DNA of 64,000 nt from assembly GCF_030144855.1 (NCBI RefSeq), contig NC_082723.1, positions 15,624,001 to 15,688,000 of the forward strand, read 5' to 3'. Shown piece by piece: positions 1 to 64,000 of the stretch. The notes beneath the pieces were generated by a model. The model was not told the origin of the DNA. It saw only the letters and a program-made list of their open reading frames with translations, and did not search any database. Both the position numbers and the translations under genes were made by a program. Numbering within the stretch: position 1 is the first letter of the stretch; every line of letters begins with the position of its first letter. Source of the DNA: Hypanus sabinus. Lineage: Eukaryota.

Positions 1-845
1 TTTGAGCAACCATAAAGGAGAAGAAGGTTTTGTTTTGCATCATCTTTCAAATTGTCTTATGGTCTTTTTCATTCCTATTTGATTGACAACCAAGGATTCT
101 CTAATCTGGTGACAAAGAGAGTGCTTGTTTTCCATTTGTAACAGGGCTGTGAAGATGCTCGCATCTTGTGTCCACTGCTCTGCACTGGAAATGGAGCAGA
201 TGGAGGTGAGAGAACTTGTAACGACCTTCCCACAGATTCCAAGCAGAGCTGCAGAGATGGCTGCCCCAGTGAAATACCATGGACAACTTTGCAAACATTC
301 CTCTAAAGATAAGGCACAAGGACAGAATCCGGGAGTGACCTTTCTTCCTGTCATCTTTTGTTGCATGTCCCTTCTCCCATCCCGTCCTCCTCTTCCTATC
401 TACTGTCCTCCCCAATCCACCACTGTCCTTTGGCTTAATGGTGAGAGCCTGTACTTGGACGACAGTTTAATGACCTGCAGGAACGTGCGCTGGTGTCCAA
501 GTTCCATCTGGACTGCCTGCCCTGCTCTCACCCAAGGAAAGGGAAAGATGGCACTACTCACACGGCTGGTTGGAGCAAAGTTCTCAGGTGTCATTGAGGC
601 TGAGGAGAAGGGTGAGAGGGCAAATCTCTCTTTCCTATTCATTCTTTCCACCTGGATAGCCAAACAAACAGTAGATTAAAATGTTGGTGTCACCTTTTTC
701 ATTCATGTCTCATTCAAGATCGAAGGTAAATAATCAAAAACCATACATAATATGTGGTATCATTGTTAGAGACAATACGTGTACATTATCAGTTGAGGTG
801 TTTTGTAAGGTTATCAGGCTCTATTGGTTCCTTAATGTTGTTATA

Positions 846-1250
846 GTCACGGGTGTTAGTGGGGCAAGCTCCCACCACCTATTGAATGGTGATGTGTGTC
901 TCAATAGCCTCTGTCAACCAAGTCCAGCTCCTGGCCTTCACATGTGGCTTAGCTACTAAGCCTGGTGGAAGTGTTTCTACGGCCAGGAGAAGGGTCAGAG
1001 GTGGGTTACTGGTGCCTTAAAACCAGTCGCTTTGGGCAGATGGGCTCATCAGCCGTGGTTGGCGGCTCATTTAGGAGAAGGAAAACCCTGATTTCAAACC
1101 ACTGCCTTGCTGCTATACCCCCTCATGGGGAAGGATGTGGGAATAAACCCCAAGGAAAAATCCAGAGTTGGAGTTCCTATGTTGAGTTCAATGCTGACTG
1201 GCAACTCCTGTGATGCCGCAGTGCCAAACTATGCCAGTCTCTGCCATTTC
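846..1250 (+). mobile_element. Non-autonomous RTE-derived element (5' leader part)
   Basis: Aligns by eye with the reverse complement of 19780-20330 (AATAGCCTCTGxCAACCAAGTCCAxCTCC...GCCTTAAAACCAGT...). Resembles RTE-clade 5' UTRs as recalled. Confidence 0.6.
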
Positions 1251-1427
1251 TTTGAATTCATCAACTGCATGGCAACAGATAGCTCTCCATATCGTACTGC
1301 ATGGCTTGTGTACGGGCTTGCGTAGACATCTAGGACGCAACATCCATGGAAGATTTATCCCTGATCAATGGAGGGTCTACTCCGGGCTTTATTGGGAAAA
1401 CTGCTAGTTTTCCCAAACTATCCCCAG

Positions 1428-1630
1428 TTATAGATAGAAATAGAAAACCTACAGCACCACACAGGCCCTTTGGCCCACAAAGTTGTGCCGAACATGTCCC
1501 TACCTTAGAAATTACTAGGGTAACCCATAGCCCTCTATTTTACTAAGCTCCATGTACCTATCCAAAAGTCTCTTAAAAGACCCTATCGTACCCACCTCCA
1601 CCACTGTTGCTGGCAGCCCATTCCACGCAC
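1428..1630 (-). mobile_element. CR1 LINE 3' end fragment
   Basis: Encodes AWNGLPATVVEVGTIGSFKRLLDRYM, matching the C-terminus of the CR1 at 4337-5263; TTTCTA-type tail. Confidence 0.9.
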
Positions 1631-1884
1631 AACTTGTACTTAAAGAGCACCTTCCCAACAAAGGATAGCACCATGTTGCAATAGCTAGACCAACAATTCT
1701 CCCTACTGAAAAACATCTCATCTTGCTTTCCAAGAATGATTTAAGGCAATGTACTCACAGCATGCTTCTTAATTAGAGAAGGCCTCTCCAAAGTTTCAAA
1801 ATGCAGAACGCAAAATGTCCAGATTAACAGTTTTGCTTAAGTTGGCCCCAACATTTCTCACATTACGATTGTGACTATGGTTGA

Positions 1885-2100
1885 AAGGTACTTAAAAACT
1901 CTGCTGAGACCATACTTCGAGTATTGTATACAGTTCTGGCTCAGCTCATCATTGGAAAGATGAGGAATCCTTTTATAGAGGGCGCAGAGGAGATTTGTCA
2001 GGATATTGCTTGCATTAGAGAGCATGGCTTATGAGGAAAGGTAGAGCGAGCTAGGATTTTTCTCTTTGGAGTTAAGGAGGATGAGAGGTGACTTGATGAT
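1885..2100 (+). mobile_element. Degenerate CR1 ORF2 fragment
   Basis: Decayed version of the KTLxRPxLEYCxQFW...QRRFxR...RMRGDL segment. Confidence 0.7.
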
Positions 2101-3486
2101 AAGATGTAGCTCTTCATTGACTGTCCATTCTCCTCCACAGATGTTGCATGTTCTACAGCTCTTCCAGCTGTTTGTGAGTTGCTCCAAATTCCAGTATCTG
2201 TCTTGTATCTCCTCAGGTTTCCTTTGTTGATCTCTAGGTATGATGTGCACGCTTATCATCGGCTAAGTGGTTGAACAATGAACAGAAAGGTAATTGTTTA
2301 AATTGAATGGACAGAGACCTGTTGATAGGGAGGCTGATGAGTTATTAATACACACCTATGAGAAAGCAAGATGGAAAGTAGAACTAGGACAGAGTCTTTC
2401 AGAACTAGAGATCGTAAGGAGGAAGTATTCAAAATAAAGAAAAGCTAGAATTTCTTCAGCTACGGGGTTGTTGGTCTTTGGGATTTATCCAGGAGCACAG
2501 AGGAGCTTTGGTCATAGTACATCCACAGCAGAGATACTGTCGATACCTGGGCACTTAAGGGAACCAAAGGACGTGAGACTAGTGCGTAAGTGTGACGCTG
2601 AGGCAAAAGATAAGCCATAATTCCCTGAATGGTGAAGCAGGCGGTGAGAAATCCATGTCGTCTTCTAGTTCTTAAGCTTCAGTTTTATTATTCGGTCAGC
2701 TAGTTATTTAGTCTGCACAAAATGAATCACCAAGCCAAGGTTCTGTACAAATAGAGGCTCCCAGTTCATGATGGAGAATGCACCAAGGGGCCTGCTGAGG
2801 AACGCTAACAGTTCAGTTGACAAGAGAACTAATTCTACAAGCAAGGGCCACCAATCAATAATTGAACAATCCTTTGAAGGGCTCGTACAGAGAGGTGCGG
2901 TTATACATGTTTCATGTGAAGTTGAAGCCGGGCTCACAGCCGCAGGTGCTAACACTCTGGCACCTTCACAGGTCCGAGGAAACATAAACCATCAAGCAGT
3001 ATTGAATGACACAAATCCACACAACTGCTATTGTATTTTTAGAAATTTTAATTTATCTCTTTGAATAATAAATGCAAACATGTTCCTGCAAATAAAGTGA
3101 AGTTGGTATTCCTGATGTAACTTGAACAATAACTCTGTGTTGATAAATTTAGTCTGCCTTGTTAGAATAATGAGTGGGTCTCCAAGTGCAACTATCACTT
3201 GTTTTCGGTCCCTGAGTCCAGCTGATCATCAGTTGAAATGGACGAAGGGGAAATAACCCAGACTCTCCTATGTTAGCTCATCTTTATTGCTGGAAGTAAT
3301 GCTATTCGAAGCTGTCTCTGTGGTGTCTGTAGAGAAATACTTGATTAGTATTGCTTAGTGAGGCTCAACCTCTGTGGCCACTTGAATGAGGTGTTCAAAG
3401 CTGCTGTCAGCTTATCAAAGCAAAGCAGGAAAGCAGTAGATCATAAGGTAATAAGCTATCATGAGGCAACCTGTCTAGTCACAAGC

Positions 3487-3590
3487 AAGTCCCTTGAAGG
3501 GCCTCAGACTGAAACGTCGACTGTTTACTCTTTTCCATAGAAGCTGCCTGGCCTGCTGAGTTCCTCCAGCATTTTGCATGTATTGCTTGA
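3487..3590 (+). mobile_element. Penelope-like terminal repeat fragment with degenerate hammerhead motif
   Basis: AAGTC-CCTTGA-AGGGCCTCAGACT-GAAAC-GTC-GACTG followed by the family tail CTGCCTGGCCTGCTGAGTTCCTCCAGCATTTTG. Confidence 0.75.
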
Positions 3591-3677
3591 GATAAACCTG
3601 ACTAGTCACTTGCTGGTTGATTTCTGAAGCCATATTGTAAAAGATTACAGAGTTAGACTAACATAAGCAATTTGTCA

Positions 3678-3960
3678 GGTAGCAGAGTGGTCAGCACAAT
3701 TCTCTACAGTTCCAGTAATCTGGGTTCAATTCCCGCCACTGCCTGTAAGGAGTTTGTATGTTTTTCTCGTGACTGTGGCAGTTCGGTCCAGATATTCTAG
3801 TTTTCTCCCGCAGTCCAAACTCAAACTGGTTGGTAGGTTATTTGGTCATTGTAAATTGTCCCGTGATTAGAATAAGGTAAAATCAGGGGCTGCTGGGTGA
3901 CATGGTTCAGGGGCCAGAAGGATCTATTCCATGCTGTATCACAAGAAATTTAAAAAAATA
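3678..3960 (+). mobile_element. tRNA-derived V-SINE (HE1-like)
   Basis: A-box-like GGTAGCAGAGTGG, B box GGTTCAATTCCC, V-domain GGAGTTTGTATGTT...CAGTCCAAA, CR1-like tail. Related copies near 7097-7375, 10828-11095, 24100-24345, 39495-39745, 40675-40980, 48235-48430 and 60080-60470. Confidence 0.8.
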
Positions 3961-3975
3961 AATTGACAGGACAAA

Positions 3976-5352
3976 TTATAGACCAGTGAGTCTTACTTTG
4001 GTGATTGGTAAGTTGTTGGAGAAGATCCAGAGGCAAGATTTATGAACATTTGGAGAGGTATAATATGATTAGGAATAGTCAGCATGGCTTTGTCAAAGGC
4101 AGGTTGTGCCTTACGAGCCTGACTGAATTTTTTGAGGATGTGACTAAACACGTTAATGAAGGTAGAGCAGTAGATGTAGTGTATATGGATTTCAGCAAGG
4201 CATTTGATAAGGTACCCCATGCAAGGCTTATTGAGAAAGTAAGGAGGCATGGGATCCAAGGGGACATTGCTTTGTGGATTCAGAACTGGCTTGCCCATAG
4301 AAGGCAAAGAGTGGTTGTAGATAGATCGTATTCTGCATGGTGGTCGGTGACCAGTGGGGTGCCTCAGGGATCTGTTCTGGGCTCCTTCTCTTCGTGACTT
4401 TTATAAATGACCTGGATGACGAAGTGGAGGGATGGGTTAGTAAATTTGCTGATGACACAAAGGTTAGGGGTGTTGTGGATAGTGTGGAGGGCTGTCGGAG
4501 GTTACAGCGGGACATTGATAGGATGCAAAACTGGGCTGAGAAGTGGCAGGTGGAGTTCAACCCAGATAAGTGTGAGGTGGTTCATTCTGGTAAGTCAAAT
4601 ATGATGGCAGAATATCATATTAATGGTAAGACTCTTGGCAGTGTGGAGGATCAGAGAGATTTTGGGGTCCGAGTCCATAGGTCACTCAAAGCTGCTGTGC
4701 AGGTTGACTGTGTGGTTAAGCAGGCATATGGTGCATTGGCCTTCATCAACCATAGGATTGAGTTTAAGAGCCGAGAGGTAATGTTGCAGCTATATAAGAC
4801 CCTAGTCAGACCCCACTTGGAGTACTGTGCTCAGTTCTGGTCACCTCACTACAGGAAGGATGTGGAAACTATAGAAAGGTTGCAGAGGAGATTTACAAGG
4901 ATGTTGCCTGCATTGGGGAGCATGCCTTTTGAGAATAGGTTGAGTGAACTCGGCCTTTTCTCCTTGGAGCGATGGAGGATGAAGGATGACCTGATAGAGG
5001 TGTATATCATGTTGAGAGGCATTGATTGTGTGGATAGTCAGAGGCTTTTTCCCAGGGCTGAAATGGCTAACACGAGAGAGCACAGTTATAAGGTGTTTGG
5101 AAGCAGGTACAGAGGAGATGTGAGGGGTAAGTTTTTTACTCAGAGAGTGGTGAGTGCGCGGAATGCGCTGCCGGTGACGGTGGTGGAGGCGGATATGATA
5201 GGGTCTTTTAAGAGACTCCTGGATAGGTACATGAAGCTTGGAAAAATAGAGGGCTATGGGTAACCTAGGTAATTTCTAATGTAAGTTCATTTTCGGGATA
5301 GCTTTGTGGGCCGAAGGGCCTGTATCGTGCTGTAGGTTTTCTATGTTTCTAA
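3976..5352 (+). mobile_element. 5'-truncated CR1 LINE, reverse transcriptase to 3' end
   Basis: ORFs 4005-4397 (QHGF, DFSKAFDKV, SGVPQGSVLG) and 4337-5263 (SKFADDTK) are joined by one frameshift; TTTCTATGTTTCTA tail. Confidence 0.95.
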
Positions 5353-6299
5353 ATTTCATGATAACTGATTGCAGGCAGACAGAAGGCAGCAGAAACTGTG
5401 AGTTGCAGAGCGAAGAACTGGCTGGAGCTGATACATTAGCAATTGGCCTAAGTGGACGTGCATTTGTGCCCACTGTTATTGATGTGGTGAGGTGCTAATC
5501 TAGCTCATCATGCCAATGTTGATGAACTGACCGCTCAACGCTAGTGGGGGGAAACAGAGGATGAGCTTGCCAGCTGACACAGCAGCAGGGGCAAAGGTGC
5601 CCGCATACATTCAACAACAAGGGAACATGGTGAGACACAAGGGCTAGGGGCAAAGGAAAATGTTTCAGGTAATGGAAGATCGAGGTAATGAAATCATGAG
5701 GATTGGTGCAAGAGCTCACCGTGTACCCAGACAAAATGAACGATAACTGTCAAGCTATTCTCACTTTCCAATCACAGATAGTATTCTCAGCAAAGGAAGT
5801 ACTTTTAACTAAGGTTGATCAATTCCTTTAAGTTAACAACAACCCCAGCATTACAAAATATAATCAGACCCCAAACTCAGCACTTGATTGAGTGAATCTT
5901 TATAACGATAGAAGGCCATTAAATAGAATTCTAATTGTGACTGTATTTACCAGCAAGCACCTACACTGATAAAACAGCAAAGAGTTTGAATAAACCAAAA
6001 CGATGAAACATGCACCTCTTTTTATAAGGCAGAAGCATATGAATTCAAATTCTTTTTAGCTGTCTGTACCTATGTCACTCTGGTAACACTTTCCTGCAAT
6101 GACATACCTGCGGTTCCTGCAGCTCAGTTTCTGCGCATTTAAATGCCTGCGGCGTCTTTCAGCAATTGAAATCCAACAGTATCTGTTGCAGCCGCTGGGG
6201 CAGAGCTGTGAGTCTTCTCCCTTCTTAGCACCTCCCCTAAAACATGAAGTATGTAAGATGACACGTGTTGAGATGCCCAAGGCTGTTGTTAGGATTTCA

Positions 6300-6870
6300 G
6301 GAGTGCACAGATTGCAAAAAGTTAGCAGACAGGCGTTGGGGATGGTTAAGAAAGTGTTGGACTTCAATGCAAGGGGACTGGAATATAGAAACAGGGAACT
6401 ACTGATACAATTGTACAGGGTACCGGTGTGGTGCTATACACTGTTTTGTTCCCTTATTTAATAATTTGGAGGTAGTCAAAAGGAGATTCATTGATTTAAT
6501 TCCTGGGACAATAGAGATCATGAGTGGCTTTAAAAATTACATTGATGTTCTTTGGAGTTAAAAAGAATGAGGAGTGATATTCCAGCGAACAAGGGGAACA
6601 ATCTTGAACGAGGTAGTTTTAGGATTAGGAGGAGGTCATTTAAAACTGAGGAGCAACAAAACTTCTAATTTAGGGAGTTCTCCACTCTACTGGGTGGGGA
6701 GGCTGGGTCAGTGGGGTGGGGGTGGCAATCAAAGTGGAAGTAGATATATTTGTTAAAAGGCCAGAGAATAGAGGGCAACAGGAGATGAGACAGATTAGCC
6801 CTGATCATCATGAAGGGAGCAGACTTGAAGGACCAAGTGATGTCTCACTTCTATTCTTCTTGTGTTTTTA
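6300..6870 (+). mobile_element. Old degenerate CR1 3' fragment
   Basis: ARGLEYRNRELLIQLYR resembles the CR1 RGIEFKSREVMLQLYK segment; decayed downstream. Confidence 0.55.
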
Positions 6871-7824
6871 TCCCAAACTGGACATCCATATAGTCACATT
6901 TATACCACGGTGAACATCAAGCACCTGGGCTTAGTAGACGTGGATAATCACGAGCAGAAACAACTGACTAAATTAATGAAGTATGTGCCAAAATAAATTA
7001 AAACCTGAGGTCTGACATATCTGACACCAAAGGAGTCATTCCAAACCTGTAATCAGATGTCAGATACAATGTCAGCATTTGAGTCCAGACATAGTCAAGG
7101 TAGCAGAGTGGTGCAGCTGGTAGAAGCTCTGCCTCGTAACAATTCTGTCAATTCAGTTTCAATCCCAAAGTTGAATGTGGCCTGTGTGGAGTCTTCTCTG
7201 GGTCCTTTGGTTTTCTGTCCACAACCACTGTAAGCTGCCTGCAGTGAGCGGAGAGGTCTGGGGATGGTTGGTGAGACGGTAGGGAGAATAAGAAATGGGA
7301 TTAGTGGAGGGCCTGTGTCATTGGGTGGTTGCTGGGCTGAAGGCTCTGTTTCCATTCCATTTCTCTCTTTGGGCTCTGTGAAAGGCAGACTGGTTCAACA
7401 TCTGTTCCAAGTTATCACCGTCGCGATACTGAGGGTCCCGCGCGTCGTGCGACGTAGTGCTGGCGACATGAGTTCAGTCTCCCAGATCTGACGTTGCTCA
7501 GCGAGAGGCAGAGGTTGCTGAGGTCAGACTGCTCACACCTTTGTGAGTTTACAACACCGTCTGCCTGCCCTTGGGTCCAGCCGCTTGGGCTTTGTGGTGG
7601 AGTAGCTGAAGGGTGAGTTCATTCTTCTGAATTTGTGGGTTGATGTGAAACACGCTTGTTTCATCCCAAAAGGCCACATGAGTGGCAGTGATGTGTTATA
7701 CACAGAATTCCGAGTATTACCAGTGTGTGGAAACAGTAACACTGTGAATTTATAGACACTGAATGTAAAAAACAAGCCATACATGGTTTTGTGTCAATTT
7801 TGATGAATAAACAGGGATTTTATA

Positions 7825-7958
7825 GATGCTGGGACCCTTGAGCAGCACAGACAAAACACGGGAGGAACTCAGCAGGTCATGCTGCATCTATGGAGGGGAA
7901 TAAACAGGCATCGGATTCTGCCTGACCTGCTGAGATCCCCCAGCATTTTGTGCGTGTG
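7825..7958. mobile_element. Penelope-derived fold-back element (centre deleted)
   Basis: GGAGGAACTCAGCAGGTCA...TGACCTGCTGAGATCCCCC inverted arms of the same family as 34891-35086. Confidence 0.7.
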
Positions 7959-8374
7959 TTTTTATGAATAAAACTATTTGATCATTGAGCTTTGATTAAT
8001 CTAAGCGCCAGGCCGATTTGGAGGCGGGGTCCAGGCCCGGAGCGTATTGATGCGACAGGGCCTGGGTCTTTGCGCAGTTTAATCGTGGGGCTGGGTGGAT
8101 CGAAGAGGCAGGGTGAAAGGACCAGAGGCGAGGGCTGGGCCGGTTCTGCTCTCTGACCCACGACGACCGCTCCTCTCTGCACCTCACTGATGCTGAGGCT
8201 GTGCCTGCTCCGGCTGCAGGGCTCTGTTTCATCCAAAATGTTATTTGCTTCGTTTTATTGTTTGCATGATTTGTTTCTTTTCTCTCTCTGCACATTGGGC
8301 GTTTTCAGTCTTTTTGCACTTTGAACTGTAGATAATGAAAAATGTAAAATATGTGTGTGTGAATGAGTCTGCCT

Positions 8375-9330
8375 GTGTCACTACATGCTGAGGTTCTTCG
8401 TGTCCCTGGCGTTGCGAAGAATGCGCCTGGCTTTGTTACTGCCCACTGCTTTGCTCTGTTGGATATGGCCACACTACCTATCCTTCATGAAACAGTTACT
8501 TTGGGAAAACACTTCTGACCGCAAATCCATTCGGCAGTGGTCTGCTTGGAATGTCCCGCAGGAGAAGGACATGATGGATCGATCCTGTGAGCTGGTTCCT
8601 CACGCAGACGGTCAAGCCCTGGCTGGCAGTTGGAAGTGTCGTCTCTGTCACATCCCTACTGCACGTCATAGAGTCTGCAGGTACCGGAAATCCAAAGCAA
8701 GGTCAGGTGGCACCTATGGAAAAGAGTAAGCAGTCAATGTTTCAGGCCAAGGCGCTTGCTCAGGACTGAAGAGAAGGGGGAAAGTCAACTCCTTACCCTC
8801 AGCCCATGATGCCCTCAAAATGTCTTACCATAGAAGGCTGTGGAGGCCAAGTCTTTGGGTATATGTAAAGCAGAGGTTGATAGGGTTCAAGATTAGAAAG
8901 ATTGCAAACAGAAGGCAGGAGAATGGGATTCAGAGGGACAATAAATCAGCCTTGATAGAACGGTGGAGCAGATGTGATGGGCTGAACAGCCTAATTCTGC
9001 TCCTATGTCTTATGGTGATAAGAATGAAATGACTGCCCCCCTCCTTGTGGGCTGCACATTGGCAAAGTAGGCCTGGAAAAGGGATGCAGGGGTCCTTTTG
9101 AACTCGGGTCTCAAGCAGCTGCGTGACAGAGGACTTTCTGATCTGTGATCTGTTCCCAGGGTCTCATACCTTTGCTAAAATCAAATACTGCTGGATTCGG
9201 TGAAGATGCACTTTGGACTGCCCAAAACGTGTTGGTCTTCCAGTACAGATGTCCGGAAATGGATGGTGTCGCAGAAGGACCTGCCACAGGATGCACTGTA
9301 AAGGAAAAGGCTGCTGTCCAGGGTCCTGCT
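8375..9330 (+). mobile_element. Degenerate Tx1-type (L1 clade) ORF2 C-terminal region, interrupted by Penelope and CR1 fragments (~8710-9015)
   Basis: HYMLRFFVSLALRRM...HYLSF...TSDRKSIRQWSA, then SSCVTEDFLICDLFPG and DALWTAQNVLVFQ, match chondrichthyan Tx1 ORF2 motifs as recalled. Confidence 0.7.
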
Positions 9331-9730
9331 GATACTAGTAATTGAGTTGCTAAGCCTCCCAAACAAAGATGCCTTGTATACCTGTATGTAAAACATTGCT
9401 AACTGGAAAATACTGTGAATGCAAAGGAAGCCATTCACTGTGTTTTTTTTAAATATTTGTTGTACAATTTAATGAATTCATTTGTTTTTGTTAAATTAAA
9501 AAGATTAACACAAATGATTAGAAGACCTTCATCCTCCCAGAGGGTGTAGAAATGTGGAACAAACTCTGAATTAGATCTGTATCAATTAGCACCTTTGGAA
9601 AAGTGCTGGATAAATATTTAATTAGAAACACACAAAAAGAGATAATTGAATGTCAAACGAAGCACGATGCGTTTGAATAAATTAAACAATGTAAAATGTA
9701 GAATATAGCAAGGCAAATATATGTAATATG

Positions 9731-10445
9731 AGATAGAAACATAGAAAACCTACAGCTCAATACAGGCCCTTGGGCCACAAAGCTGTGCTGAACATGTACT
9801 TACTTTAAAAATCACCTAGAGTTACCCAGAGCCCTCTATTTTTCTAAGCTCCATGTACCTATCCTGAAGTCTCTTAAAAGACCCTATCATATCTGCCTCC
9901 ACCACCATCGCCGGCAGCCCATTCCATGCACTCACCAGTCTCTGTGTAAAAAACTTACCCCTGACATCTCCTCTGTACCTACTGCCAAGCACCTTAAAAC
10001 TGTGCTCTCTCGTGTTAGCCATTTCAGTCCTGGGAAAAAGCCTTTGACTATCCACACAATCAATGCCTCTCATCATCTTATACACCTCTATCAGGTCACC
10101 TCTCATCCTCTGTCGCTCCAAGAAGAAAAGGCCAAGTTCACTCAACCTATTCTCATAAGGCATGTTCCCCAATCCAGGCAACATCCTTGTAAATCTCCTC
10201 TGCACCCTTTCTATGGCTTCCACATCTTTCCTGTAGTGAGGCGACCAGAACTGAGCACAGTACTCTGAGTGGGGTCTGACCTAGGTAACTTTACCTCAAT
10301 CCCATGGTTGATGAAGGCCAATACACCATATGCCTTCTTAACCACAGAGTTAACCTGCGCAACAGCTTTGAGCATCCTATAGACTCGGATCCCAAGATCC
10401 CTCTGATCATCCACACTGCCAAGAGTCTTATCATTAATACTATAA
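9731..10445 (-). mobile_element. CR1 LINE 3' fragment
   Basis: ORF 9822-10223 is near-identical to the C-terminus of 4337-5263; internal deletion near 10285. Confidence 0.95.
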
Positions 10446-11141
10446 TATAAAATTAAGGTAGCTGTCCTAAAATATCTGGGGAAAAAAATCACATCTAATT
10501 GCATAATCAGAATATTTCAAAGCACTACACAATCAGGCTGTTAATTTTTAAACTCTTTTTAGGAGCAGGAAGAGGGCAAAAACAAAACTCAATTAGAGCA
10601 GGATTGGACTGCTCTCAGCCAGCCAATGCCCGCATGAAGCGGTGGATTAGGAGCCAACAGACGTGTGAGAAAGGGAGTCAGAAACGTATAGGCAGAGCTC
10701 GCTCCATTTGCTGCCCGACTGTACCGACGTTTGTGATCAGGGAAGGAGCAGCTGGGGAAAGGGAAAAGGGAGCTGTGGTTAAAGGACGGATTCGCTGAGC
10801 TGGGATGGAGGTTTGAGGGTTATATATGTATTTATTTAGAGACACAGAGTGGAGCTGGCCCTTCTGGCCCAAGGAGCTGTGCTGGCCAGCAACCCACCTA
10901 TTTAACACCAGCCTAATCACATGGCAATTTCCGATAGGCAATTAATGTACTAGCTAGTACGTCTTTGGACAGTGGGAGGAAAGTGGAGCATCTGGAGGAA
11001 ACACACACGGCCACAGGAAGAATGTACAAACTTCTTAAATACGATGCCGGAATCAAACTCTGAACTCCAACACCCCGGGCTGTAATAGCGTCGCTTCCTC
11101 CTCTCCCTCCTCCTCTAGTCCTGCTCCCAGCTCCTCTCTGG

Positions 11142-11901
11142 TGTTACATGCTCACAGGTTGAACACGGGACAGTGCGACGATGTAATTGTCTCATGACCA
11201 TGGGGTGATGTTATGTCATGTGACGGTATGTTCCAAACCAAGCCCGCGGCTTATGACGCAGTTCTTATTTTTATTTTTGTGCAACGTTGTTGTTGCCGGT
11301 CGGAGGTGTGGAAGCTCCACCGGTTTTGTTTGTTGCACGTTTATTTTTCCCTTACAGTCCAGTATCGGAGAGTGAAGGCATTACTGGAGTTATCCGAGTT
11401 CAAAGGATTGGGTAAAGTTAATGTTATTCAGCGTCTTGGGAATGATCGACCTTTGTGAATCTGCGTTCCGGAATTGTGGCACGCACATTTGTGTTAAACC
11501 CCTGCAAGGTCGGGAGGGTTTGTACAGTGACCACCCTCCAGTCAAACGGTCAGCTCCTTTTATTTCCTCACGATTTCTGCGAACAAGGCATCTCCCGCTT
11601 ATGGGATCGGCAGATCATCATTACTTCGAAGGAATTGTTTGTTTCGGGAAATCTCTCCTTAATGACTGTATAAATCACATGGACTTTTGAATTTATCACT
11701 TTAAGTCTGTGCTTGGATGAGAACTCGTTAAGAACGGTTTCTAGGTTTAACTGTTCGTTAGATATTGCCACCTAACTGTTAACTTCCAGTTAAGTTAGTA
11801 GTTTGTTTACTTTTCTAAGTTTTGAGCAGAGGTTAATAAATCTCGGGATTTGTTTTAAACCCTGTCTCAGTTTCATGTTCATTGCTGCTGCATTCGTTAC
11901 A
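11142..11901 (+). mobile_element. Solo LTR, Gypsy/Ty3-type
   Basis: TGTTAC...GTTACA termini; exact 4-bp TSD CTGG (11138-11141 and 11902-11905); AATAAA near 11835; CpG-rich, no coding remnant. Confidence 0.8.
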
Positions 11902-12199
11902 CTGGTATCTGATATCATGGCTGCCAGCAGGGCGAGGGTATGTGGACTGTGGCTAATATCGGCACCATTACCGACACCCGCTGAGTGCCAGCGGGCTCAG
12001 TGATTCCGAGGAGCATAAGCTCTGCTTCAGCATGTCTACAGCCTCATCATCAGGCGTGGCATGGGAGAGTAGATATCACTGATCCTGTGCAAGGGTGTCC
12101 TGGGCTGCAAATCAGAGGCCGGGAGACCAGGTTCGGGGTTTGGTTGGCCCTTCTGTCATCAAGATTTACAATCCAGCTCCCCCGTCATCACGGACATCT

Positions 12200-12425
12200 T
12201 CAAAAGCCGATGCCTCAGGAAGGCAGCACTCGTCACTGAGGACACTCACCCTCTGGGACGTGTTCTCTTCACGTTCACGTTACCTCTATCAGGGAGGAGA
12301 TGCAGGAGCCTGAAGACCCACAATCAGTGTTTTAGGGACAGCTTCTTCCCCTTTGCTGTCAGATTTCTGGTCAGTCCATGAACCAAGGACACTACCTCAC
12401 AATTCTGCTTTTGTTTTTAATGTAA
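12200..12425 (+). mobile_element. Rex/L2-type LINE 3' fragment
   Basis: GGGAGGAGATGCAGGAGCCTGAAGACCCAC...CAGCTTCTTCCCC is shared with 28720-29215 and 31570-32275. Confidence 0.7.
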
Positions 12426-12431
12426 CTCATA

Positions 12432-13025
12432 CAGTTTGAACACCCTTTATCTGAAATGTTTGAGGCTGGGAGTGTTTCAGATTTTGAAATATTTGCACCT
12501 ATATAATGAGATACCTTAGGAATGGACCCCAGGTCCAAACATGAAATCCAATTACATTACCTATACAGCTTATACATTTAGTCTGAAGGCAGCTTTATAT
12601 AATATTTTTAATAATTATGTCATGGTCCCGTCTGGCAATTCCCCACCTTGCTATTACCTCAGTAATTGGGCTTCAATCCCCTCATCTAGTTTCCAATCAT
12701 TTCCAGTTTCACTAATTCCACACACCTGCCTTCCATCAGTAAATGCAGGGTAAACCCTGGAATCACAACAAAGAGCTGCCAGTTCGTTGGTTGACTCTTG
12801 TATGAATAACCTCGTTTCATGGTTCTTTAGGACTGTCACTTCTAAGTTCCGCATCATTTTCCTGGATTCTCTACGTGAACCTTATCTCCGTGTAAAGACT
12901 CTCCTGGATACCTATTCCACGCTCACGACTGTGCTAACACCTCTCGATCCTGCCACCGTACCTGCGTCCAGCACTTGGGCTCCCCCGCAGCCACGTCCTT
13001 GCAATAAATTTAGTGGCTGAAACAA
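12432..13025. mobile_element. Tigger/pogo-type DNA transposon end (Tigger4/Zombi-like), interrupted by an LTR
   Basis: TA followed by CAGTTTGAACACCCTTTATCTGAAATG...ATATTTGCA...TAATGAGATA...CTGAAGG...AATATTTTTAATAAT; resumes after 13003 as ATTTAGTGGCTGAAACAA. Confidence 0.7.
12618..13003 (+). mobile_element. Solo LTR (Gypsy-like) nested in the Tigger element
   Basis: TGTCATG...CA termini; 3' CCTGCGTCC...CACTTGGGCTCC resembles fish Gypsy LTR ends; flanks ATTA and ATAA (imperfect 4-bp TSD). Confidence 0.6.
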
Positions 13026-13179
13026 TAATGAACCATTAGAAAAATTTAAGGAGGCAGATTTCACCAAGAACTCTTTACTATAGATCAAGCAGCTGACTCT
13101 GGCCTGTGGAAACCCAGATTAAATTGGTCTCAGAGTATCCCGTCCAGGAATGGTGTCCTGCTAAGAGTCCTTGTTCAAA

Positions 13180-13418
13180 AAGTTCAAAGTACATTGATTA
13201 TCAGAGTATGTCTACAGTATACAACCTTGAAACTCATCCTCTTGCAAACAGCCACAAACCAAATAAACACATCAGAACCCGCTAAAAAATCCACACAACT
13301 AAGACTGTCAAAACCCCAGTGCAAGAAAGAGAACAAATCGTGCAAACAATAAAAATGTAAACAAATAACAGAGAGAACATGAACCGTCGGGTTCCTGAAA
13401 GTGAGTTCACAACCTCGG
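13180..13418 (-). mobile_element. Rex/L2-tail retroposon 3' end
   Basis: Reverse complement resembles the 3' UTR at 32015-32275 (CTCACTTTCA...TTTGCAC...TACTTTGAAC). Confidence 0.65.
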
Positions 13419-16400
13419 AGCCAGTCCACGAGTCTGATGGCTGCAGATCATAGCCATGGAGCCAGTTCACACTACAGCCATGGAGCCAGTTCACACTACA
13501 GCCATGGAGCCAGTTCACACTACAGCCATGGAGCCAGTTCACACTACAGCCATGGAGCCAGTTCACACTACAGCCATGGAGCCAGTTCACACTACAGCCA
13601 TGGAGCCAGTTCACACTACAGCCATGGAGCCAGTTCACACTACAGCCATGGAGCCAGTTCACACTACAGCCATGGAGCCAGTTCACACTACAGCCATGGA
13701 GCCAGTTCACACTACAGCCATGGAGCCAGTTCACACTACAGCCATGGAGCCAGTTCACACTACAGCCATGGAGCCAGTTCACACTACAGCCATGGAGCCA
13801 GTTCACACTACAGCCATGGAGCCAGTTCACACTACAGCCATGGAGCCAGTTCACACTACAGCCATGGAGCCAGTTCACACTACAGCCATGGAGCCAGTTC
13901 ACACTACAGCCATGGAGCCAGTTCACACTACAGCCGTGGAGCCAGTTCACACTACAGCCATGGAGCCAGTTCACACTACAGCCATGGAGCCAGTTCACAC
14001 TACAGCCATGGAGCCAGTTCACACTACAGCCATGGAGCCAGTTCACACTACAGCCATGGAGCCAATTCACACTACAGCCAGTCCACGAGTCTGATGGCTG
14101 CAGATCATAGCCATGGAGCCAGTTCACACTGCAGCCATGGAGCCAATTCACACTACAGCCAGTCCACGAGTTTGATGGCTGCAGATCACAGCCATGGAGC
14201 CAGTTCACACTGCAGCCATGGAGCCAATTCACACTACAGCCAGTCCACGAGTTTGATGGCTACAGATCATAGCCATGGAGCCAGTTCACACTACAGCCAT
14301 GGAGCCAGTTCACACTACAGCCATGGAGCCAGTTCACACTGCAGCCATGGAGCCAGTTCACACTACAGCCGTGGAGCCAGTTCACACTACAGCCAGTCCA
14401 CGAGTCTGATGGCTACAGATCATAGCCATGGAGCCAGTTCACACTACAGCCATGGAGCCAGTTCACACTACAGCCGTGGAGCCAGTTCACACTACAGCCA
14501 TGGAGCCAGTTCACACTACAGCCGTGGAGCCATTTCACACTACAGCCAGTCCACGAGTCTGATGGCTACAGATCATAGCCATGGAGCCAGTTCACACTAC
14601 AGCCATGGAGCCAGTTCACACTACAGCCATGGAGCCAGTTCACACTACAGCCATGGAGCCAATTCACACTACAGCCAGACAACGAGTTTGATGGCTACAG
14701 ATCATAGCCATGGAGCCAGTTCACACTACAGCCGTGGAGCCAGTTCACACTACAGCCATGGAACCAGTTCACACTACAGCCATGGAGCCAATTCACACTA
14801 CAGCCATGGAGCCAGTTCACACTACAGCCGTGGAGCCAGTTCACACTACAGCCGTGGAGCCAATTCACACTACAGCCATGGAGCCAGTTCACACTACAGC
14901 CATGGAGCCAGTTCACACTACAGCCATGGAGCCAGTTCACACTACAGCCATGGAGCCAGTTCACACTACAGCCATGGAGCCAGTTCACACTACAGCCATG
15001 GAGCCAGTTCACACTACAGCCATGGAGCCAGTTCACACTACAGCCATGGAGCCAGTTCACACTACAGCCGTGGAGCCAGTTCACACTACAGCCATGGAGC
15101 CAGTTCACACTACAGCCATGGAGCCAGTTCACACTACAGCCATGGAGCCAGTTCACACTACAGCCATGGAGCCAGTTCACACTACAGCCATGGAGCCAAT
15201 TCACACTACAGCCAGTCCACGAGTCTGATGGCTGCAGATCATAGCCATGGAGCCAGTTCACACTGCAGCCATGGAGCCAATTCACACTACAGCCAGTCCA
15301 CGAGTTTGATGGCTGCAGATCACAGCCATGGAGCCAGTTCACACTGCAGCCATGGAGCCAATTCACACTACAGCCAGTCCACGAGTTTGATGGCTACAGA
15401 TCATAGCCATGGAGCCAGTTCACACTACAGCCATGGAGCCAGTTCACACTACAGCCATGGAGCCAGTTCACACTGCAGCCATGGAGCCAGTTCACACTAC
15501 AGCCGTGGAGCCAGTTCACACTACAGCCAGTCCACGAGTCTGATGGCTACAGATCATAGCCATGGAGCCAGTTCACACTACAGCCATGGAGCCAGTTCAC
15601 ACTACAGCCGTGGAGCCAGTTCACACTACAGCCATGGAGCCAGTTCACACTACAGCCGTGGAGCCATTTCACACTACAGCCAGTCCACGAGTCTGATGGC
15701 TACAGATCATAGCCATGGAGCCAGTTCACACTACAGCCATGGAGCCAGTTCACACTACAGCCATGGAGCCAGTTCACACTACAGCCATGGAGCCAATTCA
15801 CACTACAGCCAGACAACGAGTTTGATGGCTACAGATCATAGCCATGGAGCCAGTTCACACTACAGCCGTGGAGCCAGTTCACACTACAGCCATGGAACCA
15901 GTTCACACTACAGCCATGGAGCCAATTCACACTACAGCCATGGAGCCAGTTCACACTACAGCCGTGGAGCCAGTTCACACTACAGCCGTGGAGCCAATTC
16001 ACACTACAGCCAGACAACGAGTTTGATGGCTACAGATCATAGCCATGGAGCCAGTTCACACTACAGCCGTGGAGCCAGTTCACACTACAGCCATGGAACC
16101 AGTTCACACTACAGCCATGGAGCCAATTCACACTACAGCCAGACAACGAGTTTGATGGCTACAGATCATAGCCATGGAGCCAGTTCACACTACAGCCGTG
16201 GAGCCAGTTCACACTACAGCCATGGAACCAGTTCACACTACAGCCATGGAGCCAATTCACACTACAGCCAGTCCACGAGTCTGATGGCTGCAGATCATAG
16301 CCATGGAGCCAGTTCACACTACAGCCATGGAGCCAGTTCACACTACAGCCATGGAGCCAATTCACACTACAGCCATGGAGCCAGTTCACACTACAGCCAT

Positions 16401-16884
16401 GGAGCCAATTCACACTACAGCCATGGAGCCAGTTCACACTACAGCCATGGAGCCAATTCACACTACAGCCATGGAGCCAGTTCACACTACAGCCATGGAG
16501 CCAGTTCACACTACAGCCGTGGAGCCAGTTCACACTACAGCCGTGGAGCCAGTTCACACTACAGCCATGGAGCCAGTTCACACTACAGCCATGGAGCCAG
16601 TTCACACTACAGCCATGGAGCCAGTTCACACTACAGCCATGGAGCCAGTTCACACTACAGCCGTGGAGCCAGTTCACACTACAGCCAGTCCACGAGTTTG
16701 ATGGCTACAGATCATAGCCATGGAGCCAGTTCACACTGCAGCCATGGAGCCAGTTCACACTACAGCCGTGGAGCCAGTTCACACTACAGCCATGGAGCCA
16801 GTTCACACTACAGCCATGGAGCCAATTCACACTACAGCCAGTCCACGAGTCTGATGGCTACAGATCACAGCCATGGAGCCAGTT
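13419..16884. repeat. Minisatellite: 24-bp unit AGCCATGGAGCCAGTTCACACTAC with recurrent 33-bp unit AGCCAGTCCACGAGTCTGATGGCTGCAGATCAT
   Basis: Directly visible. Diagnostic variants recur 1134 bp apart (CATTTC at 14531 and 15665; GAACCA at 14761 and 15895). Confidence 0.99.
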
Positions 16885-16934
16885 TCAGGTTCTTTTCTGG
16901 TGCAGTGGTGTCCTGTGCAAGAGGGACCAGTTGC

Positions 16935-19360
16935 GCCTGAACTGGCGGTGTTGCTTGTGGAGAGGTTTGCTAGTTCTGCTTGGGAGGTTTTAAATTAGTT
17001 TGGCAGGAGGGTGGGATCCAGAGCACCAGGACAGAAAGTGGAGGGATGGAGAGGAAGGTCGATGTCAGGTCCAGTAAAATAGGAAGGAGCAAATCGTTTG
17101 AAGTGTGTGTATTTTAACGCTAGGAGCATTATGGGTAAAGGTGATGATCATAGAGTGCGGATCAGCATATGGAACTATGATGTTGTGGCTGTTACAGCGA
17201 TTTGGTTGAGAGAGGGACAGGAATGGGTGGTTAATATCCTAAGATTTCGACATTTTAGCAAAGATAGAGAGGGAGGTAGGAGAAGTGGAGGTGTTGCACA
17301 ACTATTAATATCACAGCTGCACTCAAGTGGGACACAGTGAAGGGCCCATCCACTGAGTCTATATGGGTACAATTCAAACTGGGAAGGGTGCAAGTACTCT
17401 GATTGTACGACAGCCACCCCCACCCCCCCCCCCCAATATCAACAGGATTTTGAGGAACAGATAGCAAGCAGATTAAGGAAAGGTGCATAAACAATGGGGT
17501 TGTTGGCCTGAGGAGCTGCCGCTTCTCTAATGTGAACTGGGACCTTCTCTGTGCAAACGGTTTAGATGGAGCATCCAGCTGTAGCCACATGGGTTTCAAT
17601 ATTAGACAATCCAACAAGGGAAGGGGCCGTACTGGAGGGTAATGAGCTGGCTAAGTGACTGGCCTTGCAGTGGGTAAACAGTTAGGGAACAGCGACCACA
17701 ACTCTTTGAGCTAGCTATAGATGAGGAGGAATATGGGCCTTGCGGGAGAGTGTTAAGTTGGAGCAGGGCAAATTATGAGAATGTTAGGCAGAAACTAGGG
17801 AGCAGTAATTGAGAACAGCTGTTTTTGGGAAAGTCCACATCTGACAATGTGGAGGCTGATTAAAGACCAAATGCACAGAGTACAGGATAGGCATGTTCTA
17901 GTCGGAAGCAAGGGCTAGGGTGGCAAGGTAAAAGAAACTGGGACGTCGAGAGAGATGACGAATTTAGTGAAGGAGATAAAGAATAAGTATATAAAGCTCA
18001 GGAAGCTAGAAGCCCTTGAAAATTGTAAGCAAGCCAGAAACGAACTCATGAAGGGATTAGAAAAGCCAGGAGGGGTCATAAAAAGTCCTTGCAAGTAAGA
18101 TTAGAGAGAATCCCAAGGCATTCTACACATACATCAAGAGCAAGAGAGTAACTAGGGAGAGAGTAGGACTGCTCAAGGATAAATTAGGGAACACATGCTT
18201 GGATGTGGAGTTGTGGGTGAGGTCCTCAATGAGTACTTCACCTCAGTATTTACCAAGGAGAAAGGACATTGATGATAGGAAGATCAGTGCTGAGCATATT
18301 GACATGCCGGGGCATTTTGAGGTAAAGGAGGATGTAGTGTTGGGTCTCTTAAAGAGCATTAAGATGGATAAGTCCCCAGGGCCTGATGGGATATACCCAA
18401 GTTAAATGAGAGAGCCAAGAGAAGAGATTGCTGGGGCCTTGACCAATATCTTTGTGTCCTCTCTAGCCACAGGTGAGGTCACAGATGTCTAGCAAGTAGC
18501 TAATGTTGTTCCATTATTCCAGTTGGGACAAGCAATAACCCTGGAAACGATAGACCAGTGAGTCTTACGTCAGTGGTAGGAGAGTGTTTGGAGAGTCACT
18601 AGCAGCTTCTGCAATGTGGCTGGTGCTAAGATGTATGTCCTTTGGCTGGAGAGGGGGAGCTTACTACATTGGCAACAGCTTGCTCTATGAATTTTACTGC
18701 CCTGTTCAGCGTATCCAGACAGCTGGCATGCAACATGGTCAACCCTGATCAGGACAAATTTGCAATTATATTCTCTGAAATGCTGGAGGCTGTGGGGAGA
18801 TCTAACGGAAGCATTGATCGGGTAGCCAGCCAGAATTTTCCTCCCAGGGTAGAAATATAGAATAGTAGAGCACATAGCTTGAAGGGAGAGGGGGGAGAAG
18901 TTTAAATGTTGGTGTGCAGGGTGGAACGCTTTACACAGAGGATGGTAGATGCCTAGAACGTGCTGCCGGGGTGATAGCAGAAGCAAATATGCCAGTGGCA
19001 TTCAAGAGGCTTTTCGATAGGCATGTGAGAAAGGAGAGGAGGGATATGTTTCATGAGATAGCAGAAGGGATGAGTTTAATTTGGCATTTTGCTTGGCACA
19101 GACATCTATAAGCACTTGTACAGGTGTACAGGTGTTTGCCACCAATATGCTGAATCTCTGGAATTCACTGCCACGGGTGGCTGCGGAGGCCAAGTCATTG
19201 AGTTTATTTAAATCAGAAGCTCATGGATTCTTGATCAGTAACAGTGTCAAGGATTATGGGAAAATGGGGTTGAGAGGGAAAATGAATCAGCCATGATGGA
19301 ATGGTGGAGCAGAGTCAAAGGGCTGAATGGCCTAATTCTGTTCCTATGTATTGTGGTCCT
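16935..19360 (+). mobile_element. Degenerate CR1 LINE: ORF1 end, endonuclease, start of RT, plus 3' fragments
   Basis: KCVYFNARSI...YDVVAVT.IWL (APE endonuclease), DKSPGPDGIYP and RPVSLTSVVG; many stops and frameshifts. Confidence 0.85.
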
Positions 19361-19779
19361 GACAGGCAAAAATATGTACTAACAAACAGGAAGCATGTAT
19401 TGTTCTGACCATAAATTACCATAATCCTGATTAACACTCCATAAAATATGATCAAAATCTGCTCTCCAATCTACAATGCTACTAAACTTTATCATGTATC
19501 AAGGATTTTTCTTTAAACAAGAGGTATTTATTTTCTTCCTTTTTATTTATCAAAAATTATTAAAAGACATTTTTTACTCTTTTCCCTTCTTTTCTTCCCA
19601 GCTTTAGCGAGGTGAAACTTCACTGGTGCCGCTGCATAGCAGGAGATCCTTCTTCACAAGTGATCCAGGACATGTGACTGGGGGGGGGTGGGGGGAGAGT
19701 GTCACACTGACTCAGATAAACAGATACAGCCTGCAGCCATCACACTCACTCACCGCACCTCCACACACAGGCACCCACT

Positions 19780-20330
19780 GACGGCATCTGTTAGTCTCGC
19801 GAGACCATGGATCTGTGCCTGGAAAACCAGGGCGTAGACCTGGGCAAGGTTGTATGGGAGACCGGCAGTTGCCCAAGCAGCAAGTCTCCCCTCTCCACGC
19901 CACCGACGTTGTCCAAGGGAAGGGCAAGGGCCGATACAGCTTGGCACCAGTGAATGTCGCAGGAGTTGCCAGAACGAGGTTGAAGGCAACGTCGGACTGC
20001 CTTAGGGACTCCAGCTCCAGATTTTCCTTCATGGGTTTATTCCTGAAGCCTTCCCCATGAGCGGGTATAGCCACAAGGCAGCGGAGGTTTGAGATCAGAG
20101 TTTTCCCTCTCTGCCTTCCCAGGCTGACGAGCTCCATCTACCCGAAGCACTGGTTTTAAGGCGCCAGAACCCGCCTTCACCCCTTCTCCTGTCAGTAGAA
20201 ACAGTTCCGCTGAGCTTAGAGGCTAGGCCTCACGAGAAGGCCGGGAGTTGGACTTGGTTGTCAGAGGCTATTTGAGGCACATGCTGCTGTGAGGAGCATT
20301 TTTAGGTAGAGGGAGCTTGTCCCCACTACC
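19780..20330 (-). mobile_element. Bipartite non-autonomous RTE-derived element
   Basis: 5' part matches 846-1250; 3' end CCATGGTCTCGCGAGACTAACAGATGCC matches the partial copy at 24790-24932; no ORF. Confidence 0.6.
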
Positions 20331-20426
20331 ACTCCTCGGCTTACAACCCTGGAACCTTGCACCCACTACACACACATTAACATACAATTCTCTATCTGCT
20401 TCTCCCCTCGCACAAACACACAACCC

Positions 20427-20788
20427 NNNNNNNNNNNNNNNNNNNNNNNNNNNNNNNNNNNNNNNNNNNNNNNNNNNNNNNNNNNNNNNNNNNNNNNNNN
20501 NNNNNNNNNNNNNNNNNNNNNNNNNNNNNNNNNNNNNNNNNNNNNNNNNNNNNNNNNNNNNNNNNNNNNNNNNNNNNNNNNNNNNNNNNNNNNNNNNNNN
20601 NNNNNNNNNNNNNNNNNNNNNNNNNNNNNNNNNNNNNNNNNNNNNNNNNNNNNNNNNNNNNNNNNNNNNNNNNNNNNNNNNNNNNNNNNNNNNNNNNNNN
20701 NNNNNNNNNNNNNNNNNNNNNNNNNNNNNNNNNNNNNNNNNNNNNNNNNNNNNNNNNNNNNNNNNNNNNNNNNNNNNNNNNNNNNNNN
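20427..20788. other. Assembly gap (362 N)
   Basis: Run of N. Confidence 1.
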
Positions 20789-21619
20789 AAATGTCATTTG
20801 AGAAGTTGGGAATTTAATTAGAGTTAATTAGATACTCTGTAATTAAGTGCTGCTTTAATTACTACAGACGAATGGATTGTCCCACAAATACATGTATATT
20901 TGTTCGTTGATTTTCTCCAGGGAAGAAAATCATTCCTCAGTTCAGCTTATATGGCCTACAGCAACGTGGTTATCCCCTGGAATCATCCAGCAATCGACTC
21001 AGCTCAGACCGGAATGCGTAGGACCGTACCCACTGAAGGAGAAAGCTCACACACGGGCACCCCTATAACTGCAGACATGCAGATGAATTAATACCCGAGC
21101 ACAGTCATTGGGCAGTAACCAGAAGTGGGAACCATGTTCTCATTTTTAACCTCCCAAGTGTTGTAATGCCCAAGAAACCACTTTAGTAAGAAATTGAGCA
21201 CTTCCGTAGTGATGCAGCATTGTCCCGGCTTTCCCTGGGTTCTTTTGTGATCTAATATAAAGCAATGGCAGATGTTTCCTCGCAAAAACAAATAGCCATT
21301 ACACTCATCAAAATCCTTGAGTTAAAACAATTTATTATGCGACTGCAGATGTACTGCTATCAAACATCGGCGACAGGATCTCAAATCTATTTTCTATTTG
21401 AACACAATTAATAACACTTCACAATGATGCAACTTCAAAGAATCCACGACACAGAAAAATACAGCAAATAATTACTGCAAGTTTGATCACCAATGTTTTC
21501 TCATTTTTCGTACGTTTAAAAACAAAATGATGCAAGCAGGGGTTGGAATTTTCTTGTGGAAGCAATTGGAGGAAGAAATTAAACAGGAAAAGGAAAGGGT
21601 ATTTCTCACAGAAAAAAAT

Positions 21620-21765
21620 CACAAACACAATGCAGGAAATCCAAGCAACTCGCACAAGATGCCGGAGGAACTCATAAACCAGGCGGTATCTATGAAAAAG
21701 AGTAAACAGATGAAACTTGATGAAGGATCTCGGCCCGAAACCCCGACTGTTTACTCTTTTGCAAC
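21620..21765. mobile_element. Penelope-derived fold-back element with degenerate hammerhead
   Basis: AAAAGAGTAAACAG...CTGTTTACTCTTTT inverted arms enclose TTGATGA-AGGATCTCGGCCC-GAAA. Confidence 0.7.
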
Positions 21766-21904
21766 CATACTGGGTTAATGGGCTGCATTGATCATCGTAG
21801 GAAAGAGCTTTGAGATGCGGTTTACCGAGACTGCCTGAGATGAGCAAGGGAAAAGTGAGGAGCAGAGGCCGGACACTAACACACTGAGAACAGGAACCGT
21901 TTCT

Positions 21905-22335
21905 GGACTATGAACACTGAGCTCTCCAACTTCCAGTAATTTCTTCCCCTCCCCCTTCTCTCTCCTTCCATTCCCCGTTCTGGTTCTCTGCTAACCTCTT
22001 CTCTTCTCCTCACCTACCCGTCACCTTCCCTTTCTTCCACGGTCCACTCTCCTCACCTACCAGACTTCTTCTTTAGCCCTTTACCTCTTCCATCTATCAC
22101 GTCCAAGCTTCTAGTTCATCCCCCCTACCCTACACACCCACCTTCCCCCTCACTTGGTTTCACCTATCACCTACCAGCTTGTGCTCCTTCCTCTCCCCCC
22201 ATCTTCTCATTCTGGCTTCTCTCCCACTTCCTTTCCAGTTCTGATGAAGGGGCTCAGCTCAGAACATCGACTTTTTATTTCTCTCCATAGATGTTGCCTG
22301 ACCTGCTGAGTTCTTCCAGCATTTTGTGTTAGCTG
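21905..22335 (+). mobile_element. Penelope-like element 3' terminal repeat
   Basis: AACTTCCAGTAA ORF end, pyrimidine-rich tract, CTGATGA at 22241 (GAAA mutated), family tail. Confidence 0.75.
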
Positions 22336-22702
22336 CTCTGAACCATTGCTGTTACCATCTTGAACTGAAATGAGTAGCACACCCTGAACAGAGGTGCAGC
22401 AATGGTTCGTGATACATAGCAACCATCCACAAGGTGCCAGGTTTGGAAACAACGAGTTGCACGGATTTTACAAAAGAAAATTAAATTCTAAAGATACAGT
22501 GTAGATCCGATGTGGAAATGGTGCTTTTATAAGCCCAGTGTGTTCCAAAACATTTCACAGATAGCACGATAAATTTACATACTTTAACATTAAGAATGTT
22601 ACTGAAATGCTGTTACAGAAATAATAGAGGAAATATTGAAAGTCCAGTCTGTGAACAGCAAGGACCCCATGAAATGCAATGTTACCAGGGCCAGGTAACC
22701 TG

Positions 22703-22708
22703 TTTATT
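22703..22708 (-). terminator. Candidate poly(A) signal for B3GALT9
   Basis: AATAAA on the minus strand about 245 nt after the stop codon. Confidence 0.4.
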
Positions 22709-22950
22709 AATTATTAGGCAAAGTATTGACAGGGACACTGGGAACACCTTTACCTCGAAACAACTGTGTAATATCCTCCTGAGAAAAGCTGTGCAGCGCA
22801 GGTTAGGTGTTCAAGTGTCTGTAGTGGGATTTAAACTCATGACCATCCGATTTACTTCATCAAGAATTGCATTTTATGGGGATTGCCATTATCATCAAGC
22901 AACATTTCAAGTGATAGTACAACAAAATCCCCAGACCTAACGCTATCGCA

Positions 22951-24012
22951 TTATGTGAGCTTGTCCAGATAGGTTAATGCTTTGCACTTGACCAGTCCAT
23001 AGTATATCTCCAGCATAGCACAGTGTCTGCTGTCAGTTATCTCCTCCCAGGCCCTGGCCAACTCCTCATCCGTCATTCCAAAAGAACTGAAGATGAAATT
23101 GTAGCAGCAGCGATTGAACCTGATGTGCTTCTCCCCGGAGAACCTAGAGCTATGGATCGGCACCACACCAGCCTTCTTAGCACAGATTCCAATGTAAACA
23201 TCTTCAGGCATTGAGGTGTCCGTCACTAGGGAAACAACAAAAATCTTCCTGGCCACGTCCTGGGAGATGACATAAGCAGTGGCACTACAATAATCAGGGT
23301 AGAATTTCTCCGAATACCGACTGACAGGCATGTAGTGTTTGCTCAGGGGGTTTCTGATTGGCAGAACCTGGTGATAAACCCTCCCAATGTAGAGATCTTC
23401 TGCATGCCTCTTCAAACCAAGCAAATATTCCATCAAACTTCTGTAGTTAACAAAGGTCTCCTCGTCAGATTTAAGAATAAATAAAGCCTTAGGACAAAAT
23501 GTCACAACCCAACGTATGATCATTATGGTTTTATGGATGTTATTGCTGGGCGAATCCAAGAAAGTGCCTTGGATGATATCTTTGTGGTTTGCAAACTCTT
23601 CATTGATGTCCTCTTGTGTTGCTGGTGCTTGAGGGATACCGATTGCAAAGAGCGTCATCAAGTGATATCCTTGCACTTTAGTCACATTAGCCCAAGTCCT
23701 CCTAATAACTTCTCGTCGTGTTCTGTTTTCTGCCTTGCTGGAAACGACGGCCAGGAGGAAGAGATCGCTGTCACCGCAAGCTTCCACATTGCCGATGTGA
23801 AAGAACCTGGAGACGTTCCTCTTGACTGAGTTCATGTCTAGCTTTCTGGCTCTCTCTCGAATATCCAAGGTTTGGGCATCTGTGTAAGTAGTCGGGAAGG
23901 ACTGGAGCAGATATTCTTCCATAAAGTCAGCCCCAAAGAGCAAGGCATGGAAGAGGACCACATTGAAGAGAAGAAAGCACCACTGATGTGTGCGAAGTCT
24001 ACAAAATAACAG
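22951..24012 (-). CDS. B3GALT9: Beta-1,3-galactosyltransferase 9 (GT31), main coding exon
   Basis: LLFCRLRTHQWCFLLFNVVLFHALLFGADF, RREVIRRTW, ILKSDEETFVN, YPDYCS, EDVYIG and HSSRFSG match B3GALT9 as recalled; acceptor TTTTGTTTCTCCAG, phase 0. Confidence 0.93.
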   Translation of the reverse strand: MLFCRLRTHQWCFLLFNVVLFHALLFGADFMEEYLLQSFPTTYTDAQTLDIRERARKLDMNSVKRNVSRFFHIGNVEACGDSDLFLLAVVSSKAENRTRREVIRRTWANVTKVQGYHLMTLFAIGIPQAPATQEDINEEFANHKDIIQGTFLDSPSNNIHKTIMIIRWVVTFCPKALFILKSDEETFVNYRSLMEYLLGLKRHAEDLYIGRVYHQVLPIRNPLSKHYMPVSRYSEKFYPDYCSATAYVISQDVARKIFVVSLVTDTSMPEDVYIGICAKKAGVVPIHSSRFSGEKHIRFNRCCYNFIFSSFGMTDEELARAWEEITDSRHCAMLEIYYGLVKCKALTYLDKLT

Positions 24013-25685
24013 CTGGAGAAACAAAATTGTGTTGAAGTTAAAGAAAAGGACTTTAGACAGAACAAACCTATTTAATTAATTTATTTGTTATATTTACTGT
24101 ATATATATGTATAGCACATTAACAGGCCCTTCAGCCCCAACAAGACGGCGCCAATGAATTACACCTGAGCGACCAATTAACCTACTAACCTGTATGTCTT
24201 TGGACTGGGGGAGGAAACTGGAGCGCGCAGGGGAAAGCCGTGTGGTCATGGGGAGAACATACAAGCTCCTTACAGACGGTGGCGGGAATTAAACTCGGGT
24301 CACTTTTACTGTAACAGTGTTTTGCTAACTGCTACACTATCCTGCTCTTTTTGTAAAGCCACCTACCTCTCTTTCCCATTCAATCTCAATGCTTTCTAAA
24401 CACTTAGTGTTTATTTTGCCTACTTCGTTTTATTTTAAGGGTGAAGTGGCTTTTTCTCAGTCCTGGAGAACTCTACTGCAACCTTGGAACACCAAACTTG
24501 GAAACAATTAATGCAAACACCTTATTTGTTTACCCATGCTCTACACATTCTTAGCTGTGGTACTTGAAGCTTCAAAATACTGAATCATTTCCCTGGGTCA
24601 ACACCCTCATCCTTTGACATTTTGAAAAATTTGCTCTCTACCTGATCTTCATGTCTTGGAAGAAAACAACCCCATTTTAGTTGGAGACTTCAGCCCCTTA
24701 TTGTTCACATTTGTACTTTGTTAGGTACAGTGATATTCCTTCAAAACTAAGCATAGATTTCAACTTTCAATTCTCTACTCTGTGTGTAGGCCTCCGTTAG
24801 TCTCGATAGACCATGGATTTGCACCTTGGAAAGTTTCCAGGGGGCAATCCTGGGCAAGTTTTTTTTTACGGAAGACCGGCAGTTGCCCAAGCTGCAAGTC
24901 TCCCCTCTCCACATGTTGTCCAAGGGAAGGGCATTAGATTTTCTACTCTATGCCTCGATTTAATATATTGTTTAAAGGTAGCTGTCTTTTTTAAAATCAG
25001 AAATATTACCATTGCTGCACCACTGTACCTGAGGCACCCACTTTTGGGCATGTTCCCTTCTCGCTCCTGAATCATTAATTTAAAAGATAGCATAACATTA
25101 TAGAGATAACAGTGGCTAAACTTTTCCAGTTCACTTCAGAATCTAATACTGCTATGACATGTGATTCTAGCATCTGTATCCCTTGAACAGCTGGGGAGTT
25201 AGATAGTGTTCTTGTCTTTTATCAATAAAGCTGTTTATTGTGTTAATATTATAAAAAGTGACACTATTTTACAACATAATTTTCAGTTAACTTGCGGGAA
25301 ATTGCATGAGGAGCAGAGTCACTGAAATTTATATTTTATGTCTTAAATCGCTCATTCTTTCACAGAAAGGCATCATGATACTTTTGTGTCGATGTGTCAG
25401 TGAACAAGCTTCACATAAAATCCCGGCATCTTTCCACAAGTAGCCAAAATAAGGATAAAGGGTGAAATGGTATCTTCCCAGTGCTGGACGGGTTTTAAAT
25501 TCCACAGCTTTTCTAAATTTGAACTAATTCAAACATACTGAGTTACCAAGTGAACGATGAAATCGTACTCAATCTTGCCAAGCTGGCAGGGTAAGTTAGT
25601 TTTCATCACCGATTCTTCTGATCAATTTCAATAGTACCTACTGTCAATAGATCCTTGAATATTCATTATAATGTAACAAACTTAC

Positions 25686-25691
25686 CTGCAT
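25686..25691 (-). CDS. B3GALT9: B3GALT9 initiator micro-CDS (Met-Gln)
   Basis: ACCATGCAG|GTAAG has good Kozak context and a consensus donor; gives MQ-LLFCRLRTHQW, matching human MQVTFCRLRTHQW. Confidence 0.85.
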
Positions 25692-25895
25692 GGTCACTAT
25701 AAGGGTATTAATGTGATTAACTCCTCTGTAATGTAGAGATTAACTGGTCTTTAGTAGCTGTGCATTCAACTTGTCGAATTGTTCTGCTGTACAATTTTTA
25801 AAATGAGGCAAGAGACTGCCTGGTCGATCCGATTCCCCTCTTAGAAAGATGCATTCAGAGAGTCATATCGCATAGCTCGCCTTCAGGTCAAGTAC
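25692..25895 (-). other. B3GALT9: B3GALT9 5' UTR part of the ATG-bearing exon
   Basis: Strong polypyrimidine tract TTTGTTTCTTCTTCTTTTTCT ending in an uncommon GAG acceptor. Confidence 0.55.
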
Positions 25896-26644
25896 CTCAG
25901 AAAAAGAAGAAGAAACAAATAAAACAAGTTAGATTGTGTTCCATTGCTAACTTATTTCATGTATCATTGTGTATAGTTGCAGGGCATTGCATACGTTTCA
26001 ATGCACTTACTCATTTCTTTCTTTTGCGGCTTGTGTTGTTGAAAGTAACTTGCACTAGGTGAATTATTTAGTACTAAAGGTGAAATGGATAAGCTTCAGT
26101 ATCAAATATCAGGATACAAATTAAATAGATACAAATCAACAGTGCATCAAGGCTCTCCATGACACAAAGAACAAATAGCATTTGTATGCAGGAAATGATT
26201 ATGCTTATTGCATGATAGAGGCTGTTCAAATGATACCAACAGCTATTAAATAAAATCATACCTTTAGTAAGATAGACAAGAAACTAAGGTAAATTCTGTT
26301 TCTATTTCAACAACACACAGAAAATACTGGAGGAGCTCTGGAAATAAGGCAGTATCTATTAAGGGACATAAACAGACAATGTTTCAGACCGAGAGCCTTT
26401 ATCAGGACTGGTAAGAAAGGGAGCTGTTTTTAATTGAAAGTGTTGTTTTGAGATGTTTAAACTAATTAGCTCTTTTTACACCATTTCTGAAATTGGATGG
26501 GAAATACTCCATTAAGGTAGGCTATGATGACGGTGTAGTGGCAAGTTACTCAACTCATAATCCAGAGTCCTAGATTAACACTCCAGAGAGCCTAGTTCAA
26601 ATCTTACCAAGGCTTCTCTTGAACCTTGAATTCAGCTATCATAT

Positions 26645-27185
26645 CACTCAGGGGCCACTTTAGTAGGTACACCTGTGCTTCTGCTTGTTAATGCAAATAC
26701 CTAATCATGCGGCAGCAATTCATGCATTAAAGCACGTAGACATGGTCAAGAGGTTCAGTTGTTGTGCAGACCAAACATCAGAATGGGGAAGAAATGTGAT
26801 CTAAGTGACTATAACTGTGATATGGTTGTTGGTGCCAGATAGGGTAGTTTGAGTATCTTATAAACTGCTGATTTCCTGGGGTTTTCATGCAGAACGATCT
26901 CTAAAGTTTACAGAAAATGGTGTGAAAAACAAAAACAAAAATATCCAATGAACAACAGTTTTGTGGGTGAAAATGCCTTGTGAATGAGAGAGTTCGGAGG
27001 AGAATAGCCAGACTGGTTCAAGCTGACAGGAAGGCGACAGTAACGCCTGTTACTGCAGGCGTGTGCAGTGAAACAGCTCTGAATGCAACACACATCAGAT
27101 CCTGAAGCAGCGGAAGGGCATGAACATACTGTACACTCCGTGGCCACTTTATACAGGAGGCATCTGATAAGACGACCAGAGTGTA
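26645..27185 (+). mobile_element. Non-autonomous Tc1 element
   Basis: TIR-like CACTCAGGGGCCACTTTAGTAGGTAC; decayed transposase N-terminus MGKKCDLSD...MVVGAR...TADFLGFS...RLVQADRKATV. Confidence 0.85.
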
Positions 27186-27260
27186 AATGAAACATGAATT
27201 CATCAGTTGTAATGATGACCGCAGACCACAAACAATCTAATTCAATAATGTCATCCTAAC

Positions 27261-27338
27261 CTGGTCCAGCTTGTATGGGACTCCAGCACATTTCTGAAAT
27301 GGTCCGACATCCCAGAGCCAACTATCATAACTGCGGCG
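27261..27338 (-). other. Putative upstream 5' UTR exon of B3GALT9 (78 nt)
   Basis: Acceptor TTTTATTCTTTCTGTGTTTCAG and donor CAG|GTTAGG; unique sequence lying between the promoter and the ATG exon. Confidence 0.55.
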
Positions 27339-27539
27339 CTGAAACACAGAAAGAATAAAATTGGACAGACAAGTCAGTATTGAACTTGACACCGAATTTG
27401 ATACTGAATTAAAATATTTGCAAACCAACCCTTTTCACAAATATTATGCGGCTAGAGTCAAAATTGTGTTAACTGCCCCACAGACAATATAAGAAATAGT
27501 CTGACATAGTTATTCTTCCTCCAAGAGGACCATAATCTT

Positions 27540-27765
27540 GTCACTGGGTTTGGAGGCTTGCCTGCCTCAATGACCCGGAGAGTTGCGTTGGCTGGAGTCA
27601 GGGCTTCGTGCTTTGGCTCTTGGTAGGGTCACCAATGACAAACAGGTCAAAGGGTAGAAGTCAGACTAAGAGTGGTCCACCGGTCCTCCAGGTTCAGGAG
27701 TTCAGCTCAGGGCTAACAACCCTGACTAGTAAAACAAAATTGTTATGGAAACAGCAATGAAGAAA
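27540..27765 (+). mobile_element. RTE (Expander/Rex3-like) 5' UTR-derived element
   Basis: CCTCAATGACCC...GGTAGGGTCACC...AAACAGGTC...GGGCTAACAACCCTGAC.AGTAAAA resembles RTE leaders as recalled. Confidence 0.55.
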
Positions 27766-28719
27766 CCTTTTATACAGACAAATAAGGATGACTTTCATTG
27801 CTGCCTTAAATGCCAAAAGCGTAACGGGAAGTTAATGTAAATAAAAATAGTTATTCTCACAGAATCATATCTTACATAAAACATGTGAAAATCTGCATCA
27901 AAATTCTTGTATAACACTAACAGACAGCACAAAGGTACACAGGTGCACCTGGATTCAAAACAATAAATGCTTAAGATTTTTATTAGGAACAAGCTTTGCT
28001 TTTTTAAATGAAAATAAATCATTTTTTCTGGTGCCTTATTAAATTCTACATAATCAGGGTTGAATTTCACACATTGCTAATCCCTCTAAAAGTTTTAAGA
28101 TAGTTAACCCTTTCTGTTATAGCTTCATCAGTCTCGGCTGTTAACTAATTTCCATTGATGCTGCCTGACCTGTGAGTTCCTCCAGCATTTTGAGTGTGTT
28201 GCTTTGGATTTCCAGCATCTGCAGATTTTCTCATGTTTTTTATTGCTTTGATGATCAATAACATTTGCACCACATCTCCAGAGCATTGAACTACATAACT
28301 GCAATGCAATTAGGTATTTAATTCTAACGTGAAATTACACAAATAACCACATCATTTCTGTAAATTATCACATGTTGATGGTCTAAGGAAACGGAACGGT
28401 TCTCTTAAAAAAGACAAATTATGGGTAAAACACTTCACTGAAAGTTAAATGTTTGTGATTTGATTGTATATATTTTTCTCTCTTCTGAATGCTAATTAAC
28501 ATCAGATCAATCTGAATGTATTTATACTGTTTGACACAGGAGCCCTCCACACAATGTCTAAATGTCCACAATTCAGAAGAGAAGTGTTCACGAAGCCCTG
28601 CACTAGCCACTGAGTTGTAGACAGAGCTCATATGACTCAGGAATTATCAAACAAAATTAATTTGTTCAGAAAACTGAGAAAACAGAATCTCCAGCAATTA
28701 ATGTTTCAGAAAAGTTAGA

Positions 28720-29215
28720 AGCAAATTTCTACAGATGTACCGTGGAGAGCATTCGAAGTGGCTGCATCACCGTCTGGTACGGTTGGGGTGCGGGTGGCGA
28801 GGGTTGCTACTGCACAGGGTCAAAAAAAGTTGCAGAAAGTTGTGAACTCGGTCAGTTCCATCATGGGCACTAGCCTTCCCAGCATCTCAAAAAGGCAGCA
28901 TCCATCATTAAGGACTCCCATCACCCAGGACATGCCTTCTTCTCATTGCTACCAACAGGGAGGAGGTACAATAACCTGAAGGCACACACTCAGCGTTTCA
29001 GGAACAGCTTCTTTCCCTTTGCCATCTGATTTCTGAACGGACATTGAAACCATGAACACTACCCAACTACTTTTTTCATTTCTCTTTTTGTACTATTTAC
29101 TTAACTTCTTAAATATATATATTTACTGTAATTTATAGGTTTTCATTATTATGTATTGCAATGTACTGCTGCCCCATAACAATATATGCTGGTAATATTA
29201 AACCTGATTCTGAAT
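28720..29215 (+). mobile_element. Rex/L2-type LINE 3' fragment
   Basis: FYRCTVESI..GCITVWYG...KKLQKVVNS...FRNSFFP motifs; tail AATATTAAACCTGATTCTGA. Confidence 0.8.
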
Positions 29216-29774
29216 ATGCCAAGGAGGGGTTAGTTAGAGCCACTGGAGTACAGGCGGAGGAGTACTTAAATACCCTAAAGTTGAGAGTGAAAAAGACTGA
29301 AGACAGTGAAAATTTGGGGAAAAACTGTAAATACTGGAAATGTTAAATTAAAACAGGAAATACTGACTAACAGAAAGAGAAGTGAGTACTTTTTCAGGTC
29401 AGAGACCCTTGGCCAGAACCAGGAAAGAGAAACCACCCTAGTTTTCAGCATCAGGGAAGGTAGAGTAAGGATGGCTAGAACAAAGAGAATATCTCTGAAA
29501 CAGTGAGACCAAAAAAGTCTTAAAGTGGAAGTTAGAAGTACATTGTACTTTTATTTTGTCTCAGGAAGAGTTATCTAAAGTTGTAGAATTCAGGGCTGGG
29601 TCCAGAAGGCTGCAATGTGCTGTAAGAGGAGATGTTGTTCCAAGTTGACACAGAGAGAAGGGTCAAGGTGGGAATGGGATGCTGAATTACAAGTGGTAAG
29701 CAATCAGAAGCTCAGGGTCACTCTAGTGGCTTGAACTCGGCTGTCCCACAGAGCTCAATCACTCAACCTGGAGC

Positions 29775-30140
29775 AGCAGACATAAATTGCTGGAGGAACT
29801 CAGCAGGTCGGGCAGCATCTATGGAAAAGAGTACAGAGTCAACGTTTCATCCGGACAGGAAAAAACGATAAGAAGTCAGAGCAAGAAGGTGGGCGGGGAG
29901 GAAGAAGTACAAGGTGGCAGATGATAGGTGAAACCGGGAGGGAGGGGGGAGAGGAGGGGTGAAGTAAAGAGCTGAGAGGTCGATTAGTGGAAGAGAGAAA
30001 GGGCTGGAGAAAGGGGAATCTGATAGGGGAGGACAGAAGGCCATAGAAGAAAGAAAAGGAGGAGAGGAGCACCAGCGGGAGGTGAGGAGCAGGTAAGGTG
30101 AGAGAGGGTGGGGGAGGGCAAATACCAGAAGTTCGAGAAA
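29775..30140 (-). mobile_element. Penelope-like terminal repeat
   Basis: Colinear with 41410-41840; hammerhead region internally deleted. Confidence 0.75.
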
Positions 30141-30539
30141 CGCAAGCGTAAAGGGTATCGCATAGTGACGCCATACACAGATAGGAAGAAGTACACATGC
30201 CTCACACAGAAAGATTGCTGAGGTCTCCCGATGGTGGGAGAAAACTGACGCCAGAAGCATTGCAAAGCCCTGCAGAGTTAGTTGCGTAAGGAATACTGCG
30301 GGGTGGAATTGAAGAGTGGATCTGAAAGTTGAAAAGGCAGTAGTCCACTCCAAATGCAGAAGCGTTAGGGTGAAACAGTATGTTCGGTGGTTGGGGACAA
30401 GGTTTGTGTCCGGCATGTGTCAACAAGTGGATGGTGAGATCAGAGATGCACAGAAATGGACGTTCACTCTGGTAGAAGGGAAAGGATGAGAATTCTGAAT
30501 CATCACCCAAGCGGAACAAACACAACAGAGACCGGGAAA

Positions 30540-31060
30540 TCTTAACAACGTTAGGCGCGGCTGCTTGGAACAGTCACACATGCAACGTCGAAATTTCCTT
30601 CAGAATGATTGGCAACTGTCGGGGGCCCTTTACACCCTATCATGAGCGAGAAGTTGAAAGGGCGGAACGACACGAATGACTGGCAAGTCAAGTGTCGTAT
30701 CGGAACGCAGATCTCTGGGTCAGTGGGAACGATGACACCCTATGAACGTGTGTTGAAGGTGGGGCTTATGGGGGGGGCAGGCCGATTAGTTGAATGATTG
30801 GCAGTTCAGGAACCAATTAACTTACGGAAAAGGCTGTCATGGTCCGTTGATCGTGGCCTATGAAATGCGCTGAGGGCGGGGTTAGAAGGAAGGCCCTATT
30901 TTCTGATGACTGGCAGTTTAACAACCAATGATATCATAGAGTGGGCAGCCGCAGGCGGACGATGGGAGCCTATGAGGCTGCCGCGAGGGCGGGACGCGTC
31001 AGTCCCCTAGTTGGTCCTGGAGGAGAGTGATTGGGATGAGGTCGGCTTCCATTAAGGACA
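30540..31060. promoter_or_regulatory. CpG-rich, probably bidirectional promoter (B3GALT9 / KLHL20-like)
   Basis: CCAAT/ATTGG boxes (30608, 30797, 30813, 30925) and GC boxes (30660, 30874, 30987); no TATA; lies between the divergent genes. Confidence 0.75.
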
Positions 31061-31236
31061 ACAATAGTCCGAGTTGCGTCGAAGGACCGGATCGGTTTGC
31101 GTATGGAGAGCTGGCATAGATTTGAAGCCTGTTTGGGTTGGTGATGGTGGCGGGGGACCCGGGCCGCTCTCCCTGACCCAGTGAGGTGGAGCTGGGGCTT
31201 GAGTGCTCACCGTGTCCGGCTTCAGGCCGCCAACTG
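31030..31236 (+). other. Putative non-coding first exon of the KLHL20-like gene (start approximate)
   Basis: Consensus donor CTG|GTGAGT at 31237 just downstream of the promoter; in-frame TGA at 31200 when spliced to 32731. Confidence 0.6.
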
Positions 31237-31569
31237 GTGAGTGTCGTCCCCTCGTAAAAACTGATGCTTTATCTGCAGATCCGGGTCTGTTTTGGACGGA
31301 GTCGGAACCCTGACCTGCTCGGAGGGAATGGGGTGAAGGTCAAACCACTGCGAGACTCTGGAAACGCCACTGATTGGGACCAAAAGATCTCGATCGATGG
31401 ACTGACTGAGTGGTAGCCAAGTCTAAAGTTCTCTAATAAATAACTTTGATTTTGTCATTCAGCGTCAAGCTCTAAGAGTTGTTAAATTAAACTACTTTTC
31501 TTATTTTTCTACCCTGATCCCTCAAAGTTCCATATTACTCCGTTGATTGGCCCCAGTATATAAGTGTGG

Positions 31570-32277
31570 CGGTTGGGAAGATTCGGCATCACGTCTGAAA
31601 CTCTGACAAACTTCTATAGATGTGTGGTGGAGAGTATATTGACTGGTTGAGCGGAAAATCCTCCAGAAGGTACTGGATACGGCCCAGTCCAACACGGGCA
31701 AAGCTCTCCGCACCATTCAGCACATCTACCCGAACTTTGTTGTGGAATCCCTGTCTAGATTCTACGACAAAACTCAAAGTAAATTTCTGATCAAAGTACA
31801 TATATGTCACCAAATACAACCCTGGAAAGCAGCATCCATCATCAGGGACTCCCACTACCCAGGTCATGCTCTGTTTTCTTCTGCCACCAGGAGCAAGAGC
31901 CTCAAGACTTATACCACCAGGCTCAGGAACAGTTGTTATCCCTCAACCATTAGGCTCTTGAATCAAAATGACTAACTTCACACAACTTCACTTGCCCCAT
32001 CTGTTCCCAAAACCTATGGACTCACTTTCAAGGACTCTTCATCTCATGCTCTCAGTATTTATTGTGTATTTATTAATTATTGTTACTTCTTTGTTTTTTG
32101 TTTGTATTTGCACAGTTTGTTGTCTTCTGCACACTGGTTGTTTGCCCTGTTGGGTACAGTCTTTCTATAGTTCTATTATGGTTTGTGAATTTGCTGACTA
32201 TGCCTGCAAGACAATGAATCTCGGGGTGGTATATAGTGACATACATGTACATTGGTAATAAATTTACTTTGAACTTT
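31570..32277 (+). mobile_element. Rex/L2-type LINE 3' fragment
   Basis: TLTNFYRCVVESILTG...KAASIIRDSHYPGHALF...RLRNSCYPSTIRLLN; tail AATAAATTTACTTTGAACTTTG. Confidence 0.8.
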
Positions 32278-32738
32278 GTTGTAGAATCTGGGAAGGAATA
32301 TTGGGAGAATAAATTGGGATTCAGGAGGGGCTGGTGTGGACTCAGGGAGGTGAAAGGCCTGCTTCTAAGCTGTACGCTGCAAATTAAAAATAAAATTTCA
32401 AAAGTTGAGAATGACATTGTTTGGTTGGGTTGTGGCAGAGAAGATCAAAATACCAAGACGCTGGAACAGTTTGGGGGGTGGGGGAGTGTTGATGCTTTTG
32501 CTGCTGTGTGTGCATGGGAGAAGGAGGGGGGCTTTGGGGTTATAATGTTTTCTGTCATTCATTCTTCAGGGTTTTTTTCCTTCTGTTTTGTGGATGTCTG
32601 TGAAGAGTAAGAATTTCACGCTGTGTTCTGTATACATTCTCTGATATTAAATTGAACCATTGAAGATCTTGATAATTTTGCAGAATGGATGCCTCTTCAC
32701 CAAATGAGTTTCAATGAACCTGTTTTTTAGATCAGTAC

Positions 32739-33302
32739 ATGTCTCCGGTGGTGACAGGAATGGACGTGACCAGCCGATGTACCAGTGGTGATCCGAACCG
32801 GCTTCCGGAGGGACTGCCTCAATCTGCGTGCTTGCACTATATCTCTGACAAGCACCCCCGGCTGACCCTGGACGCCATCAACCAGCTGAGGAAGAACCAG
32901 GGCCTGTGCGACGTGGTGCTTGTCGTGGGCCTGAAGAAGATCTATGCCCATCGAGTGGTGCTTGCGGCTTGCAGTCCGTACTTCCACGCGATGTTCACGA
33001 GCGAGCTTGCTGAGAGCAGGCAGACGGAAGTTCTCATTAGAGACATCGATGAGCGGGCCATCGAGCTTCTCATTGAATTTGCATATACATCCCAAATTAT
33101 TGTGGAAGAGAACAATGTTCAGACTTTGCTGCCGGCTGCTTGCTTACTGCAGCTGACTGAGATTCAGGAGACCTGTTGTGAATTTTTAAAGCGGCAGCTA
33201 GATCCGTCCAATTGTTTGGGAATCCGAGCGTTTGCTGACACTCACGCGTGCCGAGAATTGCTGCGGGTGGCGGATAAGTTCACACAACACAACTTTCAGG
33301 AG
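32739..33302 (+). CDS. KLHL20: Kelch-like protein 20-like, coding exon 1 (BTB, start of BACK)
   Basis: [54 protein letters not shown]...HNFQE; acceptor at 32730, donor GTGAGA at 33303. Confidence 0.95.
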
Positions 33303-34890
33303 GTGAGAAGTTTCATTTTTTTCCTTCCCACGAATTGAACTATTTTTGGAATTGTGGACAGAGGAGTGAAATTCGGAATGGCAATCTTGAGACTGCTACG
33401 TCACCCGGTAGGCAGCTTTTGTGTTGGTGGTACAATGAATCTTATCAGATGCAAGGACCACAGTGTACAGTTTCAAAAGAGTACGAGTAGGCAGTTATCT
33501 TATATACACAGACTAAATGGAGCCTAAATTTAAGAGCTGACGCTGGGCTGTGATGTTCGCAGACGTCGTGGTTCAGATTTTGTTGTTTTTTTAGATTCGT
33601 AAGGTTAGTTTTATAGGCAGCCAGGGTTGCTAGGGGGACAAATTAGGATTTAGATTCAGGGATAAGGGGAAGGTAACAAAGAGTTTGGACAGGAGCTGGT
33701 GTTTAGAGTCCGGGTCAAAGGAGCTGAAGAGATCCTGGAGTTGGGTTGGCAAGCGCTGAAGAGGTCAGAGACCCCCAGGCGAGGGAGTCCTGGGTCTTGG
33801 AGGTCCACATGGCGCATGAGTCACGTAGGCTGGTGAACCCCCCCCCCCCCCCCCAACCAGGTCATTGAAGTTGCCCAGAGGTGGCCTGTACTAGGTTTGG
33901 AGGCCTGTTGTGTGTGTTTGAGTAGGTGCTGTTGTGTTTGTTATTGAGGGATAGAGCAGGGCACACCAGGATACCAACATGCAGGATACTCAACGGAACT
34001 TTATTGCCAAGCCTGGGGCGTGTACAGTATGTGAACTCCTCCCATGTGGGGGCGGCTAACACAGTGGCATAGGAGTAACCGATTAACTACCACTACTCCT
34101 GGCTGGGTGAGAGGGTGGGGCAGAGGCTTGTTTTGCTGGTTTATTTAGTTACCTTTTGAGTTGTTCTGATGAACATTGTGGGCATGCTGCTGTATGTTGG
34201 TGCCAGGTTATGTGGCTGCACTTGCTGTCCCCATCACATCCTTGGGTGTGTTAGTTGTTAACTTAAGCGACACATTTCACTGCACACTATGTTTCGATGT
34301 ACATGTGATAAATAAATCTGCATCTGAGTTGGCCTTCCTGCTTCTGTCCTGTTATTTTACGCTTTCACAGTGATTATAGAGGGTCACCTGTGTCCACCAG
34401 CAAAGCCACATCTTTACTGTTTTGGAGCTAGCCTTTGATTATATTTTAATAAGATAATTATCTATCCTGTCATTCCCATAATCCATTCTTGATTACAGGA
34501 GCATATAAAATTTGGATATAAAACTTATTGGGTTTTTTTCTTTACATTGATGCTGCCTGAGCTGCTGAATGTTTCCACATTTGCTGTTTTTTATTTGGGG
34601 CAATTAAATTGCTGTTATAAACTGTGAAATGGAGTCACATGAAGAACACCCACTTAACTGGAGATTAGGAGGATCAAGCATCTGACTGACTCCCATTGTT
34701 TGGTCCTGAGATTGGATAATTTATCACCACTGCGCAACTTGTACGGCATTTATCCATTTTCGAAATAACTTGAAATAGTCTTTGGTGTAATTTGACCACA
34801 TCATAGTATCTCAATAGTATTTAGTTAAATCCTGTCTAACACAGAAAGAAATTTGCCAGGAATAAGTTTAGATGTGACGCTTAAACTTGT

Positions 34891-35086
34891 GAACACACAC
34901 AAAATGCTGGAGGAACTCAGCAGGTCAGGCAGCACCTATGGAAAGGAATAAAGAGTCAACATTTCAGGAAGAGACCCTTCATCAGGCCAGCCGATAAAGG
35001 GTCTCAGCCTAAAAAGTCGACTCTTTACTCCTTTTCATAGTTGCCTGCCTCACCTGTTGAGCTCCTCCAGCATTTTGTGCGTGTTC
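34891..35086. mobile_element. Palindromic Penelope-derived fold-back element with head-to-head hammerhead motifs
   Basis: ~95-bp inverted arms; centre CCCTTCATCAGG-CCAG-CCGATAAAGGG. Confidence 0.8.
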
Positions 35087-35569
35087 TCTGAATTTCCAGC
35101 AGAAACTCTTGAGCTTCCGTTTTTACTTGTAGTTCTTATATTTTAGGTGTTACATTTATTTAAATCCACATTTCTCTGTTGCCTTCAGCTATCCTTGGAC
35201 CTTTTATATATATCAGTATAATAAATTATTTTCTTGTTTTCTAGTCTATTATCTTCTAAGTAAGAAATAGTCTGATTAACTGCAGGAAGTAAAAGCAGTT
35301 AGCATGCAACCTTAAAGACTTGGGCAAGGTTATACTTGGCGATCTGTAAATACCACATAGATTGCTCAATACTTTGTGAAATAGTGAGACGCAGGTCTTC
35401 CTCTGCAGTAACCACCTTTCCTGAAGGCTGCCTCTTATTTCCCTTAAGGAAAAGAAAGCCAGTACATCACATGTTACAAAGAGAAATGTTTTGTGGTGTG
35501 ATAACCCTGTTGTTATGAAACCAAGTATTGTGAATTTTAAAACTCCCAAGTGCTGGCTTTTATATCGGT

Positions 35570-36530
35570 ATAGAAGTTACATGAAATTTGTTGTTTAGCG
35601 ACAGCAGTACAGTGCAATACATAAAAACACTATAAATTACTATCTATGTAAATAATTAGTGCAAAAAGAGAGGGGAAATGGTGAGGTAGTGTACATGGAT
35701 TCAATGACCATTCAGAAATATGATGGCGGGGGGAAGAAGCTGTTCTGAAAACACTGAGTGTGTGTCTTCACGCTCGTGTTCCCCCCACCTTGGTGGTAGC
35801 AATGAGGAGAGGGCAGGCCTTCGGTGATAAGGGTCCTTAATGATGGGTGCAGCCTTTTTGAGGGTGTTCTCAGTGCTGGGGAGGTTAGTGCCCATGATGG
35901 AGCTGACGGAGTTTACATCATTCTGCAGCTTTCGGGTCCATCGCAGAGGCACCCCCACCCCATACCAGGCACTGATGCAACCAGTTAGAATGCTCTCCAT
36001 GGAACATCTATAGACATGAAATATAGCCGCTGTTGTGCCTTCTTTGTAATTGCATCAGTATGTTGAGCCCAGGATAGACCTTCAGAGATATTGACACTCC
36101 GAAACTTGAAACTGCTCACTCTTTCCACTGCTGTTCCCTCAATGACTGACTGGTGTGTGTTCCCTCGACTCCTCTTTCTGAAGTCCACAATCAGCTCCTG
36201 GTCTTACTGACTTTGAGTGCAAGGTTGTTGCTGTGACTCCACTCAACCAGCCCATCTGTTTCATTCCTGTACACCTCGTCGCCATCTGAAATTCTGCCAA
36301 CAATAGTTATGTCATCTTCAAATTTATAAATGGCAATTGAGCTGTGCCTAGCCACACAGTCATGGGTGTAGAGAGAGTAGAGCAGTAGGCTAAGCACACA
36401 CCCCTGAAGTGTGCCAGTGTCGATTGTCAGTGATGAGGAGATGTTATTTCCGGTCTGCGCCGACTGTGGTCTCCTGATGAGGAAGACAACGATCCAGTTT
36501 CAGAGTCTGGTAAAGAGGCCCAGATTTTAT
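35570..36530 (-). mobile_element. Rex/L2-type LINE RT fragment
   Basis: LLYSLYTHDCVA...IYKFEDDITIVG, TKKAQQRLYF, ESILTGCISAWYG; frameshifted. Confidence 0.85.
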
Positions 36531-36640
36531 GGCAAGTTGATTGACTCTTGTTTATTTCAGTATTAGAAATTTTAATTTCTTTGTATATTCTCACTTAATT
36601 ATTATGCCCATATGGAACGAATTAATGATATTTGGGTTGT

Positions 36641-37133
36641 ACTTTCAGTAGCCTTTTTATTAGGTACCTCCTGTGGCCAATGTGTGTAAGTTCATGGTCT
36701 TCTAATGTTGTAGCCCATCAACTTCAAGGTTTGAAGCGCTGTGCATTCGGAGATGCTCTTCTGCATAGTACTGTTGTAATGTGTCGTTATTTGCCTTCCT
36801 GTCAGCTTGAACTGGTCTGCTCATCTCCTCTGACCTCTCTCATTAACGAGGTGTTTTCACCCACAGAACTGCTGCTCACCGGATTTTTATTTATTTTTTT
36901 GCATCATTCTCTGTAAACTCTAGAGACTTGTGTGAAAATCCCAGGAGATCAGCCACCCTGTCTGGCATCAACAATCATTCCATGCTCAAAGTCAAAGTCT
37001 CTTACCCATTCTCATGTTTAGCCTGAACAACAACTGAACCTCTTGACTATGCTTTTATGAGCTGAGTTGCAACTATTCTCTGAGATATTTGCATTAACAA
37101 GCTGGTCTACCTAGTGAAGTGACCGCTGAATGT
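36641..37133 (-). mobile_element. Non-autonomous Tc1 element (second copy)
   Basis: Reverse complement of 26645-27185; degenerate TIRs at both ends. Confidence 0.8.
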
Positions 37134-37777
37134 ATTTGGCACATCACAAATAGCAAATCAGGTTTTACAAGTTGCAGATGCATTTGGCTATAAAGGAGCT
37201 TCCCATTTCAGCTTCCCAAAGAGTATACAGCCAAAGTTGGTAAGTCTAGACAGCTATAATCACCGTTTGCTCTTTTGTGCCATGGTGGATATGAGCAGCT
37301 GGTATACATTTCAAATACATTCGAATGGTAGTCTACACGGCTTATGATTGAAAGGAAGCCATGCACAATTCTGATGCTCAAGCCCTTGCTGTCCACCGTT
37401 GTCTGTTTGTTATTGTCCTCTTTCTTGCTAACGCCCTTCGAGTAGATTCTAATCTAACTGGAATGATCTCTTTTAAGTTCCTACAAAAGGAAATGTTTAC
37501 ATGGTGTAATAATCCTGTTCTTATGAAACCGTATATTTTTGATTGTAAAGCTTTTTAGTAAAATGCAGGCTTTGTATATTTTCAATAAAGTTTTGTAACT
37601 CTATGGAATGAAGCCGTTCTTGTTTATGTGTGACTTACAGGGACAGTGGATATGCTCACTTCACAGAAGCCACCCTATCTATTGCCAAAATGCATCCATT
37701 GATACATTCTTATTCAATTATAACTGTTTTTGATACCTAATTGAAGCTTTTGCATTTTGTGAACTCTTTTTACACAG

Positions 37778-37936
37778 GTAATGGAGAGTGAGGAGTTTAT
37801 GCTTCTGCCAGCAAATCAGATGATTGACATTATTTCCAGTGATGAGTTGAATGTGCGAAGTGAGGAGCAGGTGTACAGTGCTGTTGTATCCTGGGTCAAG
37901 TATAACATTCAAGAGAGGAGAGGACACCTTGCTCAG
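37778..37936 (+). CDS. KLHL20: KLHL20-like coding exon 2 (BACK), 159 nt
   Basis: [53 protein letters not shown]; AG/GT boundaries, phase 0/0. Confidence 0.95.
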
Positions 37937-40900
37937 GTATGAAGGAAGTGATTGAGTGGAAAAGTAGATTTTTCTGCTCTCTCTGCATGTTGGTTTGAAT
38001 TCATCTCAGCTTTCCATATTCTTGGTATGCTCCAGAGTTTTTCTCATGCAAAGGATAACAGGCAGCCAATCTACTGCTGGCAGTGCAAATGCAAATATAA
38101 ATAAATAGCGAGAACATGAGATAATGAGATAAAGAGTCCTTAAAGTGAGATCATTGGTTGTGGAAACATCTCAATGATGCGGCAAGTGAGTGTAGTTATC
38201 CCCTTTTATTGAAGAGCCTGATGGTGGAGGGGTAGAGTACCCAATGGTTGGCAGAATAGAATACTCCTTGCTTCTCTAGAGTGTAGGCGTAGATATTTTA
38301 CCTGAAACCTTTGGAGTAGGATTTAACCCAAAACAGTAATAACTAAGGCACATCTAACACATTGGTTAGTTGATGTTACGAGCGTTGACTTTATTGTTTG
38401 TAATGGATATTCATAATGAGTTTGTTTCTCAATAATTGAATGCCTGGACTTTAAAAAAACACACCTGAAATTTGGTCCAAAATGCTAATTTCAGTCAGAT
38501 GAGATCACAAAATATAAAAAGATGTCACACTTTTCCTGTTAAAAATGTTAATTCTAGTCCTGTTTGGGATGTACCTGCTTTCAGGTTTGTGCTGTTGAGA
38601 CTGAGTAGCTATCATGGCCACTGATCTTGATGCAAACTGCCATGAAGATCTGCCAATCTGTGATATTTACCAATATTGTCTAGTATCGTTATTGAGTCAA
38701 GGCAGCTGCTAGTGTTTGGTGACAGTGATGTCATGAAGCAAAATAATTTAAGAGCCAAAGTTTTAAGTACTGGTTAATAAACCATTAAAATTTCACTTCC
38801 ACACCCTGCACCAAATAACACTTCTGAAATATTTTATGATGAGAATAAATTGCCATTTCCTTGGCCATTAACTTTCCTTGATGATGCTAAAGAAGACAGC
38901 AAAGCTACACATTCTGTAAAGGAGAATGAATGTCAAATTCTGCTTTACTTGGCACATGTTTGTAAATTTTGAAGCTGCTCTCAATTCTGCTCTGTAATAA
39001 TGTGGAGGACCCCCCTTTGTTCATCATGCAGCTGCAGACTCCAAGCTGCTTTAATTTTAATGCAAATTTAATCATCGCAAATGTAACAGCACACTGAGTA
39101 GGAGAAAATCTCTGTTAAGGAGTGAACACCATCTTCTAATTTGAAAATGTGTTTGTGAGTATTAAGGTTTTTGGATGTAGCAGCTGGAACTTTGGCGTAC
39201 ACTTTTTTAATGTTATGAAATGCCCACCTGAACAATTGCTTCTGCCGCCTGCCATGTGCCAGTTAGCTGCCGTGTTTCCTATTTTAAAAAGATAAACATC
39301 CTCTGAAAATTTTCCATTGTAAATTGAAATGGTGTGAGGCCATGAAAGGCTGTATGTTAATCCAACTACAGTATATTTTGTATTCCATGAAAACGATTTT
39401 GGAGTTACAAGTCACAAGTGGTACTACAACAGTAACTTATACATTCTCACACTAATTTGTACTATTTCTTCATAATACTATCCAAATATTATCATTATTT
39501 TATTGTTGAGGTACAGCACAGAAAAGGCCTTTCCAGCCCTTCGCCCAGCAATCCCCTGATTTAACCCTAGGACAATTTACAAAGACTAACTAATCTATCA
39601 ATCGGTACATCTTTGGACTGCGGGTGGAAACTGGAGCATCTGGAGGAAACGCATGCTTTCATGGGGAGAACATACAGACTCCTTACTGGCAGTGGAGGGA
39701 ATTGAACCTCGGTCACCTGTACTGTGAACTGCTACCATCCCATCTGAAAAGTGATCTTATTTATAGTAGCAGAGAACTCTGATAATTAAGGTAATTTTTC
39801 AAAGAATGACTATACTTTGAAGTTGAGGCTAACCAATAATTCACATGACCTTGACTTTCTTTTGCTTTGGGTTATACTGCGTCATCTGCATTGATGGCCA
39901 TAACTTCTATATAGCATCTTTGAGAGTAAGGATTTAGCTGATTGTTGGTAGCTGTCCTGTAAATGATAAATTCCATAAATATTAAAAAAGACCCACATGA
40001 TGTAAGGGAAGTAACTTCAAGCATTTCAATATTGTTAAATCCTGGAATTAAGAGAAGTTTCTGATCTCAGTAATGGAAGCTATAATATGACTGTACTGTT
40101 ATAGTTGGGGGAAGTGAAGCCTGTCATCTTTGTCTTGTTTGGTGTATTTGTGATTCCAGGCCCATCACTGTGATTGTTTCATCAGCTTATTTCAACGATG
40201 ATTAGAAAAATTGTTAGCAATACCAACTTTCTGCATCCTCTGAGTAATTTAAACAAAAATATCGGGGCAGTTAAGTGTCAACTGTATTGTTGGGTTCTCT
40301 GCTGACAGGTGAGTCTCTCAGTTGGTGGTAGTTGGCACAAGGTGCAAAGTAACCCCAATAACTTCCACTGTAGCATTATTTTTAACTAAAATCCAAACCA
40401 TTTTCCATAGCTATTTGCAACCAGCAACAGAGTGAAAAATTAAAACCAACCATTGGATAAACTGAGGCAAAGTCAATGCCACCATCTCCTCCTACTCTGT
40501 GCAGCTTGACTTTGAATGGGGTTATTAATAAAGGACAGTGGGAAATGAGTGGTAGTATTGATACATTAACTGTCAGCTTAGATGCTGGGTTTGCTGTGAT
40601 TTTGGGGTGGTTTTGAATTGTGCGATTGAAGTTCCAGCAACTTGAGGGAGGAGATGGAAAATGGAAGAATAAGCAGCATGGTTGTGTGGCAGTTACCATA
40701 CTGCTAGCTGTAAAATTGATCAGGGTTCAACTGCCACTGCTGTCTGTAATGCGTTTGTACGTTCTCCCTTTGACCACGTGTCTTTCCTCTGGGTGCTCTG
40801 ATTTCCTCCCACATTCCAAACTTGTACTGATTAGGGTTAGTAAATTGTAGGTTCGTGATGGAAGCATAGTGATGCTTGTGGCCTGTCCCGCACAACCCTT

Positions 40901-41168
40901 GCCGATTTAATTTGACTCAAACAACACATCTCACTGTATGTTTCAATGTACCTGTGACAAATACAGCTAATCTTCATCTTTAACCTTTAAGAACTTTCCA
41001 TTAGTTAATGCTGGCAGTCTTTTGACTATAGTGAGCAGTCTTTGTTTAGAGTAGAAGGGTCAAAATGCCTTTTGTAGTTTTTAGATTTGGAGAGTTTGCC
41101 TCTGGATAATATATATTGCAGTGAAGTTTCGTGTTCTTTTCTTCTTCCCATTCTCTCCCCCACCCTAG

Positions 41169-41263
41169 GTCTTGCAACACGTTCGTTTGCCATTGCTGAG
41201 TCCTAAATTCTTGGTTGGCACAGTTGGAACAGACTCTTTGATCAAAAGTGATGAAATGTGCAG
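41169..41263 (+). CDS. KLHL20: KLHL20-like coding exon 3, 95 nt
   Basis: [31 protein letters not shown](R); not in the ORF track; TAG/GTAATA boundaries. Confidence 0.95.
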
Positions 41264-41501
41264 GTAATATCCATTGTACACTCAGCAAGCATGCTATATG
41301 GAAGAGTTTCTATATTACAAAAAAATCAATCGGTACTTATGAAGCCACAACATTGCTGCATAAAATGGCTGATCATTGGAAGCTGAATAATTGTTCATTG
41401 TGTTTACAAACAAGAGAAACTGCAGATGCTGGAAATCTAGGCAACACACACAAAATGCTGGGAACTCAGCAGGCCAGGCGGCATCTATTGAAATGAATAA
41501 A

Positions 41502-41539
41502 CAGTCGACGTTTCAGGCTGAGACCCTTCATCAGGACTG
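41502..41539 (-). ncRNA. Minimal type I hammerhead ribozyme motif, core intact
   Basis: CAGUC-CUGAUGA-AGG(GUCUCAG)CCU-GAAAC-GUC-GACUG: helix I CAGUC/GACUG, conserved core, GUC cleavage triplet, palindromic ACGU helix III. Confidence 0.8.
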
Positions 41540-42423
41540 GAAAAAAAGATGAGGAGTCAAGTAAGAAGGTGGAGGGGAGGGGAGGAAGAAGTACAAGGTG
41601 GCAGGTGACAGGTGAAACCAGGAGAGGGAGAGGGGTGAAGTAGAGAGATGGGGCCGATTTGTGAAAGAGAGAAAGGGCTGGAGAAGAGGGGATCTGTTAG
41701 GAGAGGACAGAAGGCCACAGAAGGAAGGGAAGGGGAGGAGCACCAAAGGTGATGGGCAGGTTAGGAGATAAGGTGAGAGAGGGAAATGGGAATGGGGAAT
41801 AGTGAAGGAGGAGGGAAGGCCAATTACTGGAAGTTCAAGAAATCAACGTTTATGCCATTAGGTTGAAGGCTACCCAGGCGGATTATAAGGTGTTGCTTCT
41901 CCACTTGTTTTGATTGCAAGGATAAGTGTTACACCTGTCCCTACACCTGCTCCCTCATTACCATCCTGGGCCCCAAACAATTCTTCCAGGTGAGGTGACA
42001 CTTCACTGGTGGAGTCATCTAGTGTATCTGATGCTCCTGGTGTGGCCTCCCGTTAATTGGTGATTGAGAGACTGCTTCACTGAGCACCTACACCGGAAGA
42101 AAATGGGATTGCCTGGTGGCCACCCATTCTCATTCCGACATGTCAGACAATGGCCTTCTCTACTGTTGTGATAAGGCCACATTCAGGGTGGAGGAGCAAC
42201 ACCTTATATTCTATCTGGGTAGCCTCCAAACTGATGGCATGAACGTCGATTTCTTGAACTTCCAGTAATTTTCCCCCACCCCATTTCCATTTCCCTCTCT
42301 CACCTTATCATCTCCCTTTGGTGCCCCTCCCCTTCCCTTTCTTCTGAAGGTTTCTGTCCTCTCCTATCAGATTCCCCCTTTTCCAGCCCTGTATCTGTTC
42401 CATCAATCAACTTCCCAGCTCTC

Positions 42424-42452
42424 TAGATAGATAGATAGATAAATAGATAGAT
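42424..42452. repeat. (GATA)n microsatellite, 3' tail of Rex1
   Basis: TAGATAGATAGATAGATAAATAGATAGATA. Confidence 0.9.
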
Positions 42453-43401
42453 ACTTTATTCATCCCCAAGGGGAAATTCAACATTTTTCCAGTGTCCCAT
42501 ACACTTATTGTAGCAAAACTAATTACATACAGTATTTAACTCAGTATAAATATGATATGCATCTAAAATCACCCTCCCAAAAAGCATTAATAAATAACTT
42601 TTAAAAAGTTCTTAAATAGTTTACTAAAATGCATTGAGTGGTAACTTAAGCTCAGTCCTAACCCCGGCACTTTAACATGTCTTGCCCCTGGTGGTTGAAT
42701 TGTAGAGCCGAATGGCGTTGGGGAGTAATGATCTCTTCATCCTGTCTGAGGAGCATTGCATTGACAGCAACCTGCCGCTGAAGCTGCTTCTCTGTCTCTG
42801 GATGGTGCTGTGCAGAGGATGTTCAGGGTTTTCCATGATTGACCGTAGCCTACTCAGCGCCCTCCGCTCTGCCACCGATGTCATACTCTCCAGTTCTGTG
42901 CCCACGACAGAGCCCGCCTTCCTTACCAGCTTATTAAGATGTGAGGCGTCCCTCTTCTTAATGCTGCCTCCCCAGCATGCCACCACAAAGAAGAGGGCGC
43001 TCTCCACAACTGACCGATAGAACATCTTCAGCATCTCACTACAAACATTGAATGACGCCAGCCTTCTGAGGAAGTACAGTCGACTCTGTGCTTTCCTGCA
43101 CAGAGCATCTGTGTTGGCAGTCCAGTCTAGCTTCTCGTCTAACTGCACTCCCAGATACTTGTAGGTCTTAACCTGCTCCACACATTCTCCATTAATGAAC
43201 ACTGGCTCCATATGAGGCCGAGATCTCCTAAAGTCCACCACCATCTCCTTGGTCTTGGTGATAATGAGACGCAGGTAGTTTGAGTTGCACCATATCACAA
43301 AGTCCTGTATCAGTTTCCTATACTCTTCCTCCTGACCATTCCTGACACACCCCACTATGGCCATGTCATCAGCGAACGTCTGCACATGGCAGGACTCCGA
43401 G
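42424..43401 (-). mobile_element. 5'-truncated Rex1/Babar LINE
   Basis: Open 237-aa RT C-terminus (FADDMAIVG, KTKEMVVDFRR, YKYLGV, SRLYFLRRL); AATAAA followed by (TATC)n tail. Confidence 0.9.
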
Positions 43402-43517
43402 ATCCCTATTTCGCCCTATTTAACCCTTCCCCCTCCCGGTTTTATCTATCACACACTACCTTGTATTTCTTCCTCCCCTCCCTCATCTTCTAGCTCTGAC
43501 TTCTCATCTTTCTCCCC

Positions 43518-43554
43518 CAGTCCTGATGAAGGGTCTCGCCTGAAATGTCAACTG
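43518..43554 (+). ncRNA. Minimal hammerhead motif, CpG-decayed
   Basis: CAGUC-CUGAUGA-AGGGUCUCGCCU-GAAAU-GUC-AACUG; core intact, with two transitions in helices I and III. Confidence 0.6.
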
Positions 43555-44559
43555 TTTACTCTTTTCAATAGATGCTGTCTGACCTACTGAGTTCCTGCAG
43601 CATTTTGTATTTACTGTTGATCTGTTACTCATTTTAACATCAATGTCATTTTGTAGTTTCAAATGATTTGGAACTCCATTTGAGCAAAGTCTTTATATGT
43701 TTGTATCAGTTACTGTGATTTTTTTTTTAAGTACTTATTTTAGTTTTAGTCTATTTTAGCTTTGCCAAAGAACTGTCTGGTGGCTTTTGACTCCACACCA
43801 TCATCTACAATTATTTGAACATAAATCTGTGCATTTTCGGAAGATGAGCTTTTGTGAATTGATGTTATATCTGATATTTGAACTGAAATCTAAAAAGGAA
43901 AGAATTTTCAGGGTGGAAGTAAAACATAGTTGTAGTGTTCCAAATATACAGTAATGATTTTCAAACTATCATGCAATTTTTCCATCATCATTTGCAAGAG
44001 TGCAGAACATTGATCAAATTTTAGTGTTAAGACCAGTTATTGAATTTTATGAACTATTTAAAGAGGGGCTGTCACTTTTGGGATCTCACACAATGTGCTG
44101 AAGTGGAAGTGGACAGAGCTCTGGAAATCCAATTTGCAACAACTTTGAACATACAGAATTTTAATAGTGAATTAATCACTGGCCTTCAGCTGGAATTATC
44201 AAGGCAATAATTTAAAGATTCTCCCCTATTATTGATTGGCCATAAAGTGAACTGGCTTGGGCAGTGTTTTAACACATTTTGTTAAAATGTATTGTGGTTT
44301 TGTGTTATCACTTGCTCATTTATTTAAGACTTCCAGAAAGACTGCGACAAAAGGCTGCAAGGGGCTTCCAACTCTTTATTTAGATAGTAAGGTGCGTATT
44401 CTTGGCACAACACCAAAAAAAAACATTCAGGCATGCCCTTCTCACACTTGTGTCACCAGCCTTCTCCTTCAATGTACTTGCATCGATCACAAGAATTATT
44501 TGTGATATTAAGCTCTAATTCTGACCATTATCTGGAAAATGAATTTTTCCCTGTATTTC

Positions 44560-44850
44560 CACAGATCCCTGAACGTTGCCTCACAGGTAGATAGGGTAGT
44601 TAAGAAAGCTTATGGGGTGTTAGGTTTCATCAGTCAAGGGATAGAGTTTAAGAGACGCGATGTAATGATGCAGCTCTATAAAACTCTAGTTAGGCCACAC
44701 TTGGAGTACTGTGTCCAGCTCTCGCCTCACTATAGGAAGGATGTGGAAGCATTGGAAAGGGTACAGAGGAGATTTACCAGGATGCTGCCGGTTTAGAGAG
44801 TATGTATTATGATCAGAGATTAAGGGAGCTAGGGCTTTACTCTTTGGAGT
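44560..44850 (+). mobile_element. CR1 RT fragment
   Basis: QVDRVVKKAYG...LVRPHLEYCVQ...QRRFTRMLP. Confidence 0.9.
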
Positions 44851-46129
44851 TTTAAAACATCTGATTAAATGAACAGTTTTATTGCTAGCTGTATAAGGCT
44901 GTTTGCTGAAGCATTTTCTAGATTTTTGCACCTTTTTAACATTGGCTGTTCTTTGTTGCTTTCTACTAGAACAGTCTGAGATACTCAATCCATGCTGACT
45001 CGTTAGAATCTACAAGATACTGTGTAGAAGCCTACTGCTAGATATAGTATCTGGGTTGTAAAGTAAATTAAAAAAACAAAGGTTAATTGTTTTCATTTTG
45101 GCCTCTGCAGTTTTTTTGTCAAAGAACAAAATCTATTTAACCATTCCAGATCTACTCATTATTTCATCTCTAAAGACCAGTTTTATAAGGGATCTTTGAC
45201 AACTAGTGTCCAAGAATATAGCTTCAGGTTCCTACAATTGGAATATTTGTTATATGACTGAAATGCCTAATGTTACCTTGCATGGTTTCATTTTCAAATT
45301 CTTTGCATATAGCTGGGCTTTTTCTTTTAATGGTTAGTACTCCATTCCAGTTAAAACTTTTTAAGTACTGTGAAATGCACATTTTGCTTTGGATGGACCA
45401 TAAAAGGAATCCAAATGTGTCTTGCGATTGATTTTTGTTCACTGAATTTTATTTATATAATCCTGACTGCTTTTTTTTTAAAAAGTACCATTATTTGGTT
45501 GTAATTTTTCATGGAGAAAAATAAGCCTTTTGTAAAGACAAATAAACATGCCTTAAACTCACTGAATTCCGTTAGCAATTTTTTTAATATTCTAACCAAT
45601 TTTTCATGGGTAAATTTATAAGATACTAGTTAATACGAATGGATAATTTCCCTTCTGTCATTCACTGATCTCTGTGATAAGAATAAAATACTTCTGAAAA
45701 AGTTCAATATTCTCAATATTAAACACAAAAACATCACAATCAATATCTTTGGAAAGTATTGCAGTTCAGGTTACTTGCCTTTAAGAAGCAATTGTATAAT
45801 ATTTGTTTAGAGTTGGCACTCAATGTAGCTTTTTTAAATACATACAAAATGCTGGAGGAACTTAGCAGACCAGGCAACATCTATGGAAAAGGGTAAACAG
45901 TCAACATTTCAGGCTAAGATCCTTCATGAATTCCTCCGGCATTCTGTGTGTATTGCATTGATTTCTAGTATCTGTAGACTTTCTGTTGTTTGCTGCAACT
46001 GTGTGTCATATACACTTGACAGTGTCATTATATACACTTGACAAATGGATGGTTGCATCATAATGATTTTTTTCTCTATTCCAACACCACATTTTCATTC
46101 TGTACTGCCCAACTCCATGTGTTCTTCAG

Positions 46130-46245
46130 AGATCTCTTGGACGAAGCAAAAAATTATCTACTTCTGCCGCAGGAGAGACCCCTAATGCAAGGCCCTCGAA
46201 CTCGACCTCGAAAACCTATTCGATGTGGAGAGGTGCTTTTTGCTG
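46130..46245 (+). CDS. KLHL20: KLHL20-like coding exon 4, 116 nt
   Basis: [38 protein letters not shown]; CAG/GTAAGC boundaries. Confidence 0.95.
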
Positions 46246-46274
46246 GTAAGCTGAACATGGTAGTTTATTTAAAC

Positions 46275-47420
46275 TAGTGGTCGCCAACCCGTCGATCGCA
46301 ATCGACTAGTTGATCTCGGAGACTTTCCCAGTAGATCCCGAAAAAAAGAAAAATAAATAAGCAAATACTGTTGAGAGACAGTGTCCGGATTGCGGGGTTT
46401 TGGTTCCGTTCTTTCTGCCCGGTGCGCATGCGTGTAGCTCCCCCACCCCCCCGCACTACACAGTGTACATCAGTGGTCCCTGACCACCAGGCCAGAGGAA
46501 ACAATATGCGTCAGCTGCTCCTTTCCTCATTCCCTGTCACGCCCACTGTTGAACTTGAATGCACGCGAGGTCATTACCCAAGCGCGCCAGAGATCACTGG
46601 TTGGCCTCGGGTAACTGGCTGGCGGGAAGTGCCGATGCTACCAGCCCAGAGTGTGGACAGATGGGCTCCGCCTCTGAACGTGTTTAGCACACCGAATGTT
46701 CGTGGGGAACCCGGTGCTAAAATATTCACAGACCTCATTCGTGCTCAGGGTTTCATAAGCAGCAGATCAGCTACCTCGCTGGATTTACTGAAACAAACTT
46801 CTGTTGGCCGATAGGTCCTACAAGGGGGGCGGGCGCACGTCCTCATGCACTCCTCACTTGGTCGGTCGGTCGCTCTCCGGACTGCGACTGCCGCGGCCCC
46901 GGTATGGAAACAGACACACCTGGCCAAGGTGGCAGGCGGGCGGGCGGGAGGCTGGAGGCTGTCTAATGAGGCAATGAAGCCCTCAAAACTGTTCTGGTAC
47001 CGAGTCCAAGCACCCCGCACTGAAAGACAAACTCGTTGAGTTCTTTTCCAGCGGATAAAACGTGAGTAAATGGGACAGCAGCTGAGAGCCACGTCAACTA
47101 AATTGCAGAATAGACTGGACATAAGGAGCCTGTTTCGAGTATATCTGTACTGCCGTCACATTTAACACCCACACCCTCCCCCCCACCCCCCGTCAGCCAG
47201 TCTGCAAGAATATTGTCAATATTAAACCTGTCTGCTATGCAAAAAAAATGGTGGTGACCCTGGTGCTTATACGTTATTTCTACTTCTGGGTTGCGGGGTT
47301 TTAGTTCCGGTCTTTTCTGCCCCGGTGCTCGTGCGCGTAACTAATAGATTTGGAGTCGATCTTGCCTTTCACTAAGGCTGAGGAAGGGGAGCTTGGACTT
47401 AAAAAGGTTGGTGACCACTA
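46275..47420. mobile_element. Non-autonomous hAT (Charlie/Buster-like) element
   Basis: TIRs TAGTGGTCGCCAACC / GGTTGGTGACCACTA; exact 8-bp TSD ATTTAAAC; BED-finger remnant NEAMKPSKL...SKHPALKDK near 46965-47045. Confidence 0.92.
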
Positions 47421-47837
47421 ATTTAAACAGTAGTTTATAGTATAATTAGCCTATTACTAAATATTTCAAATTTGTGTGGATTCAGCAGTGTTTTCTGTTA
47501 GTTATGAATCTGACATCATTCTATTAGTCTTTTCCGAAATTATGTCGTTATAGGGCTTATAAATCTGCTTGCTTTACTAAAACATACTGCAAATGATTAA
47601 ACTGGCATCTAGACATATAAAACTGTCTTTTCAGTTAATAGTTGTTCTCAGCGTGCAGTTTAATGTTGGATTTTAACCCTTAATCAAGCTAAATACAGCA
47701 GCGCCTCTAGCTAACCTGAATTAAAAATGCTAAAAAAAAACTCAGCAGTCCAGGCAACTTCAGTGGAAAGATAAATAATTTTTATTTTAGTTTTTATTTA
47801 TTGAGATACATTGTGGAACGGGCCCTTCTGGTTCTTA

Positions 47838-48232
47838 AGAACATAGAATATAGAACAATATAGCGCGGTACAGGCCCTTCAGCCCACAATGTTGTGCTGA
47901 CCCCTAAACCCTGCCTCCCATATAACCCCCCACCTTAAATTCCTCCATATACCTGTCTAGTGGTCTCTTAAATTTCACTAGTGTATCTGCCTCCACCACT
48001 GACTCAGGCAGTGCATTCCACACACCGACCACTCTCTGAGTAAAAAACCTTCCTCTAATAACCCCCTTGAACTTCCCTCCCCTTACCTTAAAGCCATGTC
48101 CTCTTGTACTGAGCAGTGGTGCCCTGGGGAAGAGGCGCTGGCTGTCCACTCCGTCTATTCCTCTTGATATCTTGTACACCTCTATCCTGTCTCCTCTCAT
48201 CCTCCTCCTCGCCAGAGAGTAAAGCCCTAGCT
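47838..48232 (-). mobile_element. CR1 3' fragment inserted into a V-SINE
   Basis: ELGLYSLARRRMRGD...FFTQRVVGVWNALP; the SINE continues on both sides. Confidence 0.88.
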
Positions 48233-48656
48233 CCCTTTCTTCCAACCATGCTGCCCAGCAACCCCCAGTTTAATCCTAGCCTAATCACAGGACAGTTTAC
48301 TATGACCAATTAACCAACCAACCAATCAGTATGTTTTTGGACCATGGGAGGAAACCGGAGCACCCTGTGGGGAGAAACCCACACAGTCACAGGGAGAACG
48401 TACAAGCTCTTTACAGACAGCAGTGGGAAATTAACACAATCGCTTTTTGTACTTTGTTTCTTCCTTATTTCCTAGAAACATCATCTTATTAACAGCAACT
48501 TGATTGGGTTGGGCAGAGCTTTAGGGACAGCTTCAAGCCAGTGAGCACTGAGTCTCTAACATTAGCAAGTGAGATTATGGATGAGCAAAACCTTGTTAAA
48601 TACAAGAATCTTTTTAATGCTATCTTTTAACCTTTTTTTGTCCCTTTTTTATGTAG

Positions 48657-48840
48657 TTGGTGGTTGGTGCAGTGGTGATGCAATCTCCAGTGTGGAACGC
48701 TATGATCCTCAAGCACATGAATGGCGAATGATGGCATCGATGTCTAAGCGAAGGTGCGGTGTCGGTGTGGCAGTTCTTGATGATCTTTTGTACGCAGTTG
48801 GAGGTCATGATGGGTCTTCCTATCTCAATAGTGTAGAAAG
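48657..48840 (+). CDS. KLHL20: KLHL20-like coding exon 5 (Kelch 1-2), 184 nt
   Basis: [62 protein letters not shown]. Confidence 0.96.
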
Positions 48841-50953
48841 GTAAATTTAAAGACTTTTTTCAATGGCCTATTCTTGCTTCATGAAGAACCAGGCAGCACA
48901 TTTGATTACTGACCTGTCTTGTTGGGGCTGTCATACTGATCAGAATCCAGTGTTAGTAGTTGATTTTACCGGGTAATATTTGGGATACGAAGTGGCTATT
49001 GCTGCCTGGAAAAAGCAGGCAAATATCATTGGGGTGAGGGTAGTGTCATGCTTCAGATTACTATCTTTTAACTAATGTTGGAAGATTAGGTTTATATCCA
49101 GGAGATATTCTCTGTGTAGGCTTGCAAATAAAGATTGGGTGCTTAAAGTGGAAGTCAGCAAAATTGTTGTAGCTTTAGGGTACTAGGACTATGAATTCAA
49201 TCTTTTGTTCTATATGAGAGAGTGATGCAACAAAAGGTTTTGATTTATGGGGAAGTTATTAACTAGAGGTCATCAACACAAGATCATCACCAAAAAATCC
49301 AATAGAGAATTTAGAAGGAACTTTTTTTTTACCGAGGGGATAGTTCTAGGAACTTGGATTCAATCAATCTAACATTTCTGAGCAAGGGAGTACTTGCTGC
49401 TTCCATACCAGTCCTGAGCCCATAAAGAAGGGTACTAGATTGATACAATAAACTATCACCAATACAGAAACCATTAAATATAAGAAATTAACTTGCATAA
49501 GTTGAAGTTGGACCACATGTACAAATGTTGATTTACTTCTCCCTGGTTTGCAAAATTAGAGCTGTATGAATTCCTGGACATCTACTCTATATAAATGATA
49601 AAGTATTTCTTTCAAAACAAATTGTTGAGACATTTTTTTATATCTATGGATCTAGCACAATCTAATTGAATGGCACAATGGGTGTAGTGGATTCGATAGT
49701 CAAGTAATGTTTTGGAAACTTGAATGTTTCCATCTTAAAAATGATTTGCTGCTGTCACTGTTAAACAGTAGGTTGCATTAAGTTCTCAAAGATGAGAAGG
49801 TTTTGTGACATTAATTTCTGATGAAAAATTAAGTATTTCTCTCTACACAGGTGCTGTCTGATTTGCTGAGCTTTTCCAGAATTCTCAGTTTTTTACATAT
49901 ATATGAACTAACTAGCATCTGGTTCAATAGGTTATTTTCTGGATTTAGCCTCTAACTCCTCGCTTAGCTTGCAGGGTACATACATTGTACTTCTGTAATA
50001 TGTGCACAAATGAACGCAGGAAGAATGTGTACCAGTTTATTGTACATTAATGACTTTACTGCACAGTTGAAGTTTTCCAATGGGAAATCAAAGAGGAGGA
50101 GTTGCCATGTTTTTTAAGGTAGATAAAGCAGTGTGATAGATAGTAGGTGACTCCATGTCCCCAGAATTTATTAACTCTACTTCATTTTGAAGTAGTTTTG
50201 TATTTAAATGTAGAGATCTTGGAGGCCATCTCATGGAGCTTCATTTTTTTCTCTAAGTTATCACTACATATAGTACATTGTGTGTGTTTTTGAGACTAGA
50301 TGAGGAGATACAAGATGGATAATCCTTGGAGCAAAAAGATTATCATTCATTAATGAAGTTATAGTCTATCTCTAATTTTACTTGCTCACATTTGCTGCAG
50401 TTCTCTAACACACATACAAGATGCTGGAGAAACTCAGCAAGTCAGGCTTGTCTAGCTTGTTTGTAATATCTGCATTTTTTTCAATTGACAGATTTAATTA
50501 TGAAACTTTGGCATAGCTGGGGGAAAATGTTGGAATTTTTTCAGCAAGTCTTAAGGGATTTACAAAACAATTCAATGTATGATGTGCAAATTTATCTCCT
50601 ATAGATCAGAGATTCCTTCATTACTTAAGATTTTTAAGAAAAACTCCTTATCCTTATATGCTGTAGATAATATTTAAATTTAAGTAGTTTATGCCAAGTA
50701 ATTTGTTTTATTTTTAAGAGTTAAATTTGCATTTTTTTCTCCTGTTTGATTCATCCATACTGTGTTGTCCCTGTCAAGTTCACTGCCGGATGATTAATTA
50801 ATGATAAGTGCTTCAGTAATGAACTGGCAATTTACTTGATTGGCTGTGACGTTCCTTTTGTTTTTGTTGTCTTTGGATCTACAAAAAGTACATTACACAT
50901 GATAGTGTTACCAAAGTAAATGAAAAATAGGTGAAAACTGTGTCTTTTTATTA

Positions 50954-53900
50954 GGTTTTTTAAAATAAATTTTTTTAATTGAATTTTCAAATAGGTTACA
51001 GAAAGAAAGAAAAATTATCAACCCTTACCCCCTCCCCTTAACCCCTCCCCCCTAACATTATCCCTGTAGACAAAAAAGAGAAGAAAAAAGAAAGAAAGAA
51101 AGAAAGAATGCCTGGATATCAGAAGAGCCCCACATGCTCCATGGAGTTCATAATAGCTTTAATATGTATATTTATTTCTTTCCCCGGATAACCAATAATT
51201 TTTATCTTCAGAGCACCTATATATTTAATCCTATCTTTTGTAAATAAGGGCACCAAATTTTCAGAAATATTTCATATTTATCTCTTAAATTATAAGTAAT
51301 TTTTTCAAGTGGAATGGAGTTAAAAATTTCATTCTTCCAACGATCTATACTTAAGTATGAATCTGATTTCCAAGTAACTGCAATAGCCTTTTTGGCTACT
51401 GCCAATGCAATTTTTATGAATTATTTCTGATATTTATTCAATTTGAATTTCGATTTTATTCCTTCAATATCGCCTGGTAAAAATAATGTTGGATTATGTG
51501 GAAGTTGTATTCCAATAATTTGTTCCAGTAAGACTCTTAAATTTGTCCAAAAAGGTTGAATTTTAAAACAAGACCAAGTAGAGTGTAAAAAAGTACCAAT
51601 TTTGTGATTGCATTGAAAACATTGATCAGATAAATTTGAGTTTAATCTATTTATTTTTTGTGGTGTAACATATAATAGATGTAAAAAGTTATATCGTACT
51701 AATCTTAGTTGGACATTTATTGTATTTGTCATACTGTCAAGACATAGTCTTGACCAACTTGTTTCATCAATTTTAATATTCAAATCAGTTTCCCATTTTT
51801 GTCTTGACTTACGAATTCCTTGTTTAATTGCCTGTTTTTGAATCAAATTATACATACCAGAAATATTTTTTTTAATTTTACCTTTATGAATTAAAGTTTC
51901 TATTTCATTAGGTTTCGGCAATAACATTGTTTGGCCCAGTTTATCTCTTAAATAAGCCCTTAATTGGAAATAACAGAAAAGAGTGTTATTTGATATTTTG
52001 TATTTATTCTTTAATTGGTCAAATGACATTAATATACCTACTTTAAAACAGTCTCCTATATATCTAATCCCTTTGTGAAACCAGTTGATTATCCATTGTA
52101 AAAGGAATAAGTTTATTTTGAATTAAAGGTCTCTTTGCTAATAAAGATTTCTTTATCTCATCATCAACATTTATCTTATTCCATAAATCAATCAAGTGTT
52201 TTCGTATAGGAGATTCTTTCTTTTCCCGTATCCATTTAGATTCCCATTTATATATAAAATCTTCTGGTATATTTTCTCCTATTTTATCTAATTCTATTCT
52301 AATCCATGCCTGTTTATCTGCATCAAAAAAAGATGCAATAAATCTAAGTTGATTTGCTTTGTAATAATTCTTAAAATTTGTAAGTTGTAGCCCTCCTAGA
52401 TCAAATTTCCATGTAATTTTTCCAACGACATTCTTGACATCTTACCTTTCCAAAGGAACATCCTCACACATTTATTTAACTCTTGAAAAAACTTCTGCAG
52501 TAATTGTATTGGTAGTGTTTGGAATAAATATTGTAATCTAGGGAATATATTCATTTTTACAGCATTGACTCTACCTACTAATGTTATTGGTAACATCATC
52601 CATTTGTCAAGATCCTCTTGAATTTTTTTCAATAATGGCAAATAATTTAGTTTATATAAATTCTTTATATCATTACCAACTCTTATACCTAAATACTTTA
52701 TACCATTTATCGGCCATCTAAATTGAGTTATTAATTGATATTGACTATAATCTCCTTTAGTAAGGGGTAGAATTTCACTTTTATCCCAATTTATTTTGTA
52801 CCCTGATGTTTTCCCATATTCTTCCAATCTAGAAGATAATTTACGCAACGAATGCAATGGGTTAGTTAGATAAAGCAGAACATCATCAGCAAATAAATTA
52901 ATCTTATATTCCTCCTGATTAACTCTGAAACCCATAATATCTGTCAGTTCTAATTAATTCAGCTAATGGTTCTATCGCCAACACAAATAAAGCAGGTGAT
53001 AATGGACAACCGTGTCTAGTTGACCTTGTTACCTGAAATGATGTTGAAATTTGGCCATTTGTCACCACTTTAGCTTTGGGGTTAGTATTTAAGGTTTCAA
53101 TCCATTTTATAAAAGATACTCCTTATCCATATTTTTCCATTACCTTAAATAAAAAATCCCATTCCAATCTATCAAATGCTTTTTCTGCATCCAAAGCAAC
53201 TGCCGCACTCATTTCTTCCCTCTTTTGTGTCAAATGAATTATGCTAAGTAACTGAGTTACATTATCTGCTGATTGTCTATTTTTAATAAATCCTGTTTGG
53301 TCCATGTGTATTAATTTTGGTAAGTATTTAGATAATCTATTAGATAAAATTTTTGCTATTATTTTATAATCTGTGTTCAACAAAGAAATAGTTCTATATG
53401 ATGTTGGCTTTAAAAGATCTGTGTCTTTTTTTGGCAATACTATTAAAATAGCCGTCGAAAAAGATTCTGGAAGTTTCTGCGTTATTTCCACTTGGTGTAT
53501 TAGCTCCATAAAAGGGGGGATTAATAAATCTTTAAACTTTTTGTAAAATTCAGGCGGAAAACCATCTTCTCCTGGAGATTTATTACTCTGAAGTGATCCT
53601 AGAGCTTCTTCGACCTCTTTTAATGTAAAAGGCACATCTAATCCCTTCTGTTCTTCCGAATTCAATTTAGGGAGAGTTATTTGTGATAAAACCTTTCTAT
53701 CAACAATATCATTTTGTGATTCTGATTGATACAGTTCAGAATAAAAAATTTTTTAAGTTTCATTGATTTCTAAAGGTTTATAAGTAATTCTATTTGCACT
53801 TGTTCTAATTGCATTTATCGTTTTGGAAGCCTGGTCTGTTTTTAACTGCCAAGCAAGAATCTTGTGTGATATTTCACCTAGTTCATAATATCTCTGTTTA

Positions 53901-56686
53901 GTTCTCATAATTGCTTTTTTCTGTTTGGTATGTCTGAAGTGTATTATATTGTAGCTTCTTATTAGCAAGTTGTCTTTGTTTTTCTTCTGTCATATATCTT
54001 TGAGATTCTTTATCTAATTTTGTAATCTCTTTTTCCAATTGATCTATTTCTACCATATATTCCTTCTTAATTTTAGAAGTATAATTTATTATTTGGCCTC
54101 TCAAATATGCCTTCATCGCTACCCATAATATAAATTTATCATCAACTGAATGTGAGTTTGTATCTAAAAAAAACTGAATCTGTTTTTTCATAAAATCACA
54201 AAAATCTTGATGTTTTAATAATATTGAATTAAATCTCCATCTGTAAATCGATTCCTCCTTATCCATCATTGTCATTGTCAAGGGAGAATGATCTGACAAT
54301 ATTCTTGCTTTATATTACATATTTTTCACTCTGTCTTGAATATTCACTGATAGTAGGAAAAAATCTATCCTTGAATAAGTTTTATGTCTATTTGAATAAA
54401 ATGAATAATCTCTTTCTCTTGGGTTAATTCTTCTCCATATATCAATCAAATTTAAATCTTTCATCAATGATAAAGTTAATTTTGCTACTTTTGGTTTTGT
54501 AACAACCTTTGTTGATCTATCTAAGACTGGGTCTAGACAAAAGTTAAAGTCTCCACCTATTAATATTTTGTCATGTGCGTCAGCCAAATTCAAAAAAGCC
54601 TCATCGTTTTCATTTGGTGCATAAACATTCATAAGAGTCCATAGTTCTGAAAAGATTTGACAATGTATAATTACATATCTTCCCGCTGAATCAATTAATA
54701 CATTTTGTATTTTAATTGGTAAAGTTTTGTTAACCAAAATTGCAACTCCCCTCGCTTTTGAATTAAATGAAGCTGCAATAACATTTCTGACCCAATCTCT
54801 CTTTAATTTCTGATGTTCTATCTCTGTTAAATGTGTTTCTTTTATAAAAGCTATATCTATTTTCATTTTCTTAATGTATATTAAAATTCTTTTTCTTTTC
54901 ACCGGTCCATTAAGCCCATTAACATTAAAACTTTAAAAGATCATTAAATTAGTCATTATTTATAATGGGGTTACTCCAATCTATAATAATACATAATATT
55001 TCAACTCTCGTAGTGCCTTGGGGAATTATTTTAAAATTCTCCATGCTGCTATGTGTCTCCCCTCCGATCATCCAGGCAAAGAAAGATAAAAGAAAAATAG
55101 ATTATAAAGAAAAAAGCAACAAAAACCCCCCTGCTAATGTTGCGAATGAAAAAAAAAACACATTATGCCCCTCCATTGTGCAGGTCATGGCAAACGCCAT
55201 GATTACACATGTGAATCCCGTAGCGATCGATCCAAAGTTCCCCCAGCTCCCCCGTACCATGAAAAAAGGATATGTAAGAGAAGAAAAAATATCACTACTC
55301 TCAATTAATATTTCTCAAATTTTTACTTTTCTCCCCCTGTATCATATAATTAAAAGTATATTTAAATATTCTTCTGTCCTTGATGTCCATCAACTCACTT
55401 CACTGTCCCTGTCTTCATCCTTAATCCGTTTCACTTTTAAATCTTTACTGTGTCTAGTGAATATTTGGGAGTACTTGTGCAAACTCCTCTGCATTCTGAT
55501 GATCAGTAAAAAAATCTTCTTTTTCCGTCATCCAAAAAAATTATCATTGTTGCCGGGTGGCGCAATACAAATTTATAACCCTTTTTCCATAAAACTTTTT
55601 TCGCTGGATTAAATTCCTTCTTTCTCTTCAAAAGGTCATAACTTATATCAGGATAGAAAAGAACTGCTTTCCCTTCAATGGCTCATTTCTCTTTCTGGCA
55701 CATTGGGCAGTCGCCTTCAGGATCTTTTCTTTATCTTGATATCTTAAGCATTTTATCAAGATTAGTCATGGGTTTTGATTAGGTTGAGGTTTTGGTCTTA
55801 AGGCTCTGTGAACCCTTTCGATTTCAATCAACTGGGTTTCCTCTTCCATTTCCAAATTTTCCGGGATCCTTTTTTAAAAAATTTTATTAGATCCTCTCCC
55901 TCTATCCGTTCTTTAAGACCAACAATTTTAATATTATTTCGTCAACTAAAATTTTCAAGCACGTCTATTTTTTCCAACAGTCGTTTTCTTTCTGATGTCC
56001 AGGCAAGAATATTATTCACTCTATCAATAGTGTCTCCCGTTATTTCTTCCAACTTTTTAACTTTCTTGTCCATTTTCTCCTGTTTTTCACCATTTTATCA
56101 AACATAATCTTCATATTTTTAGTATCTTTTACTATTTTTAATGTTCTTAATTCTTTTAATTCGTGCATTATTTGCACCAAAGCTTTTCTTATGTCTGCAG
56201 AAGATCTTCCACCTCCAACCTCTTCCTGTTGTTCTTCTTTTGCCTCCTCATCTTCATCTGTATGTTCCAGAGAATCTGAATCCACCTCGGATTCATTTTC
56301 ACTTCCACTTCCAATCGTAGCTGGGATTTGTAGTTCAAATTGCTCATGTTTGCGCATGCCCTTTCCTACGTACACGCGCAGTTCCTGTTGTTCCTTCTTG
56401 GAGACTGTTGATGTTTCCGCTGATTCCTGTTCTGTATCACCGGAGGTGAGATGCACTTGAATCCGAGGCTTCTTCATGGTGGCCGGGCCAGCTTGTACTA
56501 TCTTCAAAGTAGTAGTTTTCTTCTGCGTCTGTTTAGGAGGCATATCTAAGGAAAATTCTGAGTAGTTTAGACGTAGTTTTTAGAAAATACTTACTAACTT
56601 TAATTTATTTAAACATTAATTTATTAATTTTTTACAGGAGAGCTGGATTTCCATGTCTCGATCCTACGTCATCATGTGACATCCCC
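50954..56686 (-). mobile_element. Near full-length decayed L1-clade LINE (~5.7 kb)
   Basis: ORF1 from 56543 (RNNIKIVGL.E..EG); endonuclease (KETHL, GGDFN, SRIDFF, SDH); RT (KSPGEDGF, DAEKAFDR, LFADD); C-terminal Cys region; A-rich tail; candidate TSD TTTTTATTA. Confidence 0.93.
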
Positions 56687-56796
56687 TATTTTTTATTACG
56701 TATTGAAAGGTTTCAGAATAATGTGTTTGAATTTATAGGTTCTCCTACTAAACCATGTCTCTTCTAATTTGATATTATTTTGGCTGTATTGCAAAG

Positions 56797-56940
56797 GTAT
56801 GACCCCAAGACAAACCAGTGGAGTAGTGATGTAGCTCCGACGAGCACGTGTAGAACCAGTGTGGGGGTAGCAGTGCTGGGAGGACACCTTTATGCTGTTG
56901 GAGGACAAGATGGAGTGTCCTGCCTTAACATTGTCGAAAG
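56797..56940 (+). CDS. KLHL20: KLHL20-like coding exon 6, 144 nt
   Basis: [48 protein letters not shown]. Confidence 0.96.
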
Positions 56941-58597
56941 GTAATGTTTTCATCTGATTGCCTATTCAATGACTAAAGTCCTGGTACTGCCTAAAGACCA
57001 TTCCATTCTCTTTCTGACCATTCAGTAGGGTAGATTTAATTACACATACTGGGACAACTGGGAGAAGGATCTGAGGAGATTGATTACAAACATGGTTCTG
57101 CCTCACGGGAGAGTATATCCATCAAGCTCCTTTTCATGTCATAAACTGTATAAAATGTTTGGTGAGGGGAGACTTAGAATGCAAAGTTGGTAACAAGCTG
57201 CCCTGAACTGGAACCTCATAATATGCTGAAGATGGTTCTAGACGGTGCTGCATTTGGAAGACTACTATTAGAAATAGTCACCTGATGGTTGGATTCAGGA
57301 ACACTTTTCTTTTCCATTGGCCTAGTTACTACATTTATTGAGTTCCAAACAGTGGCTGAATCTCTGAAGGTGTAAATGATTATGTTAAATTAGTTGTTGT
57401 ATCTTCAGGAGGTGGCAAAATGTGCTTGTGTGTGACCATTTTTGGCTTTTTGGAACAACAGTTAGTCTTGTAAAGTTGAAACCTTACTTCTGTTATTGCC
57501 CATTAGCACACCCATGAGAAAGATGGTAAGGTTTAGTTTTCATGTGGTTTCTTTAGTTTGAAAGTGAGTCGCTCATGACAGGAAATTAGAACTAAGTCTT
57601 CTCTGCCAATCCAATATCTGAGCCATTTTGGTTTGCAGTATCACAGAGCAGTGTCTTGTTTCAAGTGCCCATTCAGATTCATCCAGTTAGATAGATGCAG
57701 ATAGATCCATGCAGTGTGCAGTAGAAAAAAGCACATCCACTACCTGGAGTATCATGAGCCATGGTGCACCTTGGAAAGGAAATACTGGCTTTTATATACA
57801 TTGATATGAATATAGTAGAATGGTCCTTGAACACTGAGCAGAAAAAGTTACACAAAGTAGATACTTATTCCTTGGGATTTAAATGGTTTCTTTAAAGTTT
57901 AAGTTATTATAGGGAATTGATAGAAGGAATACCACTTCTGGGTTAGGGAAAAAAGGACTAGGGACAGAGTTCTGAAATTAAAATAAGGCCTTTTGAGAGT
58001 GAAATTAAGAAATATCACTACCTATGAAAGATGGTAGAAGTTTGGAATCCTACAAGTATCATTTGACATTAAAAATTAATTTAAAAATTTGCAATGATAA
58101 GTCTTTGTTATCACCAAAGGTATTTGGTTGAAGAAGGGCATATGAAGTTAGATCACAGATCAGCCACAATCCTATTGAATGGTGTAACAGGTCTGTATGG
58201 ATAAATGTGATAATTCTACAATATGATGAAGCTAGCTGGACAACTAACAGTAAATTTTTCAGTATTGTTGATCTCTATATCCTGTTAAATTCTTGCAGCA
58301 TCCTTGCCAACTTTTACCCAGATCCTGAGTGATTAGATAAGGAGATGATGTGTACTAACTGGTCAGAGGACAAATTGAACACCATGGATTTCATTGTTGT
58401 GCCTGATACTATTCTGTGATAAACCCATTGTGAATTTTCTGTTTAAATTAAATATACATATATGACGCAAGAAATTCTGCAGATGCTGGAAATCTGTTGG
58501 GGCTGGGATCCTTCATCAGGACTGGAATGGAAGGGGGAAGATGTCAGAATAAGAAGGTGGGGAAGAGAAAGGAAGACAAGTTAGAAAATATAACATA

Positions 58598-58917
58598 CAA
58601 GGGGTGATTGATGAGTTTGTGGCCTAAGGTAGAAGGAGATGAGTTATTAACTTCAGACTTTCTGCATAATCACTCAGAGAGTTGAACAGCATGAGCATAT
58701 AACGAGAGCTATATAACTCATCTCCTTCTACCTTAGGCTTCAAACTTATCAATCACCCATCTGTGGACTCTTTCTAGAGGTCCAAGATCCGTTTGCTCCA
58801 CGACCACTGGACTAAGTGTGTAAATGAAGGAGGGGACTATGTTGAAAATTAAATGTGCTAGGTTTTCTAAAATTGACTCCTTCTACCTTAGGCCACAAAC
58901 TTATCAATCACCCCTCG
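58598..58917. mobile_element. Mariner-type MITE (320 bp)
   Basis: TA TSDs; ~40-bp TIRs CAAGGGGTGATTGATGAGTTTGTGGCCTAAGGTAGAAGGA; extra internal TIR copy at ~58715-58758. Confidence 0.88.
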
Positions 58918-59356
58918 TATATGACATATTTTTAGAAAACATAGATTAGAACTTCTTCCAAGGGTTCAAGCTTGTGGCTCAGTCACATGTACAAGGAGGG
59001 AACCAACTTGCATCATTTCATGATATAATAGCATAACTTCTAAGCTTGGAGGGAGGAAACAAGTTAAGGTCTTGCGCCTGATATCTATCCTGTGACCATT
59101 ACTGAATTTTCTTTGTTGGAATAAATTGGACTTGATTGTTATGTTCTTTACACCCACATACTTGGCAGCACTTAGTCTAGACTCAAGTAAAAAATGAAAA
59201 CAAAGACTGCCAGAATTCCGGTGGAAGTCTAGGAAAAAACATACAGAAGGTGAAAAAATTGGTAGAAAGTGCAGTGGCAGAAGAAGACGACTTGTTGGAC
59301 TTGATACGCTGAGATTTATAGAGGAAATCTGATTTGTAGCACATTTATCTTACCAG

Positions 59357-59490
59357 GTTTGATCCTAAGGAAAATAAATGGATGAGAGTAGCACCTATGA
59401 GTACTCGTCGTCTGGGGGTAGCTGTGGCGGTCCTTGGTGGACATCTTTATGCTACAGGGGGCTCTGATGGAACATCTCCATTGAATACAG
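59357..59490 (+). CDS. KLHL20: KLHL20-like coding exon 7, 134 nt
   Basis: [44 protein letters not shown]; CAG/GTAATG boundaries. Confidence 0.96.
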
Positions 59491-62400
59491 GTAATGTTAT
59501 TGGGAATAGATTCCTTCTAAAGCTAGTTCACAGTTAGACTGGCCCAAGAGGAATAGTGCGTTGTTCTAAAACCAGTGTCGACAGGTTCCGGTAGGCAGTG
59601 AGGATGGAAAAGGAACATTTTCCCCACGAAGATCAGAAAGAACATGATATTCTCTTCAACTGGTATCTGAAAGGAACTTAATTGTTCGTCCTTGCTGTGT
59701 GGGTAATGGCTGTTTTACTGCCCTTAAATAACTTGTTTTATTCAGATTGTAAATGGTGTAAATTGAATGGAAAAGTAGTATAATACTAATAAATGAGGAA
59801 TTCAACTGGTGATGATCTGATCACATGTTCATGTTTCAAAGGGTGATATTAAAATGTTGCATAAGTTTTGAGCATTTTATCCTGATTTAGTTCATTTCAT
59901 GTCACATGAATTCAAAGATAATGTTATAAGCCTGTAAATGTTGTATTGGAAAAGTGATATGACCTTAAGTAACCAAAGTCTAAGGCTCTTAATAAGCAAC
60001 TTCAGCAAAGCATTTCCATCCATACAGTTTACATAACCGCTTGCCAGTTTTGTTTTAATAAAGTGAACATTATCTGGGGCAGCACTGTTACTTTACAGCA
60101 TCAACAGTCACCAATCGGGATTCAATTCTCGCCACTGCCTGTAAGGAGTTTGTATGTTTTTCCCATGCTATGTGGATTTTCTCCCAGAACTTCGGTTTCC
60201 TCTCACATTCCAAAGGTGTACGGTTAGTGCTAGTGAATTGCAGCCATGCTGTATTTAGTGATACAGTGTGGAAATGGCCCTTTGAGTGACACTGCTCCAG
60301 CAACCGCACAACCCCTGGAACCTCATCACAGGACAATTTACCAGATAACCTACCCAGGATGCCTTTGGATTGGAAAGAAACTGGAGCGCCTGGGCAAAAC
60401 AGAGACTCCTTACAGACAGCACTGGGATTAAACTCCAAACTCTGGAATGACCCAATCTGTAATAGCGTTGCGCAAAAAATTACCTTACCTTGGTGTGGTG
60501 ACACTTGTGCACTGCTCCAAGGATAATCCTCATTGATATGATTTGATGTAAACACCACATTTCACTGGATGTTTCAGTGTTTCAATGCACATGTAACAAA
60601 GTATTTTGTTAGTTTAAATTTTTGCACCTGACTATGAGTGAGAAAACAAGAATAGAAGCATCACAACAGTCCAGCCTAAAAGTGCAGCTTTTTTCTGTTC
60701 TTACTTCAAAGTTCAGGCATTCGAAGAATACTCTGGAAGTATAGGTTGTCTTCTGTACTTCAGATTAGATAACAGTGTGAATCTAAACTTGATCCAATAT
60801 ATTTTGAGATTTGTTCAACTCCTATACCAACTTTTGTTGGTTCAGTGGTAATTCTCACTAAACTCATGGGTTCAGAGCTATGGTGTTGGATCCACCTGTA
60901 CATGGGTTGCGATGCCCGGTCTCATTTCATGTCTAGTTTCCCTCTCACTGGTACAGATTGATTTGGAAGGTCTCTGGTCCTCTGGTCCTGACAATGAATT
61001 GGTAGTTAGCCTCCACGAAACCGTCTCCTTATGCTATACAATTCTTTGAATTCAGCACTCCCCAAAATAAGTAATTTTTCTTCACAGATTAGGATATAGG
61101 AATATGAAACTCAGGAGCATAATTAAGTCATTCAGCCCATCAAGTCTGCTCCTCCATTTGATCATGGCTGATTTACTTTCCCTTTCAACCCCATACTCCA
61201 GCCTACTCCCCCATAACTTTTGAAGCTTTTACTAATCAAGATCCTATCAACCTGTGGGGGGGGGGGTCAATATTGTGGTCTACTGCCAGAAAAATAACTT
61301 GAGAACAAAAGGAAACCACAGGATTATTTTCTGTGGGCATCCCAAAACACAGTCTGACTTTTTTTGAAACCTGTTAGTAAGTTCATAGAGCCTATTTTAG
61401 ATAGATTTTAGAACCATATAGTTAAAGAAATGTGATGTTAATAGATTTGTAGAGGGATATGGAAATCTATGTAATTTGGTATGTTTAGACTGAGCCAGAG
61501 GAAGTCAGATTGGAACTAGCTTTGGTCGGTGAGATGTGAGGAAGGAGATGAGTTATGGAAGGAGTGGAGGGAAAGGGGATAGACCAAGAGTTAACAAGTT
61601 TTTAATGCCATGGACCTCTACCATAAACTGAGGAGTCTGTGGACCCCAGCCTTAGGCAGAGAGCTGCTGCCTAAATAAATATTGTAAAATCAGGGAAGCC
61701 TCGGTCTTTTCGGTGTAGAAGTTGACGGTATGCTTTAGACAGCATGAAAGACCTTGCAGCTGTGTGGAGTTCTCAACAGCAATGCTTTGGGTGATGGGAA
61801 CGGGTGTAAAACTGTTTTTCCCCTATTTGATGATGTCAAAGCTGATCTGTGATCCAACACTGTATATCTTTTATTCAAAATTCCTCACAACTTTTTAAAT
61901 AAATAAAAGCCATAATTCTCAAATTTTCAATTGGTTGATGATGCTGTATTGATGGGTTGCAGAATTCCACCACCAGCTGTGGGATGGAGTCTTTCTTGCC
62001 TGTTCCTGAAAGGCAAGGCTTGGGTTTTCCAAACTGCAGAAACAATTTCTTTCCAACACATCAGTTCCCCTTTAATGTCTTAAAATGAAATCAAGTCACA
62101 TTTTAATCCATTAAACTCTAAAGTTTATCAGAGGAAATCATCTTGAAAGTTGTAATTTAATACCAGTTATCGTTTCTTGTACTTCCTCCCTCTGTTATAT
62201 TTTTATATCTTTCAGGATATTTTTCATGTGCCTAGAATTGCTTAAACTAGTAGACTTGCATTAATCTTGTAAAACTTATGTGCTGATGCTAGTCCTCTAT
62301 GTATAAAGCAAGCCTTTGATGAGATTATTTTCTTGTTTGAATAGTTTTTTTATATGATGGAAAAGCACCCTGCATATTTGTGAATACCTAGGGCAAACCT

Positions 62401-62520
62401 TAAATAATGTGCAACTGAAAAAAATTAAAATTGTGTGAGCTACCAATCAAAAATATACACAAAGCCTGTTTTGCTCACTTACTGTACTGACATTGTTGTT
62501 TGGGTTCATGTACTTTCCAG

Positions 62521-62729
62521 TTGAACGTTTCATTCCTCAGGAGAACCGTTGGTCTCCTTGTCCGCCTATGGGAACAAGACGGAAACATCTCGGCTGTGCT
62601 GTCTTCCAGGACATGATCTACGCAGTGGGGGGACGTGATGACACAACAGAGCTCAGCAGTGCTGAGCGATACAACCTTCGGACCAGTCAATGGTCTCCAG
62701 TGGTTGCTATGACTTCCAGACGCAGTGGA
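62521..62729 (+). CDS. KLHL20: KLHL20-like coding exon 8, 209 nt (gene continues beyond the window)
   Basis: [70 protein letters not shown]; donor GTAAGT. Confidence 0.96.
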
Positions 62730-62909
62730 GTAAGTGAATACTAAAATTGTATGTAAGTGTTGGAATTGAGACTGAACATTGGAAAGTAGCTGCCATTAAT
62801 CCAAGCAATGCTCTCTGTCTAATTCGGTTTGTTCATCTGTTCCCCATTGTGGTATTATACAATATTTGATGAGAGATGGACCAAGTATCCAAATCTCACT
62901 AAAGCTATT

Positions 62910-63175
62910 TAAGACCATAAGATATAGGAGTAGAAGTAGGCCATTTGGCCCATCGAGTCTGCTCCACCATTCAATCATGGGCTGATCCAATTCTTCCAGT
63001 CATTCCCACTCCCCTGCCTTCTCCCCATACCCTTTCATGCACTGGTTGATCAAGAACCTATCTATCTCTGCCTTAAGTGCACCCAATGACTTGGCCCTCA
63101 CAGCCGCTCATGGCAACAAATTCTACAGATTTACTACCCTCTGACTAAAGTAATTTCTCCGCATCTCAGCTCGAA
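62910..63175 (-). mobile_element. CR1 3' end (second subfamily)
   Basis: ATAAGACCATAAGATATAGGAGTAGAAGTAGGCCATT tail; same family at 8830-9015, 19140-19360 and 61085-61255. Confidence 0.8.
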
Positions 63176-63179
63176 ATGG

Positions 63180-64000
63180 ACGTCTGGACAACCACATGTG
63201 CACAAGGTGCATTGAGCTGCAGTTCCTTAGTGACTGTGTTAGGGACCTTGAGCTGCAGCTTAATGACCTTCGTCTGGTCAGGGAGAGTGAGGAGGTGATA
63301 AAGAGGAGCTATAGGCAGGTAGTCACCCCGGGAACCACAGGAGACAGAGAAGTGGGTAACAGTCAGGAGAGGGAAAGGCAAGAAGCAGGTACGCTCTAGT
63401 CCCAGTGGCCATTCCCCTTAACAGTAAGTATTCCTGCTCGAGTACTGTCGGGGGTGATGGCCTCCCTGCGGGAAGCAACAATGGTTGTGCCTCTGGCACA
63501 GAGTCTGGCCCTGTGGCTCAGATGGGTAGGGAAAGGAAGAGGATGGCAGCAGTGATAGGAGACTCTGTAGTTAGGGGGTCAGATAGGTGATTCTGTGGAT
63601 GCAGGAAGGAAACATGGATGGTAGTTTGCCTCCCAGGTGCCAGGGTCCGGGATGTTTCGGATCATGTCCACGATATCTTGAAGTGGGAAGGAGAACAGCC
63701 AGAGGTCATGATACATATTGGTACCAACGACATAGGTTTGAAAAGGGAGGAGGTTCTGAAAACAGACTACAGAGAGTTAGGAAAGAAGTTGAGAAGCAGG
63801 ACCTCAAAGGTAGTAATTTGGGGGTTACTGCCTTTGCCACATGACAGTGAGTATAAGAATAGAATGAAGTGGAGGATAAATGCATGGCTGAGGGATTGGA
63901 GCAGGGGGCAGGGATTCAGATTTCTGGATCATTGGGACATCTTCTGGGGCAGGTGTGACCTGTACAAAAAGGACGGGTTGCACTTGAATCCGAAGGGGAC
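63180..64000 (+). mobile_element. CR1 ORF1 (Zn finger/leucine zipper plus SGNH esterase), degenerate; continues past the window
   Basis: CTRCIELQFL...LELQL, VIGDSVVRG, CLPGARVRDV, IHIGTNDIG, DGLHLN; contains stops. Confidence 0.9.

What the first reader, a model, noticed from the sequence alone, without database searches (positions are those of the whole stretch)
41502..41539. Core-intact minimal hammerhead ribozyme, one of about ten dispersed copies
Seen: the minus strand reads CAGUC-CUGAUGA-AGG(loop)CCU-GAAAC-GUC^GACUG, with all catalytic boxes, a 5-bp helix I and a loop-less palindromic (ACGU) helix III. Decayed or partial copies lie near 3487, 8727, 21717, 22236, 26373, 34953, 34990, 43518, 45898 and 58505. 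Established: Penelope-like elements carry minimal type I hammerheads thought to cleave as dimers. Inference: this genome may hold a very large pool of such motifs, some inside introns, where they could pair in trans and cut pre-mRNA or yield small linear or circular RNAs.
Basis: partly seen in the sequence, partly recalled or inferred. Interest (0 to 1): 0.8.

Follow-up and report, generated by a model that had tools for sequence, protein, structure and literature searches.

The report
Relic Penelope-element hammerhead ribozyme motif
The 38-base motif is a real minimal hammerhead-ribozyme sequence, but it is the well-known motif in the 3' end of Penelope-like retrotransposons, here in an old, truncated, antisense intronic copy, so it is ordinary.

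Summary
The minus strand of 41502-41539 reads as a complete minimal type I hammerhead, and all ten other listed sites are decayed copies of the same repeat.

It belongs to the 3' end of a Penelope-like retrotransposon (PLE), probably Neptune-type. Each long copy runs:
- GIY-YIG endonuclease C-terminus and stop codon;
- about 285 nt of CT-rich UTR;
- the hammerhead;
- 66 nt, or about 100 nt when the optional PLE "tail" is present.

The window holds 17 arms of this repeat, all 5'-truncated, and five pairs lie head-to-head. No copy is in tandem.

Only the reported copy keeps every core base. One more, at 43518-43554 (+), passes a relaxed descriptor. The rest decay at least as fast as their flanks, largely at CpGs, so inserted copies show no sign of selection.

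The intact copy lies antisense in a likely intron of a KLHL-type gene. Its head-to-head partner would lock either hammerhead into a 185-bp duplex if the two were co-transcribed.

PLE hammerheads that act as dimers have been published since 2014. The scan already holds 325 notes with both words "hammerhead" and "Penelope", at least eight on other pieces of this genome.

One loose end remains: arm 5' ends cluster at the hammerhead's 5' border and at its cleavage site.

The parts
41502..41539 (-). Intact minimal type I hammerhead motif (copy A). Predicted cleavage is between 41507 and 41506.
41409..41907 (-). Copy A, a 5'-truncated PLE 3' end. It holds the last 27 codons of the GIY-YIG endonuclease (41907-41827), the stop codon, a CT-rich 3' UTR (41823-41540), the hammerhead, a 66-nt post-hammerhead segment, and the optional ~34-nt tail (about 41440-41409).
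41909..42265 (+). Copy B, head-to-head with copy A. This is a decayed reading frame for the CxxC linker and GIY-YIG endonuclease. It aligns to residues 245-379 of P0011 (50% identity, E 1.5e-30) and 253-366 of P0002 (54.5%, E 8e-32). It carries several stops and frameshifts.
42266..42425 (+). Copy B stop codon and first part of its CT-rich 3' UTR.
42426..43415 (-). Nested insertion that splits copy B. It is a CR1-like LINE fragment; the ORF 42672-43385 carries the ALKBH8_N-type domain also seen at the end of the LINE reverse transcriptase at 4337-5263.
43416..43608 (+). Copy B second part: 3' UTR, near-intact hammerhead at 43518-43554, and the short-form 3' end. The hammerhead has a one-base loop deletion, U15.2.G16.2, and one helix I mismatch.
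34892..35101 (.). Head-to-head mini-palindrome of two hammerhead-plus-tail arms (F on the minus strand, G on the plus strand). Both hammerheads are decayed. The arms meet at the hammerhead's 5' border.
45837..45987 (.). Head-to-head pair H (minus strand, decayed hammerhead at 45898-45932) and I (plus strand, tail only).
21630..21763 (.). Head-to-head pair O (minus strand, starts at the cleavage site) and P (plus strand, decayed hammerhead at 21713-21749).
7801..7957 (.). Head-to-head pair L (minus strand, starts at the cleavage site, long tail) and M (plus strand).
21910..22337 (+). Copy C: last codons of the endonuclease, 3' UTR, and a dead hammerhead at 22236-22273 in which GAAA is lost.
29772..30140 (-). 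Copy D, with the 5' half of the hammerhead deleted.
3486..3593 (+). Copy E. It starts at the hammerhead's 5' border, and the CUGAUGA box is lost.
26311..26421 (-). Copy J. Its hammerhead has G8 changed to A (CUGAUAA).
8696..8786 (-). Copy N, with a decayed hammerhead and an internal deletion.
28134..28243 (+). Copy K. It starts within 2 nt of the cleavage site and has the long-tail 3' end.
58501..58580 (-). Copy Q: 3' UTR plus the 5' half of the hammerhead. A segment similar to the tail extension lies just downstream (58468-58495, minus strand); an internal deletion is the likely cause.
32718..62741 (+). Host gene context: a BTB/BACK exon (32718-33335) and Kelch-repeat exons (48566-48841, 59340-59534, 62439-62741) of a KLHL-type gene. 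The reported hammerhead lies between them on the opposite strand.

Best explanation
The motif is the minimal type I hammerhead that Penelope-like retrotransposons (PLEs) carry in their terminal repeat region. Here it sits in an old, 5'-truncated 3' end of a Neptune-type PLE in what looks like a cartilaginous-fish genome.

Shown here: the order of parts in the element is endonuclease C-terminus, stop codon, CT-rich UTR, hammerhead, then 66 or about 100 nt to the insertion's 3' end.

From the literature: in a live element, two copies of the RNA motif pair through the ACGU palindrome to form helix III. Each copy supplies the enzyme strand for cleaving the other after GUC. Activity is weak and probably helped by protein. 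The PLE protein cuts both DNA strands and starts reverse transcription at internal sites, which accounts for the optional tail and the head-to-head inverted copies.

Inferred: the copy at 41502-41539 is a chance survivor among neutrally decaying relics. It has no role for the host gene. It is antisense in a likely intron and is paired with an inverted partner that would sequester it.
For: Motif and chance:
- The motif is exact, with 0 descriptor hits in 300 shuffles.

Link to a PLE:
- The same repeat continues upstream into a decayed frame. That frame aligns to the linker and GIY-YIG region of proteins P0011 and P0002, with E 1.5e-30 and 8e-32.
- Those proteins and their relatives carry GIY-YIG, with sub-threshold Pfam hits in P0011, P0021 and P0020.
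- Atlas look-alikes of P0002 are clusters with RVT_1 + HTH_animal + GIY-YIG.
- The CX3CxxC linker is visible in the translation. That motif marks the Neptune and Nematis clades (PMC8557442).

PLE hallmarks described in PMC8557442:
- Heavy 5' truncation.
- Inverted 5'-truncated partners: A/B, F/G, H/I, L/M and O/P.
- Two classes of 3' end, at about +59 to +74 and +82 to +108, which is the optional 30-40-bp tail.

Independent support:
- A little-skate locus shows the same order: endonuclease end, CT tract, CUGAAGA...GAAACGUC, then a homologous tail.

Neutral decay:
- Per-copy hammerhead divergence is 8-23% in the nine other full-length copies. The following 63 nt diverge by 8-14% in the six of them whose tail is not deleted, truncated or heavily diverged.
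- 40% of CpG cells in the hammerhead are mutated, and 15 of those 23 changes are transitions.
- About 0.10 intact copies are expected by chance, and 1 is seen.

Literature: PMC4209133, PMC6765202 and PMC11167929.
Against: - No reverse-transcriptase domain of this family lies in the window, because every copy is 5'-truncated. The RT-EN architecture therefore rests on homologues.
- Pfam GIY-YIG hits on those homologues fall below the curated cut-off, and the window's own pieces give no Pfam hit.
- No Rfam hammerhead model matches, even at E<=10 on a 351-nt slice.
- Copy A has 0 of 38 changes in the hammerhead against 11-16% in its flanks. That is mildly unexpected (P about 0.1 after allowing for about 10 copies) and could hint at constraint.
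- Self-cleavage was not and cannot be tested here.
Confidence: 0.88

Rival explanations
1. A short non-autonomous element, either retrozyme-like or a 'solo pLTR' mini-element, made only of the hammerhead plus about 100 nt. It would be copied by the PLE enzyme and might yield small linear or circular RNAs after self-cleavage.
For: - Most arms are only 45-120 nt long.
- Five arms start within 8 nt of the hammerhead's 5' border, and three start at the cleavage site.
- The same 5' border is seen in little-skate loci.
- A 2026 preprint argues that animal retrozymes derive from PLE terminal repeats (10.64898/2026.07.22.740005).
Against: - There are no direct tandem repeats of the unit anywhere in the window, and tandem organisation defines non-LTR retrozymes.
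- Short and long copies share no diagnostic differences in the +1 to +66 segment.
- The reported copy itself continues 380 nt upstream into the endonuclease frame, so it is a truncated autonomous-element end.
Confidence: 0.08
2. A host-exapted intronic ribozyme that regulates the KLHL-type gene's pre-mRNA, like the conserved intronic hammerheads of amniotes.
For: It lies in a likely intron. It is the only fully intact copy, although its flanks are 11-16% diverged.
Against: - It is on the strand opposite to the gene.
- It has no closed helix III and no loop-loop contacts.
- No Rfam family matches.
- Survival by chance is plausible.
- In a transcript covering both arms, the inverted partner would bury the sense-strand hammerhead in a 185-bp duplex.
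Confidence: 0.02
3. A chance match to the hammerhead consensus inside an unrelated repeat.
For: Rfam hammerhead models do not match. Helix II is only 3 bp.
Against: - 0 of 300 shuffles give a match.
- The majority consensus of the family is the complete motif.
- The repeat is contiguous with a PLE endonuclease frame.
- The motif recurs at the same place in a skate PLE.
Confidence: 0.01

Closest known systems
Minimal hammerheads (min-HHRs) of metazoan Penelope-like elements (Cervera and De la Pena 2014, PMC4209133; Lunse, Weinberg and Breaker 2017, cited in PMC6765202)
   Same: - Type I topology and a CUGANGA/GAAA core.
- A short helix I of 4-5 bp.
- No helix III loop, with palindromic positions 15.2-16.2 that imply action as a dimer.
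- Location in the element's terminal repeat region.
- Mostly solitary, truncated copies, and opposite-strand pairs 100-700 bp apart.
   Different: - In this copy helix II is only 3 bp and position 11.1 is U. The published consensus has a bulged base, G10.1-C11.1 and a long helix II of 6-8 bp.
- Copy P (and, less securely, the truncated copy Q) and the skate locus keep C at 11.1. Position 11.1 is the C of a CpG with G12, so the U may be CpG decay or a subfamily state.
- No covariation is visible among the window's copies.
Neptune-clade EN+ Penelope-like elements of fishes (Arkhipova 2006; Craig et al. 2021, PMC8557442)
   Same: - A C-terminal GIY-YIG endonuclease preceded by a CX2-5CxxC linker.
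- Strong 5' truncation.
- An inverted 5'-truncated copy abutting the 5' end.
- An optional 30-40-bp tail.
- A hammerhead near the 3' end.
   Different: The reverse-transcriptase part is missing from every copy in the window, and no partial tandem (pLTR) arrangement is seen here. The clade call rests on the linker motif only, not on a tree.
Poseidon element PAc of Anolis carolinensis (PMC11167929)
   Same: The hammerhead lies about 100-200 nt upstream of two adjacent internal start sites for reverse transcription, and these define the tail. The protein cuts and extends both DNA strands, which fits the head-to-head copies.
   Different: In PAc the hammerhead overlaps the start of the ORF. Here it lies about 285 nt after the ORF's stop codon. 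PAc belongs to a different clade.
Animal non-LTR retrozymes (PMC7229834; 10.64898/2026.07.22.740005)
   Same: A type I hammerhead with an unstable helix III, a probable PLE origin, and no coding capacity in the short copies.
   Different: Retrozymes are direct tandem repeats that give circular RNAs. The copies here are solitary or inverted, never tandem.

Membership tests
Hammerhead ribozyme, minimal type I (PLE variant) | Catalytic core: C3 U4 G5 A6 N7 G8 A9, G12 A13 A14, A15.1-U16.1, and a cleavage-site base H17 | tested here: met
   Exact in 41502-41539 (minus strand). The majority consensus of 12 copies is identical.
Hammerhead ribozyme, minimal type I (PLE variant) | Helix I formed by the 5' and 3' ends (4-6 bp) | tested here: met
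   CAGUC/GACUG, 5 Watson-Crick pairs.
Hammerhead ribozyme, minimal type I (PLE variant) | Helix II with a G10.1-C11.1 closing pair and an unpaired base after A9 (PMC4209133) | tested here: inconclusive
   This copy has U at 11.1, giving either a 3-bp AGG/CCU helix or a G.U start. Copy P (and apparently the truncated copy Q) and skate locus L001 keep C.
Hammerhead ribozyme, minimal type I (PLE variant) | No or minimal helix III, with palindromic 15.2-16.2 so that two copies can form it together | tested here: met
   ACGU with no loop. A nested double-hammerhead pairing can be drawn and scores -14.1 kcal/mol, but it is less stable than the inactive folds.
Hammerhead ribozyme, minimal type I (PLE variant) | Compensatory changes in helices across family members | tested here: not met
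   Differences among the window's copies break pairs or are CpG transitions, and none is compensatory. The sample is small and consists of dead copies.
Hammerhead ribozyme, minimal type I (PLE variant) | Match to a curated Rfam hammerhead model | tested here: not met
   No hit at gathering score on the whole window, and none at E<=10 on 41350-41700. I would expect this for a motif without a closed helix III (my inference; not checked against the models).
Hammerhead ribozyme, minimal type I (PLE variant) | Self-cleavage after H17 | not testable with these tools
   This needs in vitro transcription of monomer and dimer constructs.
Penelope-like element, EN+ (Neptune-type) | [quoted passage not shown] | tested here: met
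   - tblastn of P0011 and P0002 onto 41909-42265 (+) and 41907-41827 (minus strand).
- Sub-threshold GIY-YIG Pfam hits in the homologues.
- Atlas clusters carrying GIY-YIG.
Penelope-like element, EN+ (Neptune-type) | CX2-5CxxC linker before the endonuclease | tested here: met
   C-KDK-C-YT-C appears in the translation of 41882-41995 (+). The same motif is in P0011 and P0002.
Penelope-like element, EN+ (Neptune-type) | Telomerase-like reverse transcriptase in the same ORF | not tested
   No copy in the window reaches that far. The reverse transcriptases at 4005-5263 and 51421-56543 are LINE-type. Support is indirect only, through look-alikes of P0002.
Penelope-like element, EN+ (Neptune-type) | Frequent 5' truncation with an adjacent inverted 5'-truncated copy | tested here: met
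   Five head-to-head pairs. The arms of a pair share private variants, for example A/B and F/G.
Penelope-like element, EN+ (Neptune-type) | Optional 30-40-bp tail at the insertion's end | tested here: met
   3' ends fall at +59 to +74 (8 arms) or +82 to +108 (6 arms) from the cleavage site.
Penelope-like element, EN+ (Neptune-type) | Partial tandem copies forming pseudo-LTRs | tested here: not met
   No direct tandem of the unit in this window. This does not exclude the family, because most genomic copies are solitary.
Non-LTR retrozyme | Direct tandem repeats of a hammerhead-bearing unit | tested here: not met
   TRF finds only a 24-bp minisatellite. Copies are solitary or inverted.
Conserved intronic hammerheads of amniotes (Rfam HH9/HH10) | A complete three-helix ribozyme in the sense strand of a host intron that matches the curated models | tested here: not met
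   Antisense to the KLHL-type gene, with no Rfam match.

The most novel reading that the evidence does not exclude
The hammerhead domain shapes how these elements insert. The 5' ends of copies pile up at two places, the 5' border of the hammerhead (-35 to -28) and the cleavage site (-2 to +3).

One reading is that copies starting at +1 are cDNA run-offs on RNA that had self-cleaved in vivo. That would be a genomic footprint of PLE hammerhead activity, which RNA-seq failed to show in Anolis (PMC11167929).

Copies starting at about -34 would then mark the 5' end of the RNA. They would be short products of internal initiation of reverse transcription at the upstream of the two terminal repeats.
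Probability: 0.2. Interest if true: 0.5.

Novelty: new member of a known kind. Interest (0 to 1): 0.15.

Why it matters
As it stands it matters little. It is one more relic of a class of ribozyme-bearing retrotransposon ends that has been catalogued in animal genomes since 2014.

It is useful as an annotation key. The many "hammerhead" hits in this genome can be read as Neptune-type PLE 3' ends, and their palindromic mini-insertions as by-products of an enzyme that primes on both DNA strands.

The one point that could repay a genome-wide look is whether copy 5' ends really stack at the cleavage site. If they do, that would be indirect evidence that these weak ribozymes cut in vivo.

Tried and rejected
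- **Rfam:** the scans gave no hammerhead match.
- **Pfam:** the stop-free pieces of the window's endonuclease remnant gave nothing. The link had to go through a full HMMER search with a 66-aa piece and tblastn back onto the window.
- **The reverse transcriptase at 4005-5263:** I considered it as the PLE's own, but it is CR1-like LINE-type (FADD motif, ALKBH8_N-type tail). P0020 is likewise a chimeric gene model of LINE RT plus PLE endonuclease, so I did not use it as evidence of architecture.
- **Public collections:** exact-pattern scans of metagenome and viral contigs for the motif found nothing.
- **Fetching a full-length element:** this failed for the closest homologues because the assembly files are too large, or because the proteins were not on record.
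- **The 1179-aa ORF at 13401-16940:** it is a minisatellite artefact.
- **Lunse et al. 2017:** the paper could not be read, so I cite it only through PMC6765202.

Full report
**1. The observation**

The minus strand of 41539->41502 reads CAGUC CUGAUGA AGG GUCUCAG CCU GAAA C G U C | GACUG. In standard hammerhead numbering this gives:
- C3-A9 and G12-A14 intact;
- A15.1 and U16.1 in place;
- C17 as the cleavage base, at window 41507, with cleavage between 41507 and 41506;
- a perfect 5-bp helix I;
- no helix III loop, since A15.1-C15.2-G16.2-U16.1 is the palindrome ACGU.

A relaxed descriptor of my own finds only this site and 43518-43554 (+) in the window, and nothing in 300 dinucleotide-preserving shuffles.

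One qualification applies to "core-intact". Position 11.1 is U, so helix II is either a 3-bp AGG/CCU helix or starts with a G.U wobble behind a bulged A. The published consensus for PLE min-HHRs has a bulged base and a conserved G10.1-C11.1 (PMC4209133). Position 11.1 is the C of a CpG with G12. Copy P (and apparently the truncated copy Q) and a skate relative keep C there. The U may therefore be CpG decay or a subfamily state.

No Rfam hammerhead model matches, at gathering score on the whole window or at E<=10 on a 351-nt slice. I would expect that for a motif with no closed helix III, though I did not check the models.

**2. The repeat family**

BLAST of the surroundings against the window shows a dispersed repeat with 17 arms. 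Five further arms lack most or all of the hammerhead.

The majority consensus of the hammerhead columns is identical to the reported copy.

Every other copy is damaged. Examples are:
- CUGAUAA in J;
- loss of GAAA in C;
- loss of CUGAUGA in E, G, H and N;
- half-deletion in D and Q.

B is nearly intact. It has a one-base loop deletion, a U.G pair in place of C-G in helix III, and one helix I mismatch.

**3. What the repeat is**

The long copies begin with a reading frame that ends ...EEQHLIFRLGSLQ.DGMN.DF.NF-stop. I searched with a 66-aa stop-free piece (42068-42265, +) against 1.8 billion representative proteins. It found 40 relatives.

tblastn of two of them back onto the window gave these alignments:

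| Protein | Residues | Window | Identity | E-value |
|---|---|---|---|---|
| P0011 | 245-379 | 41909-42265 (+) | 50% | 1.5e-30 |
| P0002 | 253-366 | 41909-42259 (+) | 54.5% | 8e-32 |

The last 27 residues also align to 41907-41827 on the minus strand.

The aligned region has two parts:
- a C-x3-C-x2-C linker;
- a GIY...YIG core with the R, H, E and N residues.

Pfam gives GIY-YIG hits just under the cut-off for P0011, P0021 and P0020. The Atlas look-alikes of P0002 are clusters that combine RVT_1, HTH_animal and GIY-YIG. RT followed by a GIY-YIG endonuclease is the architecture of EN+ Penelope-like elements. The CX2-5CxxC linker marks the Neptune and Nematis clades (PMC8557442).

The homologues come from the Atlantic stingray and little skate assemblies (species names). 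The window is therefore probably from a cartilaginous fish.

A little-skate locus shows the same order of parts: endonuclease end, stop codon, CT-rich tract, CUGAAGA...GAAACGUC, then a homologous tail.

The anatomy of copy A, on the minus strand, is:

| Part | Window coordinates |
|---|---|
| Endonuclease codons | 41907-41827 |
| Stop codon | 41826-41824 |
| CT-rich UTR | 41823-41540 |
| Hammerhead | 41539-41502 |
| 66 nt to the short-form 3' end | 41501-about 41441 |
| Tail extension of about 34 nt | to 41409 |

**4. PLE hallmarks**

Craig et al. (PMC8557442) list four features of PLE insertions:
- heavy 5' truncation;
- an inverted 5'-truncated copy abutting the 5' end;
- an optional 30-40-bp tail;
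- a hammerhead in the terminal repeat.

All four are present here.

- **Head-to-head A/B pair.** A (41907->41409) and B (41909->43608) meet at 41907/41909. B is split by a nested CR1-like LINE fragment at 42426-43415.
- **Four mini-palindromes** of the last 45-120 nt lie at 34892-35101, 45837-45987, 21630-21763 and 7801-7957.
- **Single insertion events.** The arms of a pair share private variants, as expected if each pair arose in one insertion event.
- **Two classes of 3' end.** They fall at +59 to +74 and +82 to +108 from the cleavage site. This matches the two adjacent internal start sites for reverse transcription shown for the Anolis element.
- **Origin of the inverted pairs.** The Anolis protein also cuts and extends both DNA strands (PMC11167929). 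That is a ready source of inverted pairs.

No direct tandem arrangement exists in the window.

**5. State of the copies**

Across the nine other full-length hammerhead copies, per-copy divergence from the consensus is 8-23% in the hammerhead. The next 63 nt diverge by 8-14% in the six of them whose tail is not deleted, truncated or heavily diverged. In the hammerhead, 40% of CpG cells are mutated, and 15 of those 23 changes are transitions. Inserted copies therefore decay at least as fast in the ribozyme as outside it. I saw no compensatory pair changes.

Copy A has no change in 38 nt, against 11-16% in its flanks. Given the divergence of about ten copies, roughly 0.10 fully intact motifs are expected, so seeing one has P of about 0.1. 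That is not evidence of constraint.

**6. Would it work?**

ViennaRNA gives these energies:

| Fold | Energy (kcal/mol) |
|---|---|
| Hammerhead fold of the monomer | -7.2 |
| Alternative inactive monomer fold | -10.8 |
| Nested double-hammerhead of two copies (each as enzyme strand for the other) | -14.1 |
| Two inactive monomers | -21.6 |
| Best dimer fold | -24.8 |

This fits the published picture. These motifs cleave poorly, and only as dimers or with help from the element's protein (PMC4209133, PMC6765202, PMC11167929).

**7. Genomic context**

A BTB/BACK exon (32718-33335) and Kelch exons (48566-48841, 59340-59534, 62439-62741) on the plus strand place the site inside a likely intron of a KLHL-type gene. 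The intact hammerhead is on the minus strand, so the host pre-mRNA carries its complement.

The near-intact copy B is in sense. On a shared transcript, however, it pairs with the complement of A over 185 nt. That duplex scores -271.7 kcal/mol, against -63.3 for the two arms folded apart, and every base of B's hammerhead but one is paired in it. Sense and antisense transcripts of the two arms would likewise form double-stranded RNA rather than a ribozyme dimer.

**8. Comparison with what is known**

This is a member of the PLE min-HHR class (PMC4209133), which was reported in Neptune, Poseidon and Xena elements of fishes and in thousands of solitary copies per genome. A 2026 preprint records PLEs and hammerhead-bearing derivatives in one chondrichthyan (10.64898/2026.07.22.740005).

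It is not a retrozyme, because there are no tandems. It is not one of the conserved intronic hammerheads either.

The scan's own index holds 325 notes with both words "hammerhead" and "Penelope", at least eight of them on other pieces of this genome. One follow-up reached the same reading for a fold-back copy elsewhere.

**9. A loose end**

The 5' ends of the arms are not evenly spread.
- **At the hammerhead's 5' border.** Five of the 12 short arms start at -35 to -28. This has P of about 3e-4 for a pre-set 8-nt window, but the window was chosen after looking.
- **At the cleavage site.** Three arms start at -2 to +3. This has P of about 0.01, and the site was set in advance.
- **In the skate.** Three more arms in the skate loci start at the 5' border.

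Three features of the sequence may bear on this:
- Upstream of the border the consensus is a long pyrimidine tract ending in CAG, which looks like a splice acceptor.
- In Drosophila virilis the Penelope intron also ends at the 5' end of helix I (PMC4209133).
- GUCGAC across the cleavage site is a 6-nt palindrome.

Possible causes are an RNA 5' end at about -34, cDNA run-off on self-cleaved RNA, or palindrome-guided joining of the two cDNAs. One window cannot decide between them.

Noticed in passing
window 13452-16840: A 24-bp minisatellite (unit AGCCATGGAGCCAGTTCACACTAC) of about 135 copies at 80% match. It is open in several frames and produces a spurious 1179-aa ORF (13401-16940) with no Pfam hit.
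   Followed up: yes
window 22951-24024 (-): An uninterrupted 357-aa ORF with a strong Galactosyl_T domain (E 2.4e-40). It looks like a single-exon beta-1,3-galactosyltransferase-type gene and is flanked by PLE relics.
   Followed up: partly
window 32718-33335, 48566-48841, 59340-59534, 62439-62741 (+): Exons of a BTB-BACK-Kelch (KLHL-type) gene spanning at least 30 kb. Most of the PLE relics downstream of 33 kb sit in its likely introns.
   Followed up: partly
window 4005-5263 (+), 42672-43385 (-), 44512-44793 (+): Fragments of CR1-like LINEs, with a reverse transcriptase followed by a domain that Pfam calls ALKBH8_N. One fragment is nested inside PLE copy B.
   Followed up: partly
window 51421-56543 (-): A decayed LINE with an AP-type endonuclease and a reverse transcriptase, split over several ORFs in a very AT-rich stretch (GC 0.31-0.35).
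   Followed up: no
window 63154-63998 (+): Open frames that end at the window edge and read like the esterase-type ORF1 of a LINE (GDS...G.ND motifs). Not checked with any tool.
   Followed up: no
window 20427-20788: A run of 362 N (gap or masked). Left as it is.
   Followed up: no
proteins P0004, P0025, P0021, P0001: Several public gene models in stingray and skate assemblies end in the PLE endonuclease C-terminus fused to unrelated domains (GPCR, RecQ5/SRI, DUF4518). These look like annotation chimeras or exonised PLE fragments.
   Followed up: no
L002 3086-3146 and L003 860-975: The little-skate locus has the same head-to-head junction at the hammerhead's 5' border. A 975-bp Logan contig carries a related PLE 3' end with a damaged core (CUGA-AGGG) but a conserved tail motif, AGCATCTGCAG.
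   Followed up: partly
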